A stretch of 64,000 nucleotides of DNA from an uncultured Gammaproteobacteria bacterium. GTDB lineage: Bacteria > Patescibacteriota > Microgenomatia > Daviesbacterales > UBA10151. Under the pieces are notes generated by a model. That model searched no databases. It was not told the DNA's origin and saw nothing but the letters and a program-made list of their open reading frames with translations. Below are positions 1 to 64,000 of the stretch, in pieces (positions within the stretch are counted from its first letter, which is position 1; each line of letters starts with the position of its first letter). Both the position numbers and the translations under genes were made by a program. The stretch is taken from NCBI GenBank assembly GCA_964500725.1, contig CAZCNP010000003.1, positions 59,476 through 123,475 of the forward strand, given 5' to 3'.

Positions 1-115
1 CAGACTGAGCTCGATCTATAAAGGGATTTATGCATATGGGGAAGACTATACACCTCTGGATATTGCTGCCAAACTTATTCCCCTATCTTATATCTCCTTA
101 TATACCACCAGCCAA

Positions 116-439
116 ATGCATGGACTGACTTTCCAGTATTATCAAACTATTTATTCAATTTCTTTAAAAAGCAAAAAGTATCAGATAGGGAAACAAGGAT
201 ATGTCTATCATAAAATTAAAGAGCCAATCTTTTATAACCAGCTAGGTCTTATCAGTAATGGTAGATATACCATAGCGGATAAAGAACGCACTATCACAGA
301 TTGCCTTTATGTATTCCCAGGGATTGCCTTTGATAATTTAGAAGGGATTGACAAAGACAAACTGCTCACTTTATCTAAGATATATGATAATAAAAGACTA
401 GAAAAAGAGGTAAAAAAACTCATCACCTATGCTGGATAA
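116..439 (+). CDS. Putative AbiEi-like antitoxin/regulator, short form, partner of the downstream AbiEii gene
   Basis: 107-aa ORF overlaps the start of the downstream DUF1814 gene by 11 nt, a TA-like arrangement. It carries a 'TIADKERTITDCL' segment that resembles the conserved C-terminal motif of AbiEi antitoxins. The N-terminus may lie upstream of or beyond the window start. Confidence 0.4.
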   Translation: MHGLTFQYYQTIYSISLKSKKYQIGKQGYVYHKIKEPIFYNQLGLISNGRYTIADKERTITDCLYVFPGIAFDNLEGIDKDKLLTLSKIYDNKRLEKEVKKLITYAG

Positions 440-1103
440 AACAAGACACGAACAAATCTTAAAAAATATTTTAAAGGATATTTATACCAGTACTGAACTT
501 GAGGACAAATTTGCTTTAAAAGGTGGCACATGTTTGTATTTATTCTATAACCTGGACCGTTTTTCAGTTGATTTAGACTTTAATTTAATTGCAGAAGATT
601 TTAATGACAAGAAGCTAAACAGAATTATCAGCGAGCATCTCACCATCGATGATTTTAGAAATAAATATTTTACCTGGATCTTTTTGGGAAGTTATGAAAA
701 AGGGCAACGGAAAATCAAAATAGAAATAAACAAAAGAAATTATCCTGATAAATACACTAACAGAGATTTTTATGGCATTACAATCCCCACATTATCGCCT
801 GAGTGTATGTTTGCACACAAACTTTGCGCTATTGCTGACAGAAAAAAGCTGCAGAACAGAGATTTATATGATGCCCATTTTATGTTTAATAAACAGTTTG
901 ATATCAGTGAGGAGATAATTAAAATACGCACAGGTAAAACATTGAAGGAATATTTTGCTTATTTAGTTCTGTTTATTGAAAAAAAAGCCAACCCTGAACA
1001 TATCTTAGACGGACTGGGAGAACTTTTAAATGACGCGCAAAAAAACCATGTAAAAACCACCCTAGTGAGGAACTTACTATTTGATCTTAAATCACGCATA
1101 TAA
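429..1103 (+). CDS. AbiEii/DUF1814-family nucleotidyltransferase (type IV TA / abortive-infection toxin)
   Basis: N-terminal 'LKGGTCLYLFYNLDRFSVDLDF' matches the GGTAL...R.S.DLDF signature of AbiEii/DUF1814 nucleotidyltransferases. Length is 224 aa. Confidence 0.75.
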   Translation: MLDKTRHEQILKNILKDIYTSTELEDKFALKGGTCLYLFYNLDRFSVDLDFNLIAEDFNDKKLNRIISEHLTIDDFRNKYFTWIFLGSYEKGQRKIKIEINKRNYPDKYTNRDFYGITIPTLSPECMFAHKLCAIADRKKLQNRDLYDAHFMFNKQFDISEEIIKIRTGKTLKEYFAYLVLFIEKKANPEHILDGLGELLNDAQKNHVKTTLVRNLLFDLKSRI

Positions 1104-1117
1104 AATTTTTTGAGGGG

Positions 1118-1147
1118 TTGACAAGGTTTTTAGACTATGCATATTAT
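1118..1147 (+). promoter_or_regulatory. Candidate sigma70-like promoter for the pilin gene
   Basis: TTGACA at 1118-1123 and TATTAT at 1142-1147 are separated by an 18-nt spacer. They lie just upstream of the ATG at 1155 with a very short leader. Confidence 0.35.
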
Positions 1148-1154
1148 TAATTAG

Positions 1155-1538
1155 ATGAAAAAATTAGCAGTTGTAGGCTCTACTATTACAGCTTTATTAA
1201 CACCTATTCAGGTATTGGCACAGGATATAGACATCAAACCTCCCACTCAAGGTTATAGAGATTTGGGACCTTTTATTACCAATCTAATAAGTTTGGCCTT
1301 TATAATTGCCTTGATTCTAGTATTAGTTATGATTATCTGGGGAGCACTTGAATGGATCACTTCAGGCGGAGACAAAGAAAACGTTGGTAAAGCCAGAGGT
1401 AAAATTATTAATGCTTTAATAGGCTTGGCTGTTTTAGCAGTAGCCTTTGCTTTGTTTAGGTTTGCTGGCCAATTCTTAGGATTTAATGTTGGTACTGGAG
1501 GAAGCACGATTAGCCTACCTATACCAAAGCCTAACTAA
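1155..1538 (+). CDS. VirB2/TrbC-like pilin candidate (type IV secretion/pilus subunit)
   Basis: 127 aa with an N-terminal signal peptide followed by two long hydrophobic helices split by a 'TSGGDKENVGKARGK' loop. This is the typical T4SS pilin architecture. The next ORF is a paralog. Confidence 0.5.
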   Translation: MKKLAVVGSTITALLTPIQVLAQDIDIKPPTQGYRDLGPFITNLISLAFIIALILVLVMIIWGALEWITSGGDKENVGKARGKIINALIGLAVLAVAFALFRFAGQFLGFNVGTGGSTISLPIPKPN

Positions 1539-1606
1539 TTTAAGTTCAAAAACTCATTGATCTTCAAAGATATTAGTGGTAAGTTAGAAGATATCTCAAA
1601 ACTCAA

Positions 1607-2032
1607 ATGTCAAAACTGTTAATCATATTTTTTACTTTTTCCTTTTTACTTTTTACCCCTACTTCCCCTGTTTATGCAGTCTGCGACCCTAATGCGCCTA
1701 TCGATAAAAGAAGCGCTGATTGTCCTGCAGGACTTGATCAATTTGAAGCCATGGTTGGACAACTTGTTTTTGTGATTGTAGGACTAGGGTTTATTGCCAC
1801 CCTAGTTATGCTAGTTATGGCTGGGTTTAAATACTTAACATCTGGGGGAGAACCTAAAGCTATCCAAGCTGCCCACCAAACTGCCACCTGGGCTCTTTTA
1901 GGAATACTATTTATGGCTGTTGCCTGGGTGCTCTTGCAACTAATCCAAGGGTTTACAGGAATTCAAGTTACAATATTTGATATTAAAGCTTTGTGCGGTG
2001 TTACTGGAGATCCATTGAAATTCTGTAAATAG
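1607..2032 (+). CDS. VirB2/TrbC-like pilin candidate, tandem paralog
   Basis: 141 aa with a signal peptide (…PVYA) and two hydrophobic helices separated by a 'LTSGGEPKAIQAA' loop. It shares the SGG(D/E) loop with the preceding ORF. Confidence 0.5.
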   Translation: MSKLLIIFFTFSFLLFTPTSPVYAVCDPNAPIDKRSADCPAGLDQFEAMVGQLVFVIVGLGFIATLVMLVMAGFKYLTSGGEPKAIQAAHQTATWALLGILFMAVAWVLLQLIQGFTGIQVTIFDIKALCGVTGDPLKFCK

Positions 2033-2081
2033 ATTATTTAAATGTTTTTCCTGAACCTGGTCTTCATATAAGGGAGGCTGG

Positions 2082-3461
2082 TTATATATTGGAATTTCGG
2101 GAACCTTCCTGAAAAAATTCTTTCCCGTTTAGTATCAACCAGGCCCATAATGGTATAAACTCAATTTTCTTACCCTCTATCTTTTTTACATCAGCATAGT
2201 TTTTAGTGAGCACTATTCCCTGATCGAGATTAAACTCACTCAGTCCCTCAACTAATCCCTCTGCCTCCCTATCATGCGGTTGATCGGTATAACTAACGTT
2301 TACAAATGATAAATTCGGGCTCATCACCACAAAATCTATCTCCCTTTTCCCCCTCCAGTAATATACTGCCGGGTTATTCCTCTTAAGCTCCATATAGACT
2401 ATATTTTCAGCGCATTGCCCGATATCCAGACGGGGAAGCGGTATGTTAAAGTTTCGCAACCCATTATCAACAACATAAATTTTTCTTGGCCGTTGAATAT
2501 CCTGAGTCTCTTTAGTTTTATAGGAAAAATGCCTGCTTTCAAAAAAAAGGTATGCTTTCTCGAAGTACTCAAGATATGATTTTACCGCATCCACTGATAA
2601 CTTTTGCGGCCGGCCTAAACTGCTATAGGTATGTGTTCTGGTAAAATCAGACATTATCTGGAGTCCTAGGACTTCTACCTCTTGAGCGTTCCGGATTGCA
2701 TTTGGCTTTAAAACATCACGGCTGATAATATCGGAATAATAAGCTGCTGCCAGTGTTTTTTTCACTTCCTCTTCCGGGGCTAATATAATTTCAGGATAGC
2801 CACCCTCAAACATATAATTTCCCAAATGGTGAAGGATAGTTGACATTCGGCTAAAATTAGCATCCTGAAGACTTTGTAAAGTATCTCCTCTGACATCTAC
2901 TTTGCGCATTAGAAGGTACTCATAAAAATTGAGGGGATATATATCAAGAACCACATTCCTGCCGGTTAACACCGTAGCTGATTCTGACTCAACCAGCGCC
3001 CGCCTGGATCCTGAAAGAATAAATTTGACAGGTTCCTTCCGTTCATACTTTGAAGCTATCCAGCGATTAAAGTCTTTTATTCCCTGAATCTCATCTAAAA
3101 AAAGATATACTTGTCCCTGAGGATCATATGTTTCCAGATAAAAATTATACAGATCATCTAAGAACTTCCATCCCAAGGAAAGATACTGCTGAGCCAAAAT
3201 ATCCTCTAAAAAGAGAAACAAAATGTTTCTAGCAGGAATGGTTTTTTCTTCCAGCAAATGCTTCACCATCTGTTGCATAAGCGTTGATTTTCCTGCCCGC
3301 CTCACACCGGTTAGAATCAGGACGTGGCGAATATCTAAAAGTTTTTTAAGCCTGGAAAGATACTTTTCTCTTGTCACAGTCCCGATCCAACCCCCTTTTT
3401 GAGGGTTAGTAAAATGAGGGTTCCAGGTATCAATTAATTTTTTCAATATTTCAGTATCCAT
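2082..3461 (-). CDS. AAA+ ATPase of the AAA_14/DUF4143 family
   Basis: Walker A 'LILTGVRRAGKSTLMQQ' and Walker B 'LFLDEIQ' are present. The 459-aa size is typical of DUF4143 ATPases. Confidence 0.8.
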   Translation of the reverse strand: MDTEILKKLIDTWNPHFTNPQKGGWIGTVTREKYLSRLKKLLDIRHVLILTGVRRAGKSTLMQQMVKHLLEEKTIPARNILFLFLEDILAQQYLSLGWKFLDDLYNFYLETYDPQGQVYLFLDEIQGIKDFNRWIASKYERKEPVKFILSGSRRALVESESATVLTGRNVVLDIYPLNFYEYLLMRKVDVRGDTLQSLQDANFSRMSTILHHLGNYMFEGGYPEIILAPEEEVKKTLAAAYYSDIISRDVLKPNAIRNAQEVEVLGLQIMSDFTRTHTYSSLGRPQKLSVDAVKSYLEYFEKAYLFFESRHFSYKTKETQDIQRPRKIYVVDNGLRNFNIPLPRLDIGQCAENIVYMELKRNNPAVYYWRGKREIDFVVMSPNLSFVNVSYTDQPHDREAEGLVEGLSEFNLDQGIVLTKNYADVKKIEGKKIEFIPLWAWLILNGKEFFQEGSRNSNI

Positions 3462-3588
3462 GTACTGTATATCTTACATTAAAAATCACAAACCGTCAAG
3501 TATAACTTAAGGTTTATATATAAAACCTTATGATATAGCTTAGGATTTAAGACTTGCAAAGAAAGACTTTTTGGGTTACTGTTAGATT

Positions 3589-5418
3589 ATGTTTGCCCAG
3601 ATCCTTGCCATACTACTTACTACCAGCTACATACTACTAGCCAGTCCTGTATATGCCCAATCTGCAGCTCCTTCTGCAATACAGTCTACCATCTACAGTC
3701 TACCGACTACAGTAAGTCCTACCTCTCCTCTTTATACTGATCTGCTAGTTAATAATCTATTTCACTCCTTCTCTTGTATTGCTTTAGGGCAATCTGTGAT
3801 TGGACAGCCCTGCTTGACTTACCAGGTTACTCAAAATGCCCAGGGAGTGATTCAAAGTGTACCTATGCTTTCCCAAGTTAATACATCCGGAGGAGCTTTA
3901 GGGACAACCACTTCTTTAATTGGAGCATTATATACTCACCCTCCTGTTAGAACTGCTGATTATTTAGCTTCAGTTAGACAAAATTTTGGGATTGTAAAAG
4001 AAGCTAATGCTCAAGTAGTAGGCTCTGGGGCTCAAGTGTTAAATCCTATTTTAAGCCTCTGGCAGGTATCAAGAAATATTTCTTATGTAATTATGATCAT
4101 CATATTCTTAGTAATAGGACTAATGGTGATGTTTAGGAATAAAATTAACCCCCAAACAGTTATCACAGCTCAAGCAGCTTTACCAGGATTGGTAATTGGA
4201 CTGGTGATGATTACTTTTTCCTTCTTTTTTGCTGGTCTTATTTCTGATATGGCCTTTGTGGGAACTAATGTAGTAGGTTATTATTTTGTGGCAGCTGAAG
4301 GAAAATTAAGCGACTCAACTTTTCAAGACCAACTAAACCTATCACAGAAACTATCAGGCGCTAATATTTTAAACATTATGGGTCCACTCACAGGAATCCT
4401 TGATAATGGAGGCATCTTGCACCTTAACAATCTCGGCGGTGATATATCAAGATTTGCCAGCCTAATTTATGATAATTTAAGCAGCGCAGCACAAGGCGCT
4501 ATTCAGATGTTAGTATTTTGGCTCGCTGCTCAATTTATAGCTCCCATTATACCCACTGATGTTAGTACAAGCCCCTGGATGTTAATACTTAAACCAATAG
4601 TCGGCATAGTAGGAGGGGTAGCTGCAAACCTAGCCTTAGCCCCTCTACTGGGTTTATTCTTAAGTTTTGCTGCTGCTTTAGCCTTAGTCTATCAAATGTT
4701 GAAATTATTCTTTAGGTTAATTATGGCCTGGTTAACCATAATATTTTTGACCATTAGCGCTCCGTTCCAGTTCCTTTTTGCTTCTTTACCAGGCAGACAA
4801 GGAATAGCTACCAGCTGGATTTTACAGATGCTAGGTAATATTTTGATATTTCCAGCTGTTATCGCAGTAATTTATTTTGTGGCTTTCTTACTTGGCCCCC
4901 AAAAGTTCAGCGAGAATTGTCCCAAAGACAACTCTAACCCTAACCAGTGTCTAATCAAAATTTCCGCTGCCAACCAAATCAATAATGGATCATTAATATC
5001 TCCTGTATATGCAACTGATGGCAGAGACATTGTTGGAAGTAATGCTTTTCCTTTATTTGGAGGACTTGATTTAAGTTTTATGAGAATATTATTGGCTTTC
5101 GGAGCTTTAATGGCATTACCGAAAATTCCTGATTTAATAGTTAGTGCTGTAGGGAAGGCCGGACAGGCAGGACAAATGATTGGACAAGAAATTATGGCAG
5201 GTACTGGATTTGGTCAAAGATATACTCAAAGACAATTTGGAGCAGGAATTGAAACTGGCCAAGGTGTTATAAAAGGATCCATAGGTGAAACTACTGTTGA
5301 TGCTTATGGTAATGTAGTACTATCAAGGCAAGGAATACTTCGAAGAGGTGTGGGGTCAAGTATTCCATCAGCAGCAGGTGGTGCTAAAGGCGGAGGTAAA
5401 TGGATATGGAAACCATAG
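3589..5418 (+). CDS. VirB6/TrbL-like polytopic membrane protein (T4SS channel candidate)
   Basis: 609 aa with a signal peptide, a ~150-aa extracytoplasmic N-domain, at least 6 predicted TM helices and a Gly-rich C-terminal tail. It sits next to the pilin-like genes. Confidence 0.5.
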   Translation: MFAQILAILLTTSYILLASPVYAQSAAPSAIQSTIYSLPTTVSPTSPLYTDLLVNNLFHSFSCIALGQSVIGQPCLTYQVTQNAQGVIQSVPMLSQVNTSGGALGTTTSLIGALYTHPPVRTADYLASVRQNFGIVKEANAQVVGSGAQVLNPILSLWQVSRNISYVIMIIIFLVIGLMVMFRNKINPQTVITAQAALPGLVIGLVMITFSFFFAGLISDMAFVGTNVVGYYFVAAEGKLSDSTFQDQLNLSQKLSGANILNIMGPLTGILDNGGILHLNNLGGDISRFASLIYDNLSSAAQGAIQMLVFWLAAQFIAPIIPTDVSTSPWMLILKPIVGIVGGVAANLALAPLLGLFLSFAAALALVYQMLKLFFRLIMAWLTIIFLTISAPFQFLFASLPGRQGIATSWILQMLGNILIFPAVIAVIYFVAFLLGPQKFSENCPKDNSNPNQCLIKISAANQINNGSLISPVYATDGRDIVGSNAFPLFGGLDLSFMRILLAFGALMALPKIPDLIVSAVGKAGQAGQMIGQEIMAGTGFGQRYTQRQFGAGIETGQGVIKGSIGETTVDAYGNVVLSRQGILRRGVGSSIPSAAGGAKGGGKWIWKP

Positions 5419-5445
5419 GCTGTTTTTAAAACATTTTTTAATTTG

Positions 5446-8400
5446 CTACCGGCTCATTTTGTTGAACAACCATTTAGCCCTTGTCATCTCTCGTTTTGGA
5501 TCCAGTATGGTTTTTTCCTTAAGCCTTTTATACCATTGTAGCTCTCCCGGATACGCTTCCCCTCCGCCTCCCTCTGTTTCACTAATAAGCCAATCAATAT
5601 ACGCATTAAAGAATTGCTCCTCTGTATGCCTTGCACTGCCAGTATTTCTATCTTTTGCCAAAGCATTTAGTATCTCTACGTTAGGCTTATCGTCTTTGAG
5701 AACTTCCTTATTTTCCAGATTCAAAGCCCCTTGGGCATTTCTGGTGTCTGATTCCATAGTTCTAACCAGCTTCAGCACAGTCCATAATCTATCAAATGAT
5801 TCTAGTACTAAATTCATAAACTCAATTTCAGCGTTATAATCTTTGAATACTCCTGTCTCGTTTTTTTCCAATCTATCCAAGATTTCTTGTATTTTCCCTA
5901 CCCTCTCTGAATTATTAGTTGGTTTTTCAAACAATCCTTCTATACTAAACCCCTTTTCAGAATCAACATGACCAACTAGAGCACCATAAATCATATTACC
6001 AATCTTCATTTGCTCAACCCATTTAGTTATAGCAAATTGACCGGCTAATCTTTGTTCCGACATCTCTCCAACAGGATCTGCAAACATCTCAATTGCTCCT
6101 AAAACCCCTACCTGCCCCCATTGATCTGGCATCGAGGAAACATTCAAGGGCAAATTAGCAAGTTCCGCAGCATAACGTCTCGCAAATCTTTTAGGATTGC
6201 TGGCCACAAACTGTCTCATCCTAATAATAAATCTTGCTATACCGGAATAATCCTCCAAATTGTAACCTGTACGGAATTTAAAGATATTTCCATCTTTGGG
6301 CATGAAAGCCGCATTTAATTCTCTGACAATTCTCCAATGGCTATAGTTTGATGCCTCAACCGCAGCATCCGAAAGAAGTATCTCAGCCTGCTGAGCACCA
6401 GTACCCTCAGGCATATCAGTATCTTTAAGACTAGGCACCCTATTTAGGGTTGGATCCAAAATTAACCGAATATCAGCCAATTTTTCGTGCTGATCCTCCT
6501 CTGATTCCGGCTCTATCATTAAATCCGGCCTCAATAGCCTCATTCTGCGTCTTTTAGCTGCTTGCACAATATCTGGGTTTATAACCTGATGCCTATTTTC
6601 CGGCTGGTAACTTAAGTAGGAATGATTTAACCATTTGTTTAAAGGATTTTCCGGATCTGTAGCAGTCTCAAAATCTATTATTTCTTCCAGATCTCCATCT
6701 AAACCAATAACATCACCAAAATTAGGTGAATTTTTATCCATATCAAACTTAAGTTTCCCAAACTTAAGTTTAGCTTCATAACCATTAGTTTTTAGTTGTT
6801 GGATGGCAACTGCTCTGGCCTGATCAACTGCTTTTGTTCTAACCTCGGCTGAAGAGTTAGCAAACTGGATCTTAATCCTAGTTTCCACATATTGAATAAA
6901 CATCTCTGCCTCATAAACCGGTATATTATCAACAAACCTGCGCCCATTTCCGTCTTTCCTGTCAATAAAGAATACGCCTCCTCCTCTTCTGGCCTTTTCC
7001 CCTGTTGATCCTACCATTTGAAAAGCTGTAGCAAAATTGGCTTTTGAATGATCATATGCTTCCTCCCAAAACTTTTTATCCCTGTCAGTTAGACGTTTCT
7101 GGGCTATTAATTCATCTATTACATCAATAAGCTGATGTTTTTCTTTTCCATCATGAGGAAGCAATAAAGATTGAACTTTTCCAATAATTACCGATTTTCT
7201 AAGGGCGGGCGAAATTGTACGTAACTCGTCGTCATTCCAATCTCTGTATGTTTGATAATTAATTAGATGAGCATTGCCTGAATCAAATCCATTGTATAAA
7301 CTTTTAAACTCTTCCTTTGGTTGGTGAATACCTATTCTTACCAAATTAGCCGCAATGGCTTTCTCTCTGGCTTGCTCAGCCTCCTCCAGCTTCAACACCC
7401 TGATAGAGTTGGAACCGTATGCAGCTGACTCTACATCCCTTGGGTCATAATTTTTCATCACAACACCCATTCCCTCCTCAATCAAAATTCCTTTAATTTC
7501 AGTATGAAGGTAGTGTTGAGTAACAGTGTCATTTAGTAATTGCCCTCTTGATCCGCCTGGGTTATGCATCAGTTTAATCCTTGGATCATAATCAAATTTC
7601 CATAAATACGCACCAACCGCACCATTACCTGATCTGGCAACCCGTATCCATCTATCGGGGCCTTCGTCCATAGCCATCGCCATCAAAAACTGATGAGCAC
7701 TACTCATATTATAGGTTTCAAATGAATAATCGCCCCCAAATACAAACCCATGACCTTGTAGCTCTTGTCTTAATGCTGTACTAAACCCCTCATCCATATT
7801 TTCTGAAGTGGCTGCTTGACCAACCATTTGTGTAAAATTGTTGAAATGCTCGTAAAGCTCGTTAGGAGATTTACCCAAACGGCCTCCTGTTACCGCACTT
7901 AAGAAGCTATCAACTGCTCTACGAAACTGCTTTGGTGTTTTGGCAAGGATTTCATATGTTTTGGGCCAATGTCCAGGCCTCCAATGAGTTTGTGTGTCAC
8001 CTTCATCATCTATATTCTCACTAACACTAAATTCGCCTTCTATAGGATCAGGCCTCTCACCAGTAAGCATTCTCTCAAGAATATCGCAGGTTCGCTGACT
8101 ATAAGCCTCGGCAATTCCACGCAATGGAGCTGCTCGAGGATCTGTTCTGCGACTCCTTAAAAGCGCTTCAATACTCCCTCTAGCAAAATCCCTAACCCTT
8201 GTTAATTCTTCTTCTACTTGCTGCGGAGGGATATTGCCCTGAGTAATTTGTTTATAAAAGGAAGTAAAAAGGGCATCTGCTCTATCAAGTAAGCCAAAAT
8301 TTCTGGCCTCCTTAAACCAAGTAGCCATATCAACTTCAACCGTTTCTGTATTAGCATCATCTGCGTATTTCTCGAATAATACATTTAGTGATTCTGCAGG

Positions 8401-9123
8401 TAGGACTACCGGTCGCTCGCCTCGATCTCTCTGATTAATTCCAAGCTGATTAGTTTCTGATGATTCTCCTCTAGCTCTCCTCTCTAGCGCTTCTTTTATT
8501 TTATTATATATTCTCCTCGGATCCCAAGGATCCTGTTCGTCTCTTATATTTCTTACCCTGCGAAGTGCCCTGGTGTAATCTTGTAGATCTGCATAGAGTT
8601 GATCTAGGTAAGGACCATTTCTTTCATTATATATTTCAGGCTTGCCAACTGTAGATAGCAAACCACTCACCGTGCGATATCTCTCGGTGTAAGGTAGAGT
8701 TGTTTCCAACCTAAGAATCTCCCTAACAATTGCCCTGCCTCTTTCTGGACTGGTTTCCCATTCTGGACCTCTTTCTGGACCGTTCGGAGATTCTGGACCT
8801 CTTAGCCTATCACCCTCACCACCAACGGCTCCTTGCACAGGTAAGTCATCCTCATCTGACCCTCCGCCTATGTCAGGCATTATTCTTGCTACTTCTTTAC
8901 CAGTTAACGGATCAATAAAGCTAGTTTGACCTCCTTTAAGCGGATTGCTTGTATATTCCTTCGCCCTTCTCGGATCATATCCTTCTAAAGGAAGAAATCT
9001 TTGTCTTAGAACAGAGGATTGATGAGGGCCTGTTTCTACTGGTGTATTATGGGCATGCACTCCTTGAGAACCTATTTCTGAAGATAATCCACCTTCTGAC
9101 ATATTTATTTCTATTCTAGCCAT
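5446..9123 (-). CDS. Large hypothetical protein (1225 aa), no recognisable domain
   Basis: Long uninterrupted ORF with no TM segments and no Walker motifs. The N-terminal region is low-complexity with PERGPE-like repeats encoded by four TTCTGGAC(C) copies at 8743-8799. Confidence 0.7.
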   Translation of the reverse strand: MARIEINMSEGGLSSEIGSQGVHAHNTPVETGPHQSSVLRQRFLPLEGYDPRRAKEYTSNPLKGGQTSFIDPLTGKEVARIMPDIGGGSDEDDLPVQGAVGGEGDRLRGPESPNGPERGPEWETSPERGRAIVREILRLETTLPYTERYRTVSGLLSTVGKPEIYNERNGPYLDQLYADLQDYTRALRRVRNIRDEQDPWDPRRIYNKIKEALERRARGESSETNQLGINQRDRGERPVVLPAESLNVLFEKYADDANTETVEVDMATWFKEARNFGLLDRADALFTSFYKQITQGNIPPQQVEEELTRVRDFARGSIEALLRSRRTDPRAAPLRGIAEAYSQRTCDILERMLTGERPDPIEGEFSVSENIDDEGDTQTHWRPGHWPKTYEILAKTPKQFRRAVDSFLSAVTGGRLGKSPNELYEHFNNFTQMVGQAATSENMDEGFSTALRQELQGHGFVFGGDYSFETYNMSSAHQFLMAMAMDEGPDRWIRVARSGNGAVGAYLWKFDYDPRIKLMHNPGGSRGQLLNDTVTQHYLHTEIKGILIEEGMGVVMKNYDPRDVESAAYGSNSIRVLKLEEAEQAREKAIAANLVRIGIHQPKEEFKSLYNGFDSGNAHLINYQTYRDWNDDELRTISPALRKSVIIGKVQSLLLPHDGKEKHQLIDVIDELIAQKRLTDRDKKFWEEAYDHSKANFATAFQMVGSTGEKARRGGGVFFIDRKDGNGRRFVDNIPVYEAEMFIQYVETRIKIQFANSSAEVRTKAVDQARAVAIQQLKTNGYEAKLKFGKLKFDMDKNSPNFGDVIGLDGDLEEIIDFETATDPENPLNKWLNHSYLSYQPENRHQVINPDIVQAAKRRRMRLLRPDLMIEPESEEDQHEKLADIRLILDPTLNRVPSLKDTDMPEGTGAQQAEILLSDAAVEASNYSHWRIVRELNAAFMPKDGNIFKFRTGYNLEDYSGIARFIIRMRQFVASNPKRFARRYAAELANLPLNVSSMPDQWGQVGVLGAIEMFADPVGEMSEQRLAGQFAITKWVEQMKIGNMIYGALVGHVDSEKGFSIEGLFEKPTNNSERVGKIQEILDRLEKNETGVFKDYNAEIEFMNLVLESFDRLWTVLKLVRTMESDTRNAQGALNLENKEVLKDDKPNVEILNALAKDRNTGSARHTEEQFFNAYIDWLISETEGGGGEAYPGELQWYKRLKEKTILDPKREMTRAKWLFNKMSR

Positions 9124-9271
9124 ATCATTCCTTTCCTAGGAAATTCTATGACTAATTCCAGCATAGAACTTCCGAAATTAAATGTCAAAACATTTGCATC
9201 TTAGCAGTCAATTACAAAATGCGCTTGATTTAAAACTGAGAAAATCCTGACAATATTAGTGCTAAATTATG

Positions 9272-9604
9272 TTATGCAGCTTTCTGAAAAAAAGGCCTTG
9301 ATATAGAAATCATCCCTTTTGTACGACATTGACGGCCAGGGTGCACACCTCGATAACATTCAGGACATCTAGGTCTTCTCATTTTTTTTCTTCTTAACCT
9401 CTCTTTTCCTCTATCATCACCTATTGATAATAAATTGCTTTTTGTAACCTCTTGGTCAACCCCCACTCTATAAGGAAGCTTTTCTTCTTTTACATATGCA
9501 ATCAAATCTGTATTGAATCTGGGAATAAGTGGCGATACAATGCCGCAACTAACTGGCAATTTTATTAATTCTTGAGCAGCTTGAGGAATAATTTCTTTTG
9601 TCAT
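9272..9604 (-). CDS. Small basic protein with a C-terminal zinc-ribbon-like CPEC…C motif
   Basis: 110-aa ORF lying between the 1225-aa and 581-aa genes on the same strand. Its C-terminus reads 'RRKKMRRPRCPECYRGVHPGRQCRTKG'. Confidence 0.4.
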   Translation of the reverse strand: MTKEIIPQAAQELIKLPVSCGIVSPLIPRFNTDLIAYVKEEKLPYRVGVDQEVTKSNLLSIGDDRGKERLRRKKMRRPRCPECYRGVHPGRQCRTKGMISISRPFFQKAA

Positions 9605-9658
9605 ACCAACTTTATAACAAAAGTGTATGATATCCTACCTTTTTTAAAATGACAATAA

Positions 9659-11404
9659 CTAACACTGCCTTACTGCAGAGCATTTTGGACACCTCTCTCC
9701 TCTTCTTACCACACATCTTATTTCTGCCCCACAGGCTCCACATTTTATACAATAATCTTTATCTTTAGAAAACAAACCTGAAATCCCTCGAACTACATCT
9801 GAAGACAAACCACTTGTAACTGCTCCTACCCCTCCGGCAGAGAAATCTCCTGAAAAACCACAACCTACCATAACTGCCTTTACTATCATCTTGCCATAAT
9901 AATGCAATTCTTCTTGGAAACTTCTAAGAACCTCAGCCCCTTTTTGAACTGCGTTTTTAACAATTCCTATCCCTCTTTTTACAAGGTTACTTTCCGTTAC
10001 CTGCTCTCTTAGACTATCAAACTTGTTTATAACTGCTTTGTAAGCCTCTCTTACTTTTTCTGGATTAAAGAATTTAGCACAAATAGTCTCTGCATAATAC
10101 ACAATAAATAATCTACACTCCTCTAAATAATACTTAGTCTTCTCTTCCTCTGTCGCTCCTTCTTGTTTTTTAAATTCTGTTGCAAAAATCTGCTGGACGC
10201 TCCTAGTATCTGACTGATCAATATAAATAGGGTTTATTTTAAAATATAGGTCTATACTCTCCTCCATTGGAGCACTTTCTGAATTAAAGTAATTTCTATC
10301 AAGGCTGGTTGCAATTTTTTTGTACGCTTCATAATTTACCCCTGAGGCAAACCTAGTCATTACCACCACAACCTTGCCTGTAGTAGGATCAATAGTCTTT
10401 GTAAAAATATCAACGAAATTATCTGTAAATGCTGTGCCTTTTTTAAGCCCTGGTCCAGAAATAATAACTGCTTTAGACTCTAGAGGTACCTGCGGATCAA
10501 ATAATCCCTTCATTACTTTTTCCCAGCCTTTAAACTCCTCTGCCTCACGTTCGTAATCCACAAATCCCTTTTGTTTGCTATAAACCAAACCTCTTTGCAA
10601 AACCACATCAAAAGATTCTCCAGGAAATTTTGGGTTATATATTTTACCCTTGCTATCTTGGTAATAAACAACTGTACTTTCTGCTGTATGAGCCCGTTCG
10701 TATAAATGTCTTCGCTTATCTTCAATTATCCCCTGCCTTACTGCTTGCCTTTCTGCATCTGTTTTAGCACGCTCATATCTGGCTCTATCTACTGCCGGAT
10801 CGTACGCCAACCTTGGCCCTCCATATATCCCAAGCGCTTTATGCAACTGCTCAACTCTTCTTAAATCTTTACTAAAATCAATAGAACCAGATGAAGGAAA
10901 AATAGTTTTATCTTCTGCTATATTCTGTGTTATCTGGAGCTCTGCAGGGGGCGAAATTCGGTCAGCAGGTCGAGCAAGAATCAATGTGCTATCAAAAGGA
11001 GAAATTTGTTTATTTATGCTATCTAAACTTGGTAAGGTAATATCTTCATCTGATAAAGGTCTCGTATTTTCTAATGCAGAATTCAGGGAAAAAGTAGTTC
11101 TGGGTTTTACTAAAACTACAGTTGATCTCAAATCTACGTCTGGTTTAAACTTATCGCCTGGATCTACCTTAGTTAAAGTACTAATTTTTCTGGAATCTTT
11201 AAGTTTTAAACCGGTAGTTAAGGTTGTAAAATTTGGAGGTGCTTCTACTGTCATATTACTCCTGCTCGGGATAAAAATTGTGGTCGGTCTCCTGACTTTA
11301 CAGTTGCGGCACAGTCTCTGAATTACACAGAGTTCCCTTTTTGTTTCCTTTCTTGCTTTAAGACAAGACGAAACACCACAATTTGTATAATACCAGGATA
11401 ACAA
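9659..11404 (-). CDS. Hypothetical protein (581 aa) with Cys-rich N- and C-termini (zinc-ribbon-like)
   Basis: The N-terminus is 'CGVSSC…CVIQRLCRNC' and the C-terminus is 'CIKCGACGAEIRCVVRRGERCPKCSAVRQC'. No other recognisable motif was found. Confidence 0.6.
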   Translation of the reverse strand: MLSWYYTNCGVSSCLKARKETKRELCVIQRLCRNCKVRRPTTIFIPSRSNMTVEAPPNFTTLTTGLKLKDSRKISTLTKVDPGDKFKPDVDLRSTVVLVKPRTTFSLNSALENTRPLSDEDITLPSLDSINKQISPFDSTLILARPADRISPPAELQITQNIAEDKTIFPSSGSIDFSKDLRRVEQLHKALGIYGGPRLAYDPAVDRARYERAKTDAERQAVRQGIIEDKRRHLYERAHTAESTVVYYQDSKGKIYNPKFPGESFDVVLQRGLVYSKQKGFVDYEREAEEFKGWEKVMKGLFDPQVPLESKAVIISGPGLKKGTAFTDNFVDIFTKTIDPTTGKVVVVMTRFASGVNYEAYKKIATSLDRNYFNSESAPMEESIDLYFKINPIYIDQSDTRSVQQIFATEFKKQEGATEEEKTKYYLEECRLFIVYYAETICAKFFNPEKVREAYKAVINKFDSLREQVTESNLVKRGIGIVKNAVQKGAEVLRSFQEELHYYGKMIVKAVMVGCGFSGDFSAGGVGAVTSGLSSDVVRGISGLFSKDKDYCIKCGACGAEIRCVVRRGERCPKCSAVRQC

Positions 11405-11445
11405 CCTTAGTCAAGACACCTATTCATAAGGTTGCTTAGTGAGGG

Positions 11446-12126
11446 TTATTTCTTAACTACACTCATACCTAATTGCTTTGCTTTCTCCTTATAAAATTCT
11501 TGCAGTTCTTTTAAAGAAAGAGGCACTAACATTTTTGGCAAATCCTCAAACTTTTCTACCTTTAGGAAGTCGCTTCCCAACCATATTAAATCTAGTTCTA
11601 TTCTGAATTTCTCTTTGACAGCATATATCAAGTCCCACAAAGTAAATTCTTTTAAAAGAAAGTACAAATCTATAAAATCTTTAACTTCATTTCTATTAAC
11701 AATAGTTTGTAATTTATTGGCAGCAATATCAAATAAACTATCTACTTGTATCCCTGAAACAGTTAATCCCTTTTTTAATCTCTTATACGGATAATAAGCA
11801 AAATCCACTTTGATTTCTACTTTATTGGCCCTAAGAAGCTCATAGATTCTAGTATATTCTCTTTGCGTGAGCCTAATCTGCAATTTTTTGAAGGCTGCTA
11901 TCTTCTGGATAAAACGGTCAGGGATATCTTTATCGAAATCAGTTTCAGAAAAAAAATCCAGATCTTCAGAATCACGATGCTTAAGATAAGCACTGCTTAA
12001 TGCTGTACCGCCAGTGAAATAAAATTGTTTAATTAATTTGTTGTTTTTAGCAAACTCAGTAAGAATGAATTTTTGCAGAGGAGTTAAAACTAAATCTTCT
12101 AGCAACAAATTATTTACTTTCCCCAT
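11446..12126 (-). CDS. AbiEii/DUF1814-family nucleotidyltransferase (second copy)
   Basis: 'FYFTGGTALSSAYLKHRDSEDLDFFSE' is the same signature seen in the 429..1103 gene. Length is 226 aa. Confidence 0.75.
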   Translation of the reverse strand: MGKVNNLLLEDLVLTPLQKFILTEFAKNNKLIKQFYFTGGTALSSAYLKHRDSEDLDFFSETDFDKDIPDRFIQKIAAFKKLQIRLTQREYTRIYELLRANKVEIKVDFAYYPYKRLKKGLTVSGIQVDSLFDIAANKLQTIVNRNEVKDFIDLYFLLKEFTLWDLIYAVKEKFRIELDLIWLGSDFLKVEKFEDLPKMLVPLSLKELQEFYKEKAKQLGMSVVKK

Positions 12127-12320
12127 ATTAGAAACTCAAATAATCTTTTTCTTGAAGGCTCAAGATTTAGATCATGCCAATGTTTTTTAACTTCTTTTAG
12201 ATCAATTTTTTCTTTATCAGAAGGATAAATCCCATAATTAATTTGTCTTTCTAAAATAAGCAGTCTGCCGCTTTTGGTTTTCTTTAACTTGTTAATATCA
12301 TAATCCCAGATAAAAGGCAT
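12114..12320 (-). CDS. Putative cognate antitoxin/partner of the AbiEii gene (68 aa)
   Basis: It overlaps the upstream end of the AbiEii gene by 13 nt on the same strand. No recognisable motif was found. Confidence 0.3.
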   Translation of the reverse strand: MPFIWDYDINKLKKTKSGRLLILERQINYGIYPSDKEKIDLKEVKKHWHDLNLEPSRKRLFEFLIWGK

Positions 12321-12484
12321 ATTAAAATTATACCACTTTTCCGTAGAAGTTTTGGAAATTTATGAACCATTATACTAAATAGGTATATTTATCTAGTTTC
12401 ATCCAGAATAGTTGAGATTGCCCATAAATGACCTAGTTTGTACCTCTAGACTATAGTTTTTTCACGAGGTATAAAGGGGATAAC

Positions 12485-13504
12485 ATGGAAGCACATCCTA
12501 TCCCGCAAAATGTGACCTCATTCCAATTTAAACTGGTTGGGGATATGACTTTAAAACAATTTGTTTATTTGGCAAGTGGTGTTGGCATGGCTTACCTAAT
12601 TTTTGTATTGTTTGCTGCCAATCTCCCTTTTATTTCTTGGCCTTTTATTATTCTTTTTACTCTGTTGGGGGTAGCTTTTGCTTTTTTACCAATAGAATCC
12701 AGGCCTTTGGATCATTGGCTGGCAGCTTTTCTGACGGCAATCTATTCTCCGACTAAAAGAATTTGGAAGAAAAATGGCAAAAATTACAAAGAAGATGCGT
12801 TATATGCAAGCCGTCTGGTGACATATTTATCAGGACCAGCAAAAGAAGCCCCTCTTGCTATAAAAACAGCAGAGACAGCTCCGCAAACTGCTGATATTTC
12901 TAAATTACCTACTAAAGAAGAGTTACAAAAAACAGTTGATTTAGCCCGCCAAGCCCAACAGCTGCAGATGAAAATAATTCAAACTGAAAGAGCTTTATCC
13001 CAAATTAAAGATCAGGCCCAAAAACCCACCCCAGTACCAATTGATTATGGCCAAGAGGTTAACAAAATCCTGACTGATTTGCAAAGCCTGGTGAGTCAAG
13101 CCTCTGTTATTAAAGAACAAATCCAATCAATTCAAAAGCCCCAAACAGGAGGAGCAAATGTGACTCCTCCACCATTTCCTAAAGAAAAAGTTAAAGTAGT
13201 TATTCCTATCAAGCCTAAACAAACTACAGTAGCTTTAACCACATTCCCAAATGTCCTCAATGGTATTGTCAAAGATGCTCAAAACAATTACTTAGAAAGT
13301 GTAGTGGCAGTTATTTACAATAAAGACGGACTGCCTGTCAGAGCTTTAAAAACCAACAAATTAGGCCAATTTACAGGATCTACCCCACTGCCAAATGGAA
13401 CCTATAACCTTGAGCTTGAAAAAGATAATTTTTCTTTTGATGTCCTGCAAATTGAACTAAGCGGGACAGTTCTACCGCCATTGATGATTACAGCCAAAAC
13501 ATAA
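12485..13504 (+). CDS. PrgI/VirB3-like T4SS membrane protein with a long coiled-coil and beta-sandwich C-terminal extension
   Basis: The N-terminus 'IPQNVTSFQFKLVGDMTLKQFVYLASGVG' plus two TM helices matches the PrgI-family start (…f.GLtlrQf…). A Pro/Gln-rich coiled coil and a ~90-aa C-terminal domain follow. Confidence 0.55.
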   Translation: MEAHPIPQNVTSFQFKLVGDMTLKQFVYLASGVGMAYLIFVLFAANLPFISWPFIILFTLLGVAFAFLPIESRPLDHWLAAFLTAIYSPTKRIWKKNGKNYKEDALYASRLVTYLSGPAKEAPLAIKTAETAPQTADISKLPTKEELQKTVDLARQAQQLQMKIIQTERALSQIKDQAQKPTPVPIDYGQEVNKILTDLQSLVSQASVIKEQIQSIQKPQTGGANVTPPPFPKEKVKVVIPIKPKQTTVALTTFPNVLNGIVKDAQNNYLESVVAVIYNKDGLPVRALKTNKLGQFTGSTPLPNGTYNLELEKDNFSFDVLQIELSGTVLPPLMITAKT

Positions 13505-13507
13505 ATT

Positions 13508-14245
13508 ATGAACACAACCCAAGGCCATCTGGCCATTGCTGACATTTTTGAAAATATCCTCATCTTAAAAGACGGTGGTGGAGCCTTGGTTTTACAAGTA
13601 TCTGCTGTTAACTTTGGCTTACTTTCATCAAGAGAGCAAATTGCCATTATTTCCAGCTTTGCCCAAATGCTAAATTCCTTATCTTTTTGTATTCAAATCG
13701 TTATTCACTCAGAAAGACTGAATATATCTTCTTACTTGCAACTTTTGGATAATGCCAAAAAAGCTCAAACCAATCCCTTACTTTCTCAGATGATCAGTGA
13801 GTATAAACAATTTATTCAAACTACTATAAAAGAAAATGATGTTTTGGATAAAAAATTTTACCTGGTTATCCCCCTTTCCAGCCTGGAACTAGGATTAACC
13901 CCTTCAAAAGAGAATTTACAACAAAAAATCAAAACTGTGCTTTTACCAAGAAGGGATCAAGTAATTAGGCAATTAAGTAGAGTTAGTCTTAGGGCCACTC
14001 AACTTACCAGACAAAAACTAATTGAGCTTTTTTATGATATTTATAATGGTGAATTTTTGGAAACCCCGGTTGTAGAGCCAGTTAACCCTGAACAACTCAC
14101 TGTTAGGCTTAATTCCCCACAGCAAAATATCGAGAAGCAACCAGTTGTAGCAGCGCCACCTCCTCCTCAAGCTGCTCAAGCAGAACCTATGATAACTCAA
14201 AACACCAGAACCCACCCTTTTGTGGTAGAGGAGCTGGAAGGGTAA
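13508..14245 (+). CDS. VirB4/ConE-like N-terminal domain segment, separated from the ATPase ORF by an in-frame TAA
   Basis: 'ILILKDGGGALVLQVSAVNFGLLSSREQIAIISSFAQMLNSL…IQIVIHSERLN' resembles the N-terminal region of Gram-positive VirB4-family ATPases. It is in the same frame as 14249..16006, with a single TAA plus one codon between them. Confidence 0.5.
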   Translation: MNTTQGHLAIADIFENILILKDGGGALVLQVSAVNFGLLSSREQIAIISSFAQMLNSLSFCIQIVIHSERLNISSYLQLLDNAKKAQTNPLLSQMISEYKQFIQTTIKENDVLDKKFYLVIPLSSLELGLTPSKENLQQKIKTVLLPRRDQVIRQLSRVSLRATQLTRQKLIELFYDIYNGEFLETPVVEPVNPEQLTVRLNSPQQNIEKQPVVAAPPPPQAAQAEPMITQNTRTHPFVVEELEG

Positions 14246-14248
14246 TTT

Positions 14249-16006
14249 ATGAATATTTTTGATAAACTTAAAAAGGCAAAACCAGTTGAGGAGGCCAAAC
14301 CTCAGTTAACCTTAGAAGATGCTATTGCTCCTTCAGAAATTGAAGTTGATTTTAAACATTTAAGGCTAAATAACCACTTTTTCAAAACCTATTTTGTGTC
14401 TGGCTACCCCAGATTTGTTGATCCAAACTGGCTAGAACCTTTAATCTCCTTTGATCACTCGCTTTTGATCTCCATGTTTATTTACCCTTCTGGCTCCCAA
14501 GGAGTCTTGGATGAGTTAAAACGTAAAATTGCTGAGATGGAAGCAACCATCCAAACAGACCTGGAACGGGGCAGAGCCATAGATCCAGCAGTTGAGGTAG
14601 CTTTGGAAGATGCCAGAGGGCTGCAAGACCAACTGGTAAGAGGGGTAGAGAGATTTTTCCAATTTGCTCTCTATATTAGTGTGCCAGCCTCATCTTTAGA
14701 TGAGCTTCGCAACACCTCAAAATTGATTGAGTCTACTTTAGCCTCACTATCTATTACTGCCAAGCAAACCACCTTACAAATGGAAAATGGTTTTAAATCC
14801 ACCCTGCCTCAAGGCACAGATTTATTAAACTTGACCCACAATATGGATACTACCTCTTTGGCAACCACTTTTCCCTTTGCTTCATCAGAGCTAACTGCCA
14901 ATGAAGGAATTATGTATGGCATCAACCAACATAATGATTCTTTAATTCTTTTTGATCGATTCAGTTTAGAGAACGCAAACTCGGTTATATTCGCCAAAGC
15001 TGGAAGCGGTAAGTCCTATTTAGTCAAGCTGGAAGCTTTGAGATCTTTAATGTTTGGCACTGAAATTATCGCCATTGACCCTGAGCAGGAATACTTGCCC
15101 TTAGCCCAAGCTGTTGGGGGAGAGTATATTAACTTTTCCCCCTCCAGCCCAGCCAGGATTAATCCTTTTGACATGTCAGGCATTGCCATCCCTGGAGAAA
15201 ATGAGCTAGGCAGAAAAATCCTCTCTTTAACTGTTTTTTTAAAGATTATTTTGGGCAACTTAACTGCCCAGGAAGCAGCCATTTTAGACAGAGCTTTAAA
15301 GCAAACTTACTATCAAAAAGGCATTACTGATGATCCTAAAACCCAAAATAAAGTGCCTCCTTTGATGGAAGACCTGTATAAAGTTTTAATTGGGATGGAG
15401 GAAGGACCTGCTATGGACTTGGCTGCCAGGTTGGAAAGATTTATTAAAGGATCTCTGGTGGGAATTTTCTCAGCTCAATCAAATATTGATCTTTCCAACT
15501 CCTTTACAGTTTTTTCAGTCAGGGATTTACCAGACCAGCTAAGACCTCTGGCTATCCATCTGATTTTGGACTATGTGTGGACCAAGGTCAGAAGCAAGCT
15601 CAAAAAAAGGATTTTAATTGTAGATGAGGCTTGGTATTTGATGAGAAACCAGGATTCTGCTGACTTTTTGGTAGATATTGCCAAAAGATCAAGAAAATAT
15701 TATTTAGGACTCACAACAATAACTCAAGATGTGGAGGACTTTTTGGCAACTGAAAGAGGCAAAGAGATTATCTCCAACTCTTCTATTCAGATCCTTTTAA
15801 AACAAGCTCCAGCTTCAATTGATTTGCTAACCCAAGTTTTTGATCTATCAGAAGGGGAACAAAGGCTTTTAATGTCTGAGGGTATTGGTGAGGGAATCTT
15901 TTTTGCAGGCAATACTCATGTGGCTATTGGTGTGGTGGCCTCCCCCAAAGAACACCAACTAATCACCACCAATCCAGCTGAAATCTTGGCAAGACAAAAC
16001 AAATAA
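14249..16006 (+). CDS. VirB4/TrbE/ConE-family type IV secretion ATPase (Walker A/B part)
   Basis: Walker A 'FAKAGSGKSYLVK', Walker B 'ILIVDEAWYL' and an upstream 'YFVSGYPRFVDPNWLEPL' VirB4 N-domain motif are present. Confidence 0.85.
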   Translation: MNIFDKLKKAKPVEEAKPQLTLEDAIAPSEIEVDFKHLRLNNHFFKTYFVSGYPRFVDPNWLEPLISFDHSLLISMFIYPSGSQGVLDELKRKIAEMEATIQTDLERGRAIDPAVEVALEDARGLQDQLVRGVERFFQFALYISVPASSLDELRNTSKLIESTLASLSITAKQTTLQMENGFKSTLPQGTDLLNLTHNMDTTSLATTFPFASSELTANEGIMYGINQHNDSLILFDRFSLENANSVIFAKAGSGKSYLVKLEALRSLMFGTEIIAIDPEQEYLPLAQAVGGEYINFSPSSPARINPFDMSGIAIPGENELGRKILSLTVFLKIILGNLTAQEAAILDRALKQTYYQKGITDDPKTQNKVPPLMEDLYKVLIGMEEGPAMDLAARLERFIKGSLVGIFSAQSNIDLSNSFTVFSVRDLPDQLRPLAIHLILDYVWTKVRSKLKKRILIVDEAWYLMRNQDSADFLVDIAKRSRKYYLGLTTITQDVEDFLATERGKEIISNSSIQILLKQAPASIDLLTQVFDLSEGEQRLLMSEGIGEGIFFAGNTHVAIGVVASPKEHQLITTNPAEILARQNK

Positions 16007-16021
16007 TGATAAGTTAAACTT

Positions 16022-18130
16022 ATGGCTGATATACACTTTTTAAATGTTTTAGAATTTGAACGGTTTAAATCGTTGCTGTCTGGAAAAACCCTAACTTTAG
16101 CAGAAAAAATTAGCGCCTTAGACACCCTGCGCGAAAAATTACCTGATTTATTTGCCAATTTAACAGCTGGACTATCACCCCAACAACTAAAAGATAATCT
16201 ATTTTTAATCAGGCATTTAACAAACTCACGCAACATAAACAAAATTAAGCTAGCTTTAAGAAAAGAATCATCCCTTTCTCCAGCCCAACAACTTGCGTTA
16301 GAACTAGCTTTGGAAGAAGCTGCTACAAAAGAACCTTTAGCAGAGCAGGCTACACCAACAGCAGCTCAAACTGAAGAAGCTCCTTTACCCTCCCAACCTA
16401 ACCCTTCTGCTTCAAGCGGATTTGGCGGGATGCCTTCTGCTGGAATGTCTTCTTCCGCCTCAGGTCGGGTTTTTGTAAAAGAAGCACCAACAAGTGGCAA
16501 GGCAGGCGGAACAGGTCAAGGAACAGCAGCCACCAATAAAATAAACCGAGCAAATGTGGGTAAAACAATCCAGTTTCCAAAAGCTCCGGCAAGTTTTGTA
16601 AACACTGCTAAAAATTTTAGCTCAAGTTCTCAGATATTTACCAAAAGATGGGGAGGCAGGATATTTAATGGGCTAACCCAAGTTGCCTTGCCTGGCGGAG
16701 CCAGCCTATTAGGCAAAACAGGACTGGGAGCTATCAATCATGGTGGAAATTTTATTAGTAATTTATCAAACACAAGGCTGCGAATGGTAAATAATATCAA
16801 AGGAGCTGGATCAGGATTGTCTTCTTCTTTGCAAGGAGGCAAAAAATTTGCCTTAGCTTCTGTCTTAGCTTTTTTTCTACTTTTAGGTATTGCTATTTCT
16901 GGAGCTACCAATGGCACTACTCCAACAAGTGAGGCTGCTCCAATTAGTACAGGTGGAACAGATATTTCCAACTGTAAATTTACCAGATCAGGCAAACCCC
17001 AACCTATCAAAAGCTCCATTCTTTCAGGCTGGATTAGTTCTACAGCAGTTTCAGCTGGAATTCCTTCGCAAATCTTGGCAGGTATTGCAATGCATGAGAA
17101 TCCAAATTTCCTTCAAACTAAAGAAAATACAGATGAAGAAATTAAAACTAACCGCTTTTGCAATTCTGGAGCAGACTTTTGTGTAAACCAGGATAAAAGC
17201 AAAAATATTCACATGGGCAAATGCACTGATGCAGAAATTGCAGCAGGCAATAGCAACGCTAGCGCTATTGGGTTAATGCAAATTGTTGATGTACATTATC
17301 CAGAAGTGGATTTATGTAATATTCAAACAAATATTGCCTTAGCAGCCCAAATATTTAAAGGCAAGCTTGGAAGCGGATCAATAAATAGTGAGGCAGATCT
17401 TAAGAAAGCTGTTTGTTTATACTATGGAGCGCAAGATGATACAGAGTGCACATATGAGGAGAAATACCACTATGGCCAAGAGGTGTGGAATGATTACCAA
17501 AACTGTCAAACTACCTCTGCTGTAGCTATTTTGCCTGCCCCTGTAAACGGGGATCACAAAAGTTGGGTAAATGGAAACTTTAATATTGATGTATCAGAAC
17601 TACCAGATCAGTATGCATTGTGGGCATACGAAGTTTTAAATGCCTCAACAAGCAAAGCTCCTAAGTTTCGAGGTCTTATTTATAACAAACCAACTAAGGT
17701 TGTCCCTGCAACAGAAGGCAGCTATACCAGTGGGGATACAATCAATATCAGAGCTGGTTATGATGCTAACTTTTTCAAACAAATATTTATTCATGAGCTA
17801 GGACACAGAATAAAAGGTGCTGCTGGAACAACTTCTCCTCAATGCGGAGGAGAAACCCTAGAACAAATACAAGATAGAGAAAAATACTTAACTTATTATG
17901 CTGAAAATGCTACTCCAGCCAATGTAAAAAGCCCTGCTTGCGGCAGCAATGATCAAGCAACCAAAAGTGATGAGGACTTTGCTGAATCCGTATCTTATTA
18001 TATTAATAATATTCCTGAACTTAATTATGGTTCAGACTGCTCAACATATGGCACAGTAAATCCCTATAATCGAACCGCCCAATCCCGTCCTTTGCATAAA
18101 GCATATATTCAGTGTCTTTTAGGTCCTTAG
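16022..18130 (+). CDS. Membrane-anchored cell-wall hydrolase, VirB1-like lytic transglycosylase domain fused to an HExxH zinc-metallopeptidase-like domain
   Basis: A Gly/Ser-rich cytoplasmic N-region is followed by one TM helix (FALASVLAFFLLLGIAISGA). The SLT-like motif reads '…AMHENPNF…AIGLMQIVD'. 'IFIHELGHRIKG' supplies an HExxH motif. The extracellular part is Cys-rich. Confidence 0.6.
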   Translation: MADIHFLNVLEFERFKSLLSGKTLTLAEKISALDTLREKLPDLFANLTAGLSPQQLKDNLFLIRHLTNSRNINKIKLALRKESSLSPAQQLALELALEEAATKEPLAEQATPTAAQTEEAPLPSQPNPSASSGFGGMPSAGMSSSASGRVFVKEAPTSGKAGGTGQGTAATNKINRANVGKTIQFPKAPASFVNTAKNFSSSSQIFTKRWGGRIFNGLTQVALPGGASLLGKTGLGAINHGGNFISNLSNTRLRMVNNIKGAGSGLSSSLQGGKKFALASVLAFFLLLGIAISGATNGTTPTSEAAPISTGGTDISNCKFTRSGKPQPIKSSILSGWISSTAVSAGIPSQILAGIAMHENPNFLQTKENTDEEIKTNRFCNSGADFCVNQDKSKNIHMGKCTDAEIAAGNSNASAIGLMQIVDVHYPEVDLCNIQTNIALAAQIFKGKLGSGSINSEADLKKAVCLYYGAQDDTECTYEEKYHYGQEVWNDYQNCQTTSAVAILPAPVNGDHKSWVNGNFNIDVSELPDQYALWAYEVLNASTSKAPKFRGLIYNKPTKVVPATEGSYTSGDTINIRAGYDANFFKQIFIHELGHRIKGAAGTTSPQCGGETLEQIQDREKYLTYYAENATPANVKSPACGSNDQATKSDEDFAESVSYYINNIPELNYGSDCSTYGTVNPYNRTAQSRPLHKAYIQCLLGP

Positions 18131-18612
18131 TTTTATATAATAAAAACATGCCTAGACTGGGATTAAAAAAATTTGGGGTAATTATAACTGCTGCAATCAT
18201 CTTGATCTCTATTTTTGGCTATAAACTGTATTCTAAACCCACTCCTCCAACAGCTCAACCTACTGCTCGACCCTCTTTCTCTCCTGGACCAAATGATCCT
18301 CCCCAGATAGTTTCTACCAAACCTGACCCTTTGAATGAAACCATTATTTCTGCTGCTGAAATTATAGAGATTACCTTTAACAGGCCTTTGGAAAATGTCG
18401 GCGAGTTCAAAAGCAGAATGGAACCTAAAATAGAATATAAAGTCGAGCTTATAAATGACCGTAAAACAGCCAGAATCATCCCAGCCAAACCTTATGAACT
18501 TGGAGCTACTTATAATCTATATATTGGCCCTGACAGCAAGTTTGATGGGGTAGGAGAGTGGAAACAAGATAAAAGCTTTCATTTTAGAACCATCCCTTAT
18601 AAAGGGGTCTAA
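18112..18612 (+). CDS. Small membrane-anchored protein (N-terminal TM, Pro-rich linker, beta-rich domain)
   Basis: 166-aa ORF that overlaps the hydrolase gene by 19 nt and is the last gene of the plus-strand T4SS-like operon. Confidence 0.4.
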   Translation: MSFRSLVLYNKNMPRLGLKKFGVIITAAIILISIFGYKLYSKPTPPTAQPTARPSFSPGPNDPPQIVSTKPDPLNETIISAAEIIEITFNRPLENVGEFKSRMEPKIEYKVELINDRKTARIIPAKPYELGATYNLYIGPDSKFDGVGEWKQDKSFHFRTIPYKGV

Positions 18613-19724
18613 CTTAGCCTGACTGGCATAATAATATACTCCAAACCTTCAACACCTACTGGTTTAACCAAAGCAGCAGAAAGAGGTCCGGAGAATTCAA
18701 TCATCAGCTGTGAAGTAGGGGAACTGGCCACAGCATCCAGTAAAAACTTGGTATTAAAAGCCACTTGTAATTGCTCACCTTCAACCTCTCCTTCGATCTC
18801 ATTTTCCTGGCTGCCCAGCTCTTTGGTATGAGACTCCAGTTTAAGCAATCCTTTATTGGTTGTTAAAACCACAATATTGGCCTCATTTTTGGCAAAAATA
18901 GCAGCCAGCTTGATCGCCTTTAACAATTCTTCTTTTTCCAATACTGCTCTGGCTATAAACTTTTGGGGGATAATTTTGCTCCAAGCAGGAAATTGCCCCT
19001 CAATTAGCCTTGAGGAAACTACAGTACTTCCTAGGGTAAAAACAATATGATTTTGATTTTTTGAGGTGGAAATACTAACTTCCTCAACATCTTCCTCAGA
19101 CATAATCCTTAAAACTTCTTCAAAGGTTCTTTTAGGAATCAGGCTTTTGAAGCGCGCTTCACCTTTTGGCAAACTAAACTGACGATGAGCCAATCTAAAA
19201 CCATCAGTAGCCACAAAATCCAGTTTGCCATCTGACATTTCAGTTAGTATTCCTGTTAACACTGGTCTGCCCTCATCAACTGCTGAAGCAAAAAGAATTT
19301 GAGATGAGGTTAAAAATGCTTCTTTGGGAAAATTAATACTGGCATCAGTGGCCAATGGGATTGCTGGAAACTCTGAGGCAGAAATTCCATTGATTGAGGC
19401 TTTTAATTTGCCTGATTGGACTGATAAGATTTCCCCTTCTGACTGTAAAGTGACTTCATTTTGTCCTAAACTGGCAATCAGTTCTACTAAAGTTTTAGCA
19501 GGAACAGTTATTTCCCCAGGCATTTGGGCATTCACCTTCAAAAACTTGATAACTCCAATTTCTAAGTTGGTGGAAGCTATTTTTAATTGCCTTTGTTTAT
19601 CTCCTGAATCTTCTATTGCTAAAAAGATATTATCTAGAACCGGGAGGGTTGATCTAATACCCACAGACCTAGCAACAGCCTGCAGAGAGGGTAGTAAATC
19701 TTGTTGTAAAATAGTAAATTTCAT
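18609..19724 (-). CDS. dnaN: DNA polymerase III beta subunit (sliding clamp)
   Basis: 'MKFTILQQDLLPSLQAVARSV…' is a typical DnaN N-terminus. The ~370-aa size and position downstream of dnaA agree. Confidence 0.85.
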   Translation of the reverse strand: MKFTILQQDLLPSLQAVARSVGIRSTLPVLDNIFLAIEDSGDKQRQLKIASTNLEIGVIKFLKVNAQMPGEITVPAKTLVELIASLGQNEVTLQSEGEILSVQSGKLKASINGISASEFPAIPLATDASINFPKEAFLTSSQILFASAVDEGRPVLTGILTEMSDGKLDFVATDGFRLAHRQFSLPKGEARFKSLIPKRTFEEVLRIMSEEDVEEVSISTSKNQNHIVFTLGSTVVSSRLIEGQFPAWSKIIPQKFIARAVLEKEELLKAIKLAAIFAKNEANIVVLTTNKGLLKLESHTKELGSQENEIEGEVEGEQLQVAFNTKFLLDAVASSPTSQLMIEFSGPLSAALVKPVGVEGLEYIIMPVRLS

Positions 19725-20176
19725 TCCGTTTCTTTTCTGGCAGAAACAAACCTATGAACTTCTTCTTCAGTCACCTTAATCAATCTAAAGTTAACCCTTC
19801 CTGAAACAATAAGATTTTTAATATGTTTTTCCTCCTCTGTCAAGATATGGAAACTGCCTGATTTAACTTCAATAAAATCAATTCGTTCATTATTTTTAAT
19901 CCCTATAAAATCAATTGGCCAACCCAAAGGGATAATCCGGTCGTAGTCATAGCGAAGCTCAGCGTAAGTTAAAAGCTCAGCCATTTTACCTTTTTGTGGA
20001 TTAATAGATCCTTGAATAGTTTGTAAAACCTTTGTTGGCAAATCTTGTACCCCTCTGTAAAGATCAATCAAATCTGTAGGAATATCTGTTTTCCCTTTAC
20101 CGTGAAGCCGACCTAGAAGATATGCAACTAAGAGTACCAATCCTAAGATCCCAGTTATCCACCAATTTATCTCCAT
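19721..20176 (-). CDS. Membrane-anchored PD-(D/E)xK nuclease-like protein inserted between dnaA and dnaN
   Basis: An N-terminal TM helix is followed by 'ELRYDYD…IDFIGI…IDFIEVKSG', an E…D…ExK pattern like YraN/NERD-type nuclease cores. Confidence 0.4.
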   Translation of the reverse strand: MEINWWITGILGLVLLVAYLLGRLHGKGKTDIPTDLIDLYRGVQDLPTKVLQTIQGSINPQKGKMAELLTYAELRYDYDRIIPLGWPIDFIGIKNNERIDFIEVKSGSFHILTEEEKHIKNLIVSGRVNFRLIKVTEEEVHRFVSARKETE

Positions 20177-20348
20177 TGTTGTAGATTATACTCTATCTTT
20201 TAAAATAGTAGTTATATTAATATGCTTGGTGGATATGTTGGTAAGTGCAAAATTCAGCTTCATTTTTTGGTAAATTTTCGTGTTTACAGCCTGTTTACAG
20301 ATAGTGGATAAATTGTGGAAAACTACCACAAGCTTGTGGATAAGTTGC
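20177..20348. promoter_or_regulatory. Candidate oriC, DnaA-box cluster plus an AT-rich stretch
   Basis: A perfect TGTGGATAA lies at 20335-20343, AGTGGATAA at 20303-20311 and TGTGGAAAA at 20314-20322. TGTTTACAG occurs twice at 20281-20300. An AT-rich segment spans 20190-20230. Confidence 0.55.
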
Positions 20349-21692
20349 TCAATTTATCATGCGCTGTTTTACCTCGGTTAACATTCTTTGCACTTCCCTA
20401 TCTGTGCTGACTAGTTTTTTCATCTTATCCCTGCCATGCATGATGGTAGTATGATCTCTGCCACCCAAGATCTGGCCGATTTTTTCCACAGTCAGTCTAA
20501 GTTCCTCAGACAAAAGATACATGGTAAGATGGCGAGGCAGCACCAGCTCTTTTTGTCTTTTGGGTCCAGTCAGATCTTTTAAGCTGACATCAAAAAAGGC
20601 GCAGATGGAAGATAAAACTTGTTTATGATCAGAAATAACAGGTTTTTTAGCAACTTTGCCTAAATAGTTGGCAATATTTTCTGGATCAGTGGATAGGTTT
20701 TGAGCTTTGAGAGCTTGAAGTATTTGTATTAGTTTTCCCTCCAGCTCTCTGGTATTTGATTCCAGAGAAGAGGCAATTAGTTTGAGTGAATCTTCAGGCA
20801 GTGTGGTGCCTTGTTGTATGCACTTTGCTCTTAAAATTGCCACTCTAGTGTCAAAATCAGGCTGTTGGATATCAATCATTAGCCCCCCAGCAAAACGGCT
20901 TTTGAGTCTGTCTTCCAGTTTAGCAATCTCTTGTGGGGGTCTATCTGAGGTTAAAATCATCTGAGAGTTTTTAGATTGCAGATCATTGAAAGTATGGAAA
21001 AATTCTTCCTGAGTTCCTTCCCTGCCAGAGAAAAACTGAATATCATCTATAAGTAAAATATCAGCCATTCTATATCTTCTCCTTAAATCCCCCATTTTGT
21101 GCTCTTGGATGGCTGCCACATAATCATTCATAAACTTTTCTGAAGAACAATAGATTACCTTTAAATTTTTTTTCTTGGCCAGCAAAGCATTACCAATACC
21201 TAACATTAGATGAGTTTTACCAACTCCTGTTCCCCCATATAAAAATAAAGGATTGTAGCTCATGCCAGGGTTTTGAATTACAGCCTGAGCTGCAGCATAA
21301 GCCACATTATTAGAAGGTCCCACCACAAAATTTTCCAAAGTATATCTAGGATTTAAAACAGCGGATACAGTTTGGGCTGGTTGAAAAAAACTGTCTTCAT
21401 CTTCTTGAGTATTTTGTTCTGAGGCTTCTATTTCTTTGACAATAAATTCTACTTTAATTTCCCTGCCCAATAGCTCAGAAAAGGTCTTCTCTATTAAAGG
21501 AAGATGTTTTTGGTTTAATGTTTCTTTGGCAAAAGCATGAGGAGTGGAAATTATGATTTTATCTTCCTCTAATGATTTAAGTAGAGTTCTAGAAAAGAAA
21601 GTTTTGAAGTTAGCAGTGCCAATTGTAGGTTTTATTATTTCTAAAAATTTGTGCCAGAGGCGTAGGTTGTCCATTGTGGATAAGTTATCCAC
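20349..21692 (-). CDS. dnaA: Chromosomal replication initiator protein DnaA
   Basis: Walker A 'GGTGVGKTHL' with AAA+ and C-terminal DNA-binding regions. The ORF as listed begins with GTG; an ATG seven codons in may be the true start. Confidence 0.9.
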   Translation of the reverse strand: MDNLSTMDNLRLWHKFLEIIKPTIGTANFKTFFSRTLLKSLEEDKIIISTPHAFAKETLNQKHLPLIEKTFSELLGREIKVEFIVKEIEASEQNTQEDEDSFFQPAQTVSAVLNPRYTLENFVVGPSNNVAYAAAQAVIQNPGMSYNPLFLYGGTGVGKTHLMLGIGNALLAKKKNLKVIYCSSEKFMNDYVAAIQEHKMGDLRRRYRMADILLIDDIQFFSGREGTQEEFFHTFNDLQSKNSQMILTSDRPPQEIAKLEDRLKSRFAGGLMIDIQQPDFDTRVAILRAKCIQQGTTLPEDSLKLIASSLESNTRELEGKLIQILQALKAQNLSTDPENIANYLGKVAKKPVISDHKQVLSSICAFFDVSLKDLTGPKRQKELVLPRHLTMYLLSEELRLTVEKIGQILGGRDHTTIMHGRDKMKKLVSTDREVQRMLTEVKQRMIN

Positions 21693-21693
21693 A
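21675..21693. promoter_or_regulatory. Inverted pair of perfect DnaA boxes at the dnaA 5' end
   Basis: TGTGGATAA at 21675-21683 and TTATCCACA at 21685-21693 are both perfect consensus 9-mers, consistent with autoregulation or an origin element. Confidence 0.55.
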
Positions 21694-21771
21694 ATTTAAT
21701 TCACCAGGCTATTTTTGACAATATAGAGAAACTATTAAAAACTAGATCAACTTTTATGATATACTTTTTTT

Positions 21772-22173
21772 ATGACAAGCAGCAACCTAGATGAAAAAAA
21801 ATTAGCAAACATATTTAAACTCTTACCTGCAGTTAAACTGGTTTATTTTTTCGGTTCCAAAGCTTTGGGGAAAGAAGGGCCTTTAAGTGATTATGATTTT
21901 GCAGTGTATTTAGATGAACAGGACGCTAAGAAAAGGTTCCAAACCAGAATGGAACTTCTGGGTAAATTATCCATAAGTTTAGGTACTGATAAAATAGATT
22001 TGTCTGTTTTGAATGATATTGAACGCCCTGAGTTAAAATACTCTATCATTACCAGCGGTCATGTAATCTACGAACGGGAACCGTTTAAGATCTTACTTGA
22101 ACCCAAAATCCTTAACGAATATTTTGATTTTATGGATGGTTTAAAGAGGTTTGGATTGACAAGAAACATATGA
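21772..22173 (+). CDS. MNT-type nucleotidyltransferase antitoxin
   Basis: 'FFGSKALGKEGPLSDYDFAVYL' gives the GS…DxD minimal nucleotidyltransferase motif. It overlaps the downstream HepT gene by 4 nt. Confidence 0.7.
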   Translation: MTSSNLDEKKLANIFKLLPAVKLVYFFGSKALGKEGPLSDYDFAVYLDEQDAKKRFQTRMELLGKLSISLGTDKIDLSVLNDIERPELKYSIITSGHVIYEREPFKILLEPKILNEYFDFMDGLKRFGLTRNI

Positions 22174-22589
22174 GTAATATTTCGGTGGTTGAATCTAAGG
22201 CTAGTTCTATCCAAAAATATCTTAGGATTTTAAAGACCTTCCAGCATTTTCCTCAAAACAAATTAGAGAGTGACCTTATCTTAAAAGGGGCAGTGGAGCG
22301 TTATCTTTATCTGCTAAGCCAGGCAGTGATTGATTTGGCAGAAGCCATGATTGCTTTAAAAGACTTCCGCCGTCCTACTACCTACAGCGATACTTTTCAT
22401 ATTTTGCATGAGGAAGAATTTATTGATGTTGATCTTACAGAGAGGTTAATTAAGATGTCGGGATTCCGCAACATCATTGCCCATGATTATGAAGATTTGG
22501 ATTTTGGGATTATCTATGATGTTTTACAAAACCATCTGCAAGATATTGAGGAATTTTTATCGGTTATTAAAGATAAACTGCATTCTTGA
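22170..22589 (+). CDS. HepT/DUF86 toxin
   Basis: 'FRNIIAHDYEDLD' is the Rx4HxY HepT motif. Length is 139 aa. Confidence 0.75.
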   Translation: MSNISVVESKASSIQKYLRILKTFQHFPQNKLESDLILKGAVERYLYLLSQAVIDLAEAMIALKDFRRPTTYSDTFHILHEEEFIDVDLTERLIKMSGFRNIIAHDYEDLDFGIIYDVLQNHLQDIEEFLSVIKDKLHS

Positions 22590-22833
22590 TATTTTGTACA
22601 GATGACTACAGAAATAAAAAGAGGGTATGCTCTGATTGAAGGAAGGGCTAAACGTAGAGATTTTGCCAAAGAGTATGCAAGTACTTTAAGAGACAGAACC
22701 CATTGGTATACAGTTCCTGCAGAATCAGGTGGAGCAGCAAACAGCAGATGTTCAACTACCGGAATCATTTTCAATAATCAGTATTCAAAGATGACTAATT
22801 GTATTTACGTGTCTGATTTAGTAAACTACACAT

Positions 22834-22971
22834 ATGCCAAAACGAACATATCAACCAAAGAAGGTAAAAAGAATTAAAAAGCATGGTTTTAGAGCCAGAA
22901 CACAAACTGCTGGTGGCAGGAAAGTCTTAAAAAGAAGAAGGGCTACAGGTAGAGCTCGCCTCACAGTTTAA
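22834..22971 (+). CDS. rpmH: 50S ribosomal protein L34
   Basis: It translates to [45 protein letters not shown] (45 aa), a canonical L34. It is not in the supplied ORF track, being under the track's minimum ORF length. Its stop overlaps the rnpA start (TAATG). Confidence 0.9.
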
Positions 22972-23306
22972 TGCTTTCAAAAGATAAACGCCTTAACTTA
23001 AAAAAGGATTTCAAATGGGTAGCTGCTGGTAAGAAGCTGGAAACACAGTATATAAAGCTGTTTATAAAACATGGAGACAATAAAATACCAAAGGTAGGAA
23101 TAGCCCTTTCTTCCAAATATTTTAAAAAGGCTACAGAAAGAAACTTAGCTAAAAGATTGGTCTCGGCAGCTTTTGAAAGTTTATACCAAAGTCTTCCTAC
23201 TACTATTAATATTGTGGCTCTTCCCAAACACAGGGTAATTAAGGTAAAATCAACTGATGTGCTTTTGGATCTGGAGGAAGGATTAAAAAAAGCAGAAGTA
23301 TTATGA
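22971..23306 (+). CDS. rnpA: Ribonuclease P protein component
   Basis: A basic 111-aa protein immediately after rpmH with a '…KRLNLKKDFKWV…LAKRL…' RnpA-like sequence, in conserved rpmH-rnpA-yidD-yidC synteny. Confidence 0.8.
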   Translation: MLSKDKRLNLKKDFKWVAAGKKLETQYIKLFIKHGDNKIPKVGIALSSKYFKKATERNLAKRLVSAAFESLYQSLPTTINIVALPKHRVIKVKSTDVLLDLEEGLKKAEVL

Positions 23307-23503
23307 AATCTCTACTAGTAGCTTTAATAAATTATTATCAAACCTATCTCTCCTTTGACAAAGGTATACTAGCTTTATTTGCTCCAGGAGGGGCTTGCAG
23401 GTATAATCCTTCCTGTTCGCAGTATTTAAAACAAATGATTAAAGAATATGGTGCTTTAAAAGGACTTGGGCTGGGTTTGAAAAGAATTTGGAGCTGTAAA
23501 TAA
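23303..23503 (+). CDS. yidD: Membrane protein insertion efficiency factor YidD
   Basis: 'ALFAPGGACRYNPSCSQY' is the YidD signature. Length is 66 aa. Confidence 0.85.
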   Translation: MKSLLVALINYYQTYLSFDKGILALFAPGGACRYNPSCSQYLKQMIKEYGALKGLGLGLKRIWSCK

Positions 23504-24343
23504 ATGGGTCCTATTATTGATATTTTCAACTTAATATTTTTTGGCCCAGTAATTAATTTATTAGTATTAATTTTTCAAGGGTTACAAGCTATTGGTATTC
23601 CAGGGGCTTTGGGTTTTTCTATAATGATTTTAACTGTCTTAATTAGAATCCTGGTTTGGCCTTTTATGTCCTCCCAAATTAAAGCCACCAAAAAAATGGC
23701 TGATTTAAAGCCTCATTTGGATGTTTTGAAAGCTAAACATAAAGATGATAAGCAGGCTTTAGCTGCTGCCCAGATGGCTTTATATAAAGAGCATGGGGTA
23801 AATCCAGCAGGTGGTTGTTTGCCAGCTGTAATTCAGATCCCAGTGTTTATTGCTCTTTATCAGGCCATAATTAATATCTTGCCTGGAGCAGGCGGAAATT
23901 TAAATGTTATAAATTCCTTGCTATATTTTCCCCAGTTTAAGCTGCCTGCAACTTTAGATCCTAATTTTTTTGGACTTAATTTAGGTATTAAGCCTGCAGA
24001 ATTTGGAAAATACGGCGCATTGCTTTTGCTCATACCAATTATTACTGCTTTGCTGACTTTTGTTCAATCCAAGATGACTTTGCCCAAACCTGTAAAGCAG
24101 TACCCATCAGATTCTCCTAAAGAGAAGAAGGAAAAAGAAAGTATAGAAGATAGTATGGGTCAGGTTCAGTCCCAAATGGTATTTTTAATGCCAATTATGA
24201 TTGGTTATTTTGCCTTCTCTTTTCCAGTAGGGCTTGCAATTTATTGGAATACGTATACAATACTAGGCATCTTGCAGCAGCACAGGGTTTCTGGCTGGGG
24301 AGGAATGGCTGATTTGATAGCTAAGTTAAAAAGTAAAAGTTAA
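23504..24343 (+). CDS. yidC: Membrane protein insertase YidC (short form)
   Basis: 279 aa and multi-TM, with 'PFMSSQIKATKKMADLKPHL…LYKEHGVNPAGGCLP' as the conserved YidC/Oxa1 core. Confidence 0.85.
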   Translation: MGPIIDIFNLIFFGPVINLLVLIFQGLQAIGIPGALGFSIMILTVLIRILVWPFMSSQIKATKKMADLKPHLDVLKAKHKDDKQALAAAQMALYKEHGVNPAGGCLPAVIQIPVFIALYQAIINILPGAGGNLNVINSLLYFPQFKLPATLDPNFFGLNLGIKPAEFGKYGALLLLIPIITALLTFVQSKMTLPKPVKQYPSDSPKEKKEKESIEDSMGQVQSQMVFLMPIMIGYFAFSFPVGLAIYWNTYTILGILQQHRVSGWGGMADLIAKLKSKS

Positions 24344-24356
24344 AAAGTAAAAAATT

Positions 24357-24845
24357 ATGGAACAGCAACTATCAGATATATTAGATAACCTACTGGGAAT
24401 GCTTCTTTTGGAAGGCAGCTATGATATTGAAGAAAAGGATGATAACTTTTTAGTTTCAATTGAAACTAAAGATGCTGGAAGGCTTATTGGAGCCAGAGGT
24501 GAGTCTTTAGATTCCCTGCAGCTGCTAGTAAACCAGATGGTTTCTAAAAAGGTTGGAGAGGATGGATACAAAAGAGTGGTGATTGATGTAATGGACTGGA
24601 GAAAACAAAAAGAGGAAGAACTGGTAAAAAGTGCTCAAAGTTGGGCAAAGCAAGTTTTAGAAAGTAAGCAGCCTTTGGATTTGGAACCTCAATCCCCTTG
24701 GCAGAGGAGAATTGTCCATATGACTATTTCTGGGTTGGATGGGGTGGAAAGTGAAAGTGTGGGTGAAGGCAGAGACAGACACATTGTTATCAAGTTAGCA
24801 GATCAAGGTTCAAATGCAAAAGACGACGAAGCTCAAGAAGCTTGA
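24357..24845 (+). CDS. Jag/KhpB-like RNA-binding protein (KH + R3H)
   Basis: It follows yidC, the conserved position. 'KDAGRLIGARGESLDSLQ' is KH-like and there is a C-terminal R3H-like region. Confidence 0.7.
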   Translation: MEQQLSDILDNLLGMLLLEGSYDIEEKDDNFLVSIETKDAGRLIGARGESLDSLQLLVNQMVSKKVGEDGYKRVVIDVMDWRKQKEEELVKSAQSWAKQVLESKQPLDLEPQSPWQRRIVHMTISGLDGVESESVGEGRDRHIVIKLADQGSNAKDDEAQEA

Positions 24846-26046
24846 GGAAATCCTTCTTTTTTTAACCCTGCTTTTTCTTCCTACACAACTCGGTAAACAT
24901 TTTTGGCCAACTTTTTCATATATTTACTCTCTAAAAATAGATTATCTATCCCCCACTGTTTATTTTTGGGATCTGCTAGCAGTAACCCTTCTTTTGGTAT
25001 GGGTTTTGACAAGACCTAAAATAAACAAAGTTGCTTTAAACCTATTTTTTCTTTTCTTGCTAAGCCAGGCGCTCTCCCTGTTTTCTGCAGCTAACTTGGG
25101 GGCAGGACTGGTCAGGATGGAGCAGTACGGGGTTGCAGGATTATTTGGGGTCTTTTTAGCCTCGTCTGATTTTAATAGCTTGAGAAAGAAAATTTACCTT
25201 CCTCTTGCTCTAGGTATTTTAACTGAATCTGTGCTGGCTATTTTGCAGTTTGTTAAAGGAGGGCATTTAGGATTTTGGATTTTAGGGGAAAGAGCTTTTT
25301 CTATTACCACTCCAGCTATTGCTAAATTTGATTTTCAAGGCAGGCAATTATTAAGGCCATATGCAACTTTTCCTCACCCTAATGTGCTAGCAGGTTTTTT
25401 ACTGCTAGGGATATCTGTCTTGTACCAGCTATTAAAAGAGAGGAAGATTTTAATTAGTTTGGTGTCTATTTTGGGAGGGGTAGCTGTTTTTCTTGCTATG
25501 TCCAGAACTGTTATTTTGGCAGGAATTGTCTTGGTGGCAGTTTTGCTAAAAAGAAACTGGTTGATTTTAATAGGTATTGCTCTTTTGGTTGTTTCTCCTG
25601 TTCTGTTTACCAGATTTGCTAGTATTTTAAATTTTGATAATTTAACTTTACTCAGAAGAGAGCAATTGATTGGAAATGCTTGGGAGATATTTTTAAAAAG
25701 CCCAGTTTTTGGGACAGGTCTGAATAGTTTTATTCCCACAATATCCTCTACTTTACTAACTGGCCCCAGCAGATTTTTGCAGCCGGTTCACAATATTTTT
25801 ATGCTATCTTTAGCAGAGACAGGGTTGGTAGGCTTTTTTGGGTTACTATTTTTAATTGGCTACCCTATTTGGAAAATGTACAAGGTAAAATTTACAATGT
25901 ACAATTCATTGCCTTGGTTTATTATCATTTTTCTGGGGATGTTTGATCACTATTTTTTAACTCTGCCACAAGGATATAGACTGCTTTTTTTGGTATGGGG
26001 ATTGTCATTTTCTTTTTTGGCTCTTCATTCTAATACCCGTTCTTAG
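24814..26046 (+). CDS. O-antigen ligase (Wzy_C) family membrane protein
   Basis: A polytopic protein with the 'SRTVILAGIVLV' and 'PVHNIFMLSLAETGLVGFFG' (HN…E.G..G) O-antigen ligase motif. Confidence 0.55.
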   Translation: MQKTTKLKKLEEILLFLTLLFLPTQLGKHFWPTFSYIYSLKIDYLSPTVYFWDLLAVTLLLVWVLTRPKINKVALNLFFLFLLSQALSLFSAANLGAGLVRMEQYGVAGLFGVFLASSDFNSLRKKIYLPLALGILTESVLAILQFVKGGHLGFWILGERAFSITTPAIAKFDFQGRQLLRPYATFPHPNVLAGFLLLGISVLYQLLKERKILISLVSILGGVAVFLAMSRTVILAGIVLVAVLLKRNWLILIGIALLVVSPVLFTRFASILNFDNLTLLRREQLIGNAWEIFLKSPVFGTGLNSFIPTISSTLLTGPSRFLQPVHNIFMLSLAETGLVGFFGLLFLIGYPIWKMYKVKFTMYNSLPWFIIIFLGMFDHYFLTLPQGYRLLFLVWGLSFSFLALHSNTRS

Positions 26047-26061
26047 TATTCTAAATAGTAT

Positions 26062-27276
26062 ATGAATTATTTTTCTAAAATTTTTCAGCAAACTTCTTGG
26101 CAGATTTTGGGAAAAGTTGTGACTTCTTTTTCCACCTTTATTATTCTTGGGATGGTTGCCAGAAATTATGGTAAGGAAGGAACAGGCCTCTTTACCCTAG
26201 CTTTAACTTACCTGGCTATATTTTATATGCTGTCTGATTTTGGTTTTAATGCCCATGTTATAAAAGTATTTAAAGAGCAAAACTCAGATATAAAGTCTGA
26301 ATGGAGACATGTATTAGGTACAAGGCTTCTGTGGTCAGCAGCCTTGGTTATTTTGGCAGTAGGGTTACTGCCTTTTTGGCCTTTTACTAACCCTAATTTT
26401 GCCCAGGCTGTCCTATTTGGTAGTTTGGCAATTGTAGGTTCAGCTGTATTTGTGACTTGTAATTTAATCTTTCAAACCAAGTTAAGATATGATTTGTCAG
26501 TTTTGGCATCAAGCATTGGAGTCTTAGCTAGTCTAATAATTTCTGCTGCCATAGTTTCTTTGGGTTGGCCAGTTACTACTCTTTTAATTGCTCATTTTGC
26601 AGGATGGTTAATAATTGCAATAGCTGCCCTTTTTTTTATAAAGAGATTTATTGGGAATATCAATCCCCTATTTGATAAAAAATATGCCATGAGTTTACTT
26701 AAAAAGACTTGGCCAATTGCAGCTACCCTTTCTTTAAATGTGCTGTATTTTAGGGCAGATGCATTTCTAATTGCTTATTTTAAATCTGTAGCTGATGTGG
26801 GTATTTATAATGTGGCTTATTCAGTTTTTCAATCTGCTTTGGTGCTGCCAACTTTTATAATGAATGCTTACTACCCTTTAATGCTTAGATCCTTAAGCGG
26901 AATAAAGCTTATGATATTGGGTCTGCTGGGGATTTCGATTGCTGGCAGCATGCTTACTATATTTTTTTCTCCACTTATAATCAATCTTTTAACAGGTGGC
27001 GGATTTGAGGGCTCCATTACAACTTTGCAAATTCTCTCCTTAGGTTTTCCAGCATATTTTCTCTCATCGCTGATGATGTGGCTGTTTATTTCCAAAGATA
27101 AATATAAAGTTATGCTTTTGCTTTACACGTCTGGGACGATATTTAATCTAGTTTTAAACTTTGTTTATATACCCAAGTATTCTTTCCTAGCAGCTGCCTG
27201 GACAACGGTAATTTCCGAGTACTTGATTTTACTTTTACAAGCAGCTATCTTAACAAGGGAAAGGTTTAGTAAATGA
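26062..27276 (+). CDS. Polysaccharide/oligosaccharide flippase (MOP/Wzx-type)
   Basis: 404 aa with about 12 TM helices, adjacent to the ligase-like gene. Confidence 0.55.
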   Translation: MNYFSKIFQQTSWQILGKVVTSFSTFIILGMVARNYGKEGTGLFTLALTYLAIFYMLSDFGFNAHVIKVFKEQNSDIKSEWRHVLGTRLLWSAALVILAVGLLPFWPFTNPNFAQAVLFGSLAIVGSAVFVTCNLIFQTKLRYDLSVLASSIGVLASLIISAAIVSLGWPVTTLLIAHFAGWLIIAIAALFFIKRFIGNINPLFDKKYAMSLLKKTWPIAATLSLNVLYFRADAFLIAYFKSVADVGIYNVAYSVFQSALVLPTFIMNAYYPLMLRSLSGIKLMILGLLGISIAGSMLTIFFSPLIINLLTGGGFEGSITTLQILSLGFPAYFLSSLMMWLFISKDKYKVMLLLYTSGTIFNLVLNFVYIPKYSFLAAAWTTVISEYLILLLQAAILTRERFSK

Positions 27277-27680
27277 AACTTGTAATTTACACAGATGGCG
27301 CTTCTCGGGGAAATCCCGGGCCCTCAAGCTATGGTTACACGCTCTCGGACGGAAGTGGAAACTTAATTTACGAGGAAGGTAAATATATCGGTATTACAAC
27401 TAATAATGTGGCAGAATATACCGCGGTTTACGAGGCCTTAAAGTATATAAAAGGAAAGTATGACAGGATGAAAATAGAGCTGGAGCTTTTTGCTGACTCA
27501 AAGTTAGTAGTAGAGCAGCTGTCAGGAAGATTTAAAGTAAAAAGTGAACACCTTAAGCCTTTAATAGAAAAAATCAGGCTACTCAGTCAGCAATTAGGAG
27601 GGGTAGTTCACACCCATGTGCCAAGGGCGCAAAATACTAAAGCTGATAGATTGGCTAATCTTGCCCTAGATTCTCGCTAA
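27273..27680 (+). CDS. rnhA: Ribonuclease HI
   Basis: 'MKLVIYTDGASRGNPGPSSYGY' is an RNase H N-terminus with DEDD-type residues. Length is 135 aa. Confidence 0.8.
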   Translation: MKLVIYTDGASRGNPGPSSYGYTLSDGSGNLIYEEGKYIGITTNNVAEYTAVYEALKYIKGKYDRMKIELELFADSKLVVEQLSGRFKVKSEHLKPLIEKIRLLSQQLGGVVHTHVPRAQNTKADRLANLALDSR

Positions 27681-27719
27681 TTGACATAGATCGTCACCGT
27701 TTATCTCTATTGATTTTAT

Positions 27720-30647
27720 GTGATAGAATGCTACGATTTACGCGTGGACCAAATCACCGAAAATAGCAATAGAAAAAATAGCATTTCCCTTTCGCGAAAT
27801 ACCCCTGTAGCTTTAGTTGTGGGGGCTGCTTCATTTTTAGGGTCCCATTTAGTTGACAGGTTACTGGAGAAGGGTATACAAATAGTAGGAATAGATGACC
27901 TAAAGAAGGGGAAAAGACAAAACCTCCACAAAGCAACAGAAAATAAAGACTTCCATCTTTTAATAGAATCCCCTGAAAGACTGGAAATAGATTTACCTAG
28001 GCTTGATTATATTTTTATAGTTCCTACGGAGGAAGCTGGGTTAAAAAGGGTATTAGATATTGCTGAAAAGTATACTTGCAGGTGTCTTTTGGTTTCCTCA
28101 ATTGATCTTTATGATAAGGAGAAGCAAGGCTCAGCTGGATTGAGGTGGTTAAAGGAAGTGGAAAAAGAAGTTGCCAGGTTTGCCTCGGAGCATAAATTGA
28201 ATGCCAGGATAGTCAGGTTAGGAAGTGTTTACGGGCCCAGGATGGAGTTTGCTGGCAAAGACCCAATAGTTAAGCTAATACAACAGGCTTTAACAGATAG
28301 CTTGCAAAAGGATGTAACTTTAGAGTTTTCATCAAGAGCTCTTTATATATCTGATGCTGTAGATTTATTAATTAAAACTATGCTGGCTGGAAGTACTGCC
28401 CAAAAGATTTTTGATGGGGTAGAGCTTGATCCGATTAAGGTGGCAGAGATAAAGCAGGTGTTGCTGGACCCTATTTGGTATGAAACAAGGGATTTTGCTC
28501 CCACACCATTGCCTCCTTGGCCAACTCCAAACTTGGAAAAGACTGTTCAATTTTTAAATTGGCGCCCCAAATCAAAATTGGTTGCAGGTTTGAGACATAC
28601 TTTAAGTTATTTTAAGGATAACGAGATAGAGGTGCCGGAAATAGAAGTCTCAGGTTTTAAAGATCAGGCTGATGTAGCGCTAGAAAAAGTTGAACCGGAA
28701 AAGGAGGCCTTAGGAGAAGAAAAAAAGAAGCTGCTGGAGGAGCTAAAGCCGGAGAAAAAAGAGGGGACACCTAAAGCAAAAAACAAGATCTTAACAAGAC
28801 TGTCTGTACCTTTGTCCAAAATATATCTAGTTTTGCTTATCTCTCTGGTGACTTATGCCTTAATTTGGCCAAGCTTGCTGCTGGGATGGGGGATTTTGAC
28901 TTTTAGGTCCCAGCTCAGCGCTGGTTTAAAAAGCTTGCAAGAGGGGGAGTTTGAACAAGGTTTACAAAGCATTAAGCAGGCAGAGGAGGGAGTAGAAATA
29001 GCCAAATCGGTTTTTGAAATAGCGCAGCCTATTAAAAGTACAGGGTTATTAAAACAAGAATTTGAAACAGGAGAACGGATTTTGACTTTGTCTAATCTGT
29101 CAATAACTTCTGCCAAAAGCACAATTTTAGGCACAAGGGCGCTTCTGCAAAGCTTGAAAGCGGTAACAGGGGAGTTAAATGAATCTCCGGGTGAATATTT
29201 TGATGAGGCACAAGCAGAGTTATCTGCAGCTACTGAGGATTTGTCTAAGGCCTCAGCTATTTTAAAAAATGAAAATTTTACTAAAAATCTTCCTCAAATA
29301 CTTGCCTTTAGGGTGGCTGGTATTTCTGAAAAGTTAGGTTCTTATACAGATTTGGCAAATAAAGCTCAAACTATGAGCATTTTACTACCCAAGCTGGTGG
29401 CGATGGATGGCAGCAGGAGCTATTTAATACTGCTGCAAAATAATATGGAATTGCGGCCGGCTGGTGGTTTTATTGGTTCATTTGCCAAGGTTTCTTTAGA
29501 GGGCGGTAAATTAAAAAAGCTGGATGTTAATGATATTTATACTATAGATGGACAACTGGGTATTCAGGTTGAACCTCCCAAAGAAATAAAAACTGATTTA
29601 GGGCAAAACTATTGGTATTTAAGAGACTCAAATTGGGAGCCAGACTTTCCTACCAGCGCCAGGCAAGCTGAGTGGTTTTATACAAAAGAAACAGGGGAAA
29701 GGGTAGAGGGGGTAATAGCTTTGGATATTTCTGCGATGGAGGATTTGCTATCTAATATTGGTTCTTTGGAATTGCCGGATTATAAAGAAAAGATTACTAT
29801 TGAAAACCTGTTTGAGAGGGCAATTTCTTATGCTGAGTTGAGTTTCTTTCCCGGGTCACAAGCCAAAAAAAGTTTTCTAACAGCCTTGACTAATGAGCTT
29901 TTTAATAAAATGTTTTTCTTGCCTCAACAGAATTTCTGGCCAAAGATTGTTTCTAGTTTAGGTAAATCTTTAGAGGAAAAACACATTAGTGTTTACCTTA
30001 ATGATCCTAAAGATTTCTCTTTTATACTTTCCCAAAATTGGGCCCAAGCTATGCCTAGGCAATCTGCTCAAAATGAAGACAATGACTTTTTAAGCTTGGT
30101 TGAAGCTAATTTAGGAGCAAACAAAGTTAATTATTATCTAGAAAGAGCCTACAATTTAGAAACAGTAGTAGGAAAATATGGAGAAGTCAAACACAGACTC
30201 AGGGTAAATTATACAAACAGAAGCCCCTCTGATACTTTTCCTGGGGGAAAATACAAAAATAGAATGAGGGTGTATTTGCCATTTGGGTCAGCACTCACCA
30301 GAGTTTTATGGGGGGAGACAGATATCACCAAAGAGGCAACAAGCTTTGTAGATTATGGCAGATCAGGTTATTCTCTGTTGTTAGAACTTGCTCCTAAGGA
30401 GCAGAAGACCCTAGTTTTGGATTATACAGTTCCTATCAAATTAGATTTTAAAGATAGCAGAGCTAATTACAGGTTGGATGTTGTAAAACAAGCAGGGACT
30501 TTAAAAGATCCTTTCAAATGGACAATTACCTATCCATTAAGTTACAAAGTGGTTTCTGGCCAAACTAAAGTAATCGGCCCACAAGAACATACAATTTCTA
30601 CAGATCTATCTAAAGATAGGAGTTTTGAAGTACAATTTAGCAAGTAA
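27720..30647 (+). CDS. Fusion protein, NAD-dependent epimerase/dehydratase-like Rossmann domain plus TM plus DUF4012 extracellular domain
   Basis: The N-terminus 'VVGAASFLGSHLVDRL' is a GxxGxxG motif. A TM segment sits near aa 365-390. 'LLQNNMELRPAGGFIGSF' is the DUF4012 hallmark. Confidence 0.6.
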   Translation: MIECYDLRVDQITENSNRKNSISLSRNTPVALVVGAASFLGSHLVDRLLEKGIQIVGIDDLKKGKRQNLHKATENKDFHLLIESPERLEIDLPRLDYIFIVPTEEAGLKRVLDIAEKYTCRCLLVSSIDLYDKEKQGSAGLRWLKEVEKEVARFASEHKLNARIVRLGSVYGPRMEFAGKDPIVKLIQQALTDSLQKDVTLEFSSRALYISDAVDLLIKTMLAGSTAQKIFDGVELDPIKVAEIKQVLLDPIWYETRDFAPTPLPPWPTPNLEKTVQFLNWRPKSKLVAGLRHTLSYFKDNEIEVPEIEVSGFKDQADVALEKVEPEKEALGEEKKKLLEELKPEKKEGTPKAKNKILTRLSVPLSKIYLVLLISLVTYALIWPSLLLGWGILTFRSQLSAGLKSLQEGEFEQGLQSIKQAEEGVEIAKSVFEIAQPIKSTGLLKQEFETGERILTLSNLSITSAKSTILGTRALLQSLKAVTGELNESPGEYFDEAQAELSAATEDLSKASAILKNENFTKNLPQILAFRVAGISEKLGSYTDLANKAQTMSILLPKLVAMDGSRSYLILLQNNMELRPAGGFIGSFAKVSLEGGKLKKLDVNDIYTIDGQLGIQVEPPKEIKTDLGQNYWYLRDSNWEPDFPTSARQAEWFYTKETGERVEGVIALDISAMEDLLSNIGSLELPDYKEKITIENLFERAISYAELSFFPGSQAKKSFLTALTNELFNKMFFLPQQNFWPKIVSSLGKSLEEKHISVYLNDPKDFSFILSQNWAQAMPRQSAQNEDNDFLSLVEANLGANKVNYYLERAYNLETVVGKYGEVKHRLRVNYTNRSPSDTFPGGKYKNRMRVYLPFGSALTRVLWGETDITKEATSFVDYGRSGYSLLLELAPKEQKTLVLDYTVPIKLDFKDSRANYRLDVVKQAGTLKDPFKWTITYPLSYKVVSGQTKVIGPQEHTISTDLSKDRSFEVQFSK

Positions 30648-31489
30648 TGGAATATTCGGGCATTCTTGCTGCGGTTGGAGCAGCTTTAGCTTGGGGAACC
30701 TTTATGGTTCCTTTTAAAATATCTAAATCAAGTAAGCTGGTATTATTTCAGGCTTTTATGTCTGTGGGGATTTTAATCTCCGGGTTGGTTTTATCTTTAA
30801 TATTAGGTTATCCTTTAAAACCAAATATCTATGGAATCTTTGCAGGAGTAATGTGGGCAATTGCTAATTTACTGGCTTTGAGTGCTATTTCTAATTTGGG
30901 GCTTTGCAGGGCAGTTCCACTACTTTCTTCTTTGGTGGTAATATCTTCCTTTTTATGGGGAGCATTAGTTTTTGGAGAGCTGCCTGCAGGCATATTATTA
31001 GGTGTTGTTGGTGTAATGCTAATTATTTTAGGAGTTGTATTGGTAAGTACAGTTGGAAGCAATCAAGCTTTGAATATAAAAAAAGGATTGCTTGCTGGAG
31101 TAGTGGCTGGTTTAATATTTGGCAGCCAGCTGGTGCCATTAAAAATTGGCCATGTTACAACAGGGGAGGCATTCTTTTCTACAGGGCTTGGTATTTTTGT
31201 TACAGCCATGATGGTTACTATTTTTAGCAGAACCAAATTTTCTAAAGAGATTTTTAAAGCAGGTTTATTAAGTGGTGTAATTTGGAACATGGGTAATTTA
31301 TTATCTTTGATCTCTTTATCCTTAATTGGTTTATCTAAGGCAGGGCCTATCAGTCAAATTGCCACAGCAGTAGCAGTTTTGTGGGGGTTATTTTATTTTA
31401 AAGAGGTTACAATACCAGCAGCAAAACTTCAGGTTTTAATGGGATCAATTATCTTGCTTGTAGGGGTAATTATCTTGGGATTGGCCTAA
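30647..31489 (+). CDS. DMT-superfamily (GRP/EamA-like) 10-TM transporter
   Basis: 280 aa, entirely hydrophobic helices with an internal two-fold repeat. Confidence 0.45.
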   Translation: MEYSGILAAVGAALAWGTFMVPFKISKSSKLVLFQAFMSVGILISGLVLSLILGYPLKPNIYGIFAGVMWAIANLLALSAISNLGLCRAVPLLSSLVVISSFLWGALVFGELPAGILLGVVGVMLIILGVVLVSTVGSNQALNIKKGLLAGVVAGLIFGSQLVPLKIGHVTTGEAFFSTGLGIFVTAMMVTIFSRTKFSKEIFKAGLLSGVIWNMGNLLSLISLSLIGLSKAGPISQIATAVAVLWGLFYFKEVTIPAAKLQVLMGSIILLVGVIILGLA

Positions 31490-31536
31490 CTCTTGCTCCG
31501 CAAGCTCAAATGTGGTAAATTACCTTCACCTAAAAT

Positions 31537-32295
31537 ATGGATAGATTAAGTTTAAATGCTGAGGAACGAAAAATCCTTGGTAAAAAAGTTAAAAGTTTGA
31601 GAAAGAATGGCCAGCTTCCTGGTCATGTGTTTGGTAAGGGGATAGAAACTGAAGCAGTTTCAGTAGATGGTAAAACTTTCCTTAAAACCTTTAAAGAAGC
31701 AGGAGAGACTGGTTTGATTGATTTAAAGATTGGAACAGAGAAGGTAAGACCTGTAATGATAAAAGGAGTCCAGTATGATCCAGTTTCAGGAGATCCTGTG
31801 CATATAGATTTTTACCAGGTTAATTTGACTCAAAAAGTTAAAGTGCCTGTTCCTTTAGTTTTGATTGGAGAGCAGCCAGAATCAGTTCATATGGGCGAGA
31901 CAATTGTCCTGCAAACTTTAAATGAGATAGAAGTAGAAGCTCTGCCTACTGATTTAATAGAAAAGATTGAAGTTGATATTACATCTTTGAAAAATATTGA
32001 TGATGCTATCACTGTTGGGCAGCTGCAATTTGATAGAAGTAAATTAACAGTAAGCGCAGGAGAAGAAGAGATTGTTGTTAAACTTGCTCCAGCCATTACT
32101 GAAGAGATGAAGAAACAAATGGAGGAAGCAGCCGCAGAAGCTGCAGCCGCAGAGGCAGCTGGCGCTGAAGAGGGTGCTGCTGCTCCTGCTGCTGAAGGCG
32201 AAGAAGGTGCTCCTGCAGAAGGTGAAGCCCCAGCAGAGGGTGAACAAGCCCAAGGTGGAGCTACTGAAAGTGATAAAGAAGCTCCAAAAGAATAA
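31537..32295 (+). CDS. rplY: 50S ribosomal protein L25/Ctc with an Ala/Glu/Gly-rich C-terminal tail
   Basis: 'MDRLSLNAEERKILGKKVKSLRKNGQLPGHVFGKG' is an L25 N-terminus. The C-terminal ~60 aa are low-complexity and acidic. Confidence 0.8.
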   Translation: MDRLSLNAEERKILGKKVKSLRKNGQLPGHVFGKGIETEAVSVDGKTFLKTFKEAGETGLIDLKIGTEKVRPVMIKGVQYDPVSGDPVHIDFYQVNLTQKVKVPVPLVLIGEQPESVHMGETIVLQTLNEIEVEALPTDLIEKIEVDITSLKNIDDAITVGQLQFDRSKLTVSAGEEEIVVKLAPAITEEMKKQMEEAAAEAAAAEAAGAEEGAAAPAAEGEEGAPAEGEAPAEGEQAQGGATESDKEAPKE

Positions 32296-32326
32296 GTTGT
32301 TCGGTATTTTTGCGTTAATTCTGCGG

Positions 32327-34432
32327 TTAATTAGCCTCAGGCCATTTTGTTATCATTATAGATTCTCCTTTATGAGGTAACTTCTGCCAAAGTTCCTCTG
32401 TAATATATGGCATAAATGGGTGTAAAAGCTCCAAACAGGTTCTAAAAACATACTCTAAAACAGGTTGAGCTTCTACTCTTCTATCTTTTGAGCTTTCAAT
32501 ATATTTATCTGCAAATTCATGCCAGATAAATTCATATAAAGCATCTGCCCCATCATGAAATCTGTATGACTCTATAGACTGAGAAACTGTTTTAATAGTT
32601 GCAGATAGCTTTTCCAAAATATCTTTGTCATCTTTGTTGGCTATCTTAATGTTTATATTAGGATCTAAATGTTTTGCCTCCTCAGGAGCAAAATCAATAA
32701 TAAACCTGCCTATATTCCACAGTTTATTAGTAAAATTTCTCATAGCCTGAAGTTTTGGGTGAGATAAAGCTTGATCATGTCCAAAAGCAGTTCCATACAC
32801 CAAAGCCATCCTTAAAGCATCTGCTCCATATTGATTGGCAATATCAATAGGATCAACCACATTGCCTTTGGATTTACTCATCTTTTTGCCTTGAGGATCT
32901 AAAACTTTGCCATGCAGGACAATATTTTTGAAAGGTATTTTACCTGTAGTATAGATTCCTAACATTACCATCCTGGCTACCCAGAAAAGTAAAATATCAT
33001 ACATAGTTTCCATAACAGTTGTAGGATAAAACTTCTCAAAATCTTCAGGTTGGCTTGCCCTGAGCGTAGCGAAGGGCCATTGCCCGGAAGAAAACCAGGT
33101 ATCAAACACATCAGTATCTCTTTCTAAGGTAACATTGTCGCAATTGTTGCAAGCCTGGGGAGTTTCTCCTTCTGTAACTGTCCACTGTTTGCATTGCCCG
33201 CAAAACCAGGCTGGAATCTGCATTCCCCAAACAATTTGCCTGGAAATATTCCAATCCCGGATATTTTTGAGCCAATTAAAATAAGTTGATTCCCAGTTTT
33301 TTGGATAAATTTTTATTTCTTTGTTTTTGACTACCTCAATAGCTTTTTTAGCCAAGCCTTCCATTTTAATAAACCACTGCTCCAAAGGTAGAGGTTCTAT
33401 TTCTGTGCCGCATTTATAACAAACACCAACTCTGTTTTTATAATTTTCATCCACTTTTTCAAGCAGGCCCTTGTCCTGCATCTCTTGAGCAATGGCATAT
33501 CTCGCTTCCTTGACTCTCATGCCGGCAAATTTGCCGGCTTTTTCATTTAACCTGCCGTCAAAGCCAATTACCTGTTTTATTTCTAAATTATGTCTTTGCC
33601 CCATTTCAAAATCCACCGGAGCATGAGCCGGAGTTACCTTAATAACACCTGTTCCAAAATTAGGATCAACCGCTTTGTCTGCAATTACTTTAATTTTGGC
33701 AGGGCCTAAAACTGTTTCTATCTCGATGGTTTGTCCAATGTATTTTTGGTATCTTTTATCATCTGGGTGTACAGCCACAGCTGTGTCCCCAAATTTAGTT
33801 TCCGGTCTTACTGTGGCTAAGGTTAATGGTCCATATCTGATGTAATAAAGTGGGGTAGTTCTATCTTCATATAAAACCTCTAAATCAGAAAAGCTGGTGC
33901 CATCTTTAGTGCAGTAATTGACCAGCCTGTTAGCACGGTAAGCCAGACCCTCATCAAACATCTTTTTAAAAGTTTGATAAATAATTTTGACAATATCAGG
34001 GTCAAGGGTATATTTAAGTCTGCTCCAGTCCAGAGAAAAGCCCATTCTTTTCATCTGTACCCTCATATTGCCTCTGTTTTCTTCCACAAAATCCCAAATC
34101 ATCTGATAGAGGGTAGGCCTGTCATAGTCAAAACGGGATTTGCCAATTTTTGCAAGATTTTTCTCAAATACAAATTGGGTTTCAGTACCAGCGTGGTCCT
34201 CACCAGGCAGCCATAAAGCAGCAAAGCCTTTCATGCGGTAGAAACGTATTAAAATATCCTCCACTACATACATAGCATGGCCAAAATGCAAACTGCCATT
34301 AGCATTTGGTGGAGGTAAAATAATAGTAAAAGGCTTGCCCTCCGGGTTTATCTCAGGCTTAAAATACCCCTTATCTTCCCAGAGTTTATACCATTTATCT
34401 TCAACTTTGCTTTGATCATAAATTTTGTCCAT
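32327..34432 (-). CDS. valS: Valyl-tRNA synthetase (compact class I aaRS)
   Basis: HIGH region 'PPPNANGSLHFGHAM' fits the ValRS pattern PPPNVTG.LHMGHA, and KMSKS is present as 'KMSKSKGN'. The 701-aa length lacks the usual C-terminal coiled coil. Confidence 0.7.
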   Translation of the reverse strand: MDKIYDQSKVEDKWYKLWEDKGYFKPEINPEGKPFTIILPPPNANGSLHFGHAMYVVEDILIRFYRMKGFAALWLPGEDHAGTETQFVFEKNLAKIGKSRFDYDRPTLYQMIWDFVEENRGNMRVQMKRMGFSLDWSRLKYTLDPDIVKIIYQTFKKMFDEGLAYRANRLVNYCTKDGTSFSDLEVLYEDRTTPLYYIRYGPLTLATVRPETKFGDTAVAVHPDDKRYQKYIGQTIEIETVLGPAKIKVIADKAVDPNFGTGVIKVTPAHAPVDFEMGQRHNLEIKQVIGFDGRLNEKAGKFAGMRVKEARYAIAQEMQDKGLLEKVDENYKNRVGVCYKCGTEIEPLPLEQWFIKMEGLAKKAIEVVKNKEIKIYPKNWESTYFNWLKNIRDWNISRQIVWGMQIPAWFCGQCKQWTVTEGETPQACNNCDNVTLERDTDVFDTWFSSGQWPFATLRASQPEDFEKFYPTTVMETMYDILLFWVARMVMLGIYTTGKIPFKNIVLHGKVLDPQGKKMSKSKGNVVDPIDIANQYGADALRMALVYGTAFGHDQALSHPKLQAMRNFTNKLWNIGRFIIDFAPEEAKHLDPNINIKIANKDDKDILEKLSATIKTVSQSIESYRFHDGADALYEFIWHEFADKYIESSKDRRVEAQPVLEYVFRTCLELLHPFMPYITEELWQKLPHKGESIMITKWPEAN

Positions 34433-34452
34433 AAATTGCGCTTTTAACTATA

Positions 34453-34773
34453 TTATAGAACAATTATCCGGTTGTTGGTTTGGCTGAGCACCACCCGTAC
34501 TTCCCTATAATTATAAGAAGCCATCCCGTTTTCGCCATGATCATCTTCAAAGACAATATGGACCATGTTTGTTATTGGATTGACAATTACCACCCTCAGT
34601 CTGGTGTCATATACAGAAGGAGGTGTTGTTATTGCCAGGACAGAGGTAACATTTCCTCGTTGTCTCTTGTGGGTGTGATCATATGGAAAATATAACCTGA
34701 TGGTATCAGATCCTGGCAGACCAGGTTGATTCCAGTCTTTGTTGAGACGGTCAAATAGTTCTCTTTCCTGCAT
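34453..34773 (-). CDS. Hypothetical small protein (106 aa)
   Basis: An ORF between valS and tsaD on the same strand with no recognisable motif. Confidence 0.35.
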   Translation of the reverse strand: MQERELFDRLNKDWNQPGLPGSDTIRLYFPYDHTHKRQRGNVTSVLAITTPPSVYDTRLRVVIVNPITNMVHIVFEDDHGENGMASYNYREVRVVLSQTNNRIIVL

Positions 34774-34801
34774 AAACTATAAGTTTACTCCTTTAAGCAA
34801 T

Positions 34802-35797
34802 TTACGTCAAGGATAAGCCAGGATTTGCCTGCAGGATTAAGGGGTTAACCGGATGGTAATTAAAAAAAGCTGCAGCTGCAATCATGGCTGCATTATCTGT
34901 GCAAAGCTCTGGAGGTGGTACATGTAATTTTGTTTTCAATTGTAAATTGTAAATTGTAAATTGTAAATTTCTAACCAGTTTCTGGTTAGCTGCCACTCCT
35001 CCTGCAATCATAATTTGTTCAACTGGGTATATTTTGGTTGCTAAAATAATCTTATCTATTAATGATTTTACAATAGTTTCTTCAATTGCTGCAGCCAAGT
35101 CTGCTTTATCTTTTTCGCTCCGAACTAAATTAGCTACTGCCGTTTTTAAGCCAGAGTAGGAAAAATCCAAGTCTTTACTGCCCTTCATAGGTACTGGTAG
35201 ATTAAATTTGGTTGGGTTACCTTGTTTGGCTAACTTACTAATCTCAGGCCCTCCTGGGTAAGGCAACCCTAAAAGCCTGGCGCATTTATCAAAACACTCA
35301 CCAGCTGCATCATCTCTAGTACCACCAAGGTATTTATATTTTCCGTGATTTTCAAATAAAACCAGGTCAGTATGCCCACCAGAGACGAGGAGTCCAAGAC
35401 AGGGGAATTTAGGTACTTCCTTGCCAATCCAATTTGCATAGAAGTGTCCAATCAAATGATTTACTGGGATTAAAGGTTTTTCCCAGATTAAGCTTAAAGT
35501 TTTGGCAGTTTCAACTCCTACTAAAAGAGAACCGATCAGTCCAGGACCAAAGGTAACAGCAATAGCATTTATATCATTAATCTTAAATCTTGAATCGTTA
35601 ATCGCTGTTTCTATCACTGGAATAATACTTTTGATTTGTTCTCTGGCTGCCTGTTCTGGGATTATTCCTCCATATTTAGCTTGTAAGGTAGCTGATGAAG
35701 CCACCACATTGGATAAAATAGTTATCCGATCTCCCTGTTTTTGCAATACAGCAGCTGCTGTTTCATCACAAGAAGTCTCGATACCAAGAATTATCAT
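34802..35797 (-). CDS. tsaD: tRNA N6-adenosine threonylcarbamoyltransferase TsaD (Kae1/Gcp family)
   Basis: 'MIILGIETSCDETAAAVL' and 'CTDNAAMIA' are present. Length is 331 aa. Confidence 0.9.
   Translation of the reverse strand: MIILGIETSCDETAAAVLQKQGDRITILSNVVASSATLQAKYGGIIPEQAAREQIKSIIPVIETAINDSRFKINDINAIAVTFGPGLIGSLLVGVETAKTLSLIWEKPLIPVNHLIGHFYANWIGKEVPKFPCLGLLVSGGHTDLVLFENHGKYKYLGGTRDDAAGECFDKCARLLGLPYPGGPEISKLAKQGNPTKFNLPVPMKGSKDLDFSYSGLKTAVANLVRSEKDKADLAAAIEETIVKSLIDKIILATKIYPVEQIMIAGGVAANQKLVRNLQFTIYNLQLKTKLHVPPPELCTDNAAMIAAAAFFNYHPVNPLILQANPGLSLT
34937..34970. repeat. Heptanucleotide microsatellite (TGTAAAT x4 plus a partial copy) inside the tsaD coding sequence
   Basis: Read directly as caat|tgtaaat|tgtaaat|tgtaaat|tgtaaat. 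It encodes 'NLQFTIYNLQL' in TsaD. Confidence 0.9.
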
Positions 35798-36207
35798 GAG
35801 AACATTTTAACAGAATGCATCTTTAGCCATTTGGAGATTTGCTCAACTGTATAATCTTGATCGTGGGCTTTTCTGACAAATTTAACAGCCTCTTTTCTTT
35901 TAAATTCTACACTCCATTTATTCTTTTCCAGAAATGTAATAGCAGAAAAAAAGGAAGTTCTTTTGTTGCCATCTAAAAAAGGGTGGTTATTGATTATAGA
36001 ATGCAAAAGTGCAGCAGCTTTATCAAAGATGGATTTATAGGCATCCTGGAATCCAACTGACATTTGAGGCCTACCTACAGCTGATTTGAGTAATGATAAA
36101 TCTCTGACACCATGGATACCACCAAATTGGGAAACCATCTCTTCATTAATAGCAACCACCTCTGCTTCAGATAAATAGTGGATTATATTCTTGCTAAGTC
36201 TTGCCAT
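35794..36207 (-). CDS. doc: Doc (death-on-curing) Fic-family toxin
   Basis: 'HPFLDGNKRTSF' is the Fic/Doc motif HPFxDGNKR. Length is 137 aa. Confidence 0.8.
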   Translation of the reverse strand: MARLSKNIIHYLSEAEVVAINEEMVSQFGGIHGVRDLSLLKSAVGRPQMSVGFQDAYKSIFDKAAALLHSIINNHPFLDGNKRTSFFSAITFLEKNKWSVEFKRKEAVKFVRKAHDQDYTVEQISKWLKMHSVKMFS

Positions 36208-36422
36208 ACCCCTGCATATTTTTTAGAGAGTTTTTTAATAATCTTTGCTACTTCGGGGTCGATATCAGTAGGCTTCTTGATTCTTTTTTCATGAACCAAC
36301 AATAGGCCTTCATTTGTCTGCTTCCACTCTACTTGTGACCCATCCCTGATAGAGAGCTGGTGGGCATAAACTTTAGGCACTGTGACGGCCAAAGAATTAC
36401 CATTTTTAAATACTTTTCTCAT
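36183..36422 (-). CDS. AbrB/MazE/SpoVT-type antitoxin, partner of Doc
   Basis: 'MRKVFKNGNSLAVTVPK' is a swapped-hairpin AbrB-type motif. The start is taken at the internal Met (complement of 36420-36422) rather than the 148-aa track ORF. It overlaps doc by 25 nt. Confidence 0.6.
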   Translation of the reverse strand: MRKVFKNGNSLAVTVPKVYAHQLSIRDGSQVEWKQTNEGLLLVHEKRIKKPTDIDPEVAKIIKKLSKKYAGVWQDLARI

Positions 36423-36479
36423 GTGATTATTATACCACAAATGTACTGACAATGTACTGACATAAAATATTGATCTGGA

Positions 36480-37406
36480 TTGCTCCAGAAGAGAGATCTT
36501 GTAGTATCTATAAAGATAAGCTATTTTAGGTACATGGCTTTTGATAATATCCCCCGTACTCATTGTTTTTCTTTGGGAGATCTTCATGAATATGATAGAT
36601 GTGTATTTTCTTTCTTTGTAAAACACCATTTAGGTAAAAAATATGAACTGGCAGAAGGTAATGCAAATCAAGTTATAGGAACACTTTTGGACATAGCTAT
36701 GAAAAAGCTTCATCAAACACAAGCTTATGATCAGCCCCCAGAATACCTGCAAAATTTAGTAAAAGCTGCAGAAAGAATCATCAGAGAAGATGTGGAAAAG
36801 CGGGGTAAAAATTCCTTTTATGGTGCTCAAATAGAATTTTTGACTGAAGAAACTATCTTAAAGGCTCAGGAAATATTTAAAAAGTATACTGAAAATTTAG
36901 CTGGCAAATATAAAAAATATGTTCAAACTGCTATTTCTCAAAGGCCTAAACCTTTTTGGGAAAGGGTTATAGCTTCACAGCAATCTTTAAAATTATGGGG
37001 AGCCCCGGATGCTATAGAAATGGGTGAAGATGGAATACCTGAGGTGGTTGATTATAAATATTTTGAAGATTTGGAAAGAGCCCAAAAGAATATCGATATG
37101 GATTTGATGCCTAAAGTTTATACCCTTCTTTGTGCTCAAGACCTGCAAGAGTCAGGTTATTCTAGAGTTAGATTTAAAGTCAGGTTCTGGCAAGATCCCA
37201 AAAATGAGTCTTTTTATGAGGAGTTTGATCTTTTAACTGCCCAAAATCTAGAAAACTTTTTAAAAGATAAAATAGAAAGAATTTTAAGGACTACTGAGAT
37301 CTCTTTTTGTGAGAAAGCATATTGTCAAGTTTGTCTTCATCCTGACAGGCCAAAATGGCTGCAGGAATTAGCAGATAAAGGTTTTTCAAAATTATGGAAA
37401 GAGTAA
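36480..37406 (+). CDS. Cas4/RecB-like PD-(D/E)xK nuclease with a Cys cluster (standalone)
   Basis: '…PDAIEMGEDGIPEVVDYKY' matches the D…ExVDYK RecB-nuclease motif III. There is an N-terminal Cys (HCFSLGDL…C) and a C-terminal 'CEKAYCQVC' Fe-S-like cluster. The real start may be the Met at 36534. Confidence 0.5.
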   Translation: MLQKRDLVVSIKISYFRYMAFDNIPRTHCFSLGDLHEYDRCVFSFFVKHHLGKKYELAEGNANQVIGTLLDIAMKKLHQTQAYDQPPEYLQNLVKAAERIIREDVEKRGKNSFYGAQIEFLTEETILKAQEIFKKYTENLAGKYKKYVQTAISQRPKPFWERVIASQQSLKLWGAPDAIEMGEDGIPEVVDYKYFEDLERAQKNIDMDLMPKVYTLLCAQDLQESGYSRVRFKVRFWQDPKNESFYEEFDLLTAQNLENFLKDKIERILRTTEISFCEKAYCQVCLHPDRPKWLQELADKGFSKLWKE

Positions 37407-38053
37407 AAGATAACTTTACAGGTAGAATCAGAAGAGTGTTTTTCCCAACCAGCAGGCCTAAAGTACCAAGTTTAAGATTTCATATTTCTTCAGGTACAGA
37501 TCAAATACCAGGTGATAGAGTAACCAGACTTATAGATAATGATGCCCGGGCCAGGCTGCTTCAGTATGAAGGAAAATATTCACCTAAGGCGGTCATTAGC
37601 GGTCAATCAGGCATATATAATGTATTAGTTTTTGCCCAGGTTTTAAGCTTGTCAGACGCAGAGCGTCTTATTAAGGCAGAATCAAGAGCAGTAGAAGTTG
37701 CTCCTTTGTATACACCAGCTTTAGAGCGTTTCTTGGGAAAGTTCCAAAAAATTGTAGATGAGTTAGATATTAAAAAGGAGCCAAAGATTATGTTAATTGG
37801 GGGAACAGGTACCCAGATTTCTACCACTGAAGAAATTAAAAAGGAAATAGTCAGACAAGCAATAAGGCCTTATGACGAACAATTGCTTGATAATGCGCTT
37901 GGTCTCTTAGGTATTCAACGTCCTCTGGAAATAGGATTGGAGCCTAAGGGTGGTAACATAAAATATGTAATAGGAGCGACTGTAATTGGTATAGGAGGCG
38001 TAATAGCAATCTTGGCATTGCGCAGATACCAATCCAGACGGCGCTCTAGATAA
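37394..38053 (+). CDS. Hypothetical protein with a C-terminal TM anchor, co-operonic with the Cas4-like nuclease
   Basis: 219 aa, overlapping the upstream gene by 13 nt. The C-terminus is 'VIGATVIGIGGVIAILALRRYQSRRRSR'. Confidence 0.4.
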   Translation: MERVKDNFTGRIRRVFFPTSRPKVPSLRFHISSGTDQIPGDRVTRLIDNDARARLLQYEGKYSPKAVISGQSGIYNVLVFAQVLSLSDAERLIKAESRAVEVAPLYTPALERFLGKFQKIVDELDIKKEPKIMLIGGTGTQISTTEEIKKEIVRQAIRPYDEQLLDNALGLLGIQRPLEIGLEPKGGNIKYVIGATVIGIGGVIAILALRRYQSRRRSR

Positions 38054-38606
38054 GCCTTATCTCTGCTAAAGTATTGTGTTTATGAAAGCCTTCAGATGGG
38101 ACTGATTCAAATAGTTTTATTGATGAAATCTGAATTGGCTCAAAGTTTTTAACCATTATTTCTTCCAGGTCCCTTTCAAGGTCTGTATTTATTTGAAAGT
38201 GACTATTTAATTTAGCAATAGAAATATGAGGCACAAACCGTCTTTCATCTGCTGGTAACTTTAAAGCTTTAAGCCCATCTTTAATTCTTTCATGCATCAA
38301 AAATAATTTACCAACATCCCCCTTAACTCCCACCCATAAAACAGAAGGATTATGGATGGTGGGAAACCCATCAATATAGGCAGGAGCAACCTCGAAAGGA
38401 GGAATTTGGAAAGAAGCAGTCTTGATAATATTGATAAGTTGATTTATGAATAGATCAGATTGTTCTCCGATAAAGGCTAAAGTTAAATGAACCTTGTTTA
38501 AATCTGTTAATCTGGTTTGAGGGATTAATGTATGCAAAGATGTCTGGATAGCTTGAAACTGTGCTCTTTTATCACTTGGTATTTCTAAAGCTATAAAGAA
38601 TCTCAT
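38046..38606 (-). CDS. thpR: RNA 2',3'-cyclic phosphodiesterase (LigT/ThpR, 2H family)
   Basis: Two HxT/Sx motifs, 'VHLTLAFIG' and 'PHISIAKL'. Length is 186 aa. Confidence 0.75.
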   Translation of the reverse strand: MRFFIALEIPSDKRAQFQAIQTSLHTLIPQTRLTDLNKVHLTLAFIGEQSDLFINQLINIIKTASFQIPPFEVAPAYIDGFPTIHNPSVLWVGVKGDVGKLFLMHERIKDGLKALKLPADERRFVPHISIAKLNSHFQINTDLERDLEEIMVKNFEPIQISSIKLFESVPSEGFHKHNTLAEIRLI

Positions 38607-38672
38607 ATATTAATATTTTTAAGGTTGATTCTTTGCGATTTTTCAAATCTAAAAAAAGCGCATAATGGTTAT

Positions 38673-39209
38673 TTATACCAAAACTGGTGCAAAAGAGTGA
38701 GCAAGATGATGCTGGACTCTTCCGTTAGTAGATTGAGAATTAACAAAAGGATTATCAGGTTCTATAGGCAAATCTCTGGTAAAAAATAACAGATGTTCTC
38801 CATTAGAACCTCTTATATGACTGATTTGTAAATCAGGTAGTGCAGGTGTCCATAAATAAGTATAACGGCCTAAGCGCTCTCTTAGGTTATATTTAATATC
38901 TTGATTGTTGATATTACCGTTAAGCCAGCCTAATTCAGCAAAAGGTGTAACCCAAACTTGCTCTTGTACAGTTTGGCCTACAGGTGCAGGAAGGAAAAAG
39001 CCATGGACTGGTCCCCAAGTAGTTCCTGCAGTCCAGGCAATATGGCCATCAGGGTGTGTGCACTTTATTGCAATTGCATCCATTAGTCTGGGAATCATTT
39101 CTCCAACTCTTGATAGATTTTCAGCTACCCAAATATCTGCAAAAGGTACACCCCTATCTGCTTCTTTAAGCATACTATTATTAGTATGGTTTTTTGGGAG
39201 CATTGTCAA
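38673..39209 (-). CDS. Hypothetical protein (178 aa)
   Basis: An ORF with plausible coding statistics and no confident family assignment. Confidence 0.4.
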   Translation of the reverse strand: MTMLPKNHTNNSMLKEADRGVPFADIWVAENLSRVGEMIPRLMDAIAIKCTHPDGHIAWTAGTTWGPVHGFFLPAPVGQTVQEQVWVTPFAELGWLNGNINNQDIKYNLRERLGRYTYLWTPALPDLQISHIRGSNGEHLLFFTRDLPIEPDNPFVNSQSTNGRVQHHLAHSFAPVLV

Positions 39210-39392
39210 GACTTGACAGGGGTAAGTGTTTGGTTTAAAGTATCTTTACAATTTAATATTCAAAATCAAGAGTGGTAGATAGAGAATTGGCTCGTTAAGC
39301 TACCCAGCAACCGATCTGAAAAATACGGTGCTACACCCAACCCTTTACAAAGGGAGGATTTGTCCTGAGCGAAGTCGAAGGAAATAAATTTA

Positions 39393-39420
39393 ACCTCTCT
39401 TTTAAAAGAGAGGTTTTTTA
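39393..39420 (+). terminator. Intrinsic terminator-like hairpin followed by a T-tract, directly upstream of the RBS of 39426..39803
   Basis: ACCTCTCTTTT/AAAAGAGAGGT is a perfect 22-nt palindrome followed by TTTTTT. AAGGAGG and the ATG follow within 20 nt. Confidence 0.5.
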
Positions 39421-39425
39421 ATGGT

Positions 39426-39803
39426 TTGAAAGGAGGTGAAAATATGGAATTTCTAACAGAAATTAAACGAGAAATTTTGAATTACGCACCAGTTAAAAGC
39501 GAACAACAAGCAAGACCGCTTGTTAGATTAGGACATATTTATAATGGAACAGAATTAGTGTATGGCATTTTCCCTTATCAGCAAAGAATTGTCAATTTTT
39601 CTGAGCAGCCATTAGTGACTAAGTGGACTGAGCAGCCAGTTTTAGCTTTAGTTGATAAAGAAGGTTATAAAACCTTAGCTTACAATGCTGATCTTGATGA
39701 GGTTGGTAGGACATATGGCGAGACAGTAATCGTGAGCATTCTGGATCGTATTAGGCAACTAAGTAGTTCTGCTGATCGATGGGAAGGAAATGATGATTTC
39801 TAA
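39426..39803 (+). CDS. Hypothetical protein (125 aa) with a strong Shine-Dalgarno sequence
   Basis: AAGGAGGTGAAAATATG. There is no recognisable domain. Confidence 0.45.
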   Translation: MKGGENMEFLTEIKREILNYAPVKSEQQARPLVRLGHIYNGTELVYGIFPYQQRIVNFSEQPLVTKWTEQPVLALVDKEGYKTLAYNADLDEVGRTYGETVIVSILDRIRQLSSSADRWEGNDDF

Positions 39804-39847
39804 AGATAGGTCTTGAATATTGCATACAAAAACTATATAATTGTATT

Positions 39848-40135
39848 ATGCAAAGAGTAATTGTTCAGGTTCCTATGTCTAAAGAATTGAAAAGATCAGC
39901 AGAAGTGGTTTCTGCTGATTTGGGATTTTCCTCCATTCAGGAAACAATCCGGGTGCTTTTGACTAAACTTTCCAAAAGAGAATTTAGTTTGAAAGTTGAG
40001 GAGGTTGAAGAAATAACTCATCTTTCTCCTGCTACTGAGAAGAAGTTTAAAAAAGCAGTTGCAGATATAAAAGCTGGAAGAAATATTACACAAGCTAAAA
40101 ACATTGATGAACTTTTATCTCTCCTGCATTCATGA
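39848..40135 (+). CDS. Putative antitoxin of the downstream RelE/ParE-like toxin
   Basis: 95 aa, overlapping the toxin gene by 4 nt. Confidence 0.5.
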   Translation: MQRVIVQVPMSKELKRSAEVVSADLGFSSIQETIRVLLTKLSKREFSLKVEEVEEITHLSPATEKKFKKAVADIKAGRNITQAKNIDELLSLLHS

Positions 40136-40410
40136 AAGTTCAATTTACTCATGATTTCATCAAGATTTTTAAAAAAAGATTTTCTTCCAAACCTAACATT
40201 CACAAGAAATTTGATGAACGAGTAAAAAAGTTTGCTGAAAATCCAGACGATCCAATTCTGCTCGATCATGCATTAGGTGGTAGATTACAAGGCCACAGAG
40301 CGTTTTCCATAACTGGAGATGTTAGAGTGGTGTATTATGTCTTTGAAGATACAGCCTATTTTGTGGATATTGGTACCCATAATCAACTAAACAAAAATTT
40401 GTGTGGCTAG
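40132..40410 (+). CDS. RelE/ParE-superfamily toxin (type II TA)
   Basis: 92 aa. '…LQGHRAFSITGDVRVVYYVFEDTAYFVDIGTHNQL' fits the RelE/YafQ-like C-terminal pattern (…RiiY.v.d…i..igtH…). Confidence 0.65.
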   Translation: MKVQFTHDFIKIFKKRFSSKPNIHKKFDERVKKFAENPDDPILLDHALGGRLQGHRAFSITGDVRVVYYVFEDTAYFVDIGTHNQLNKNLCG

Positions 40411-40497
40411 ACTGCTTCTAAGGCTGCCAAAATGGGCTTTTCTTATTTACAGGATGCAAGTTAGGGTTACAGCAAGATGATCGATGAAGTAGAATCT

Positions 40498-40589
40498 AAA
40501 ACTACCTAAATTTAGCTTCAAAATTTCTTTAAACTACCTAAAACTACCTAAATTTAGCTTCAAAATTTCTTTAAACTACCTAAAACTCC
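40498..40589. repeat. 43-bp tandem direct repeat (2 copies plus a partial) between convergent genes
   Basis: AAACTACCTAAATTTAGCTTCAAAATTTCTTTAAACTACCTA occurs at 40498-40540 and 40541-40583 with perfect identity, followed by the partial AAACTCC. Confidence 0.9.
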
Positions 40590-40593
40590 TTGA

Positions 40594-42192
40594 TCATTTA
40601 TTAACGAGCATCCAAACACCTTTAGAAGATCGTGGTGTGCCTTCAAAAAAGATTTTGTCTTCTCGTTTTAGCTCTTCCAGTAGATTAGAGATATTTTTGC
40701 TTGATAGCTCAAATTTGAACATTTCAGCGAAATCTCTTTTTGTAGCAGACTCAAAATTACTTAAGTGTTGTAATATTAATTCTTTATTTTTGATTTTAGG
40801 AAGCCCTTTTTTCTTGGTATACTTTACTTTTTGATTGGTATCTGTGTAATACTGTTTTGAAAGCATATATTTTGAAAATCCGATTTTTTCTATTAAACCG
40901 AGTTCCAATAATTGTTCTGTTATGGAGTTTGGTGCTAGTTGCTCATTACTCTTAATTTTATGAAGAATAAGTAGTTCTTCGTCATTAAAATCTTTATTTT
41001 TACTATCAGCAATTTTCAAAACATATTTTGCAAACTCCACGTCTTGAATATTGCCATCTAATTCTAGGACAACCCTTTCATCGGTGGAATTCTTATAATT
41101 TGGAGGATTTTTGCCTAGTGACAGTTGATTCTTATACATTAAATTTACTCCATTCCCAAATTGTTCCACGAGTTCGCATTTGAATAACATATCGGCAATT
41201 AGTTTATTACGAGGTTTCGATTCGGAAATAATATTATGTATGGTAATTCCTTCGGGGAAGCCACCAGGGCTTTTGATGACTATTTTAGTGGGGTATTGCA
41301 TTACAAAACTACTTTCGGAGAGTAAATAATCCCTATGAATAACTGCGTTGTTTAATGCTTCACGGATAGATTGTTCATCGAACGCCCTTCGTTCAATAAC
41401 CCGCATACCTAGAGGTATACTGACGTTTAAATTTCTTGCCTGGATTTTTTCCCAGATTGTATTGTAGTAAAGAAGGTATCCTCCTTTGAATATAACTGTA
41501 TCTTGATTTCTTATTTCAGCCTCGTTAACTTTATATCCAAATCTTACCTCTGCATAGGGCAGTGCTTTGCTTAAAGTAGCCTCTGTAGCTAATAAAATCA
41601 AGGCTGCAATTGTTAGCTTGCCATCCTGCATTAGTAGTAAGTCTTTAAGTAGCTGTTCATCAGAAAGAGTTGTTATATTAACCTCATATCTAGCAGATTG
41701 AATCAAAAGTTTTCTTAGTTCTAAGATAGCTTCAGGAGAAAGATCGGATATGTTAAAATCAGTCAGCGTTGTTGAAGAATAATCTTTATTAGTACTTTTG
41801 TAATACATCAATCGGTACTGGTATTCTTCTTGGGGCATAGACTTAGTACTAGCTCCAATTCTAATGTATGGTTTTTTACGAAAAGTATGATAGGGAGTAG
41901 AACTTTTATCAACTATTACTTTAATTACCTCAAGGCCACCTATATTTTCTTTAGTAACACTTAATATTTTTTGGGGTTCAAGGTTGTCAAAAACAAATTG
42001 AGCAACATCTATAAGAGTTTTCTCTCCAATTGTTTGTATGCCCACTACCTCTCCATCATTTCTAATCCCGAAGTAGAGTGTGCCTCCTTTTTGGTTTGTA
42101 AAACCACAAATAGTTTCTCCGCCTGCGTCTAATTCACTTAATGATACCTTGAATTCGATTATTTCTGATTCAGTAAATCCTATTTTAGCCAT
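40594..42192 (-). CDS. AlbA_2 (Schlafen-like) N-domain plus HATPase_c_4 C-domain protein (annotated elsewhere as 'RecG-like putative regulator')
   Basis: The N-terminus 'SEIIEFKVSLSE…ICGFTNQKGGTLYFGIRNDGEVVGI' is an AlbA_2 pattern. The C-region 'EALNNAVIHRDY' is the HATPase_c_4 hallmark. No helicase motifs were found. Confidence 0.7.
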   Translation of the reverse strand: MAKIGFTESEIIEFKVSLSELDAGGETICGFTNQKGGTLYFGIRNDGEVVGIQTIGEKTLIDVAQFVFDNLEPQKILSVTKENIGGLEVIKVIVDKSSTPYHTFRKKPYIRIGASTKSMPQEEYQYRLMYYKSTNKDYSSTTLTDFNISDLSPEAILELRKLLIQSARYEVNITTLSDEQLLKDLLLMQDGKLTIAALILLATEATLSKALPYAEVRFGYKVNEAEIRNQDTVIFKGGYLLYYNTIWEKIQARNLNVSIPLGMRVIERRAFDEQSIREALNNAVIHRDYLLSESSFVMQYPTKIVIKSPGGFPEGITIHNIISESKPRNKLIADMLFKCELVEQFGNGVNLMYKNQLSLGKNPPNYKNSTDERVVLELDGNIQDVEFAKYVLKIADSKNKDFNDEELLILHKIKSNEQLAPNSITEQLLELGLIEKIGFSKYMLSKQYYTDTNQKVKYTKKKGLPKIKNKELILQHLSNFESATKRDFAEMFKFELSSKNISNLLEELKREDKIFFEGTPRSSKGVWMLVNK

Positions 42193-42290
42193 TAAGATGA
42201 TTGAATTTTAACATAAGTAACTTTAGGATATTTGAATGAATATCTTACCAAAGTAGAGCCATTGTATGTTGTTTTGGCAACATAAGTTGT

Positions 42291-43547
42291 TTATGTTCCT
42301 TCGTTCCAGGAGGCTAGGTATTTCTTTTGGTCTGCTGTTAGAGTATCAATGGAAATACCTAGTGACTCCAGTTTAAGTTTGGCAATCATATCATCAAGTT
42401 CTTGAGGAACAGTATAAACTCCTACTTCTAGTTTGCCTTTATTTTGGACTAAATATTCTGCTGCCAAAGCCTGGTTGGCAAAAGACATGTCCATTACATC
42501 AGGTGGATGGCCCTCTGCTGCACTCAAATTAATCAGTCTTCCTTCAGCCAGCACAAAGATCTTTTTTCCAGTATCCAGGGTAATTTCTTCTAAATGGTCT
42601 CTAAGAATTCTTCTATTTTTGGCAATTTTTACTAAACCTTCATAATCAAACTCCACATTAAAGTGTCCGGTATTGGAAACAACTGTTCCATCTTTCATTT
42701 TTTTGAAATGCTCAACTGAAATTACTGTTTTATTGCCTGTGGCTGTGCAAATTATATCTGCTACTTTAATAGCATCCTCAATTGGCATCACATCAAATCC
42801 ATCCATAACTGCTTCCAAAGCCTTTAGTGGGTCTACTTCTGTTACTATAACCTGTGATCCCATCCCTCTTGCTCTGGTAGCAAGCCCCCTGCCACACCAG
42901 CCATAGCCTACTACCACAAACTTTTTCCCAGCAAGTAAAACATTAGTAGCTCTTATTATTCCATCAATAGTAGATTGGCCAGTGCCATAACGGTTATCAA
43001 ACATATGTTTGGTATTACTATCATTTACAGCAATAACTGGAATTTTTAAGGTTCCATCTTTTAACATAGCCCTAAGCCTTATAACTCCTGTGGTGGTCTC
43101 CTCAGATGAGCCAATTACTTCAGTAAGTTGGGATTTTCTTTCAGTATGAAGCAAAGTTACCAGATCAGCCCCATCATCCATGGTAATTTGAGGTTTAGTA
43201 TCCATAACTTCATTTAAATGTTTATAGTAAGTGTCTTTATCTTCACCTTTGATGGCAAAGGTAGGAATATCAAAATCTTCAGATAAAGATGCTGCTACTT
43301 CATCTTGGGTAGACAGGGGATTGGAGGCACATAAAGCTAGATTTGCTCCCCCTTCTTTTAAAGCGATTAAAAGGTTTGCTGTTTCTGAGGTTACATGTAA
43401 ACAAGCACCAAGAGTAATGCCTTTGAGGGGTTTTTCTTTAGCAAACCTTTCTTTTATCAGATTTAACACCTTCATTTGAGACCCAGCCCACTCAATTCTT
43501 AACTTACCTTTTGGTGCTAAATTAGAATCTTTAATATCTGATTTCAT
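42291..43547 (-). CDS. ahcY: Adenosylhomocysteinase (S-adenosyl-L-homocysteine hydrolase)
   Basis: '[14 protein letters not shown]' and NAD-binding '[12 protein letters not shown]' are present. Length is 418 aa. Confidence 0.9.
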
Positions 43548-43569
43548 AAATTCTTATCTGGGTATAAGT

Positions 43570-45123
43570 ATGACGTTAAGTATAATAGTTACTTTGTATC
43601 TTAAATGCAAGGATTTTGCTAAAATTGGTCTGCGCAACAAAAGTTATTGGGGTAAAAATATGAGTAACGACAAATTAATACAAGATATTTTATCTGTTCC
43701 TTCTGAATCTCGAACAATTGAATTCAAGCGTCTTGGTAGTAGAAACGAAGGAATTGATAAAACGCTCCAATCCATTGTGGCTATGGCTAATACAGATGGT
43801 GGAACGATAATTTTAGGAATAGATGACCCACAAAAAACAAAACTCAGAGGAATAGATAGAATTTTTGGAATAGAGGAAAATATAGAACTTTACGATGAAA
43901 TTGGTCGGTCAGTCAGAAAGATTTACCCTCCAATATCTGGAATTTGGCTGCCTGTTTTAGTAGATGCCGGGAATGAAAAAAGAATTGGGTTACTTTCGAT
44001 ACCAAAGGTTGGAGATGGATTTAGGTATTACGAAAACCATGTATGGATTCGTCTTGAGCGGGGTAATAAGATGCTCAATCCTCAAGATATTTTACATCTT
44101 GCATATGTGAAAGGATTTTCTAGATCAGATAGAGAACTCGTGGAAGTTGATTTTAGTCTGATAAAAACCGATTTTTACGAGGATTGGAGGAGGAAAAGAG
44201 GCATTGCTGAGAACAAAATTGAACTAATTTTGAAAAAAACAGGATTAGCTAGACAAAATGAAAATGGAAAGTTACTTCCAGCTAGAGCTGCCGTATTGCT
44301 ATTTGCTGAGTTTCCAAATGATCTTTTAGAGACAAAGTGTTCTGTGAGAGTTTTCCAAATTGAAGGAAATCGAGAGACAATTACTAAAGAAACATTAAAT
44401 TGGATAGGGACTCCAAAGAACATAAATGGCCCAATTGTAAAACAGATTACCGATGCCCATGAGTATGTTCTTGGGTTGTTGAAATCGGGTATGAGAGTGT
44501 CATCTGGATTTAAAACAACATACAGTATTCCTGAGCGTGCTGTTAAGGAAGCAATAACCAATGCGGTAATCCATCGTGATTATCATACAAAACGAGATAT
44601 TGAAATACGAATTTTTGAAGATCGTATAGAAATTGAAAGTCCTGGATTGTTACCGTTTAACATTACCCCTTCAAATATTGGAATCGAACGCTCACACCAG
44701 TACCGCAACGATTTATTGGTTAAACATCTGCGTGAATTTCCAGATCCGCCTAATCTTGATCAAAATGAAGGTGTGCGGGCAATGCGTCATACTATGAAGG
44801 TAGCAAATTTATACCCACCTATTTTTTGGACATATCCAGATCTTCAGGATGCTGTTAGGGTAATTTTATTAAACGAGCAGGCTCCAAATGAATGGGATAA
44901 AGTTTCTGATTATTTAATTAAAAATAAGTATATTACAAACACTGAAGCTCGAGGAATATTACATACGGAGGATACTGTAAAAGTTTCGAAGAGATTTAAT
45001 AGGTGGGTTAAGCAAGGACTTCTTACGAAAATTACCCCACGGACTGGAGCTAAACGCAATGTTCGATATAGGTTACCAACAGCCGATGAAAGAAGTTTAT
45101 TTACCAACGACAAAAGTAAATAA
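43570..45123 (+). CDS. AlbA_2 (Schlafen-like) plus HATPase_c_4 protein, paralog of 40594..42192
   Basis: 'ESRTIEFKRLGS…MANTDGGTIILGIDD' and 'EAITNAVIHRDY' are present. The probable true start is the Met at 43660 (MSNDKLIQ). Confidence 0.7.
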   Translation: MTLSIIVTLYLKCKDFAKIGLRNKSYWGKNMSNDKLIQDILSVPSESRTIEFKRLGSRNEGIDKTLQSIVAMANTDGGTIILGIDDPQKTKLRGIDRIFGIEENIELYDEIGRSVRKIYPPISGIWLPVLVDAGNEKRIGLLSIPKVGDGFRYYENHVWIRLERGNKMLNPQDILHLAYVKGFSRSDRELVEVDFSLIKTDFYEDWRRKRGIAENKIELILKKTGLARQNENGKLLPARAAVLLFAEFPNDLLETKCSVRVFQIEGNRETITKETLNWIGTPKNINGPIVKQITDAHEYVLGLLKSGMRVSSGFKTTYSIPERAVKEAITNAVIHRDYHTKRDIEIRIFEDRIEIESPGLLPFNITPSNIGIERSHQYRNDLLVKHLREFPDPPNLDQNEGVRAMRHTMKVANLYPPIFWTYPDLQDAVRVILLNEQAPNEWDKVSDYLIKNKYITNTEARGILHTEDTVKVSKRFNRWVKQGLLTKITPRTGAKRNVRYRLPTADERSLFTNDKSK

Positions 45124-45288
45124 CGACAATTTTGATATTTTGAAGCTGAGAATATGACTTTATTTACTTTTATAACTTAATTATGGCATTACATAAAGAT
45201 TTTCCAAAAGATCCATATGTTATTTGCGATCCAGCCCACTCAATTCTTAATTTCCCTTTAGAAGCTAAATTTTTATCTTTGACATCAC

Positions 45289-46254
45289 TCATAGTTTTAA
45301 ATCTTCTCCAAAATTTTCTTTATACCTTTGGGCAAACTGTTCCAGTGTAAAAGTGTGATTAGTTGTACCATATTTTTCTACAGCAAAACAAGCAGCAACA
45401 GAACCCATTTGCCCACAAACCTTCAAATCTAAATTCTTACTGTATCCTGCTAAAAATCCACCCCTATAAGCATCTCCTGCTCCTGTTGGGTCTACTGCTT
45501 TGCTAACTTTACCAGCCTGGATTTGAATATTTTGGTCTTTGGTTTGAATCAAAGAACCCTTTTCTCCTAAAGTAGTAATTAATATATTAACTTGTTCTAA
45601 TAACTTCTCACTTGTCACTTGTAACTTATCGCTTAATAAAGCTATTTCATAATCATTGCCAACTAAAATTGTGGCTCCTTTTAACATATTTTGCAGATCT
45701 TCAGCAGATAAAGCAGGCAGCTGCATACCTGGATCTAGCATAAATGGGGTATTTGTTTTTTGGCACTGAGCGCAAAAATTAATCATAGCCTGAGGATTAT
45801 TAGGGGAAATTACTGCAAAATCACTTTCTGTTTCTTCTAAAGATAATTTATCAGTATAATCCATTGCTCCTGGGTAAAAGGCTGTAATTTGGTTATCAGA
45901 TTTATCAGTCATAATAAAAGCAGAGGAGGTTAAATTATTTTCAACAGTCTTGATGGCTGTGGTATCTACTCCTGTGGCTTGTAAAAACTTGGCATATTCT
46001 AAAAAATCCACCCCGACTGCCCCGATCACACCGACAGGAATTTTGAGTAAAGCTAAATTATAGGCAATATTGCCAGCAGTCCCACCTTTTTGTTTGCTTA
46101 AAGTATTAACTAAAAAAGATAAATTAATCTGATGGATCTTGTCTGGCATGATGTGCTCAGAAAACCTGCCTGGATAATCCATAATATGATCAAAAGCAAG
46201 TGAACCTGTAACTGTTATCATATAGTTAAAATATTGTTGGCGATAAAAATCCAT
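45289..46254 (-). CDS. PfkB-family carbohydrate/nucleoside kinase (possibly adenosine kinase)
   Basis: 'DPTGAGDAYRGGF' matches the PfkB motif (DTxGAGD) and there is an N-terminal GG dipeptide region. It lies next to ahcY. Confidence 0.75.
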   Translation of the reverse strand: MDFYRQQYFNYMITVTGSLAFDHIMDYPGRFSEHIMPDKIHQINLSFLVNTLSKQKGGTAGNIAYNLALLKIPVGVIGAVGVDFLEYAKFLQATGVDTTAIKTVENNLTSSAFIMTDKSDNQITAFYPGAMDYTDKLSLEETESDFAVISPNNPQAMINFCAQCQKTNTPFMLDPGMQLPALSAEDLQNMLKGATILVGNDYEIALLSDKLQVTSEKLLEQVNILITTLGEKGSLIQTKDQNIQIQAGKVSKAVDPTGAGDAYRGGFLAGYSKNLDLKVCGQMGSVAACFAVEKYGTTNHTFTLEQFAQRYKENFGEDLKL

Positions 46255-47407
46255 CTTTTTCTTGGAACTTTTTTGAAATTACAAAGGTTTGAGATATCCC
46301 AAGTTCGGATGATAATGCAGAAAGTTTGGAAAGATCTTGCGGGGTACCAGTTAATTTTATCTCAAAAGCAGTATCTTTATTTAGGATGGCATCAATTTCG
46401 GCAGTATTGCGGATGTTTAAAAAGCTCACTTTGCCATAACCTGAGAGTTGATTGATAACAGCATTTTCAAATACCTGGGCCTCACTTACTTTCCCAATAA
46501 CATTTAAAAGTCCTGTATCAGTAAAATAAACCTTTTTTCCTCCAGCTACAGCCCGATCAATACTTTTGCTAAATTTAGGAAGAAGCTTAATAAAAAACGT
46601 TCCTTGTAAGAATTCAAGAAATCTATATATTTTCATCCTGTCTATACCAAGTTCGCTTGACAGGCGGGTAACATCAAGCATTGATCCGGTCCGGGGTACC
46701 AGAAGCAAGATCATATCGCGGAGCTCCCGGATATCACTGTAATCTGATAAAATCTTAATATCTTTTTCAAAAAAAGATGCAAAGATATTTTTTAAAACCA
46801 TTATTTTAGTGTTTTTGTCTTCTGTGGTTACCACCTCTGGAAAACCGCCATATACAAGAAAGTCCTCATATTCCGCGGTATGCGCTTTATGAGTAAAAAT
46901 ACTATTTTTTTTGATTACGGTTTGTAAATTAGAATCTTGAGCCTCTTTTAGGGAAACAATATCTTTAAAGTAGAGATATTCCTGGAAACTGAGTGGAGGA
47001 AGCTCGTATAAGAATTTACGGCCAGATAATGATTCAGGAAATAGGTTTTTAAGATAAAAGCTGGAAGAGCCTGTTAGGTAAAATTTAACGCTGTGATGGT
47101 CAATAAGATATTTAATAACTTTAGTAATTTCAGGAAAATTTTGAATCTCATCAATAAATACTGATAATTTACCTGTTTTCCCATACATATTAACGAGCCT
47201 TTTATATATTACCTTTATATCCTCATCTTCGAATACTTTTTGATCAAGCGGATTATCAAAGTCAAACCACAATTTAGGTTCCTTTATCTCCTCAAAGATT
47301 TGACGCATGAGGGTGGTTTTCCCAACTTGACGCATGCCTGTTATTAAAAGAGCGTTTTTGTGGTTAAGATATTTTACTAATTCATAATACAGAAGCCTCT
47401 TTTTCAT
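46226..47407 (-). CDS. AAA+ ATPase of the AAA_14/DUF4143 family (second copy)
   Basis: 'LLITGMRQVGKTTLMRQI' Walker A and 'VFIDEIQ' Walker B are present. Length is 393 aa. Confidence 0.8.
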   Translation of the reverse strand: MKKRLLYYELVKYLNHKNALLITGMRQVGKTTLMRQIFEEIKEPKLWFDFDNPLDQKVFEDEDIKVIYKRLVNMYGKTGKLSVFIDEIQNFPEITKVIKYLIDHHSVKFYLTGSSSFYLKNLFPESLSGRKFLYELPPLSFQEYLYFKDIVSLKEAQDSNLQTVIKKNSIFTHKAHTAEYEDFLVYGGFPEVVTTEDKNTKIMVLKNIFASFFEKDIKILSDYSDIRELRDMILLLVPRTGSMLDVTRLSSELGIDRMKIYRFLEFLQGTFFIKLLPKFSKSIDRAVAGGKKVYFTDTGLLNVIGKVSEAQVFENAVINQLSGYGKVSFLNIRNTAEIDAILNKDTAFEIKLTGTPQDLSKLSALSSELGISQTFVISKKFQEKDGFLSPTIF

Positions 47408-47465
47408 GGTTTGATTAGTGTAAATATAGTATTACAAATCTGCGTAAATTTGTAAAGTCCATTCT

Positions 47466-47510
47466 ACAATATGATCAAAAGCAAGCGAGCCAGTTACAGT
47501 TATCATTTAG
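47466..47510 (-). pseudogene. Diverged duplicate of the PfkB-kinase 5' end (encodes MITVTGSLAFDHI…) upstream of the DUF4143 gene
   Basis: acaatatgatcaaaagcaagcgagccagttacagttatcat at 47466-47510 matches ataatatgatcaaaagcaagtgaacctgtaactgttatcat at 46180-46225 at about 88% nucleotide identity. All differences are synonymous for the MITVTGSLAFDHI peptide. Confidence 0.6.
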
Positions 47511-47587
47511 TAAACAGTATATACCAGGACACTTCTTCCTACGAGGTAAATGATGCTGAAATATGTTACTCTAAATAATATCTGCCT

Positions 47588-50500
47588 ATGGCTGTGGAAC
47601 TAAGTGAAATATCGCCCCAACCCAGTATTAAATCTCCAATTAGCCTGGAGAGATGGAAAAATAGAGAACAACTTACCAATGAGTTCGGGAATACTAATAT
47701 CCCTGTACTTAAGCCTTTCAAATCAGTCAATGTTTCAGTAGAGACAGTTGATCAATCAGGCAACCCAGTAACAACTGTTCGTAACTTTGATACTCAAATA
47801 GAAAAAAGTTTTCAATATTACTCAAGAACCCGTAATTTAGAAGTTAATACGCCAAGAACTCAAATTTTACAAAACTTGGTAGATAAAATGACTAATGGTA
47901 CAGGTATTCAAACTAGGGTAATAATTATGAATAAGGGTAAAGAATCTAATGCCTTTGTTACCCCTGATGGAACTATATTTATTTCTCAAGCTATTATTAA
48001 TGACTTAGGCAGTTTAGATGAGATCGGAGCAATACTGGCACATGAAGTAGGACATCTTTATATCCGGACCTTTGAACATAAAGTCCAGGCAGGAAGCTTT
48101 TCAGAACATGTAACAGTGCCATGGGTGCATGAGGGAGTTTCCGATGCTTTAGCTTCTGAGTTTGGAGCGAAGGCTGATTTAAATACCTTCGCCTTTGGAC
48201 CAGCTATTGAGAAGATTTCAGGAGCAGATAGAGGATTTGAACATCAAGGAGGGTATATGCGTTCTTCGCAAAATGTGGCGCAACATTCACTAAAAAATTA
48301 TGAAACTAGTGCTAAAGCGGTTAAGCCAGTTCCAATACTGCTTCTGGGACGAATTAAACCAACTAATTTAGAAATTATCGGAGAAAGGTTGAAAAAACAT
48401 CAAGGTAGGCATCTGAAAGAAGCTCTCAGCAAGCTTCACCCTCAAGACCTGCAAAAAGTTTACCAGGATTTTCTGGGAACTCTAAATGTTGAAGAAAAAT
48501 ATCACACAGAACGTTACCAGCAAACATTTGAATTGCTAGATCAATTTAACCAACTTTTTAAAGGCAGACTAGCTCAGGCAGGCTATTCAGAAGGTCAAAT
48601 TCTGGCTTGGTTAACAACTGCTAGTCACTATCCTAGTTATGTTCGCCATAACCGCTATTTGTTTAAAACCTTACAGGATCCTATGACAGTGGCTCAGGTG
48701 ATGGTAGAAATAAGTGAAAACAGTGATCCTAAGCTTGGAGACCCTCGTATGGCTTTTTTTCGCAACATGTCAGAGGGTCTGTTTGGAGAAGCTGCTGTTT
48801 CTCCTCCCGTAGATACCTTCCTTGGATTACTTCGTGACTACCTTTATGATGAGTCCGCAAACCATCTTGACGGAAGAATACCGGTCAACCGTGACACCAT
48901 CCTGGAGATTGTAAGCAAACTGAGCGTTTTAAATTTATATTCTAATGAACAGAGTAATCTCGGTCATGTGCTGTTATCTTATATTGAGAATACATTTTAT
49001 AATACTGCAACCGAAGTAAAAGAGGAGATAGATGTTTCTCACATTACTGGTTTTTTGGATGAAGCAAAAGAAAGGGGAATTAAGCTTGAAGGATGGATAA
49101 CTGGCGGGCTAGTCGGTTTAGCTGGAGATCATCTTCATGCTTTAAAACGTGGCTCAGAAGAAGGTAGTATCGAGGTCCAAAACTATCAAAAAATAGTTGA
49201 TGTCTTAAAAGATTATTTTGGACTTTCCGAATGGCAACCATTTAGTGATATTAACCAGGAAATTGATGCCTTTTTTCAAAACTTGTCAAATGAGAGGGCT
49301 TATGCAGACTGGACAAACAGAATAAGCCTATTTTTTGGTAACTTGAGAAGGACTTTTAAACATCAGGAATTAGATGATGCCAGTAGAGAAAAGTTTATAA
49401 AATATTTATCTGATAAATTCGATAACTGGTCTGGTTTTAACAAGTACTCAGTGAGAGATATTTTAGAATCTAATCAGGTTATAGAAGCGAGGGGGCAAAA
49501 TATTGATCCAGAGGAGAATGCTGAATTAGCCAAACTACAGATCAAAACTGTCTTGGCTTTAATATTATTTCAGCAAGATGGCGATGAGTTCTACCGGTTT
49601 TTAGAAGATACAATAAATAGCAGCAGCGTTGATCTATCGTCTTTTTCTAAAGTAGGTCTGGCAAATCTTTGCAGTCCTTTATTTTTAGCTTTTAAAGATA
49701 GCATTCCTTATAATGGTTTCTGGGTGTATCACCCTGAGGCTCCTCATATGTCTGTTAGAGCATCTTTTGGTAATTTGAGAATTACCAACTTTGACCGGCT
49801 GGCAAATGTCAGTCTAGTTTCCGAATTTCTGGGAAGAGAGGAAGCAGTGGATCTTTCGTCTTGGGAGAAACTGAGAACATCTGTATTAGGTTTGGTTGGT
49901 AGATTAGGTGCAAATTCCTACGAAGCTTGTGATTTTCCTGATAGAAGTTCTAGTGCGTCACCAAAGGAGCAGTACGATATCTTCTCAGATAATGCTTTAG
50001 CTTTGATTCTTTTTTCCCAGCATCGCCAAGCATTTTTAAATTTGCTAAGTCAGGAAATTACAGAAGCAGATTTAAAGCCGCTTACTGAGGTTATTACTAC
50101 TTTATATCCGGCTGAAACTGGTAGGGATAATTTCTTACGGGCTATTCAAAAAAGATTGCTGCAGTCCAAAAATATCTCTTTGGAGGATAAAACTGAGTAT
50201 TTGCTGGATAATTTAGAAAGTTTGGGACCAGAAGGAGTTTGGATGGTGGCAGATCAAATTACTACCTTAGTTGACTATCAGAAATTTAGAGAAAAATTAG
50301 GAGATAAATTGGTTACTTATCTTGAAGGAGGAGGGGTAGTATTAAAAGCTATGGCAGCAGACTTGGTAACTAGTTTGTTAAGCGAGGGATTTGATAGAGT
50401 TATTCAAACTACTATTGATGACTCGGAGGTTGCCAAAAAAGGTTCTACTGAATTTGCAACACTATGGTTTTTGCGTAATCTAAATTTAGTAAATTTGGAA

Positions 50501-52393
50501 CACATTGGCCGTGCCAGGTATGATAGAGAGGGACAGAAATTTATTACTGGCGAAAAATCAAGAGGTGCTTTCCGAAGCATTAATGATGTATTTTCAATCC
50601 TAAGAAACTTCACTCCTACTCAGAGGTTGTTAACCCTTCATAAATCTTTGGCTGATGTGACGGGTGGGTTATCTTCTCCCAAGCGGCGTGAAAAATTAGC
50701 TGGTTTAGTAAGTAAAGCTTTAAAGCTTAAGCCTGGTTTTGTGGCAGATATTATTCAAACAACATGTTTAATAGGAGAACCAAGACTAATAAGTTTCCCT
50801 GCTGCAAATATGCTCTCGCCGATGCTTTTTCAAAACTTTGCTGTAGGTAATATTGATTATGCTGAGTTGCTGAAGTATCATTCATCTGAACTGGATGAAA
50901 AAACAGATGATGGATTTAGTAAACGTCTGGATTGGAAAGATTTTTTAACTGAACAGGAAGCAAGAAGAATTGCCAGTTCAACTACCAGACAGTTAACAGT
51001 TTTTGGAGCCAGGTTTATCAGCCAGCCTGATTCATACTTTTATACTAATGCTCAGCAATCAGATGGAATTTACTATCAGGTAAGAAATAATTTAGAAAGA
51101 CAATTGTTTGAAGAAACCAATGGGCATATTGTTGATGCAGAAGATGAAAATGGTCCTAAAGTTAATCCAGCGATTGATGCTATTATCCAAGGAGTTGAGA
51201 TGAGTGGAGCTTTAGGTGTTAGATCGCTTCAACTGGCTACTCAGCTTTTAAAATTTTCTCCTGAGGTAGAAAGAAGATTATCCAGAAGTTTAGATGCTAA
51301 TCCTGGCAGGGGAAAGCTAGCATTTTGGGAGAGATTATATGATGAGTCTCAGAAAGATCCAGCCTTATTAGCCTTATTAAGTACTTTAGAAATCGGGGAT
51401 TATTTAGGAGGGGGCAGTTTATTTACCACTTATGCTGCCACCAGGTTTGACGCCAACGGGAGAAGAAAAGAAATAGTAGTTAAGGCTTTAAATGCAAATG
51501 CTATTGGGTTTGTAGAGCAGTATTATTCTCTGGCTGCTGCAGTATTGTCACGGGTTGAAAGACATAGAGGTAATAGTTCTTTTGCTAAAGTAGCAAAGCT
51601 TCTATTAGGTGTTAGTAGGGATTGGTGTCAAGCAGATGTGGAAGATCCTGATTTTGTAACAGATGATGATAATTTTGCCTCTGTAATTCAGGCTTTTAAT
51701 ATGGCTGCTGGCAGAGAGGTTTTTCATGCTCCTCAAAGGGAATTTACCAGCAAAGATATAAAGGCAGAAGATTTAGCCAATGGTCCAACCTTAAACAAAT
51801 TACTAAAAAGTAATAGAGTTTCGCCTGAACAAAAAAAGGAGATAGTTGCTACTTTAATGAAATTTTTTGCCTTTCAGTTTAAGTTTGCTCTAACAGATTC
51901 TCAAGAGAGGCAATTCTACCAGTTCCATTCTGATCCTCATTTAGGTAATTATATTGCTCTAGATACAGAAAATCTGTCTTTATCAGTTATAGACAGGAGT
52001 ATGTATTTAAAGATACAACAAGAGGATGTAGATTTGTTGCAGGGTTTAGTTAGGGGAACAAATAGCACGAAATTTGTTAATCAGTTTATTACTAGAGTGC
52101 TGGATATAAGGGGTGTAACCAGTAAAGTACAAAGAAGGGCAATTTGGCTGCAGACTTGGTCTGCTTTAGGTAGAGAATTAGGCTCACAGGTTATCAATGG
52201 CAAGATTGATAACTTTTTACTACTTAGAACTTTATTTAATCAGTTAGACAGCTTTGGGTTAGATAAGTCAAAAGGGCCAAATGAACCAGCTTCTTCCGTG
52301 CCTTTAAATTTAAGATTAATGATTAGAAATATAGCGGCAATGAAAAAATTAGCTGAAAAATATGGTCTGAAACTAGAAGATTATATAACTTAA
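47588..52393 (+). CDS. Giant multidomain protein (1601 aa) with an N-terminal M48-like HExxH metalloprotease motif and a C-terminal ABC1/UbiB-like atypical kinase domain
   Basis: 'LGSLDEIGAILAHEVGHL' near aa 145-162 has the M48 motif form (…E..aVlAHElgH). 'LGGGSLFTTYAATRFDANGRRKEIVVKAL' near aa 1275 and 'FYQFHSDPHLGNYI' near aa 1445 match the UbiB/ABC1 ATP-binding and catalytic (ffHADpHPGNi) motifs. There are no TM helices. Confidence 0.65.
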   Translation: MAVELSEISPQPSIKSPISLERWKNREQLTNEFGNTNIPVLKPFKSVNVSVETVDQSGNPVTTVRNFDTQIEKSFQYYSRTRNLEVNTPRTQILQNLVDKMTNGTGIQTRVIIMNKGKESNAFVTPDGTIFISQAIINDLGSLDEIGAILAHEVGHLYIRTFEHKVQAGSFSEHVTVPWVHEGVSDALASEFGAKADLNTFAFGPAIEKISGADRGFEHQGGYMRSSQNVAQHSLKNYETSAKAVKPVPILLLGRIKPTNLEIIGERLKKHQGRHLKEALSKLHPQDLQKVYQDFLGTLNVEEKYHTERYQQTFELLDQFNQLFKGRLAQAGYSEGQILAWLTTASHYPSYVRHNRYLFKTLQDPMTVAQVMVEISENSDPKLGDPRMAFFRNMSEGLFGEAAVSPPVDTFLGLLRDYLYDESANHLDGRIPVNRDTILEIVSKLSVLNLYSNEQSNLGHVLLSYIENTFYNTATEVKEEIDVSHITGFLDEAKERGIKLEGWITGGLVGLAGDHLHALKRGSEEGSIEVQNYQKIVDVLKDYFGLSEWQPFSDINQEIDAFFQNLSNERAYADWTNRISLFFGNLRRTFKHQELDDASREKFIKYLSDKFDNWSGFNKYSVRDILESNQVIEARGQNIDPEENAELAKLQIKTVLALILFQQDGDEFYRFLEDTINSSSVDLSSFSKVGLANLCSPLFLAFKDSIPYNGFWVYHPEAPHMSVRASFGNLRITNFDRLANVSLVSEFLGREEAVDLSSWEKLRTSVLGLVGRLGANSYEACDFPDRSSSASPKEQYDIFSDNALALILFSQHRQAFLNLLSQEITEADLKPLTEVITTLYPAETGRDNFLRAIQKRLLQSKNISLEDKTEYLLDNLESLGPEGVWMVADQITTLVDYQKFREKLGDKLVTYLEGGGVVLKAMAADLVTSLLSEGFDRVIQTTIDDSEVAKKGSTEFATLWFLRNLNLVNLEHIGRARYDREGQKFITGEKSRGAFRSINDVFSILRNFTPTQRLLTLHKSLADVTGGLSSPKRREKLAGLVSKALKLKPGFVADIIQTTCLIGEPRLISFPAANMLSPMLFQNFAVGNIDYAELLKYHSSELDEKTDDGFSKRLDWKDFLTEQEARRIASSTTRQLTVFGARFISQPDSYFYTNAQQSDGIYYQVRNNLERQLFEETNGHIVDAEDENGPKVNPAIDAIIQGVEMSGALGVRSLQLATQLLKFSPEVERRLSRSLDANPGRGKLAFWERLYDESQKDPALLALLSTLEIGDYLGGGSLFTTYAATRFDANGRRKEIVVKALNANAIGFVEQYYSLAAAVLSRVERHRGNSSFAKVAKLLLGVSRDWCQADVEDPDFVTDDDNFASVIQAFNMAAGREVFHAPQREFTSKDIKAEDLANGPTLNKLLKSNRVSPEQKKEIVATLMKFFAFQFKFALTDSQERQFYQFHSDPHLGNYIALDTENLSLSVIDRSMYLKIQQEDVDLLQGLVRGTNSTKFVNQFITRVLDIRGVTSKVQRRAIWLQTWSALGRELGSQVINGKIDNFLLLRTLFNQLDSFGLDKSKGPNEPASSVPLNLRLMIRNIAAMKKLAEKYGLKLEDYIT

Positions 52394-52462
52394 ACAAAGT
52401 ATGCATCTAGGAGTAATTTTATTGCGTGCCCACTAGATATACTGCCTGCCAGGGTTTGCAGC

Positions 52463-52882
52463 TTAATTTGAATCTAATATTTGCTGGGGTTTTTTAACTA
52501 CAATTTCCTTGATTTTGGAAAATTCCTCATCAAAAGTTATTAAAATAGTATCTTTTGACAATTGGGAAGCAATCAAGCAGTCTGTAAATTTGATTCCATA
52601 TTTCTTATAATTTGCCAAAGCTTGCTTAGTATTAGTTTTTTCAACAATTGTGATGCCTCTGATTTCAAATGTGGAGTCTAAAATTTTGATTATTTCTTGG
52701 TAAGGGATCTTATAAACACTTTTTAGCACATAACTCATTTCCAAAAAGACAATCCCAGAGGTATAGACGCTAAATTGACCTGCCTCTATTTGAGATATTA
52801 GCTTATGACAATCTTCAAACTGTTGGTTATTATCTTCCAAAAATAATCTAAGCAGAAAATTAGTATCTAAAAATATTTTCAT
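52463..52882 (-). CDS. vapC: PIN-domain toxin VapC
   Basis: 'MKIFLDTNFLLRLF' gives the PIN acidic-residue pattern. Length is 139 aa and it overlaps the upstream antitoxin by 4 nt. Confidence 0.7.
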   Translation of the reverse strand: MKIFLDTNFLLRLFLEDNNQQFEDCHKLISQIEAGQFSVYTSGIVFLEMSYVLKSVYKIPYQEIIKILDSTFEIRGITIVEKTNTKQALANYKKYGIKFTDCLIASQLSKDTILITFDEEFSKIKEIVVKKPQQILDSN

Positions 52883-53118
52883 GCCTTGGAGTAATCAATA
52901 TAATCCCTAATTTTATCCAAGTTAATATTTTTGCCTTTGGCATACTTGGCATATTTTCCAGCCAATTTTAAAATCTTGCTTTCAACAGGGGTAAGCACCA
53001 GTTTATTTCCTTTAGTTTCAACTTCAAGTTGGGTGGGTTTTGTTAATTTCAAAGCTTTTCTGGCAGCTTTGGGGATATGGATTTGCCATTTGCTGGTAAT
53101 TGATATTGTTGTTTGCAT
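52879..53118 (-). CDS. vapB: VapB/AbrB-type antitoxin
   Basis: 79 aa. 'SKWQIHIPKAARKALKL' is a swapped-hairpin-like N-terminus. Confidence 0.55.
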   Translation of the reverse strand: MQTTISITSKWQIHIPKAARKALKLTKPTQLEVETKGNKLVLTPVESKILKLAGKYAKYAKGKNINLDKIRDYIDYSKA

Positions 53119-53164
53119 AACAATACTAATTATACCACAATACTATTATCTAAACAAGGTAATT

Positions 53165-53280
53165 TTACTGTGTTCCTACCAGGAAAACAGCTTGCCATGG
53201 TTTAATGCGAGTCTTCGAGCATCAAGACATGGCATGAATCTTACTGTGTTCCTACCAGGAAAACAGCTTGCCATGGTTTA
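53165..53280. repeat. Perfect 40-bp direct repeat (53165-53204 and 53241-53280) with a 36-bp spacer; the second copy is the 3' end of the VanW gene
   Basis: TTACTGTGTTCCTACCAGGAAAACAGCTTGCCATGGTTTA occurs twice. Copy 2 encodes the …PWQAVFLVGTQ* C-terminus of 53241..55034 on the minus strand. Confidence 0.9.
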
Positions 53281-55034
53281 TAATTAGACCTCCAGGTTTC
53301 ATTGGCAATGGTTTCCCCATTTTTAGTTACAGTTCTTTGAAAAGAAACAGAAGCTCCCCAGGCTGCCCAATCCACTTGTTTTACTGTGCCTTTGGGTAAA
53401 GTTGGATCATCTTGTCTTAACTCTGGAGGAGGTGGAGTTTGGTTTGCAATAACAGGTCTTGTCAAAGTTACTTCTCTGCCATCAGGGCTGCCATATAAAT
53501 CAACATATAAGGTGGTGCCAGAGGTATAAGCTTGAATTAAAATATGAGCTGGGGTATCATTTTTAAATTGAAAATCAACAGAAGGATAAAAAACTGTAGC
53601 ATCCAATCCAGGAGGAAAGCCTTGCTCATAGTAACCAACTCTATAGGCATGGGCAGTTCTTTTCATAACTGGCAGTCCGGCATTTAAAACTGCTCTAAAA
53701 AGAGTGGTAGAATCCTGGCAAACTCCCCCTCCATCATCTAATACTGTTCTTCCTTCTTTAATTACATATGCCTGTTTAAAGCCAGTAGCTGCAGAAATAT
53801 CTCCAACTGTTTGATTAAAAGAAAAAACTTGTCCAGGAGGTATTAAGACCCCATTAATTTTGGAGGCAGTTAAGGCAATATTGTAGATTCTGTTAGGAAT
53901 AGATCCGGCAAAGTTAGAAATACCCCTGCCTAAAAGTTCTTTGATACCTAAACTATTTACATCAGAAGTCTCAATTTTAGGTTTGACTGTTTCAACGGGC
54001 AAGGTAATGGCGTTACGCTCCAGGGCCTCGCCCTGCGAGGCTAAACTATCATTTAGGAGTTGATAAGTTTTATCTAAATCTAGTTTCCTGCCCATCTGTG
54101 ATGGTTTAAAGGCTGTAACTCTTTTGCTAGTAGGGTTAAATTCAAACAGGCCTTCCTGGACTGGTTGGTCTATTTCAGAAGCAATATTTTTAAGATAAGA
54201 GGCTGTTTGCTCTTTGTCTAAAAGTAGACCTTGCCCATCTGTTAGATTGAGTAGAGCTAGAAGCTGTTTTGCATCAATAGCCCAGCTTTTGTTACTGAAA
54301 ACTAATTTAATGGGATTTTGGTCGGTTTTTTCTAAAGCTTTTTTAGCTTGAGTAACATGACTAGTGGTTACTGTGGGGGCAACAACCTTAAGCGACAGCT
54401 GTGATTTATATTTGCCATATATGAGAAAATTAGTTACTGCTTTTTCAACTTGATTTTTGTTTAACTCTAGTCCATTGATTCCATCCACGATTTGGATATT
54501 AGCAGAGGCGCTGCTTTCAGGATTTGGTGTTTCAGAAAAGACAAGTTGAGCATTTTGAGCATCTTTCCCTACAGCATCTGCAATATTATTTAACTGTTTA
54601 TCTAAAGACAGAGTAATTTTAGGAGTGATTAGAGTAGGAAAAAGTAAAGTTTGCAATTCAGTTTTGATTTGGTTCCACAAAGCTGCTTGATGGGTATTAT
54701 CAAAAGCAGATTCTAAAGCAGAATAATCTAGTGATGCTGATGAGGTCGCAAGATCTATGGTGAAAGCTCCTTGCGCCCACTTAAAAGTTAACTTTTGCTG
54801 AGTCCTTTTTTGAAAAATAGAATCAACTTTTTTAATAGCCTGGCCTTCTGTTAAAAAGGAAATATTAATATCTCCAACAGAGGTTTGCGGGTAATATTTA
54901 TTACTTACAAAGTTTTGATAGGCGGTTATAATCAAGGCAAAAAGCAGGGCTGATAAAGCTGTGGGAAGAATCTTTGATTTTAGTCTCTCCATTATGGATA
55001 ATTTTTTGGCTTTAGCCATGCTGGTATTGTACAA
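53241..55034 (-). CDS. VanW-family protein (N-terminal TM anchor plus VanW domain)
   Basis: '…IPPGQVFSFNQTVGDISAATGFKQAYVI…GGGVCQDSTTLFRAVLNAGLPVMKRTAH' is the VanW domain signature. Length is 597 aa. Confidence 0.8.
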   Translation of the reverse strand: MYNTSMAKAKKLSIMERLKSKILPTALSALLFALIITAYQNFVSNKYYPQTSVGDINISFLTEGQAIKKVDSIFQKRTQQKLTFKWAQGAFTIDLATSSASLDYSALESAFDNTHQAALWNQIKTELQTLLFPTLITPKITLSLDKQLNNIADAVGKDAQNAQLVFSETPNPESSASANIQIVDGINGLELNKNQVEKAVTNFLIYGKYKSQLSLKVVAPTVTTSHVTQAKKALEKTDQNPIKLVFSNKSWAIDAKQLLALLNLTDGQGLLLDKEQTASYLKNIASEIDQPVQEGLFEFNPTSKRVTAFKPSQMGRKLDLDKTYQLLNDSLASQGEALERNAITLPVETVKPKIETSDVNSLGIKELLGRGISNFAGSIPNRIYNIALTASKINGVLIPPGQVFSFNQTVGDISAATGFKQAYVIKEGRTVLDDGGGVCQDSTTLFRAVLNAGLPVMKRTAHAYRVGYYEQGFPPGLDATVFYPSVDFQFKNDTPAHILIQAYTSGTTLYVDLYGSPDGREVTLTRPVIANQTPPPPELRQDDPTLPKGTVKQVDWAAWGASVSFQRTVTKNGETIANETWRSNYKPWQAVFLVGTQ

Positions 55035-55049
55035 GTTTGAGGTATAATT

Positions 55050-56372
55050 GTGAAGGCTACTATGAAAAAGATTATCATCATTGTTTTATCTATAAGCATT
55101 GTTTTGGGTTTTATCATCTGGAAATTTGGGCCCAATATCTCCCTTTTTAATAAGCCTAAACCTGCTGGTCCAATAACCTTAACTTATTGGGGTTTATGGG
55201 AAGATGATAATTTAATAAAGCCGGTAATAGCTGCATACCAGCAGCAAAATCCTAATATCACCATTAACTACGAGCGTAAATCTTCAGTAAATTACAGAAC
55301 CAGGGCCCAGACTCAAATTAGAGAAGGAGTAGGGCCGGATGTTTTTAGAATTCATAATTCCTGGTTGCCTATGTTTATTGCTGATCTGGCTCCTGCTCCA
55401 CAGGATATTTTTACAATAACAGACTATAAAAATCTTTTTTATCCGGTAGCTGCTGATAGTTTTACTTCTGGCAACCAAATTTATGGCGCGCCAATGGAGG
55501 TAGATGGTTTGGCTCTTTTTTACAATGAAGAGATGTTGGCAGGGATTGGAGGTAAGCCGCCTAAAAACTGGCAGGAATTTATTGACCTTTCTACTAAAAT
55601 GACAGTAAAAGATGCCACTGGTATTCAAACCGCAGGAGCAGCTTTAGGGACTGCCTCAAATGTTGATCACTGGTCTGATATTTTGGGGCTGTTGCTTTTT
55701 CAGCAGCCAGGAGTGGATTTCAATAATTTAGCCACAACCCAAGTTGCTGAAATTTTTAGCTTTTATACCGGATTTGTGATAGATCCTAGAAAAAAGACCT
55801 GGGATGTGAATTTGCCTAAGTCGACAGATATGTTTGCTGCAGGCAGATTAGGTTTTTACTTTGCTCCTTCTTGGAGGGCTCATGAGTTAAGGATTACTAA
55901 TCCAAACTTGAAGTTTAAAGTGGCACCAGTGCCTCAGCTTCCTGGAAAAACTGTAGGTTGGGCAACGTTTTGGGGAGAGGTTGTTTCTTCGAGATCTCAA
56001 AATGTGTCAGAGGCCTGGAAGTTTGTTAAGTTTCTGACATCTGCGGAGACAGAAAGATTAGCTTACCAGCAAGCTTCTCAAATCAGATTATTTGGTGAGC
56101 CTTATTCTCAGGTTAGTCTTGGGTCAGAGCTTGCTGCTGACCCAATAGTGGGGGCATTTGTGACTCAAGGGCCAAATTATAAATCCTGGTATTTATCTTC
56201 TAGCACTTTTGACAATGGTATAAATGATGAAACGATCAAATATTTTGAAGATGGGATAAATGCCACTTTGGCAGGAACAGATCCCCAAGCTGCTTTGCAA
56301 ACAGTAGATCAAGGGGTAAAACAAGTCCTGGATAAATATACCAGATCTGTACCTACGCCAAGTTCCAGATAA
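55050..56372 (+). CDS. ABC transporter extracellular solute-binding protein (family 1, sugar-type)
   Basis: An N-terminal anchor/signal is followed by 'ITLTYWGLWEDDNLIKPVIAAYQQQNPNITINYER', typical of SBP_bac_1. Length is 440 aa. Confidence 0.7.
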   Translation: MKATMKKIIIIVLSISIVLGFIIWKFGPNISLFNKPKPAGPITLTYWGLWEDDNLIKPVIAAYQQQNPNITINYERKSSVNYRTRAQTQIREGVGPDVFRIHNSWLPMFIADLAPAPQDIFTITDYKNLFYPVAADSFTSGNQIYGAPMEVDGLALFYNEEMLAGIGGKPPKNWQEFIDLSTKMTVKDATGIQTAGAALGTASNVDHWSDILGLLLFQQPGVDFNNLATTQVAEIFSFYTGFVIDPRKKTWDVNLPKSTDMFAAGRLGFYFAPSWRAHELRITNPNLKFKVAPVPQLPGKTVGWATFWGEVVSSRSQNVSEAWKFVKFLTSAETERLAYQQASQIRLFGEPYSQVSLGSELAADPIVGAFVTQGPNYKSWYLSSSTFDNGINDETIKYFEDGINATLAGTDPQAALQTVDQGVKQVLDKYTRSVPTPSSR

Positions 56373-56395
56373 GCAAACTGTGGTAAAATACACTT

Positions 56396-56677
56396 ATGCA
56401 AAAACAGATTTTAAATTACAGAATTATTATTGAACCAGAAAAAATAGGCAAAAAAATTGTCTATAATGCCTATTGCCCAACTTTGGGGCTTGCTGATTAT
56501 GGAGATACTATTGATGAAGCATTCAAAAATATTCAATCATTAGTAAAATTCCATATAGAGAGTTTGTTAAAAGATGGTTTGGAAGTGCCAAGCGAGAATA
56601 CTGAGGAAGAAGTAATTACTTCTACCAAAGTATCCATTAATTCTGCAGGCGAGAATTATCAAGTCGTAGTCGGATGA
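56396..56677 (+). CDS. hicB: HicB-family antitoxin
   Basis: 93 aa and UPF0150-like ('YNAYCPTLGLADYGDTIDEAFKNI'). It overlaps HicA by 4 nt. Confidence 0.6.
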   Translation: MQKQILNYRIIIEPEKIGKKIVYNAYCPTLGLADYGDTIDEAFKNIQSLVKFHIESLLKDGLEVPSENTEEEVITSTKVSINSAGENYQVVVG

Positions 56678-56895
56678 CAAAATTATTTCAAGTTAGACCA
56701 AAAGATTTAGTTAAAGCATTGGAAAAAGCAGGATTTACAAAGAACCGTCAAAGTGGCAGCCATCTTTATCTAAAGCATCCTGACGGTAGATTAACTTCTG
56801 TTTCAATTCATCCTAAACCTGTTCCAACAGGAACTCTGCGGGCTATTTTAAAACAAACACAATTAAAACCAGATGAGCTAAAGAAGTTATTGTAG
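56674..56895 (+). CDS. hicA: HicA-family mRNA interferase toxin
   Basis: 'KDLVKALEKAGFTKNRQSGSHLYLKHPDGRLTSV' is the HicA/YcfA signature. Length is 73 aa. Confidence 0.75.
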   Translation: MTKLFQVRPKDLVKALEKAGFTKNRQSGSHLYLKHPDGRLTSVSIHPKPVPTGTLRAILKQTQLKPDELKKLL

Positions 56896-56900
56896 TAACT

Positions 56901-57224
56901 ATGTTCAAAATTGTTATCTTTGTGCCTATAAAAGATGCCCAAAAAGTTAGAAAAGCTATGGGAGATGCAGGAGCAGGGGTGTTGGGAAATTATACCCATG
57001 CTTCTTTTTCTACAAAAGGAATTGGTAGGTTTTTGCCTCAAGAGGGTGCTCATCCAGCAATTGGAAAGCTAGGAGAGCTTGCAGAGGTGGAAGAAGAAAG
57101 AATAGAAGTAATTTGCCAGAAAGAAAAAGTAAAAGAAGTAATAGCTGCAATTAAGGCAAATCATCCATATGAAGAGGTGCCTTTAGAAGTTTACCAATTA
57201 GTAGGTGAAGAGGAGTTAAACTAA
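56901..57224 (+). CDS. Small PII/CutA-like protein (uncertain family)
   Basis: 107 aa with a C-terminal 'HPYEEVPLEV' reminiscent of CutA-type HPYEVPE. The N-terminus does not match CutA well. Confidence 0.35.
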   Translation: MFKIVIFVPIKDAQKVRKAMGDAGAGVLGNYTHASFSTKGIGRFLPQEGAHPAIGKLGELAEVEEERIEVICQKEKVKEVIAAIKANHPYEEVPLEVYQLVGEEELN

Positions 57225-58112
57225 GGGTGGAAGGTTGATAAGTTGGACTTCAGGTTCCAGGGTAATTCCAAATTTGTCCTTAACTTTTTGAGCATATTCT
57301 TTGGCTAAATCATAAAAGGCCTTAGCTGTTCCAGCGCCTTGGTTGATAAATAAATTAGCATGGTATGGCGCTATTGCTATTCCATCTGAGGACTGGCCGC
57401 GGGCTCCTACCATCTCAAGGAGTGTTCCAGCAGGTAACTTACCATAAACAATTTTATCTTCAGGAATATTTTTTAGGATTTCTTGAGGGATTTCTGAGGC
57501 TACTAAATTTTTGAAAAAGCTGCCAGGACATTTAATTCCAGGAGGGTATTTAACCAATCTTTTGCTGATAGTTTCTTGGGCTTCTTGTTTTAAAATTTCT
57601 GGATTTCCTGATTCAAAAAGGAAACTAGCTTCTAATATTATGTATTTGCTTCTTTTAAAATTACTGTCTCTATAGTTAAAGCCACACTCTGATTTAGTTA
57701 AAGTGGTTATTTTATTACCATCAAAGACTACAACTTCAGAAAGATAATCAGAGATGGTTTGGCCATATGCTCCTGCATTGCCATAAACTGCCCCACCAAC
57801 TGTACCTGGTATTCCTGATAGCTTTTGTAATCCAGATAGACCATGACTTACAGTGTAGTCAACAAGTTCCTGCAAAGGAGTACCGCTTTTGACAGTTACA
57901 ATATTGCCTTTGCTTTCTACACCTGTAATTTCATTTTTTATGACTAAACAATCTACTCCTTCATCAGAAACAAGTAAATTACTGCCTCCTCCAATGATCA
58001 AAAAATCAGGATTGCTTTTAATTAGCTCCAATAATTCTTGTGGCGTCCGGACAACTTTAAAATCTTGAGCTTCCCCTCCAATCTCCAGGGTGGTGATTTT
58101 ACTCATTAACAT
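57216..58112 (-). CDS. murB: UDP-N-acetylenolpyruvoylglucosamine reductase
   Basis: The FAD-binding 'TLEIGGEAQDF…IIGGGSNLLVSDEGV' and 'SGIPGTVGGAVYGNAGAYG' are present. Length is 298 aa. Confidence 0.8.
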   Translation of the reverse strand: MLMSKITTLEIGGEAQDFKVVRTPQELLELIKSNPDFLIIGGGSNLLVSDEGVDCLVIKNEITGVESKGNIVTVKSGTPLQELVDYTVSHGLSGLQKLSGIPGTVGGAVYGNAGAYGQTISDYLSEVVVFDGNKITTLTKSECGFNYRDSNFKRSKYIILEASFLFESGNPEILKQEAQETISKRLVKYPPGIKCPGSFFKNLVASEIPQEILKNIPEDKIVYGKLPAGTLLEMVGARGQSSDGIAIAPYHANLFINQGAGTAKAFYDLAKEYAQKVKDKFGITLEPEVQLINLPPLV

Positions 58113-58127
58113 GTGTAGAATTGTACC

Positions 58128-58988
58128 ATGGAAAAGGCGGTCTTAAAAACTTTAATCTATGCTGATATTTTTGATTATCCTTTGAAAATAAATGAAATTC
58201 ACAAGTGGTTGGTAGGGAAAAAGTCAACTTTAAGGCAAGTAGACAGGACTGTAAAAAAGTTGAATCTTGAATCAAGAATTGGCAATTTTGGGGACTATTA
58301 CTTTTTAAAGGAAAGAAAACAATTAGTTAGAAAGAGATTATACAGAGTAAATCAGTCAGTAATTTATTTTAAAAAAGCAAAGATACTTTCTCAAATCTTA
58401 AAAATTATCCCCTGGATTAAACTGGTAGGAATATCTGGCGGACTATCTATGGAAAATGCTAGTAAAAAAGACGACATAGATTTGTTTATTATCCTAGGCA
58501 AAAACCGTTTATGGATTTCCAGGCTATTTATTTTAGGACTATTGTCTTTGGCAGGTCAAAGAAGAACAAGAGTTGGGAAAATTGCTGGGAAATTATGTGT
58601 CAATATTTTATTAGAAGAAGATAAGCTAGAACAGGTAAATAAGGATATTTTTATTTCTCATGAAGTTTTACAAATGAAGGTTTTATGGCAAAGGGATGGA
58701 ATGTATTCTAATTACCTTGAGGATAATTCCTGGGCTTTTAAATTTTTACCCAATTGGATAACTAATGAAAGCTTTAAAAATCATAAATCATATATCGTAA
58801 ATCATAAATCACCCTTAGATTATATAGAGAATCTAGCTAAATGGTTTCAGTTAAAGATTATGCAAAAACCAAGAGGTCTAGAGAGAATAGAAGATGGGGC
58901 TTTATATTTTCATCCAAAAGATTTAAGGCAGGAAGTTTTAACCAGGTATAAAAAGAGAATTACAAAGCTAAAAAGTATTGCAAATTAG
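58128..58988 (+). CDS. Pol-beta-superfamily nucleotidyltransferase domain protein (hypothetical)
   Basis: 'GISGGLSMENASKKDDIDLFII' fits hG[GS]…DhDh. Length is 286 aa. Confidence 0.4.
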   Translation: MEKAVLKTLIYADIFDYPLKINEIHKWLVGKKSTLRQVDRTVKKLNLESRIGNFGDYYFLKERKQLVRKRLYRVNQSVIYFKKAKILSQILKIIPWIKLVGISGGLSMENASKKDDIDLFIILGKNRLWISRLFILGLLSLAGQRRTRVGKIAGKLCVNILLEEDKLEQVNKDIFISHEVLQMKVLWQRDGMYSNYLEDNSWAFKFLPNWITNESFKNHKSYIVNHKSPLDYIENLAKWFQLKIMQKPRGLERIEDGALYFHPKDLRQEVLTRYKKRITKLKSIAN

Positions 58989-58996
58989 ACTTAAAG

Positions 58997-59302
58997 GTGA
59001 GCATAATATTTCTAAAGAGCATTATTATTATGCCCAAAAAAAGTAATTCCCAACAAGGTCACCTTCTTATATTATTACTACTGGTAATTGGGGTTGCTGC
59101 TGTATTGGTTTTTTTGGGAAGTAAGTATAAAAACCTTTTTTCTAAAGGATCTGTTGCGGGAACAACTTCTGTTTTAAATGTTAGTGGTATTTTTCCTTCC
59201 CTGGCTATGTTTGGGGATGCGAGAAATGCTGAGCCTGAATGTTGTAATGAGACTGGTATTGGAGCTTTAGTGAATTGGGCAGGCCGATTATGGGCGGTAT
59301 AA
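58997..59302 (+). CDS. Small signal-anchor/TM protein, possibly the detached N-terminus of the following large protein
   Basis: 'LLILLLLVIGVAAVLVFLG' is a TM segment. The ORF overlaps the start of 59275..62031 in another frame. Confidence 0.3.
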   Translation: MSIIFLKSIIIMPKKSNSQQGHLLILLLLVIGVAAVLVFLGSKYKNLFSKGSVAGTTSVLNVSGIFPSLAMFGDARNAEPECCNETGIGALVNWAGRLWAV

Positions 59303-62031
59303 CTTATCCTCCGCATAATTGGAACGGTAGTTACGATCCATTATATTCTATTAATCCTAGTACCTGGCAATTAACAAAATATCCATTAGTTTCTGAGAGA
59401 GGTCAGAGTGGCATTAGTGTTGGGGGTACCAATTCTGCCAGAATGATCCATAAAGAGTCTAACCAGCTAATTATTGGACCATATTTTATTAAAAATGATG
59501 GTTCTGTTAGAAAAATTACCCCGGATAAAATGCCAGGCCGCTTAACTGGTGTAGCCCGTCATTTAACAGATCCCAGCAATAAAGTCTACTTTTATACTAT
59601 GGAACAAGGACTTTATGAAGTTAATGTTAATGATTTATCTGTTAGGCAATTACATATAGATGCTAACAAAGAAGCAGGCAGGCTATCTAATCACATTTTA
59701 AGCCCAATTGCTCCTGGTGCCCATGGGAAATCAGCCTACTCTGGTCAAGGAAGATTAATTATTGCCAATAATGGTATTGATCCTGGTAAGCCGGTACCTC
59801 CGGGTGGGGGTTTGGCTGAATGGGATGGATCAGGAGATCCCGGCAGCGCTAGTTCGTGGAGAGTTATAGAAAATAATAAATTTACAGATATTACTGGACC
59901 TGGAGGTATTGAGGGCTCGCCTTCCAGTAATAGTCCAGTTTGGGCAATAGGCTGGGATAATAAATCAAACATTTTAAAGCTGTTGGATCAAGGGAGCTGG
60001 TATACCTATCGTTTGCCTAAATCTACTCATACATTTGATGATTATCATGGTTGGTTAACAGAATGGCCGAGAATTCATAAGCTTAACAATAATTCCTATA
60101 TTATGGATATGTTTGGGATGTTTTATTCGTTCCCGGGAGTTTTAGCAAGAATCATTCAGCGAGGAAAATTTAGATTCCCTAAGCAAGATCTATTTGAAAA
60201 TACCTATTCTGCAGCAGAAAAACCTCGAATAGTTAAACTGGTGGCGGTTGATAGATATTTGATGAACCTTGCAGGTACCTTATATGAACTACCATACCCA
60301 GAATCAGGAGGGGTGGGAAACATTAAGCCTATTTCAACACATAATAAACTAATTTACGATATGGCTTCATGGAGGGGCTTGCTGGTCTTAAGTGGAAATT
60401 TAACTAGCGCTGCAAATGATGGGCACTTTGTTAAATCTGAAGATGGAAAAACTGGATTATGGTTTGGCAGCATTGATGATTTGTGGAAATTAGGTTCACC
60501 AAGAGGGGTAGGCGGACCTTGGGCTAATACTCAGGTAATAGCCAATCAGCCTTCTGATCCATATCTTATGGCAGGTTATGATAGCAAAACTTTGCAAATA
60601 ACGCACAATTCTCAAAGTAATGTATCTTTTACAGTGGAAGTTGATTTAACAGGAAAGGGAGATTGGCAGGTTTATAATAAAGAGCCTTTTGTAGTTTTGC
60701 CAAAACAAACTTTTATACATAAATTTCCAGATGGATTTTCTGCTCAATGGGTGCGATTAAAAGCAAGCAGTGCTGCAACTGTTACAGCTAAATTTATTTA
60801 TTCTTCAGGTAAAGATGCTTTTAATGAAGGGTTTTGTAGTGCAACAGGGTGGGAAGCTCGTGAAGATCTACCTACCCCAGGACAATCATACAACTCATAC
60901 AGTCATGCTGTATTGCCAGATGGCAGGTTAAAACAAGCTGTTTTAGGAAATGATGGTAAAACTTTATATGCTCGATACCTAACTTGGAATCAAAGTAGTA
61001 AATCATGGGGAAATCCAACAAATTGGGAAAGCACGGCTGAGGGTTGGCCAGATCATAACGGCGCTTACTTGTCCTTTGATGAAGTAACCTTTCCTGATAA
61101 AAGGTTAAAACAAACATTCCTCAGCAGTGATGGTAAAAATCTATATTGGCGTTATTTGACTTGGGATCAATCTAGTAAAAAATGGTCTAGTATTGGGAAG
61201 TGGGAAAACAGAGGATCAAAGGATTTACCTAGTAGTATGGATTCTTACGCCTCCTTTGATCATATAGTATTGTCTGATAACCGAATTAAACAAACAGCAC
61301 TTTTATCCAATGGTAAAACTATTTACTATAGATACCTCAGTTGGAATGATCAAAGTAAATATTGGGATAACCTTACTCAATGGTATTCCCAAAGTCTAGA
61401 TTCTGCTGATTCAAACCAAAGATATAGAGGATTTGATAGTGTTGTATTTCCTGACAGTAGATTAAAAGAAACTTTAATAAGTGCTGACGGTAAAAATTTA
61501 TCTTGGCATTACTGGACAGCTTGTTCTGGATCAGGCGCCCCCTCATCTGGATCTGGAAGTGTTTCAACTCAGACAACAGAAGAATATACTACCTCCTATC
61601 AGGTAGCCTATGATAGCAGGCCTACTAATGAGACAGAATGGGGAGCAGAGCAAGTTTACGCAGAAAATATTAAAGTTACCCATACCTTTTCTTCTATCCC
61701 AGGAGATAAATTTATCTTTGTCAGATTTAAAACTAACAAAGGAAATACAGCAGTAAAACAATTAAAGGTAGTGCTTGTTGCTTCTCCTGCTCCTTCTGCA
61801 ACAGTTATACCAACTACAGTTTCAACCCAAGCTCCTGCAACTCAAATTTCTTGCAATAGGTGCAGTGTTATAAATGCTTATCAGCGAACTGAATTTAATT
61901 CAGAAGATTTAACTTGTAAAAGACCCTGGCCTGCTTCCAACCCTGTTACCAGAACTTGTGACTGCAGCTGTCCATCAGCAGGACTTGATGCTTCCTGGAA
62001 CAGTAGCTGTGCAGCAACTTGTGCACAATAA
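59275..62031 (+). CDS. Large secreted/surface-type protein (918 aa) with four ~55-aa tandem lectin-like repeats and a Cys-rich C-terminus
   Basis: The repeats read 'F(D)xVxxPDxRLKQxxLxxDGKxLYxRYLTWxQSSKxW…' four times (DNA about 60890-61530). The C-terminus is 'CNRCSV…CKRPW…CDCSCPSAGLDASWNSSCAATCAQ'. The listed ORF starts with TTG; an ATG lies at 59290. Confidence 0.6.
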   Translation: MGRPIMGGITYPPHNWNGSYDPLYSINPSTWQLTKYPLVSERGQSGISVGGTNSARMIHKESNQLIIGPYFIKNDGSVRKITPDKMPGRLTGVARHLTDPSNKVYFYTMEQGLYEVNVNDLSVRQLHIDANKEAGRLSNHILSPIAPGAHGKSAYSGQGRLIIANNGIDPGKPVPPGGGLAEWDGSGDPGSASSWRVIENNKFTDITGPGGIEGSPSSNSPVWAIGWDNKSNILKLLDQGSWYTYRLPKSTHTFDDYHGWLTEWPRIHKLNNNSYIMDMFGMFYSFPGVLARIIQRGKFRFPKQDLFENTYSAAEKPRIVKLVAVDRYLMNLAGTLYELPYPESGGVGNIKPISTHNKLIYDMASWRGLLVLSGNLTSAANDGHFVKSEDGKTGLWFGSIDDLWKLGSPRGVGGPWANTQVIANQPSDPYLMAGYDSKTLQITHNSQSNVSFTVEVDLTGKGDWQVYNKEPFVVLPKQTFIHKFPDGFSAQWVRLKASSAATVTAKFIYSSGKDAFNEGFCSATGWEAREDLPTPGQSYNSYSHAVLPDGRLKQAVLGNDGKTLYARYLTWNQSSKSWGNPTNWESTAEGWPDHNGAYLSFDEVTFPDKRLKQTFLSSDGKNLYWRYLTWDQSSKKWSSIGKWENRGSKDLPSSMDSYASFDHIVLSDNRIKQTALLSNGKTIYYRYLSWNDQSKYWDNLTQWYSQSLDSADSNQRYRGFDSVVFPDSRLKETLISADGKNLSWHYWTACSGSGAPSSGSGSVSTQTTEEYTTSYQVAYDSRPTNETEWGAEQVYAENIKVTHTFSSIPGDKFIFVRFKTNKGNTAVKQLKVVLVASPAPSATVIPTTVSTQAPATQISCNRCSVINAYQRTEFNSEDLTCKRPWPASNPVTRTCDCSCPSAGLDASWNSSCAATCAQ

Positions 62032-62112
62032 TTAAGATTAATAATCAGTCCTTGACAAGCAGTGCTAGTCTTTGATATAAATCTAACACAAACTGCTCCT
62101 TAGATTTTCAAT

Positions 62113-62433
62113 ATGGCTAAAACTAAATTAAATAACAGTAACAAAGTTTCAATTAAACCCCTCATGGGTTATGTGTTGGTTGCTCCCTCTGAAGCAGAAA
62201 GCAGAACTTCTTCTGGTATAATCCTGCCAGAATCAGCCCAGGAAAAACCAGCCCAGGGAAAAGTGGTAGCTTGCGGTGATGAGATGGTGATGGAAAATGG
62301 CAAGAGTGTTAAATGTCCAGTAAGTGTGGGAGATAAAGTAGTTTACAAAAAATGGGGTGGGGATGAAATAAAAGTTGATGGTAAAGAAATGAAACTAGTA
62401 AAATTTGATGATTTAATGGCAATATTAGAATAA
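62113..62433 (+). CDS. groES: Co-chaperonin GroES
   Basis: 'IKPLMGYVLVAPSEAESRTSSGIILPESAQEKPAQGKVVACGD' is typical of GroES. Length is 106 aa. Confidence 0.9.
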   Translation: MAKTKLNNSNKVSIKPLMGYVLVAPSEAESRTSSGIILPESAQEKPAQGKVVACGDEMVMENGKSVKCPVSVGDKVVYKKWGGDEIKVDGKEMKLVKFDDLMAILE

Positions 62434-62436
62434 ATT

Positions 62437-64000
62437 ATGGCAAAGATATTAAAATTTGATTCAGAAGCACGAGAAAAGCTACTTAAAGGCATTAATACCT
62501 TAACAGAGGCTGTGGCAACAACTCTTGGTCCTAAAGGCAGGAATGTAGCTTTGGATAAAAAATGGGGAGCTCCAAATGTAGTTCATGATGGGGTAACTGT
62601 TGCCAAAGAAATAGACTTGGAAGACCCATTTGAAAACATGGGAGCCCAGCTTTTAAAAGAAGCAGCTTCAAAAACAGCAGATGTTGCAGGAGATGGTACC
62701 ACCACAGCAACAATTCTTGCCAAAGCTATAGTTACAGAAGGCCTTAAAAATATCCAAGCTGGCTCAAACCCAATGATCTTAAAGCATGGGATAGAAAAAG
62801 CAGTAGTGGTTTTGGTAGAAGAGTTAAAGAAAATGAGCAAGAAAATCTCTACTCAGGAAGAAGTAGCTCAGGTAGCAACAATTGCTGCAGCAGATAGCCA
62901 AATTGGTAATCTAATAGCTGAATCCTTACAGAAAGTTGGTAAGGATGGAGTAGTCACAGTGGAAGAAGGTAAAACCATGGAGATGAGTGTAGATTATAAA
63001 GAGGGCATGGAGTTTGATAAAGGTTTTGTCTCCCCTTATTTTGTAACTGATACAGATAGAATGGAGGCGAGTATTGACGAGCCTCATATTTTAATTACTG
63101 ATAAAAAGATTTCCTCAGCTGCTGATTTAGTTCCATTCCTGGAGAAATTTGTCCAGGTTTCTAAAAGCTTAGTTATCATTGCTGATGAAGTAGAAGGTGA
63201 GGCTTTAGCCCTTTTAGTTGTTAATAAATTAAGAAGTACATTCAATGTTTTGGCAGTTAAAGCTCCTGGTTTTGGTGACAGGAGAAAAGAAATGCTGGAA
63301 GATATTGCTGTTTTAACCGGCGGAACAGTTATTTCTGAAGACACTGGCAAAAAGTTTGAATCAGTAGAAGTTACAGATTTAGGCAGGGCTGGCAGGGTAA
63401 CCTCAGATAAAGATAATACCTTAATTGTTGATGGTAAAGGGGTAAAAAGTAAAATTGAGGGAAGAATTGCCCAAATCAGAAGAGAACTTGCAAATTCTGA
63501 TTCAGAATTTGATAAAGAAAAGTTACAAGAAAGACTGGCAAAGCTAACTGGTGGAGTAGCAGTAATAAATGTTGGAGCTGCAACAGAAATAGAGTTAAAA
63601 GAGAAAAAAGAAAGAGTTATAGATGCAGTAGCTGCAACTAAAGCTGCTATTGAAGAAGGAATAGTTCCAGGTGGAGAAATAGCCTTGCTTAGAGCAGCAA
63701 AAGCACTAGATTCAATGGTTGTAGCAGAGGGTGAAGAAAAAGTTGGAGTAGAAATTGTTAAAAAAGCTTTGGAACAACCCTTCAGAATGTTGGTAAAAAA
63801 TGCAGGTATGGATGAGGGGATTGCTTTATCTAAAATTACATCAACTCAAGGGAATATGGGAATTGATGTTTTAGATGAGCAAGTTAAAGATTTGGTCAAA
63901 GCTGGAGTAATTGATCCTGTAAAAGTTACCAGATCTGCTTTGCAAAATGCTGCCTCAGTTGCAGTAATGGTGATGACAACAAATTGTTTAATTACAGACA
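62437..64000 (+). CDS. groEL: Chaperonin GroEL (partial, runs off the window end)
   Basis: It translates from the ATG at 62437 as [59 protein letters not shown]…, a canonical GroEL N-terminus. The end of the window truncates it. Confidence 0.9.

Follow-up and report, generated by a model that had tools for sequence, protein, structure and literature searches.

A soluble M48 metalloprotease joined by a helical solenoid to a UbiB/ABC1-like kinase-fold domain in a Candidatus Daviesbacteria bacterium

Whether UbiB/ABC1 proteins serve as kinases, ATPases or lipid chaperones is a long-standing open question, and work on them has been hampered because the members are membrane-bound and their partners uncertain. 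The question returns in another form at a gene of a Candidatus Daviesbacteria (CPR) bacterium, which a sequence-only reading took to encode a giant fusion of an M48-type peptidase with an ABC1/UbiB-like kinase domain. CPR bacteria generally lack quinone biosynthesis, and there are no quinone genes among the neighbours of this gene in the window, the whole 64,000-nucleotide stretch of DNA that was analysed. The current annotation of the 1601-residue enzyme reads only 'M48 family metalloprotease'. We asked what the two ends of this protein are, how widely they are kept together, and what they might do in one polypeptide.

Architecture of the 1601-residue protein

We can say with high confidence that the protein is a three-part soluble enzyme, consisting of an M48 zinc protease, an α-helical solenoid of ~950 residues and a UbiB/ABC1-like kinase-fold domain (Table 1). 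Pfam M48, Foldseek, hhalign and conservation bear out the combination proposed by the sequence-only reading, and its judgement that such a giant protease–kinase fusion is not a described architecture is supported: the M48-solenoid-UbiB-like arrangement, called the cassette below, is previously undescribed. The region is a single open reading frame in which all the motifs quoted earlier lie where they had been placed (residues 140-157, 1273-1301 and 1443-1456), and the start codon is backed by a conserved N-terminus ('MAVELSEISP' here, 'MAVNVTEFSP' in P0002). Promoter and terminator scans of the gene stayed at background level. The protein has no transmembrane helix, as had been claimed, and no signal peptide, and is therefore presumably cytoplasmic; its Kyte-Doolittle mean over 19 residues peaks at 1.28, and in 16 homologs the peak does not exceed 1.74. 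Among 118 representatives of the core family, none has a signal-peptide-like N-terminus and one has a transmembrane-like segment. A repeat-protein artefact was rejected by self-BLASTP of the protein, which returned the self-hit alone, and by TRF, which reported no more than two micro-repeats in the gene, both trivial two-copy ones of 16-19 bp.

Table 1. Features of the gene and its product, with positions in the window
Feature	Position	Strand	Detail
Whole gene	47588..52393	+	1601 codons plus stop, ATG start, 1601 aa
M48 zinc-metalloprotease domain, ~residues 48-245	47729..48322	+	α/β head and catalytic helices
HEVGH (H152, E153, H156)	48041..48055	+	Invariant in 17/17 members, 117/118 representatives
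E182-x3-D186 ('HEGVSD'), predicted third zinc ligand	48131..48145	+	E 117/118, D 116/118 representatives
H219-x5-R225 ('HQGGYMR')	48242..48262	+	H 109/118, R 115/118 representatives
α-helical solenoid/scaffold, ~residues 250-1200	48335..51187	+	Residues 300-800 variable
Conserved pre-kinase helical block, ~residues 800-1170	49985..51097	+	Column conservation 0.40-0.56
UbiB/ABC1-like atypical kinase-fold domain, ~residues 1201-1601, including KxGQ-type N-terminal extension	51188..52390	+	
R1212-S-L-Q1215, counterpart of UbiB K-x-G-Q	51221..51232	+	Q 118/118; K position R 112, K 5 of 118
G1274-G-G-S1277, nucleotide-binding loop	51407..51418	+	G1276 117/118, S1277 118/118; aligned to UbiB 'LASASI'
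K1299 ('VVKAL'), ATP-binding lysine	51482..51484	+	K 100, R 18 of 118; aligned to K of UbiB 'VVIKV'
H1447-S-D1449-P-H-L-G-N1454, catalytic loop	51926..51949	+	D 116/118, N 118/118; aligned to UbiB 'HADMHPGN'
D1469 ('IDRS'), metal-binding Asp at DFG position	51992..51994	+	D 117/118; aligned to UbiB 'IDCG'

The N-terminal domain has the M48 fold, with a confident structural match. Pfam M48 (PF01435) matches the protein at E 4e-10 and 40.2 bits (cut-off 20.3), spanning just profile positions 6-79 of 186, and matches all 17 family members examined; the motif of M48/HtpX form thus belongs to a real M48 domain. This motif, LGSLDEIGAILAHEVGHL, occupies residues 140-157 and carries the HExxH at H152/E153/H156, in which the two histidines are predicted zinc ligands and E153 the predicted catalytic base. 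The third ligand was placed by local hmmsearch and an alignment with the structure 3c37, which brings E182/D186 in line with 'E-nqA-D' of 3c37 and with E201/D205 of E. coli BepA. When the N-terminal profile was compared with BepA by hhalign, the alignment spanned no more than 72 columns. Going by motif spacing alone, which is as in BepA, H219-x5-R225 is a candidate counterpart of the M48 'T-H-P-x4-R' motif (H246...R252 in BepA), although no alignment tool put it in register. With H152, E153, H156 and E182 in place, the M48 active site is predicted to be complete and the domain to be a protease.

It took structure comparison and hhalign to show the UbiB likeness of the C-terminal domain. Its AF2 model (pLDDT 82.7, pTM 0.81) was compared with the PDB by Foldseek, and the top 12 matches were all UbiB-family structures, namely of COQ8A, MSMEG_1954 and Rv3197, with E values from 8e-10 to 3e-6 over ~360-450 columns; ordinary kinases entered the list only from E 4e-5. 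Alignment to E. coli UbiB by hhalign gave 88% probability and E 3e-6. Profile searches supported the sequence-only reading in part: M48 lies above the Pfam cut-off, but ABC1 (PF03109) lies below it for the 1601-residue protein (12.7 bits, cut-off 22.9, E 0.07), though 13 of the 17 family members match ABC1 at E<=1, the best at 1e-7. A search of PDB sequences with the family's C-terminal profile did not reach COQ8A and gave a weak match to TYRO3 at the Gly-loop/Lys region (E 0.44).

Within this domain, LGGGSLFTTYAATRFDANGRRKEIVVKAL (residues 1273-1301) contains K1299, and FYQFHSDPHLGNYI (residues 1443-1456) contains D1449 and N1454. By hhalign, 'GALGVRSLQL..Q' is aligned to 'GPVWIKFGQM' of E. 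coli UbiB with 'IKFGQ' in register, and in the model helices come before the N-lobe strands. An activation loop is absent after the DFG-position Asp: VIDRSMYLKIQQEDVDLLQ and GIDCGIVGSLNKEDKRYLA are aligned without insertion, and in the model D1469 is followed by a short strand at ~residues 1473-1477 and then by a helix from ~residue 1478. The domain is predicted to keep the full ATP-binding and catalytic set, comprising K1299, D1449, N1454, D1469 and Q1215 of the KxGQ-type lid. The catalytic residues of both ends (HExxH, the third ligand E182, and the kinase K, D and N) are thus intact in this protein, at 116-118 of 118 representatives apart from K1299. The 150 listed of the 530 matches to the family profile (E<=1e-3, 1.84 billion representatives) are all members of the cassette family, and 530 matches in total are far too few for canonical UbiB to be included; the kinase-like domain is a clade apart from it.

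Structure comparison of the middle region (~residues 250-1200) with the PDB detected no catalytic domain. The pre-kinase block in its C-terminal part, where columns are better conserved, always accompanies the kinase-like domain, and is kept beside it in outliers of 2-6.5 kaa.

Relatives and surroundings of the cassette

The distribution of relatives reveals a conserved family of 530 representatives at 50% identity, 202 of them at E<=1e-30, nearly all 1500-1700 aa long with the kinase-like domain at the C-terminus. Our conservation counts come from 118 representatives that are mutually <=50% identical, across which conservation of the two active sites is 98% or more. The same order of parts recurs inside giants of 2-6.5 kaa (P0145, P0147, P0150, P0151, P0154 and P0158); Pfam searches of giant outliers found HATPase_c in P0145, M48 in P0154 and a sub-threshold ABC1 match in P0150. 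The cassette is therefore a conserved evolutionary unit of hundreds of uncultured bacteria with both active sites strongly constrained, and not a one-off fusion. It keeps a divergent UbiB-like domain permanently attached to one defined partner, an M48 protease, and selection on both active sites is strong. For CPR biology, this is a large conserved enzyme that small genomes retain at a cost of 4.8 kb.

At least 10 related loci were found in genome contigs by way of the M48 pattern in the full alignment. For the taxonomic placement of a second locus labelled 'Gammaproteobacteria' the AAA_2 gene was of no use, as it is not a ClpX orthologue; this check covered L009 alone. The single 1601-residue protein found no relative as a query against genome contigs, and a second homologue search with the C-terminal profile returned two fragments only. 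In the window the gene stands alone: its upstream intergenic region is 180 bp long, an AAA_14/DUF4143 ATPase gene is divergent to it, and a PIN gene converges on it; two Schlafen AlbA_2/HATPase_c_4 genes are also among its neighbours. Neighbours at other loci are housekeeping genes, for example those for CysRS, RecR, PRPP synthetase and RecJ. Comparison across loci showed no conserved neighbourhood, the gene surroundings differing in all loci examined, and none of these loci has an operon partner able to supply a missing function. A conserved operon was considered and rejected, since PfkB, VanW and MFS genes each occur near two or three loci, inconsistently.

Possible roles of the fused catalytic ends

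Our best explanation of the whole, to which we give a probability of about 0.5, is that the cassette is an ATP-gated or ATP-regulated M48-UbiB-like protease. We somewhat favour the view that the two catalytic ends act together, so that the fused M48 and UbiB-like domains would be functionally coupled. By analogy with COQ8, the UbiB-like domain would bind and hydrolyze ATP, or autophosphorylate, and this event would decide whether substrates held by the solenoid get to the M48 site. The net result would be a protease powered by a kinase fold and not by an AAA+ ring. COQ8 works as an ATPase whose putative hydrolytic water is held by the Q of KxGQ, and in COQ8A the loop mutation A339G raises ATPase and cis-autophosphorylation activity (bioRxiv 10.1101/149823); the natural Gly-rich loop of the kinase-like domain resembles this mutant loop. 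In addition, ATP hydrolysis by COQ8 drives long-range conformational gating of its ligand pocket (bioRxiv 10.64898/2026.02.03.703536).

The specific ATP-gating mechanism, being drawn from COQ8, is offered tentatively. The cassette is rather unlikely to be an energy-dependent protease of a new class, with a UbiB-type kinase fold providing the ATP-driven gating of an M48 enzyme via a solenoid arm of ~950 residues. Fusion shows that the two domains serve one process but does not by itself mean allosteric gating, and the kinase domain could alternatively phosphorylate substrates or independently handle a small hydrophobic ligand. The Arg found in place of K1299 in 18 of the 118 representatives would be unusual for an obligate phosphotransferase and counts against an ATP-regulated protease. 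The fusion nevertheless yields a testable prediction, that ATP or phosphorylation controls proteolysis. If UbiB-type gating is true, UbiB proteins would act on a partner enzyme through conformational work driven by ATP, and the cassette family, being soluble and self-contained, would provide a model system for it.

It is possible, though unlikely, that the cassette is instead a delivered effector, exported or injected into a host or prey cell, where host ATP would power the kinase-like domain and the protease would cut host targets. CPR bacteria are episymbionts, a lifestyle that suits such a role, and an ATP-dependent domain on an exported protein would be sensible only inside another cell. 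Signal-peptide-like N-termini lie ahead of the cassette in the distant giants P0147, P0150 and P0151, and they fit poorly with a purely cytoplasmic housekeeping role of the cassette in general; two giant carriers, P0135 and P0147, belong by name to Omnitrophota, and P0147 bears extra HExxH motifs and a JAMM-like motif beside the cassette, a multi-enzyme layout typical of secreted toxins. The unconserved surroundings and the Schlafen/AlbA_2, AAA_14/DUF4143 and PIN genes of the window also speak for delivery. The core family, however, is free of signal peptides in all 118 representatives, and no secretion-system genes adjoin the cassette at any locus examined. Phage and plasmid searches gave no matches to the cassette. 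Its near-constant length and active sites conserved at 98-100% across several CPR lineages are housekeeping-like and not those of a diversifying effector.

Alternatively, the cassette could be a lipid or hydrophobic-ligand machine that uses ATP to extract or chaperone prenyl-type compounds at membranes or lipid bodies, the role proposed for COQ8, Cqd and ABC1K proteins, while associated proteins would be processed by the M48 domain. ABC1K kinases and the M48 protease PGM48 co-reside on plastoglobules and cyanoglobules, and PGM48 is co-expressed with ABC1K7 and ABC1K3 (PMC12223511; PMC8956952; bioRxiv 10.1101/2021.02.05.430006); the cassette would then be this pair in fused form, relevant to lipid-scavenging CPR cells. 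The UbiB fold, the KxGQ-type lid and the invariant Q are all kept, COQ8 pulls CoQ precursors out of membranes (bioRxiv 10.64898/2026.02.03.703536), and Rv3197 binds macrolides (PMC6208485). For the cassette family this is quite unlikely. Neither the A-rich loop nor the K of KxGQ is preserved in it, and comparable changes move COQ8 activity off its physiological ATPase mode (10.1101/149823). Neither a transmembrane segment nor a membrane-binding patch was identified, and lipid-metabolism genes are not consistently adjacent at the loci.

It is very improbable that the cassette acts as a one-protein system of anti-phage defense or abortive infection, with the kinase-like domain sensing infection and releasing the protease. 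Large protease-bearing single proteins are known among defense systems, and the flanks of the gene in the window have a defense flavor, yet such neighbors are not kept at the other, housekeeping loci. PADLOC-DB yielded 0 families at E<=1, the cassette was found on no phage or plasmid, and its high conservation differs from the fast turnover of defense genes. The reading that either domain, or both, is a dead relic or a chance motif within a helical protein of structural function could appeal to the sub-threshold ABC1 score and the partial M48 match, but is effectively refuted by the confident structural matches, the hhalign result with UbiB, the lack of repeats and the conservation of the catalytic residues of both domains at 98-100% in 118 diverged representatives.

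Comparison with known systems

The C-terminal end of the cassette shares with the UbiB/ABC1/ADCK proteins (COQ8A/ADCK3, UbiB, Rv3197/MABP-1, MSMEG_1954 and plant ABC1Ks) a bilobal kinase fold with an N-terminal helical KxGQ-type extension. The likeness extends to the invariant Q, to the Lys, HxDxxxxN and DFG-position Asp in register, and to the missing activation loop. UbiB proteins have no activation loop, and an Ala-rich loop (the A-triad, 'AAAS') replaces the kinase Gly-rich loop in them (PMC8956952). The cassette family has GGGS where UbiB has the Ala-rich loop ('A-A-A-S' or 'S-A-S'), and in its KxGQ the K is changed to R and the G to L. Unlike in UbiB, the domain is preceded by the conserved helical block of ~370 residues and is fused to a protease. 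Rv3197 is a soluble UbiB-like ATPase without transmembrane helices (PMC6208485), and it has this solubility in common with the 1601-residue protein.

For the N-terminal end, the closest comparison is with the soluble M48 proteases BepA (YfgC) of E. coli and Q74D82 of Geobacter (PDB 3c37). BepA is periplasmic, whereas the 1601-residue protein has no signal peptide. The segment from HExxH to the Glu ligand has 26 residues here and 61 in BepA, making it ~35 shorter, and where BepA has a TPR domain of ~200 residues there are ~950 helical residues with the kinase-fold domain at their end.

FtsH, which joins an AAA+ module to an M41 HExxH protease, and Lon likewise combine an ATP-using module and a protease in one polypeptide. 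The FtsH protease is, like that of the cassette, an HExxH zinc enzyme. This is a likeness of logic only. The 17 cassette members examined matched no AAA or P-loop family, and their ATP-binding module has a protein-kinase-like fold.

Finally, the fusion echoes the unexplained co-residence of ABC1K and PGM48 on plastoglobules. Those proteins are separate, bound to lipid droplets and found in photosynthetic organisms, whereas the cassette is one fused polypeptide; the parallel is one of co-localization only, and close orthology of the plastoglobule proteins to the cassette ends is unlikely. By analogy, the cassette is what a 'Rosetta-stone' link between the ABC1K and M48 families would look like.

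The cassette gene and its product

The gene is one open reading frame with an ATG start and 1601 codons, and stands alone: 180 bp of intergenic DNA lie between it and the divergently oriented AAA_14/DUF4143 ATPase gene, and at its 3' end it converges with a PIN-domain gene. NCBI holds an identical protein, 'M48 family metalloprotease [Candidatus Daviesbacteria bacterium]'; this public annotation covers the protease part only, and its organism name confirms the CPR host guessed in an earlier, sequence-only reading. That reading had proposed a soluble fusion of an M48 protease with a UbiB-like kinase from three peptide strings, all of which we recovered from the translated frame (residues 140-157, 1273-1301 and 1443-1456).

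Both domains are backed by profile searches: among the query and 16 full-length homologs (27-49% identity to the query), the M48 profile of Pfam hits 17/17 members and its ABC1 profile 13/17 (best E 1e-7). The invariant columns of this alignment include H152, E153, H156, H181, E182 and D186, while K1299, D1449, N1454 and D1469 show little or no variation, meaning that the catalytic residues (HExxH plus E182; kinase K, D and N) are intact. No internal repeats were found at the protein or DNA level, which argues against a repeat protein with chance motifs. All members checked lack signal peptides and, as proposed, TM helices; of 118 full-length representatives (at most 50% identity), one shows a TM-like segment, and the N-terminus resembles a signal peptide in none. 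We place the probability that both ends and the M48-solenoid-UbiB-like architecture are as described at about 0.9.

A few kb upstream, an S-adenosylhomocysteine hydrolase gene lies between two paralogous Schlafen AlbA_2/HATPase_c_4 genes. No antitoxin partner of at least 80 aa was seen for the PIN (VapC-like) and AAA_14 neighbors, and the 118-aa ORF beside the PIN gene has no Pfam match.

Coordinates of genes in the window and at other loci, and of domains in the giant relative P0145
Feature	Location	Strand	Remarks
Cassette gene	window 47588-52393	+	
AAA_14/DUF4143 ATPase gene	window 46226-47407	-	direct neighbor; weak nSTAND hits
PIN-domain (VapC-like) gene	window 52463-52882	-	direct neighbor
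118-aa ORF	window 52931-53287	+	
Schlafen AlbA_2 + HATPase_c_4 gene, copy 1	window 40594-42192	-	
S-adenosylhomocysteine hydrolase gene	window 42291-43547		
Schlafen AlbA_2 + HATPase_c_4 gene, copy 2	window 43570-45123	+	
PfkB-family sugar kinase gene	window 45289-46254	-	
Further large ORF	window 5446-9123	-	1225 aa
Further large ORF	window 27720-30647	+	975 aa
Further large ORF	window 59275-62031	+	918 aa
PfkB-family gene, another CPR locus	L013:363-1367		
CysRS gene	L009:4286-5737		CAZWXQ010000002.1
P0145, M48 block	388-674		3306-aa protein
P0145, kinase-like block	1280-1910		
P0145, HATPase_c	2721-2823		histidine-kinase type

The UbiB-like domain

On the query alone, Pfam ABC1 scores 12.7 bits, under the 22.9 cut-off, and the family profile searched against PDB sequences does not reach COQ8A. 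Kinship with UbiB is nevertheless upheld, since three independent tests agree. Residues 1170-1601 were modeled with AF2 (pLDDT 82.7, pTM 0.81), and the best 12 Foldseek PDB matches to the model are COQ8A/ADCK3, M. smegmatis MSMEG_1954 and M. tuberculosis Rv3197 (E 8e-10 to 3e-6, ~360-450 columns); ordinary kinases appear only from E 4e-5, with lower TM-scores. Aligned with E. coli UbiB by hhalign (probability 88%, E 3e-6, 260 columns), the family profile keeps all hallmarks in register: R1212 and Q1215 occupy the K and Q positions of KxGQ, and the 'GGGS' loop lies on the 'SAS' loop, K1299 on 'VVIKV', 'HSDPHLGN' on 'HADMHPGN' and 'IDRS' on 'IDCG', with no activation-loop insertion after 'IDRS'. 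Finally, among the 118 representatives, Q1215 and N1454 are conserved in 118, D1469 in 117 and D1449 in 116; at K1299, 100 representatives have K and 18 have R (e.g. 'VVIRM' in the homolog P0014), the other catalytic residues all being intact. Arg at this ATP-binding position is unusual among kinase-fold enzymes.

The domain also departs from UbiB, whose Ala-rich loop is Gly-rich in the cassette family (G1276 in 117/118 representatives) and whose KxGQ has its K replaced by R and its G by L. Searched exhaustively against 1.84 billion representative proteins, the domain profile gave only 530 matches, the 150 listed all belonging to the cassette family; this total is far too small to take in canonical UbiB, which the profile therefore does not retrieve. 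For these reasons we call the C-terminal domain UbiB-like: it forms a separate clade whose nearest kin is the UbiB family, but by the Pfam criterion it lies outside that family. The kinase proposal holds for fold, alignment register and catalytic set; the Ala-rich loop, the K and G of KxGQ and the Pfam cut-off set the domain apart from UbiB proper.

Relatives and genomic settings

Nearly all representatives listed are 1500-1700 aa long with the kinase-like domain C-terminal; shorter ones look like fragments, since most begin or stop within the domain and those checked come from contigs only a few kb long. The kinase-like domain is also present in eight outliers of 2-6.5 kaa. Six of these (P0145, P0147, P0150, P0151, P0154 and P0158) match the full-length profile in an M48 block upstream as well, and P0145, P0147, P0150 and P0154 match it in the pre-kinase block too; the order is constant. 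Both enzymes are thus kept as a unit, with active sites intact, in two very different protein contexts. This is the strongest evidence of joint action, and the two ends are probably functionally coupled.

The cassette is embedded in P0147 (5745 aa), P0150, P0151 (6575 aa) and P0158 (6217 aa). P0147, recorded like P0135 as Candidatus Omnitrophota, has further HExxH motifs ('HEAFH', 'HEMGH', 'HELDH') and a JAMM-like 'HNHPGEGLVPSPED', and P0145 combines two different ATP-binding folds, UbiB-like and HATPase_c.

When neighborhoods were compared across relatives, the surroundings differed at every locus examined: Schlafen-AlbA_2/HATPase_c_4 (twice), AdoHcy hydrolase, PfkB, AAA_14/DUF4143, PIN and VanW in the window; elsewhere PAP2 with a CHASE-PAS histidine kinase, peptidase M19 with a CAP-domain protein, MFS transporters, CysRS with RecR and PRPP synthetase, or RecJ with RNase H. 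At none of these loci is the gene linked with an operon partner or a secretion system. Two unrelated CPR loci have a PfkB-family gene within ~5 kb upstream, two loci have VanW-like genes downstream and three have MFS transporters nearby, recurrences that may be coincidence.

A pattern-based scan, with each GTDB species represented by one genome, yielded 10 loci of the family. They lie in Curtissbacteria, Gracilibacteria, Nomurabacteria, Moraniibacteriota, an unnamed bacterium and five MAGs labeled 'uncultured Gammaproteobacteria' or 'Ectothiorhodospiraceae'; phage and plasmid searches gave no hits. The gammaproteobacterial label of locus L009, and also of L005, L006, L008 and L010, appears doubtful, given the CysRS encoded beside the L009 homolog (37% identity to E. 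coli CysS, 64-68% to proteins named Patescibacteria/Levybacteria) and a GC of 36-44% at loci so labeled. As far as these data show, the core family occurs widely in CPR, and Omnitrophota have distant embedded forms. Two members, P0010 and P0015 (loci L002 and L003; each ~30% identical to the query), share assembly GCA_034680565.1 (>30,000 contigs) and are either paralogs or from two organisms that share a bin or metagenome; judged by their neighbors (squalene-epoxidase-like, arginase, GH26), the gene content seems richer than is typical of CPR.

Possible action and known systems

COQ8 behaves as an ATPase and not as a protein kinase, the water held by the Q of its KxGQ is a possible hydrolytic nucleophile, and its A339G loop mutant has raised basal ATPase activity and cis-autophosphorylation (bioRxiv 10.1101/149823; PMC8956952). 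Rv3197 is a soluble UbiB-like ATPase (PMC6208485). Since the cassette family retains the invariant Q and all metal/phosphate ligands, and its loop is naturally Gly-rich, the UbiB-like domain is very likely a competent module, predicted to bind and hydrolyze ATP or to autophosphorylate. As a substrate-sized solenoid joins this module to an intact M48 protease in one chain, the most economical reading is an ATP-gated or ATP-regulated protease; that an ATP event at the UbiB-like end specifically gates M48 proteolysis is a tentative suggestion. In COQ8, ATP hydrolysis gates access to the ligand pocket via long-range conformational change (bioRxiv 10.64898/2026.02.03.703536).

The signal-peptide-like N-termini of P0147, P0150 and P0151 would suit a delivered effector, an unlikely role given that no core member has a signal peptide. 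A lipid-handling machine seems slightly less likely still. A defense protein is highly improbable, and PADLOC gave no match for the cassette protein.

The family is of interest because a soluble natural fusion offers a means of testing the actual role of UbiB-type domains. The M48 and UbiB folds are each already known, and the M48 protease PGM48 and ABC1K kinases are co-expressed and common to plastoglobules/cyanoglobules (PMC12223511; bioRxiv 10.1101/2021.02.05.430006). The novelty lies in a large, conserved, uncharacterized family with a divergent UbiB-like clade lacking the A-rich loop, and an architecture of which a full-text literature search found no description, as the sequence-only reading had supposed.

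Follow-up and report, generated by a model that had tools for sequence, protein, structure and literature searches.

Organization of the locus

Positions refer to the window, the whole 64,000-nt stretch of DNA that was analysed. The large ORF 59275..62031 (+ strand), described in the initial annotation, codes for 918 aa from a TTG start, with the stop codon within these coordinates. NCBI and Logan gene calls place its start at ATG 59290, giving the 913-aa hypothetical protein HY383_01625 of Candidatus Daviesbacteria. The 918-aa ORF itself lacks a signal peptide. It overlaps by 13-28 nt an upstream ORF relative to which its frame is -1, and a GGAG sequence lies 10 nt 5' of TTG 59275.

The upstream signal-anchor ORF, also recognized in the initial annotation, is present in the other frame and ends at 59302. 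ATG 59030 is its likely start, beginning a 'MPKK...' sequence common to the relative P0026, and the Logan gene calls give it 90 aa. Its Lys-rich N-terminus is followed by a hydrophobic stretch, a signal-anchor transmembrane segment (aa ~12-31, nt ~59063-59122), and its aa ~52-88 correspond to the conserved N-terminal motif 'SGIFPSLAMFGD..ETGIGALVNWAGRLW' of the protein family presented below.

59030..59302, + strand: upstream ORF, detached 5' end of the gene (90 aa from ATG 59030; 101 aa if GTG 58997 is the start)
59291..59299, + strand: frameshift site (Trp codon TGG 59291-59293, spacer GCGGT 59294-59298, Ile codon ATA 59299-59301 of 'ITYPP')

A frameshift between two overlapping ORFs

Aa 46-88 of the upstream ORF match aa 2-38 of P0065 (BLASTP E = 2e-08). 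In tblastn, aa 1-94 of P0026 map to 59030-59299, the alignment with this protein keeping to frame 2 as far as nt 59299 and to frame 1 from there on. The intact relatives P0026 and P0002 carry '...CCNETGIGA..W..K.W.ITYPP...' in one frame, and across the site matching the frameshift relatives have the N-terminal sequences 'WANKLWMITYPP' and 'WANKIWVITYPP'. The spacer between the conserved Trp and Ile codons is 5 nt long (GCGGT) at the locus versus one codon in relatives. The N-terminal motif of the family (SGIYPHLA...E.GIGA...W...LW.TYP) is encoded in the upstream ORF, in a frame other than that of the propeller. Since the C-terminal part of the upstream ORF carries this motif and intact relatives read straight through, homology shows the two overlapping ORFs to be remains of a single ancestral gene. 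This bears out the suspicion in the initial annotation that a frameshift splits one exported protein, orthologs of which would show a fused ORF: P0026 and P0002 have the single frame and tblastn switches frame at nt 59299. Residues E74, G78 and W83 of the upstream ORF (A1 positions E29, G33 and W38) do not vary among the 100 family members aligned; all three are encoded 5' of the frameshift and hence outside the 918-aa frame.

The homology demands a single frame, short G runs are found at the site (TGGGCGG) and all assemblies may share one sampling site and sequencing chemistry, which would suit a sequencing or assembly artefact masking an intact ORF of ~1000 aa. We hold this to be highly improbable. 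The junction is identical in seven Logan assemblies (seven sequencing runs of two accession series: SRR12113420, SRR12113422, SRR12113424, SRR12113430, SRR12113431 and SRR12113385 in one, SRR4343430 in the other) and in the NCBI MAG, with flanks of 100% identity over 2.9-4.2 kb in the Logan assemblies. Assembly error is unlikely because these seven runs were assembled independently. Short-read indel errors typically need longer runs than GGG or GG, depending on the platform, and the runs at the site are too short for them. When the JGI metagenome and GTDB genome collections were scanned by exact pattern for junctions of other lengths, no copy of the locus turned up, and so neither a variant nor support.

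The zero-frame codons of 59240-59302 are TGT TGT AAT GAG ACT GGT ATT GGA GCT TTA GTG AAT TGG GCA GGC CGA TTA TGG GCG GTA TAA. The overlap 59250-59302, read in this frame, contains no slippery heptamer of the X XXY YYZ type and no homopolymer run for transcriptional slippage. A programmed -1 frameshift was rejected for want of a slippery site in the overlap.

The N-terminal module and its family

Over half of the protein, aa 9-510, belongs to a large unnamed family, with 4972 matches among 8000 candidates scored; the best 120 of these 4972 (the P0002-P0120 set) have E-values of 5e-213 to 8e-161 over aa 9-510. The initial annotation dwelt on the repeats further downstream, which stand, and overlooked this enzyme-like module. 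Searches of Pfam, NCBIfam and PDB sequences with the whole protein, its parts and family profiles gave no informative match, and a literature search found no publication on this family or on that of the repeats. The module points to a very large family outside the coverage of these three resources. Its fold is predicted to be a β-propeller followed by a β-sandwich.

59299..60138, + strand: predicted propeller blades of the N-terminal domain, aa 9-288 (last blade 'YRLPKS...MFGMFYSFP')
60139..60168, + strand: deletion junction, aa 289-298 'GVLARIIQRG' (from alignment columns and BLASTP gaps versus P0065, P0002 and P0026)
60166..60804, + strand: second (C-terminal) copy of a duplicated module, with predicted blades in aa 298-~398 ('KFRFPKQ...LYELP...') and an 8-strand β-sandwich in aa ~411-510 (secondary structure from the structure model)

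Aa 9-510 and the C-terminal part of the upstream ORF are 36-45% identical to this family of ~800-aa β-propeller proteins, from which the window copy differs by the frameshift split, by ~280 missing aa and by three extra C-terminal modules. The combination of family module and four-repeat propeller occurs elsewhere only in P0002 and P0138. Other members include the hypothetical protein P0071 of Paenibacillus ginsengarvi, a tandem pair in Dyadobacter psychrotolerans (L029) and P0075 of 'Candidatus Pseudobacter hemicellulosilyticus'. The window copy keeps 121 of the 152 most conserved positions. In the retained part it has 8 substitutions at conserved positions versus 14-15 in its nearest intact relatives, P0002 and P0026.

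Genes of the family lie directly 3' of SusD genes in Dyadobacter and Paraflavitalea, and MFS sugar transporters are found downstream of family genes. The loci of Pontiella are flanked by GH43-like and DUF2961 genes and that of Membranihabitans by a sulfatase gene. In three Paenibacillus genomes a divergent LacI gene stands beside the family gene, with SBP_bac_1 and GH26 near one of them; the Paenibacillus members have no signal peptide. A link of the family to FAD oxidoreductases of PF12831 recurs as well. Some family members carry F5/8-C, CHB_HEX_C or T9SS tails, and dozens of charged residues are invariant in the family. Given these many invariant charged residues and the polysaccharide-utilization contexts, the N-terminal module, on the analogy of its neighbourhood and domain partners, is probably the working part of the protein, a glycan-binding or glycan-cleaving unit. 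The occurrence of the family beside SusD, sugar transporters and LacI in cultivable Bacteroidota and Paenibacillus makes it tractable for the search of a new glycan-active activity.

The family module is duplicated in relatives, which have a blade-plus-sandwich unit on either side of a linker; the window copy has the second unit only. The remaining unit is much closer to the second copy of relatives than to their first, with 47-52% identity to that of P0065 (aa 565-778) and P0026 (aa 655-865). At the junction relatives hold ~270-285 aa that comprise two blades, the first β-sandwich and the linker, a stretch kept by every relative inspected. The deletion is in-frame and clean in the alignment, and 23 of the 152 highly conserved positions are gone with it. 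The AF2 model of the deleted form is a coherent fold (pTM 0.84) with a low-confidence segment at model residues 323-346 (aa 287-310). Many match spans of ~1.3 kb could point to a family form that is short by nature, a reading that was rejected: the ORFs of L074 and L055 are long forms of 825 and 980 aa.

Four repeats and a predicted hemopexin-type propeller

The four tandem repeats of the initial annotation are present at 60889..61524 with a length of ~59 aa each, the fourth being shorter.

60835..61524, + strand: predicted four-bladed hemopexin-fold β-propeller, aa 521-750 (blade starts at nt 60889, 61066, 61246 and 61423)
60889-61065, + strand: protein-level repeat R1, aa 539-597
61066-61245, + strand: protein-level repeat R2, aa 598-657
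61246-61422, + strand: protein-level repeat R3, aa 658-716
61423-61524, + strand: protein-level repeat R4, aa 717-750, shorter

The repeats share 31-54% pairwise identity. Compared with a repeat profile built in part from these same four units, each gives E = 1e-16 to 2e-26. No further copy is found elsewhere in the window. DNA tandem-repeat finders detect only a trivial array of three 8-nt units at 60882-60906, so that the repeat is visible at the protein level alone.

The idea that the repeats are β-propeller blades agrees with the AF2 model of the region (pLDDT 89.8, pTM 0.87), and fold comparison predicts that the four form a single four-bladed propeller of the hemopexin type. The tachylectin/tectonin/AAL-like fold that had been envisaged for them does not hold. 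Tachylectin-2, tectonin and AAL/RSL are also repeat-built β-propellers, able to bind sugars between or on their blades; these folds of 5-6 blades are absent from the top 60 fold matches and were rejected. Each repeat opens with a long strand 'Y.SFD.V', whose Asp is conserved in blades 2-4. The N-terminal sequence 'WEAR' matches the W-E-x-R motif that ends the repeats and is a strand in the model, from which we infer that it completes the last blade. Cys521 and Cys750, the sole Cys of the first 859 aa, flank the repeat domain, which has no Cys inside, and sit where a hemopexin-type disulfide between the start of blade 1 and the end of blade 4 would be expected. They probably form a disulfide closing the ring, which would require export. 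The flanking Cys pair is found also in 6 relatives and others close the ring by a permuted strand; two such solutions to ring closure are of value to studies of how propellers evolve and to domain databases.

Hemopexin-like (HX/PEX) domains, like those of hemopexin, vitronectin and matrix metalloproteinases (PF00045), have the four-bladed propeller fold predicted for the window repeats, whereas kinship in sequence is undetectable, with 4-14% identity in structural alignments. PF00045 gives no match at E <= 1 to the whole protein or to the repeat region, and no PDB sequence is hit at E <= 10 by a profile built from 18 repeat domains. The window repeats are ~59 aa long, all-β and have a short fourth strand, unlike the animal HX blades described in PMC6739113 as a three-strand sheet plus a helix. 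The module is moreover bacterial, found in metagenomes only, and joined to glycan-enzyme-like modules instead of metalloproteases. Its relatives have mostly 4 (or 8) repeats and occur with BNR_4, the GH31 C-terminal domain, CrtC and dockerin. They were found, like those of the C-terminal modules, by exhaustive phmmer search; word-indexed homolog search returned nothing for the C-terminal 400 aa and only P0125 for the 18-sequence repeat profile. As a sequence family the four-repeat unit is new, while its predicted fold is known; with it the four-bladed hemopexin fold would gain a bacterial branch of sequence orphans.

Also close in fold are plant hemopexin-fold seed albumins (PA2 type, 3s18, Dolichos DC25), with 4% sequence identity to the window domain; they are stand-alone, cytoplasmic and devoid of the flanking Cys pair. 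The ligands of plant hemopexin-fold albumins include spermine and haem and are not known to include defined glycans. The fold match among these albumins, the chickpea lectin-like albumin 3s18, is described as hemagglutinating in work cited within PMC6934871.

This match, the predicted propeller, the attachment of the repeat module to secreted proteins of glycan-active type and the membrane-anchored, extracellular nature of the ancestral protein would all suit the glycan-binding surface protein of the initial annotation, here an adhesin whose repeats act as a propeller lectin attaching the episymbiont to its host and whose N-terminal part is a non-catalytic scaffold. We regard such a role, drawn by analogy, as rather unlikely. 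Hemopexin-fold domains bind mostly proteins, haem or polyamines. Pfam and related searches found no lectin family and no sugar-binding motif in the protein. Cytoplasmic members controlled by LacI and dozens of invariant charged residues in the N-terminal family fit an enzyme better than a scaffold. The gene is moreover disrupted in this genome, and the locus should not be counted as an active episymbiont adhesin.

C-terminal modules

61531..61854, + strand: Ser/Gly/Thr linker, small β-rich domain (core aa ~773-837) and Pro/Thr/Ala linker (from phmmer)
61852..62028, + strand: 8-Cys C-terminal module, aa 860-918

The phmmer matches P0127, P0128, P0130, P0131, P0133 and P0137 cover only the stretch 61531..61854, with 33-62% identity. 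The small β domain has no Pfam match and occurs with dockerin, CBM_4_9, TSP1 and PKD partners; from this distribution it is taken as an independently mobile module. The Cys-rich C-terminus noticed in the initial annotation has 8 Cys in aa 860-916. Its phmmer matches are P0135, P0136, P0139, P0141, P0142, P0144 and P0150, some of which reach into the preceding domain, and its partners are FAD_oxidored, Peptidase_M23, fn3 and dockerin. By the same kind of comparison the 8-Cys module, too, is independently mobile.

State of the gene

We favour, with moderate confidence, the hypothesis that the locus 59030..62031 was a single gene for a membrane-anchored multi-domain protein and that it is now, most likely, a pseudogene of recent inactivation. 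What follows for this genome is chiefly a corrected annotation: HY383_01625, the hypothetical protein of 913 aa, and the short ORF before it are two fragments of one disrupted gene. From homology and structure prediction, the ancestral product would have been a type-II membrane-anchored extracellular protein with, in this order, a signal anchor, a propeller plus sandwich, a four-bladed propeller, a linker, a small β domain, a Pro/Thr linker and an 8-Cys module. The four-bladed propeller may have served as an accessory ligand-binding module, appended like carbohydrate-binding modules, its ring closed by the N-terminal strand and probably by the Cys521-Cys750 disulfide. The frameshift within 59294-59298 severs the first propeller strand, with the invariant Glu/Gly/Trp, along with the signal anchor, and the in-frame deletion has taken ~280 aa with two blades, the first sandwich and the linker. 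At best, the product would be cytoplasmic and N-terminally truncated. With much of a module lost and invariant residues removed by the frameshift, the gene looks disabled and is not likely to encode an active adhesin. The few substitutions at conserved positions (8) and the still open 918-codon frame speak for a recent inactivation.

The open frame and the low number of substitutions relative to P0002 and P0026 would also fit a gene that is functional despite the frame change, either by programmed recoding (-1 or +2) that yields the full anchored protein or by translation of the 913/918-aa ORF alone, with coupled re-initiation at TTG 59275 or ATG 59290 and a product that works without the first strand. 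This allele is the only one in the 8 assemblies, the short ORF overlap and the GGAG before TTG would suit re-initiation, and the Paenibacillus members devoid of signal peptide suggest that a cytoplasmic propeller module can be functional. We judge this explanation distinctly unlikely. Besides the lack of a slippery heptamer or homopolymer run in the overlap, a stand-alone product would miss the strand with the invariant Glu/Gly/Trp, and a disulfide-type propeller with an 8-Cys module would stay in the cytoplasm. The anchor fragment would have its C-terminal part on the outer side of the membrane, away from the large fragment in the cytoplasm, making their reassembly impossible.

It is possible, if doubtful, that the four-repeat unit is an undescribed bacterial family of four-bladed hemopexin-fold propellers, devoid of detectable sequence relatives and serving as a new carbohydrate- or surface-binding module for extracellular enzymes in uncultured bacteria, that the large N-terminal family is a new, unnamed class of polysaccharide-active enzymes and that the window copy is still expressed, all three together. 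In that propeller family either a circularly permuted strand or the flanking disulfide would close the ring.

Some observations run counter to the inactivation that we favour. The 918-codon frame is intact in a genome of ~37% G+C and conserved residues are kept, which would fit a product in use. The coherent AF2 fold of the deleted form indicates that the deletion alone need not inactivate the protein. The GGAG sequence upstream of TTG 59275 leaves room for independent translation of the large ORF.

A gene split by a frameshift

The locus at positions 59030 to 62031 comprises two overlapping ORFs, the second in the -1 frame relative to the first:

59030 to 59302, + strand: upstream ORF, 90 aa, likely starting at ATG 59030
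59275 to 62031, + strand: large ORF, 918 aa

ATG 59030 is the likely start because an intact homologous protein, P0026, opens with the same 'MPKK...' and because gene calls in Logan assemblies also give 90 aa. In the upstream product, a signal anchor of ~20 hydrophobic residues comes after a Lys-rich N-terminus. Read from ATG 59290, the large ORF encodes a 913-aa product identical, in a database protein search, to 'hypothetical protein HY383_01625' of a Candidatus Daviesbacteria MAG; eight contigs carry its coding sequence. The large ORF carries four tandem units of ~59 aa, starting at aa 539, 598, 658, and 717, with 31-54% pairwise identity and E values of 1e-16 to 2e-26 per repeat against a profile that includes these same units. 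Eight Cys lie within its final 59 residues. The elements listed in the initial annotation (918-aa ORF, four repeats, Cys-rich C-terminus, and upstream signal-anchor ORF in another frame) are all present.

Among 5.8 billion proteins searched, 4972 of the 8000 candidates scored match the large ORF. Those listed are all unnamed and almost all ~770-840 aa long, and their matches are confined to aa 9-510. The N-termini of the family matches all bear 'SGIYPHLAV...E(C/T)GIGAVV.WA.KLW.(I/L)TYP'. The window splits this motif between the two ORFs: 'SGIFPSLAMFGD...ETGIGALVNWAGRLW' closes the upstream ORF and 'ITYPPHNW' opens the homologous part of the large one. In tblastn against the window, P0026 aligns in two different frames, aa 1-94 to 59030-59299 and aa 94-541 to 59299-60795. 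Five nucleotides separate the Trp codon (59291-59293) from the Ile codon (59299-59301), where relatives have three. The divided motif and the frame switch bear out the earlier suggestion that a frameshift splits one exported protein. The single fused ORF that the initial annotation proposed to look for is seen in P0002 and P0026, the two closest relatives among the matches listed; P0026 shares the 'CCNETGIGA' stretch with the window copy and bears a CPR-like signal anchor as well. Glu29, Gly33, and Trp38, invariant in a 100-sequence alignment, all lie upstream of the shift, in or beside the first strand of the first blade in an AF2 model.

Seven Logan assemblies from seven different runs (SRR12113420, SRR12113422, SRR12113424, SRR12113430, SRR12113431, SRR12113385, and SRR4343430) match the window at 100% identity over 2.9-4.2 kb, junction included. 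Random assembly error is unlikely since the junction is the same in these separately assembled runs, and we find a sequencing or assembly artefact of any kind very hard to credit. Two other collections scanned for junction-length variants yielded no copy of the locus.

An in-frame deletion and the present state of the gene

Members of the N-terminal family contain a duplicated unit. Residues 295-510 of the large ORF match aa 565-778 of the homolog P0065 at 47% identity and aa 655-865 of P0026 at 52%, and match the first copy (P0065 aa ~300-470) weakly. The window sequence passes from '...MFGMFYSFP' over ~280 alignment columns to 'KFRFPKQ...' (the family's 'RYRLPKG'), with ten unrelated residues at the junction. 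The second lesion is an in-frame deletion of ~280 aa, a part retained in every relative inspected. Apparent short matches in GTDB genomes, considered as a natural short form of the family, were long forms of 825 and 980 aa in the cases inspected.

Of the 152 positions with at least 95% conservation across the family, 121 are retained in the window copy, 23 went with the deletion, and 8 are substituted, against 14-15 substitutions in the nearest intact relatives. Judged by sequence, the retained part appears free of prolonged decay, so that inactivation would be recent or the product still in use. The low substitution count speaks for continued use, through independent translation of the large ORF or recoding of some kind. 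However, the ORF overlap has neither an X XXY YYZ slippery heptamer nor a long homopolymer, leaving programmed recoding without visible basis, and we hold continued use to be unlikely. With export signals and an invariant strand missing from the large ORF as it now stands, a recent pseudogene is the most likely state. The Lys-rich N-terminus, the Cys pair flanking the repeats, and the 8-Cys module suggest an ancestral protein held in the membrane by its N-terminal helix, the remainder lying outside the cell.

The N-terminal module

The N-terminal module gives no Pfam, NCBIfam, or PDB sequence match, even by family profile. AF2 modelling of the N-terminal part after conceptual repair (558 aa, alignment of 100 sequences) gives an all-beta structure with pLDDT 84 and pTM 0.84, in which blade-like four-strand sets precede an eight-strand sandwich; modelling is poor only at the deletion junction and over the final eight residues.

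The family gene lies directly 3' of SusD-family genes in Dyadobacter psychrotolerans and Paraflavitalea, with MFS sugar transporters downstream of it in Pedobacter and Paraflavitalea. It is flanked by a GH43-like and a DUF2961 gene in Pontiella sulfatireligans and adjoined by a sulfatase in Membranihabitans. Three Paenibacillus genomes encode a member without signal peptide, divergent beside a LacI regulator, one of these loci having an adjacent sugar-binding protein and a nearby GH26 gene. Some members carry F5/8-type-C, CHB_HEX_C, or T9SS domains. This context points, with moderate confidence, to glycan processing or binding by a large, uncharacterised family linked to polysaccharide-utilisation loci. 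The big propeller module would act on a glycan, with the four-bladed propeller as accessory binding module. The lectin and host-attachment role put forward in the initial annotation is hypothetical, and that the protein is purely an adhesin or lectin seems to us rather improbable. PF12831 FAD oxidoreductases recur near family genes, which may reflect a functional link, perhaps oxidative glycan processing.

In a contig scan of GTDB species representatives, the family occurs mainly in Bacteroidota, Verrucomicrobiota, Planctomycetota, Kiritimatiellae/Lentisphaerae, and Paenibacillus. The absence of CPR genomes among the best 80 loci suggests horizontal acquisition of the Daviesbacteria copy.

PF12831 genes adjoin intact members at the homolog loci L008, L012, and L014; in a Bryobacteraceae MAG they lie on both sides of the member, together with a BNR_2 gene. 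Two tandem paralogs sit directly downstream of a SusD-family gene in D. psychrotolerans (locus L029, 3001-5184 and 5219-7696), a cultivable system for probing the function of the family.

The predicted four-repeat propeller and C-terminal modules

An exhaustive phmmer search with aa 516-918 against 1.84 billion representatives matched only 35 proteins. Three modules, each mobile on its own, make up this region: the repeats, a small beta-rich domain, and the Cys-rich end, the last fused to a PF12831 protein in the homologs P0141 and P0136. Repeat-bearing proteins, all unnamed and metagenome-derived, mostly have exactly four repeats; one has eight, in two sets of four. Partner domains are BNR_4, a GH31 C-terminal domain, a CrtC lipocalin domain, or dockerin, and in two proteins (P0002, P0138) the N-terminal family.

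In the AF2 model of aa 525-760, built with 18 aligned domains (pLDDT 89.8, pTM 0.87), each of four equivalent blades comprises three long strands and a short one. AF2 assigns a strand to the N-terminal 'WEAR', which fits the W-E-x-R motif closing each repeat, and from this we infer that 'WEAR' probably completes the last blade as its fourth strand. The beta-propeller blades proposed in the initial annotation are recovered in this model, although of four-bladed hemopexin type instead of the tachylectin/tectonin/AAL type. Pfam searches of the protein and its repeats and a PDB profile search give no PF00045 membership; the repeats resemble hemopexin domains in predicted fold and are a new sequence family of that known fold. 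Besides a disrupted gene, the locus offers this family and a pointer to the large N-terminal one.

Cys521 and Cys750, the sole Cys in the first 859 residues, bracket the repeat domain, a placement like that of the disulfide closing animal hemopexin domains into a ring (PMC6739113); the bond here is putative. The same pair is found in P0121, P0124, P0125, P0126, and P0129. In P0122, P0140, P0002, P0143, and P0132 the domain starts one strand later, at 'LKQ', and ends with an extra 'YLSYD' strand, a permuted 'velcro' closure by circular permutation. Two ring closures, a flanking Cys pair and a circular permutation, occur within this propeller family.

Neighbouring genes

The neighbouring window ORFs that were scanned include no glycoside hydrolase. 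An SBP_bac_1 and a VanW protein gene lie 3-6 kb upstream of the split gene, and MurB and GroES genes flank the locus:

47588-52393, + strand: 1601-aa ORF
53241-55034, - strand: VanW/PG_binding_4/G5 protein
55050-56372, + strand: SBP_bac_1 sugar-type ABC solute-binding protein
57216-58112, - strand: MurB
58128-58988, + strand: 286-aa ORF
62113-62433: GroES

The sole Pfam match of the 1601-aa ORF is a short Peptidase_M48 stretch near its N-terminus (aa 93-160), leaving ~1400 aa without annotation. Pfam gives no match for the 286-aa ORF, which immediately precedes the split gene and is co-linear with it in every Logan contig reaching that far.
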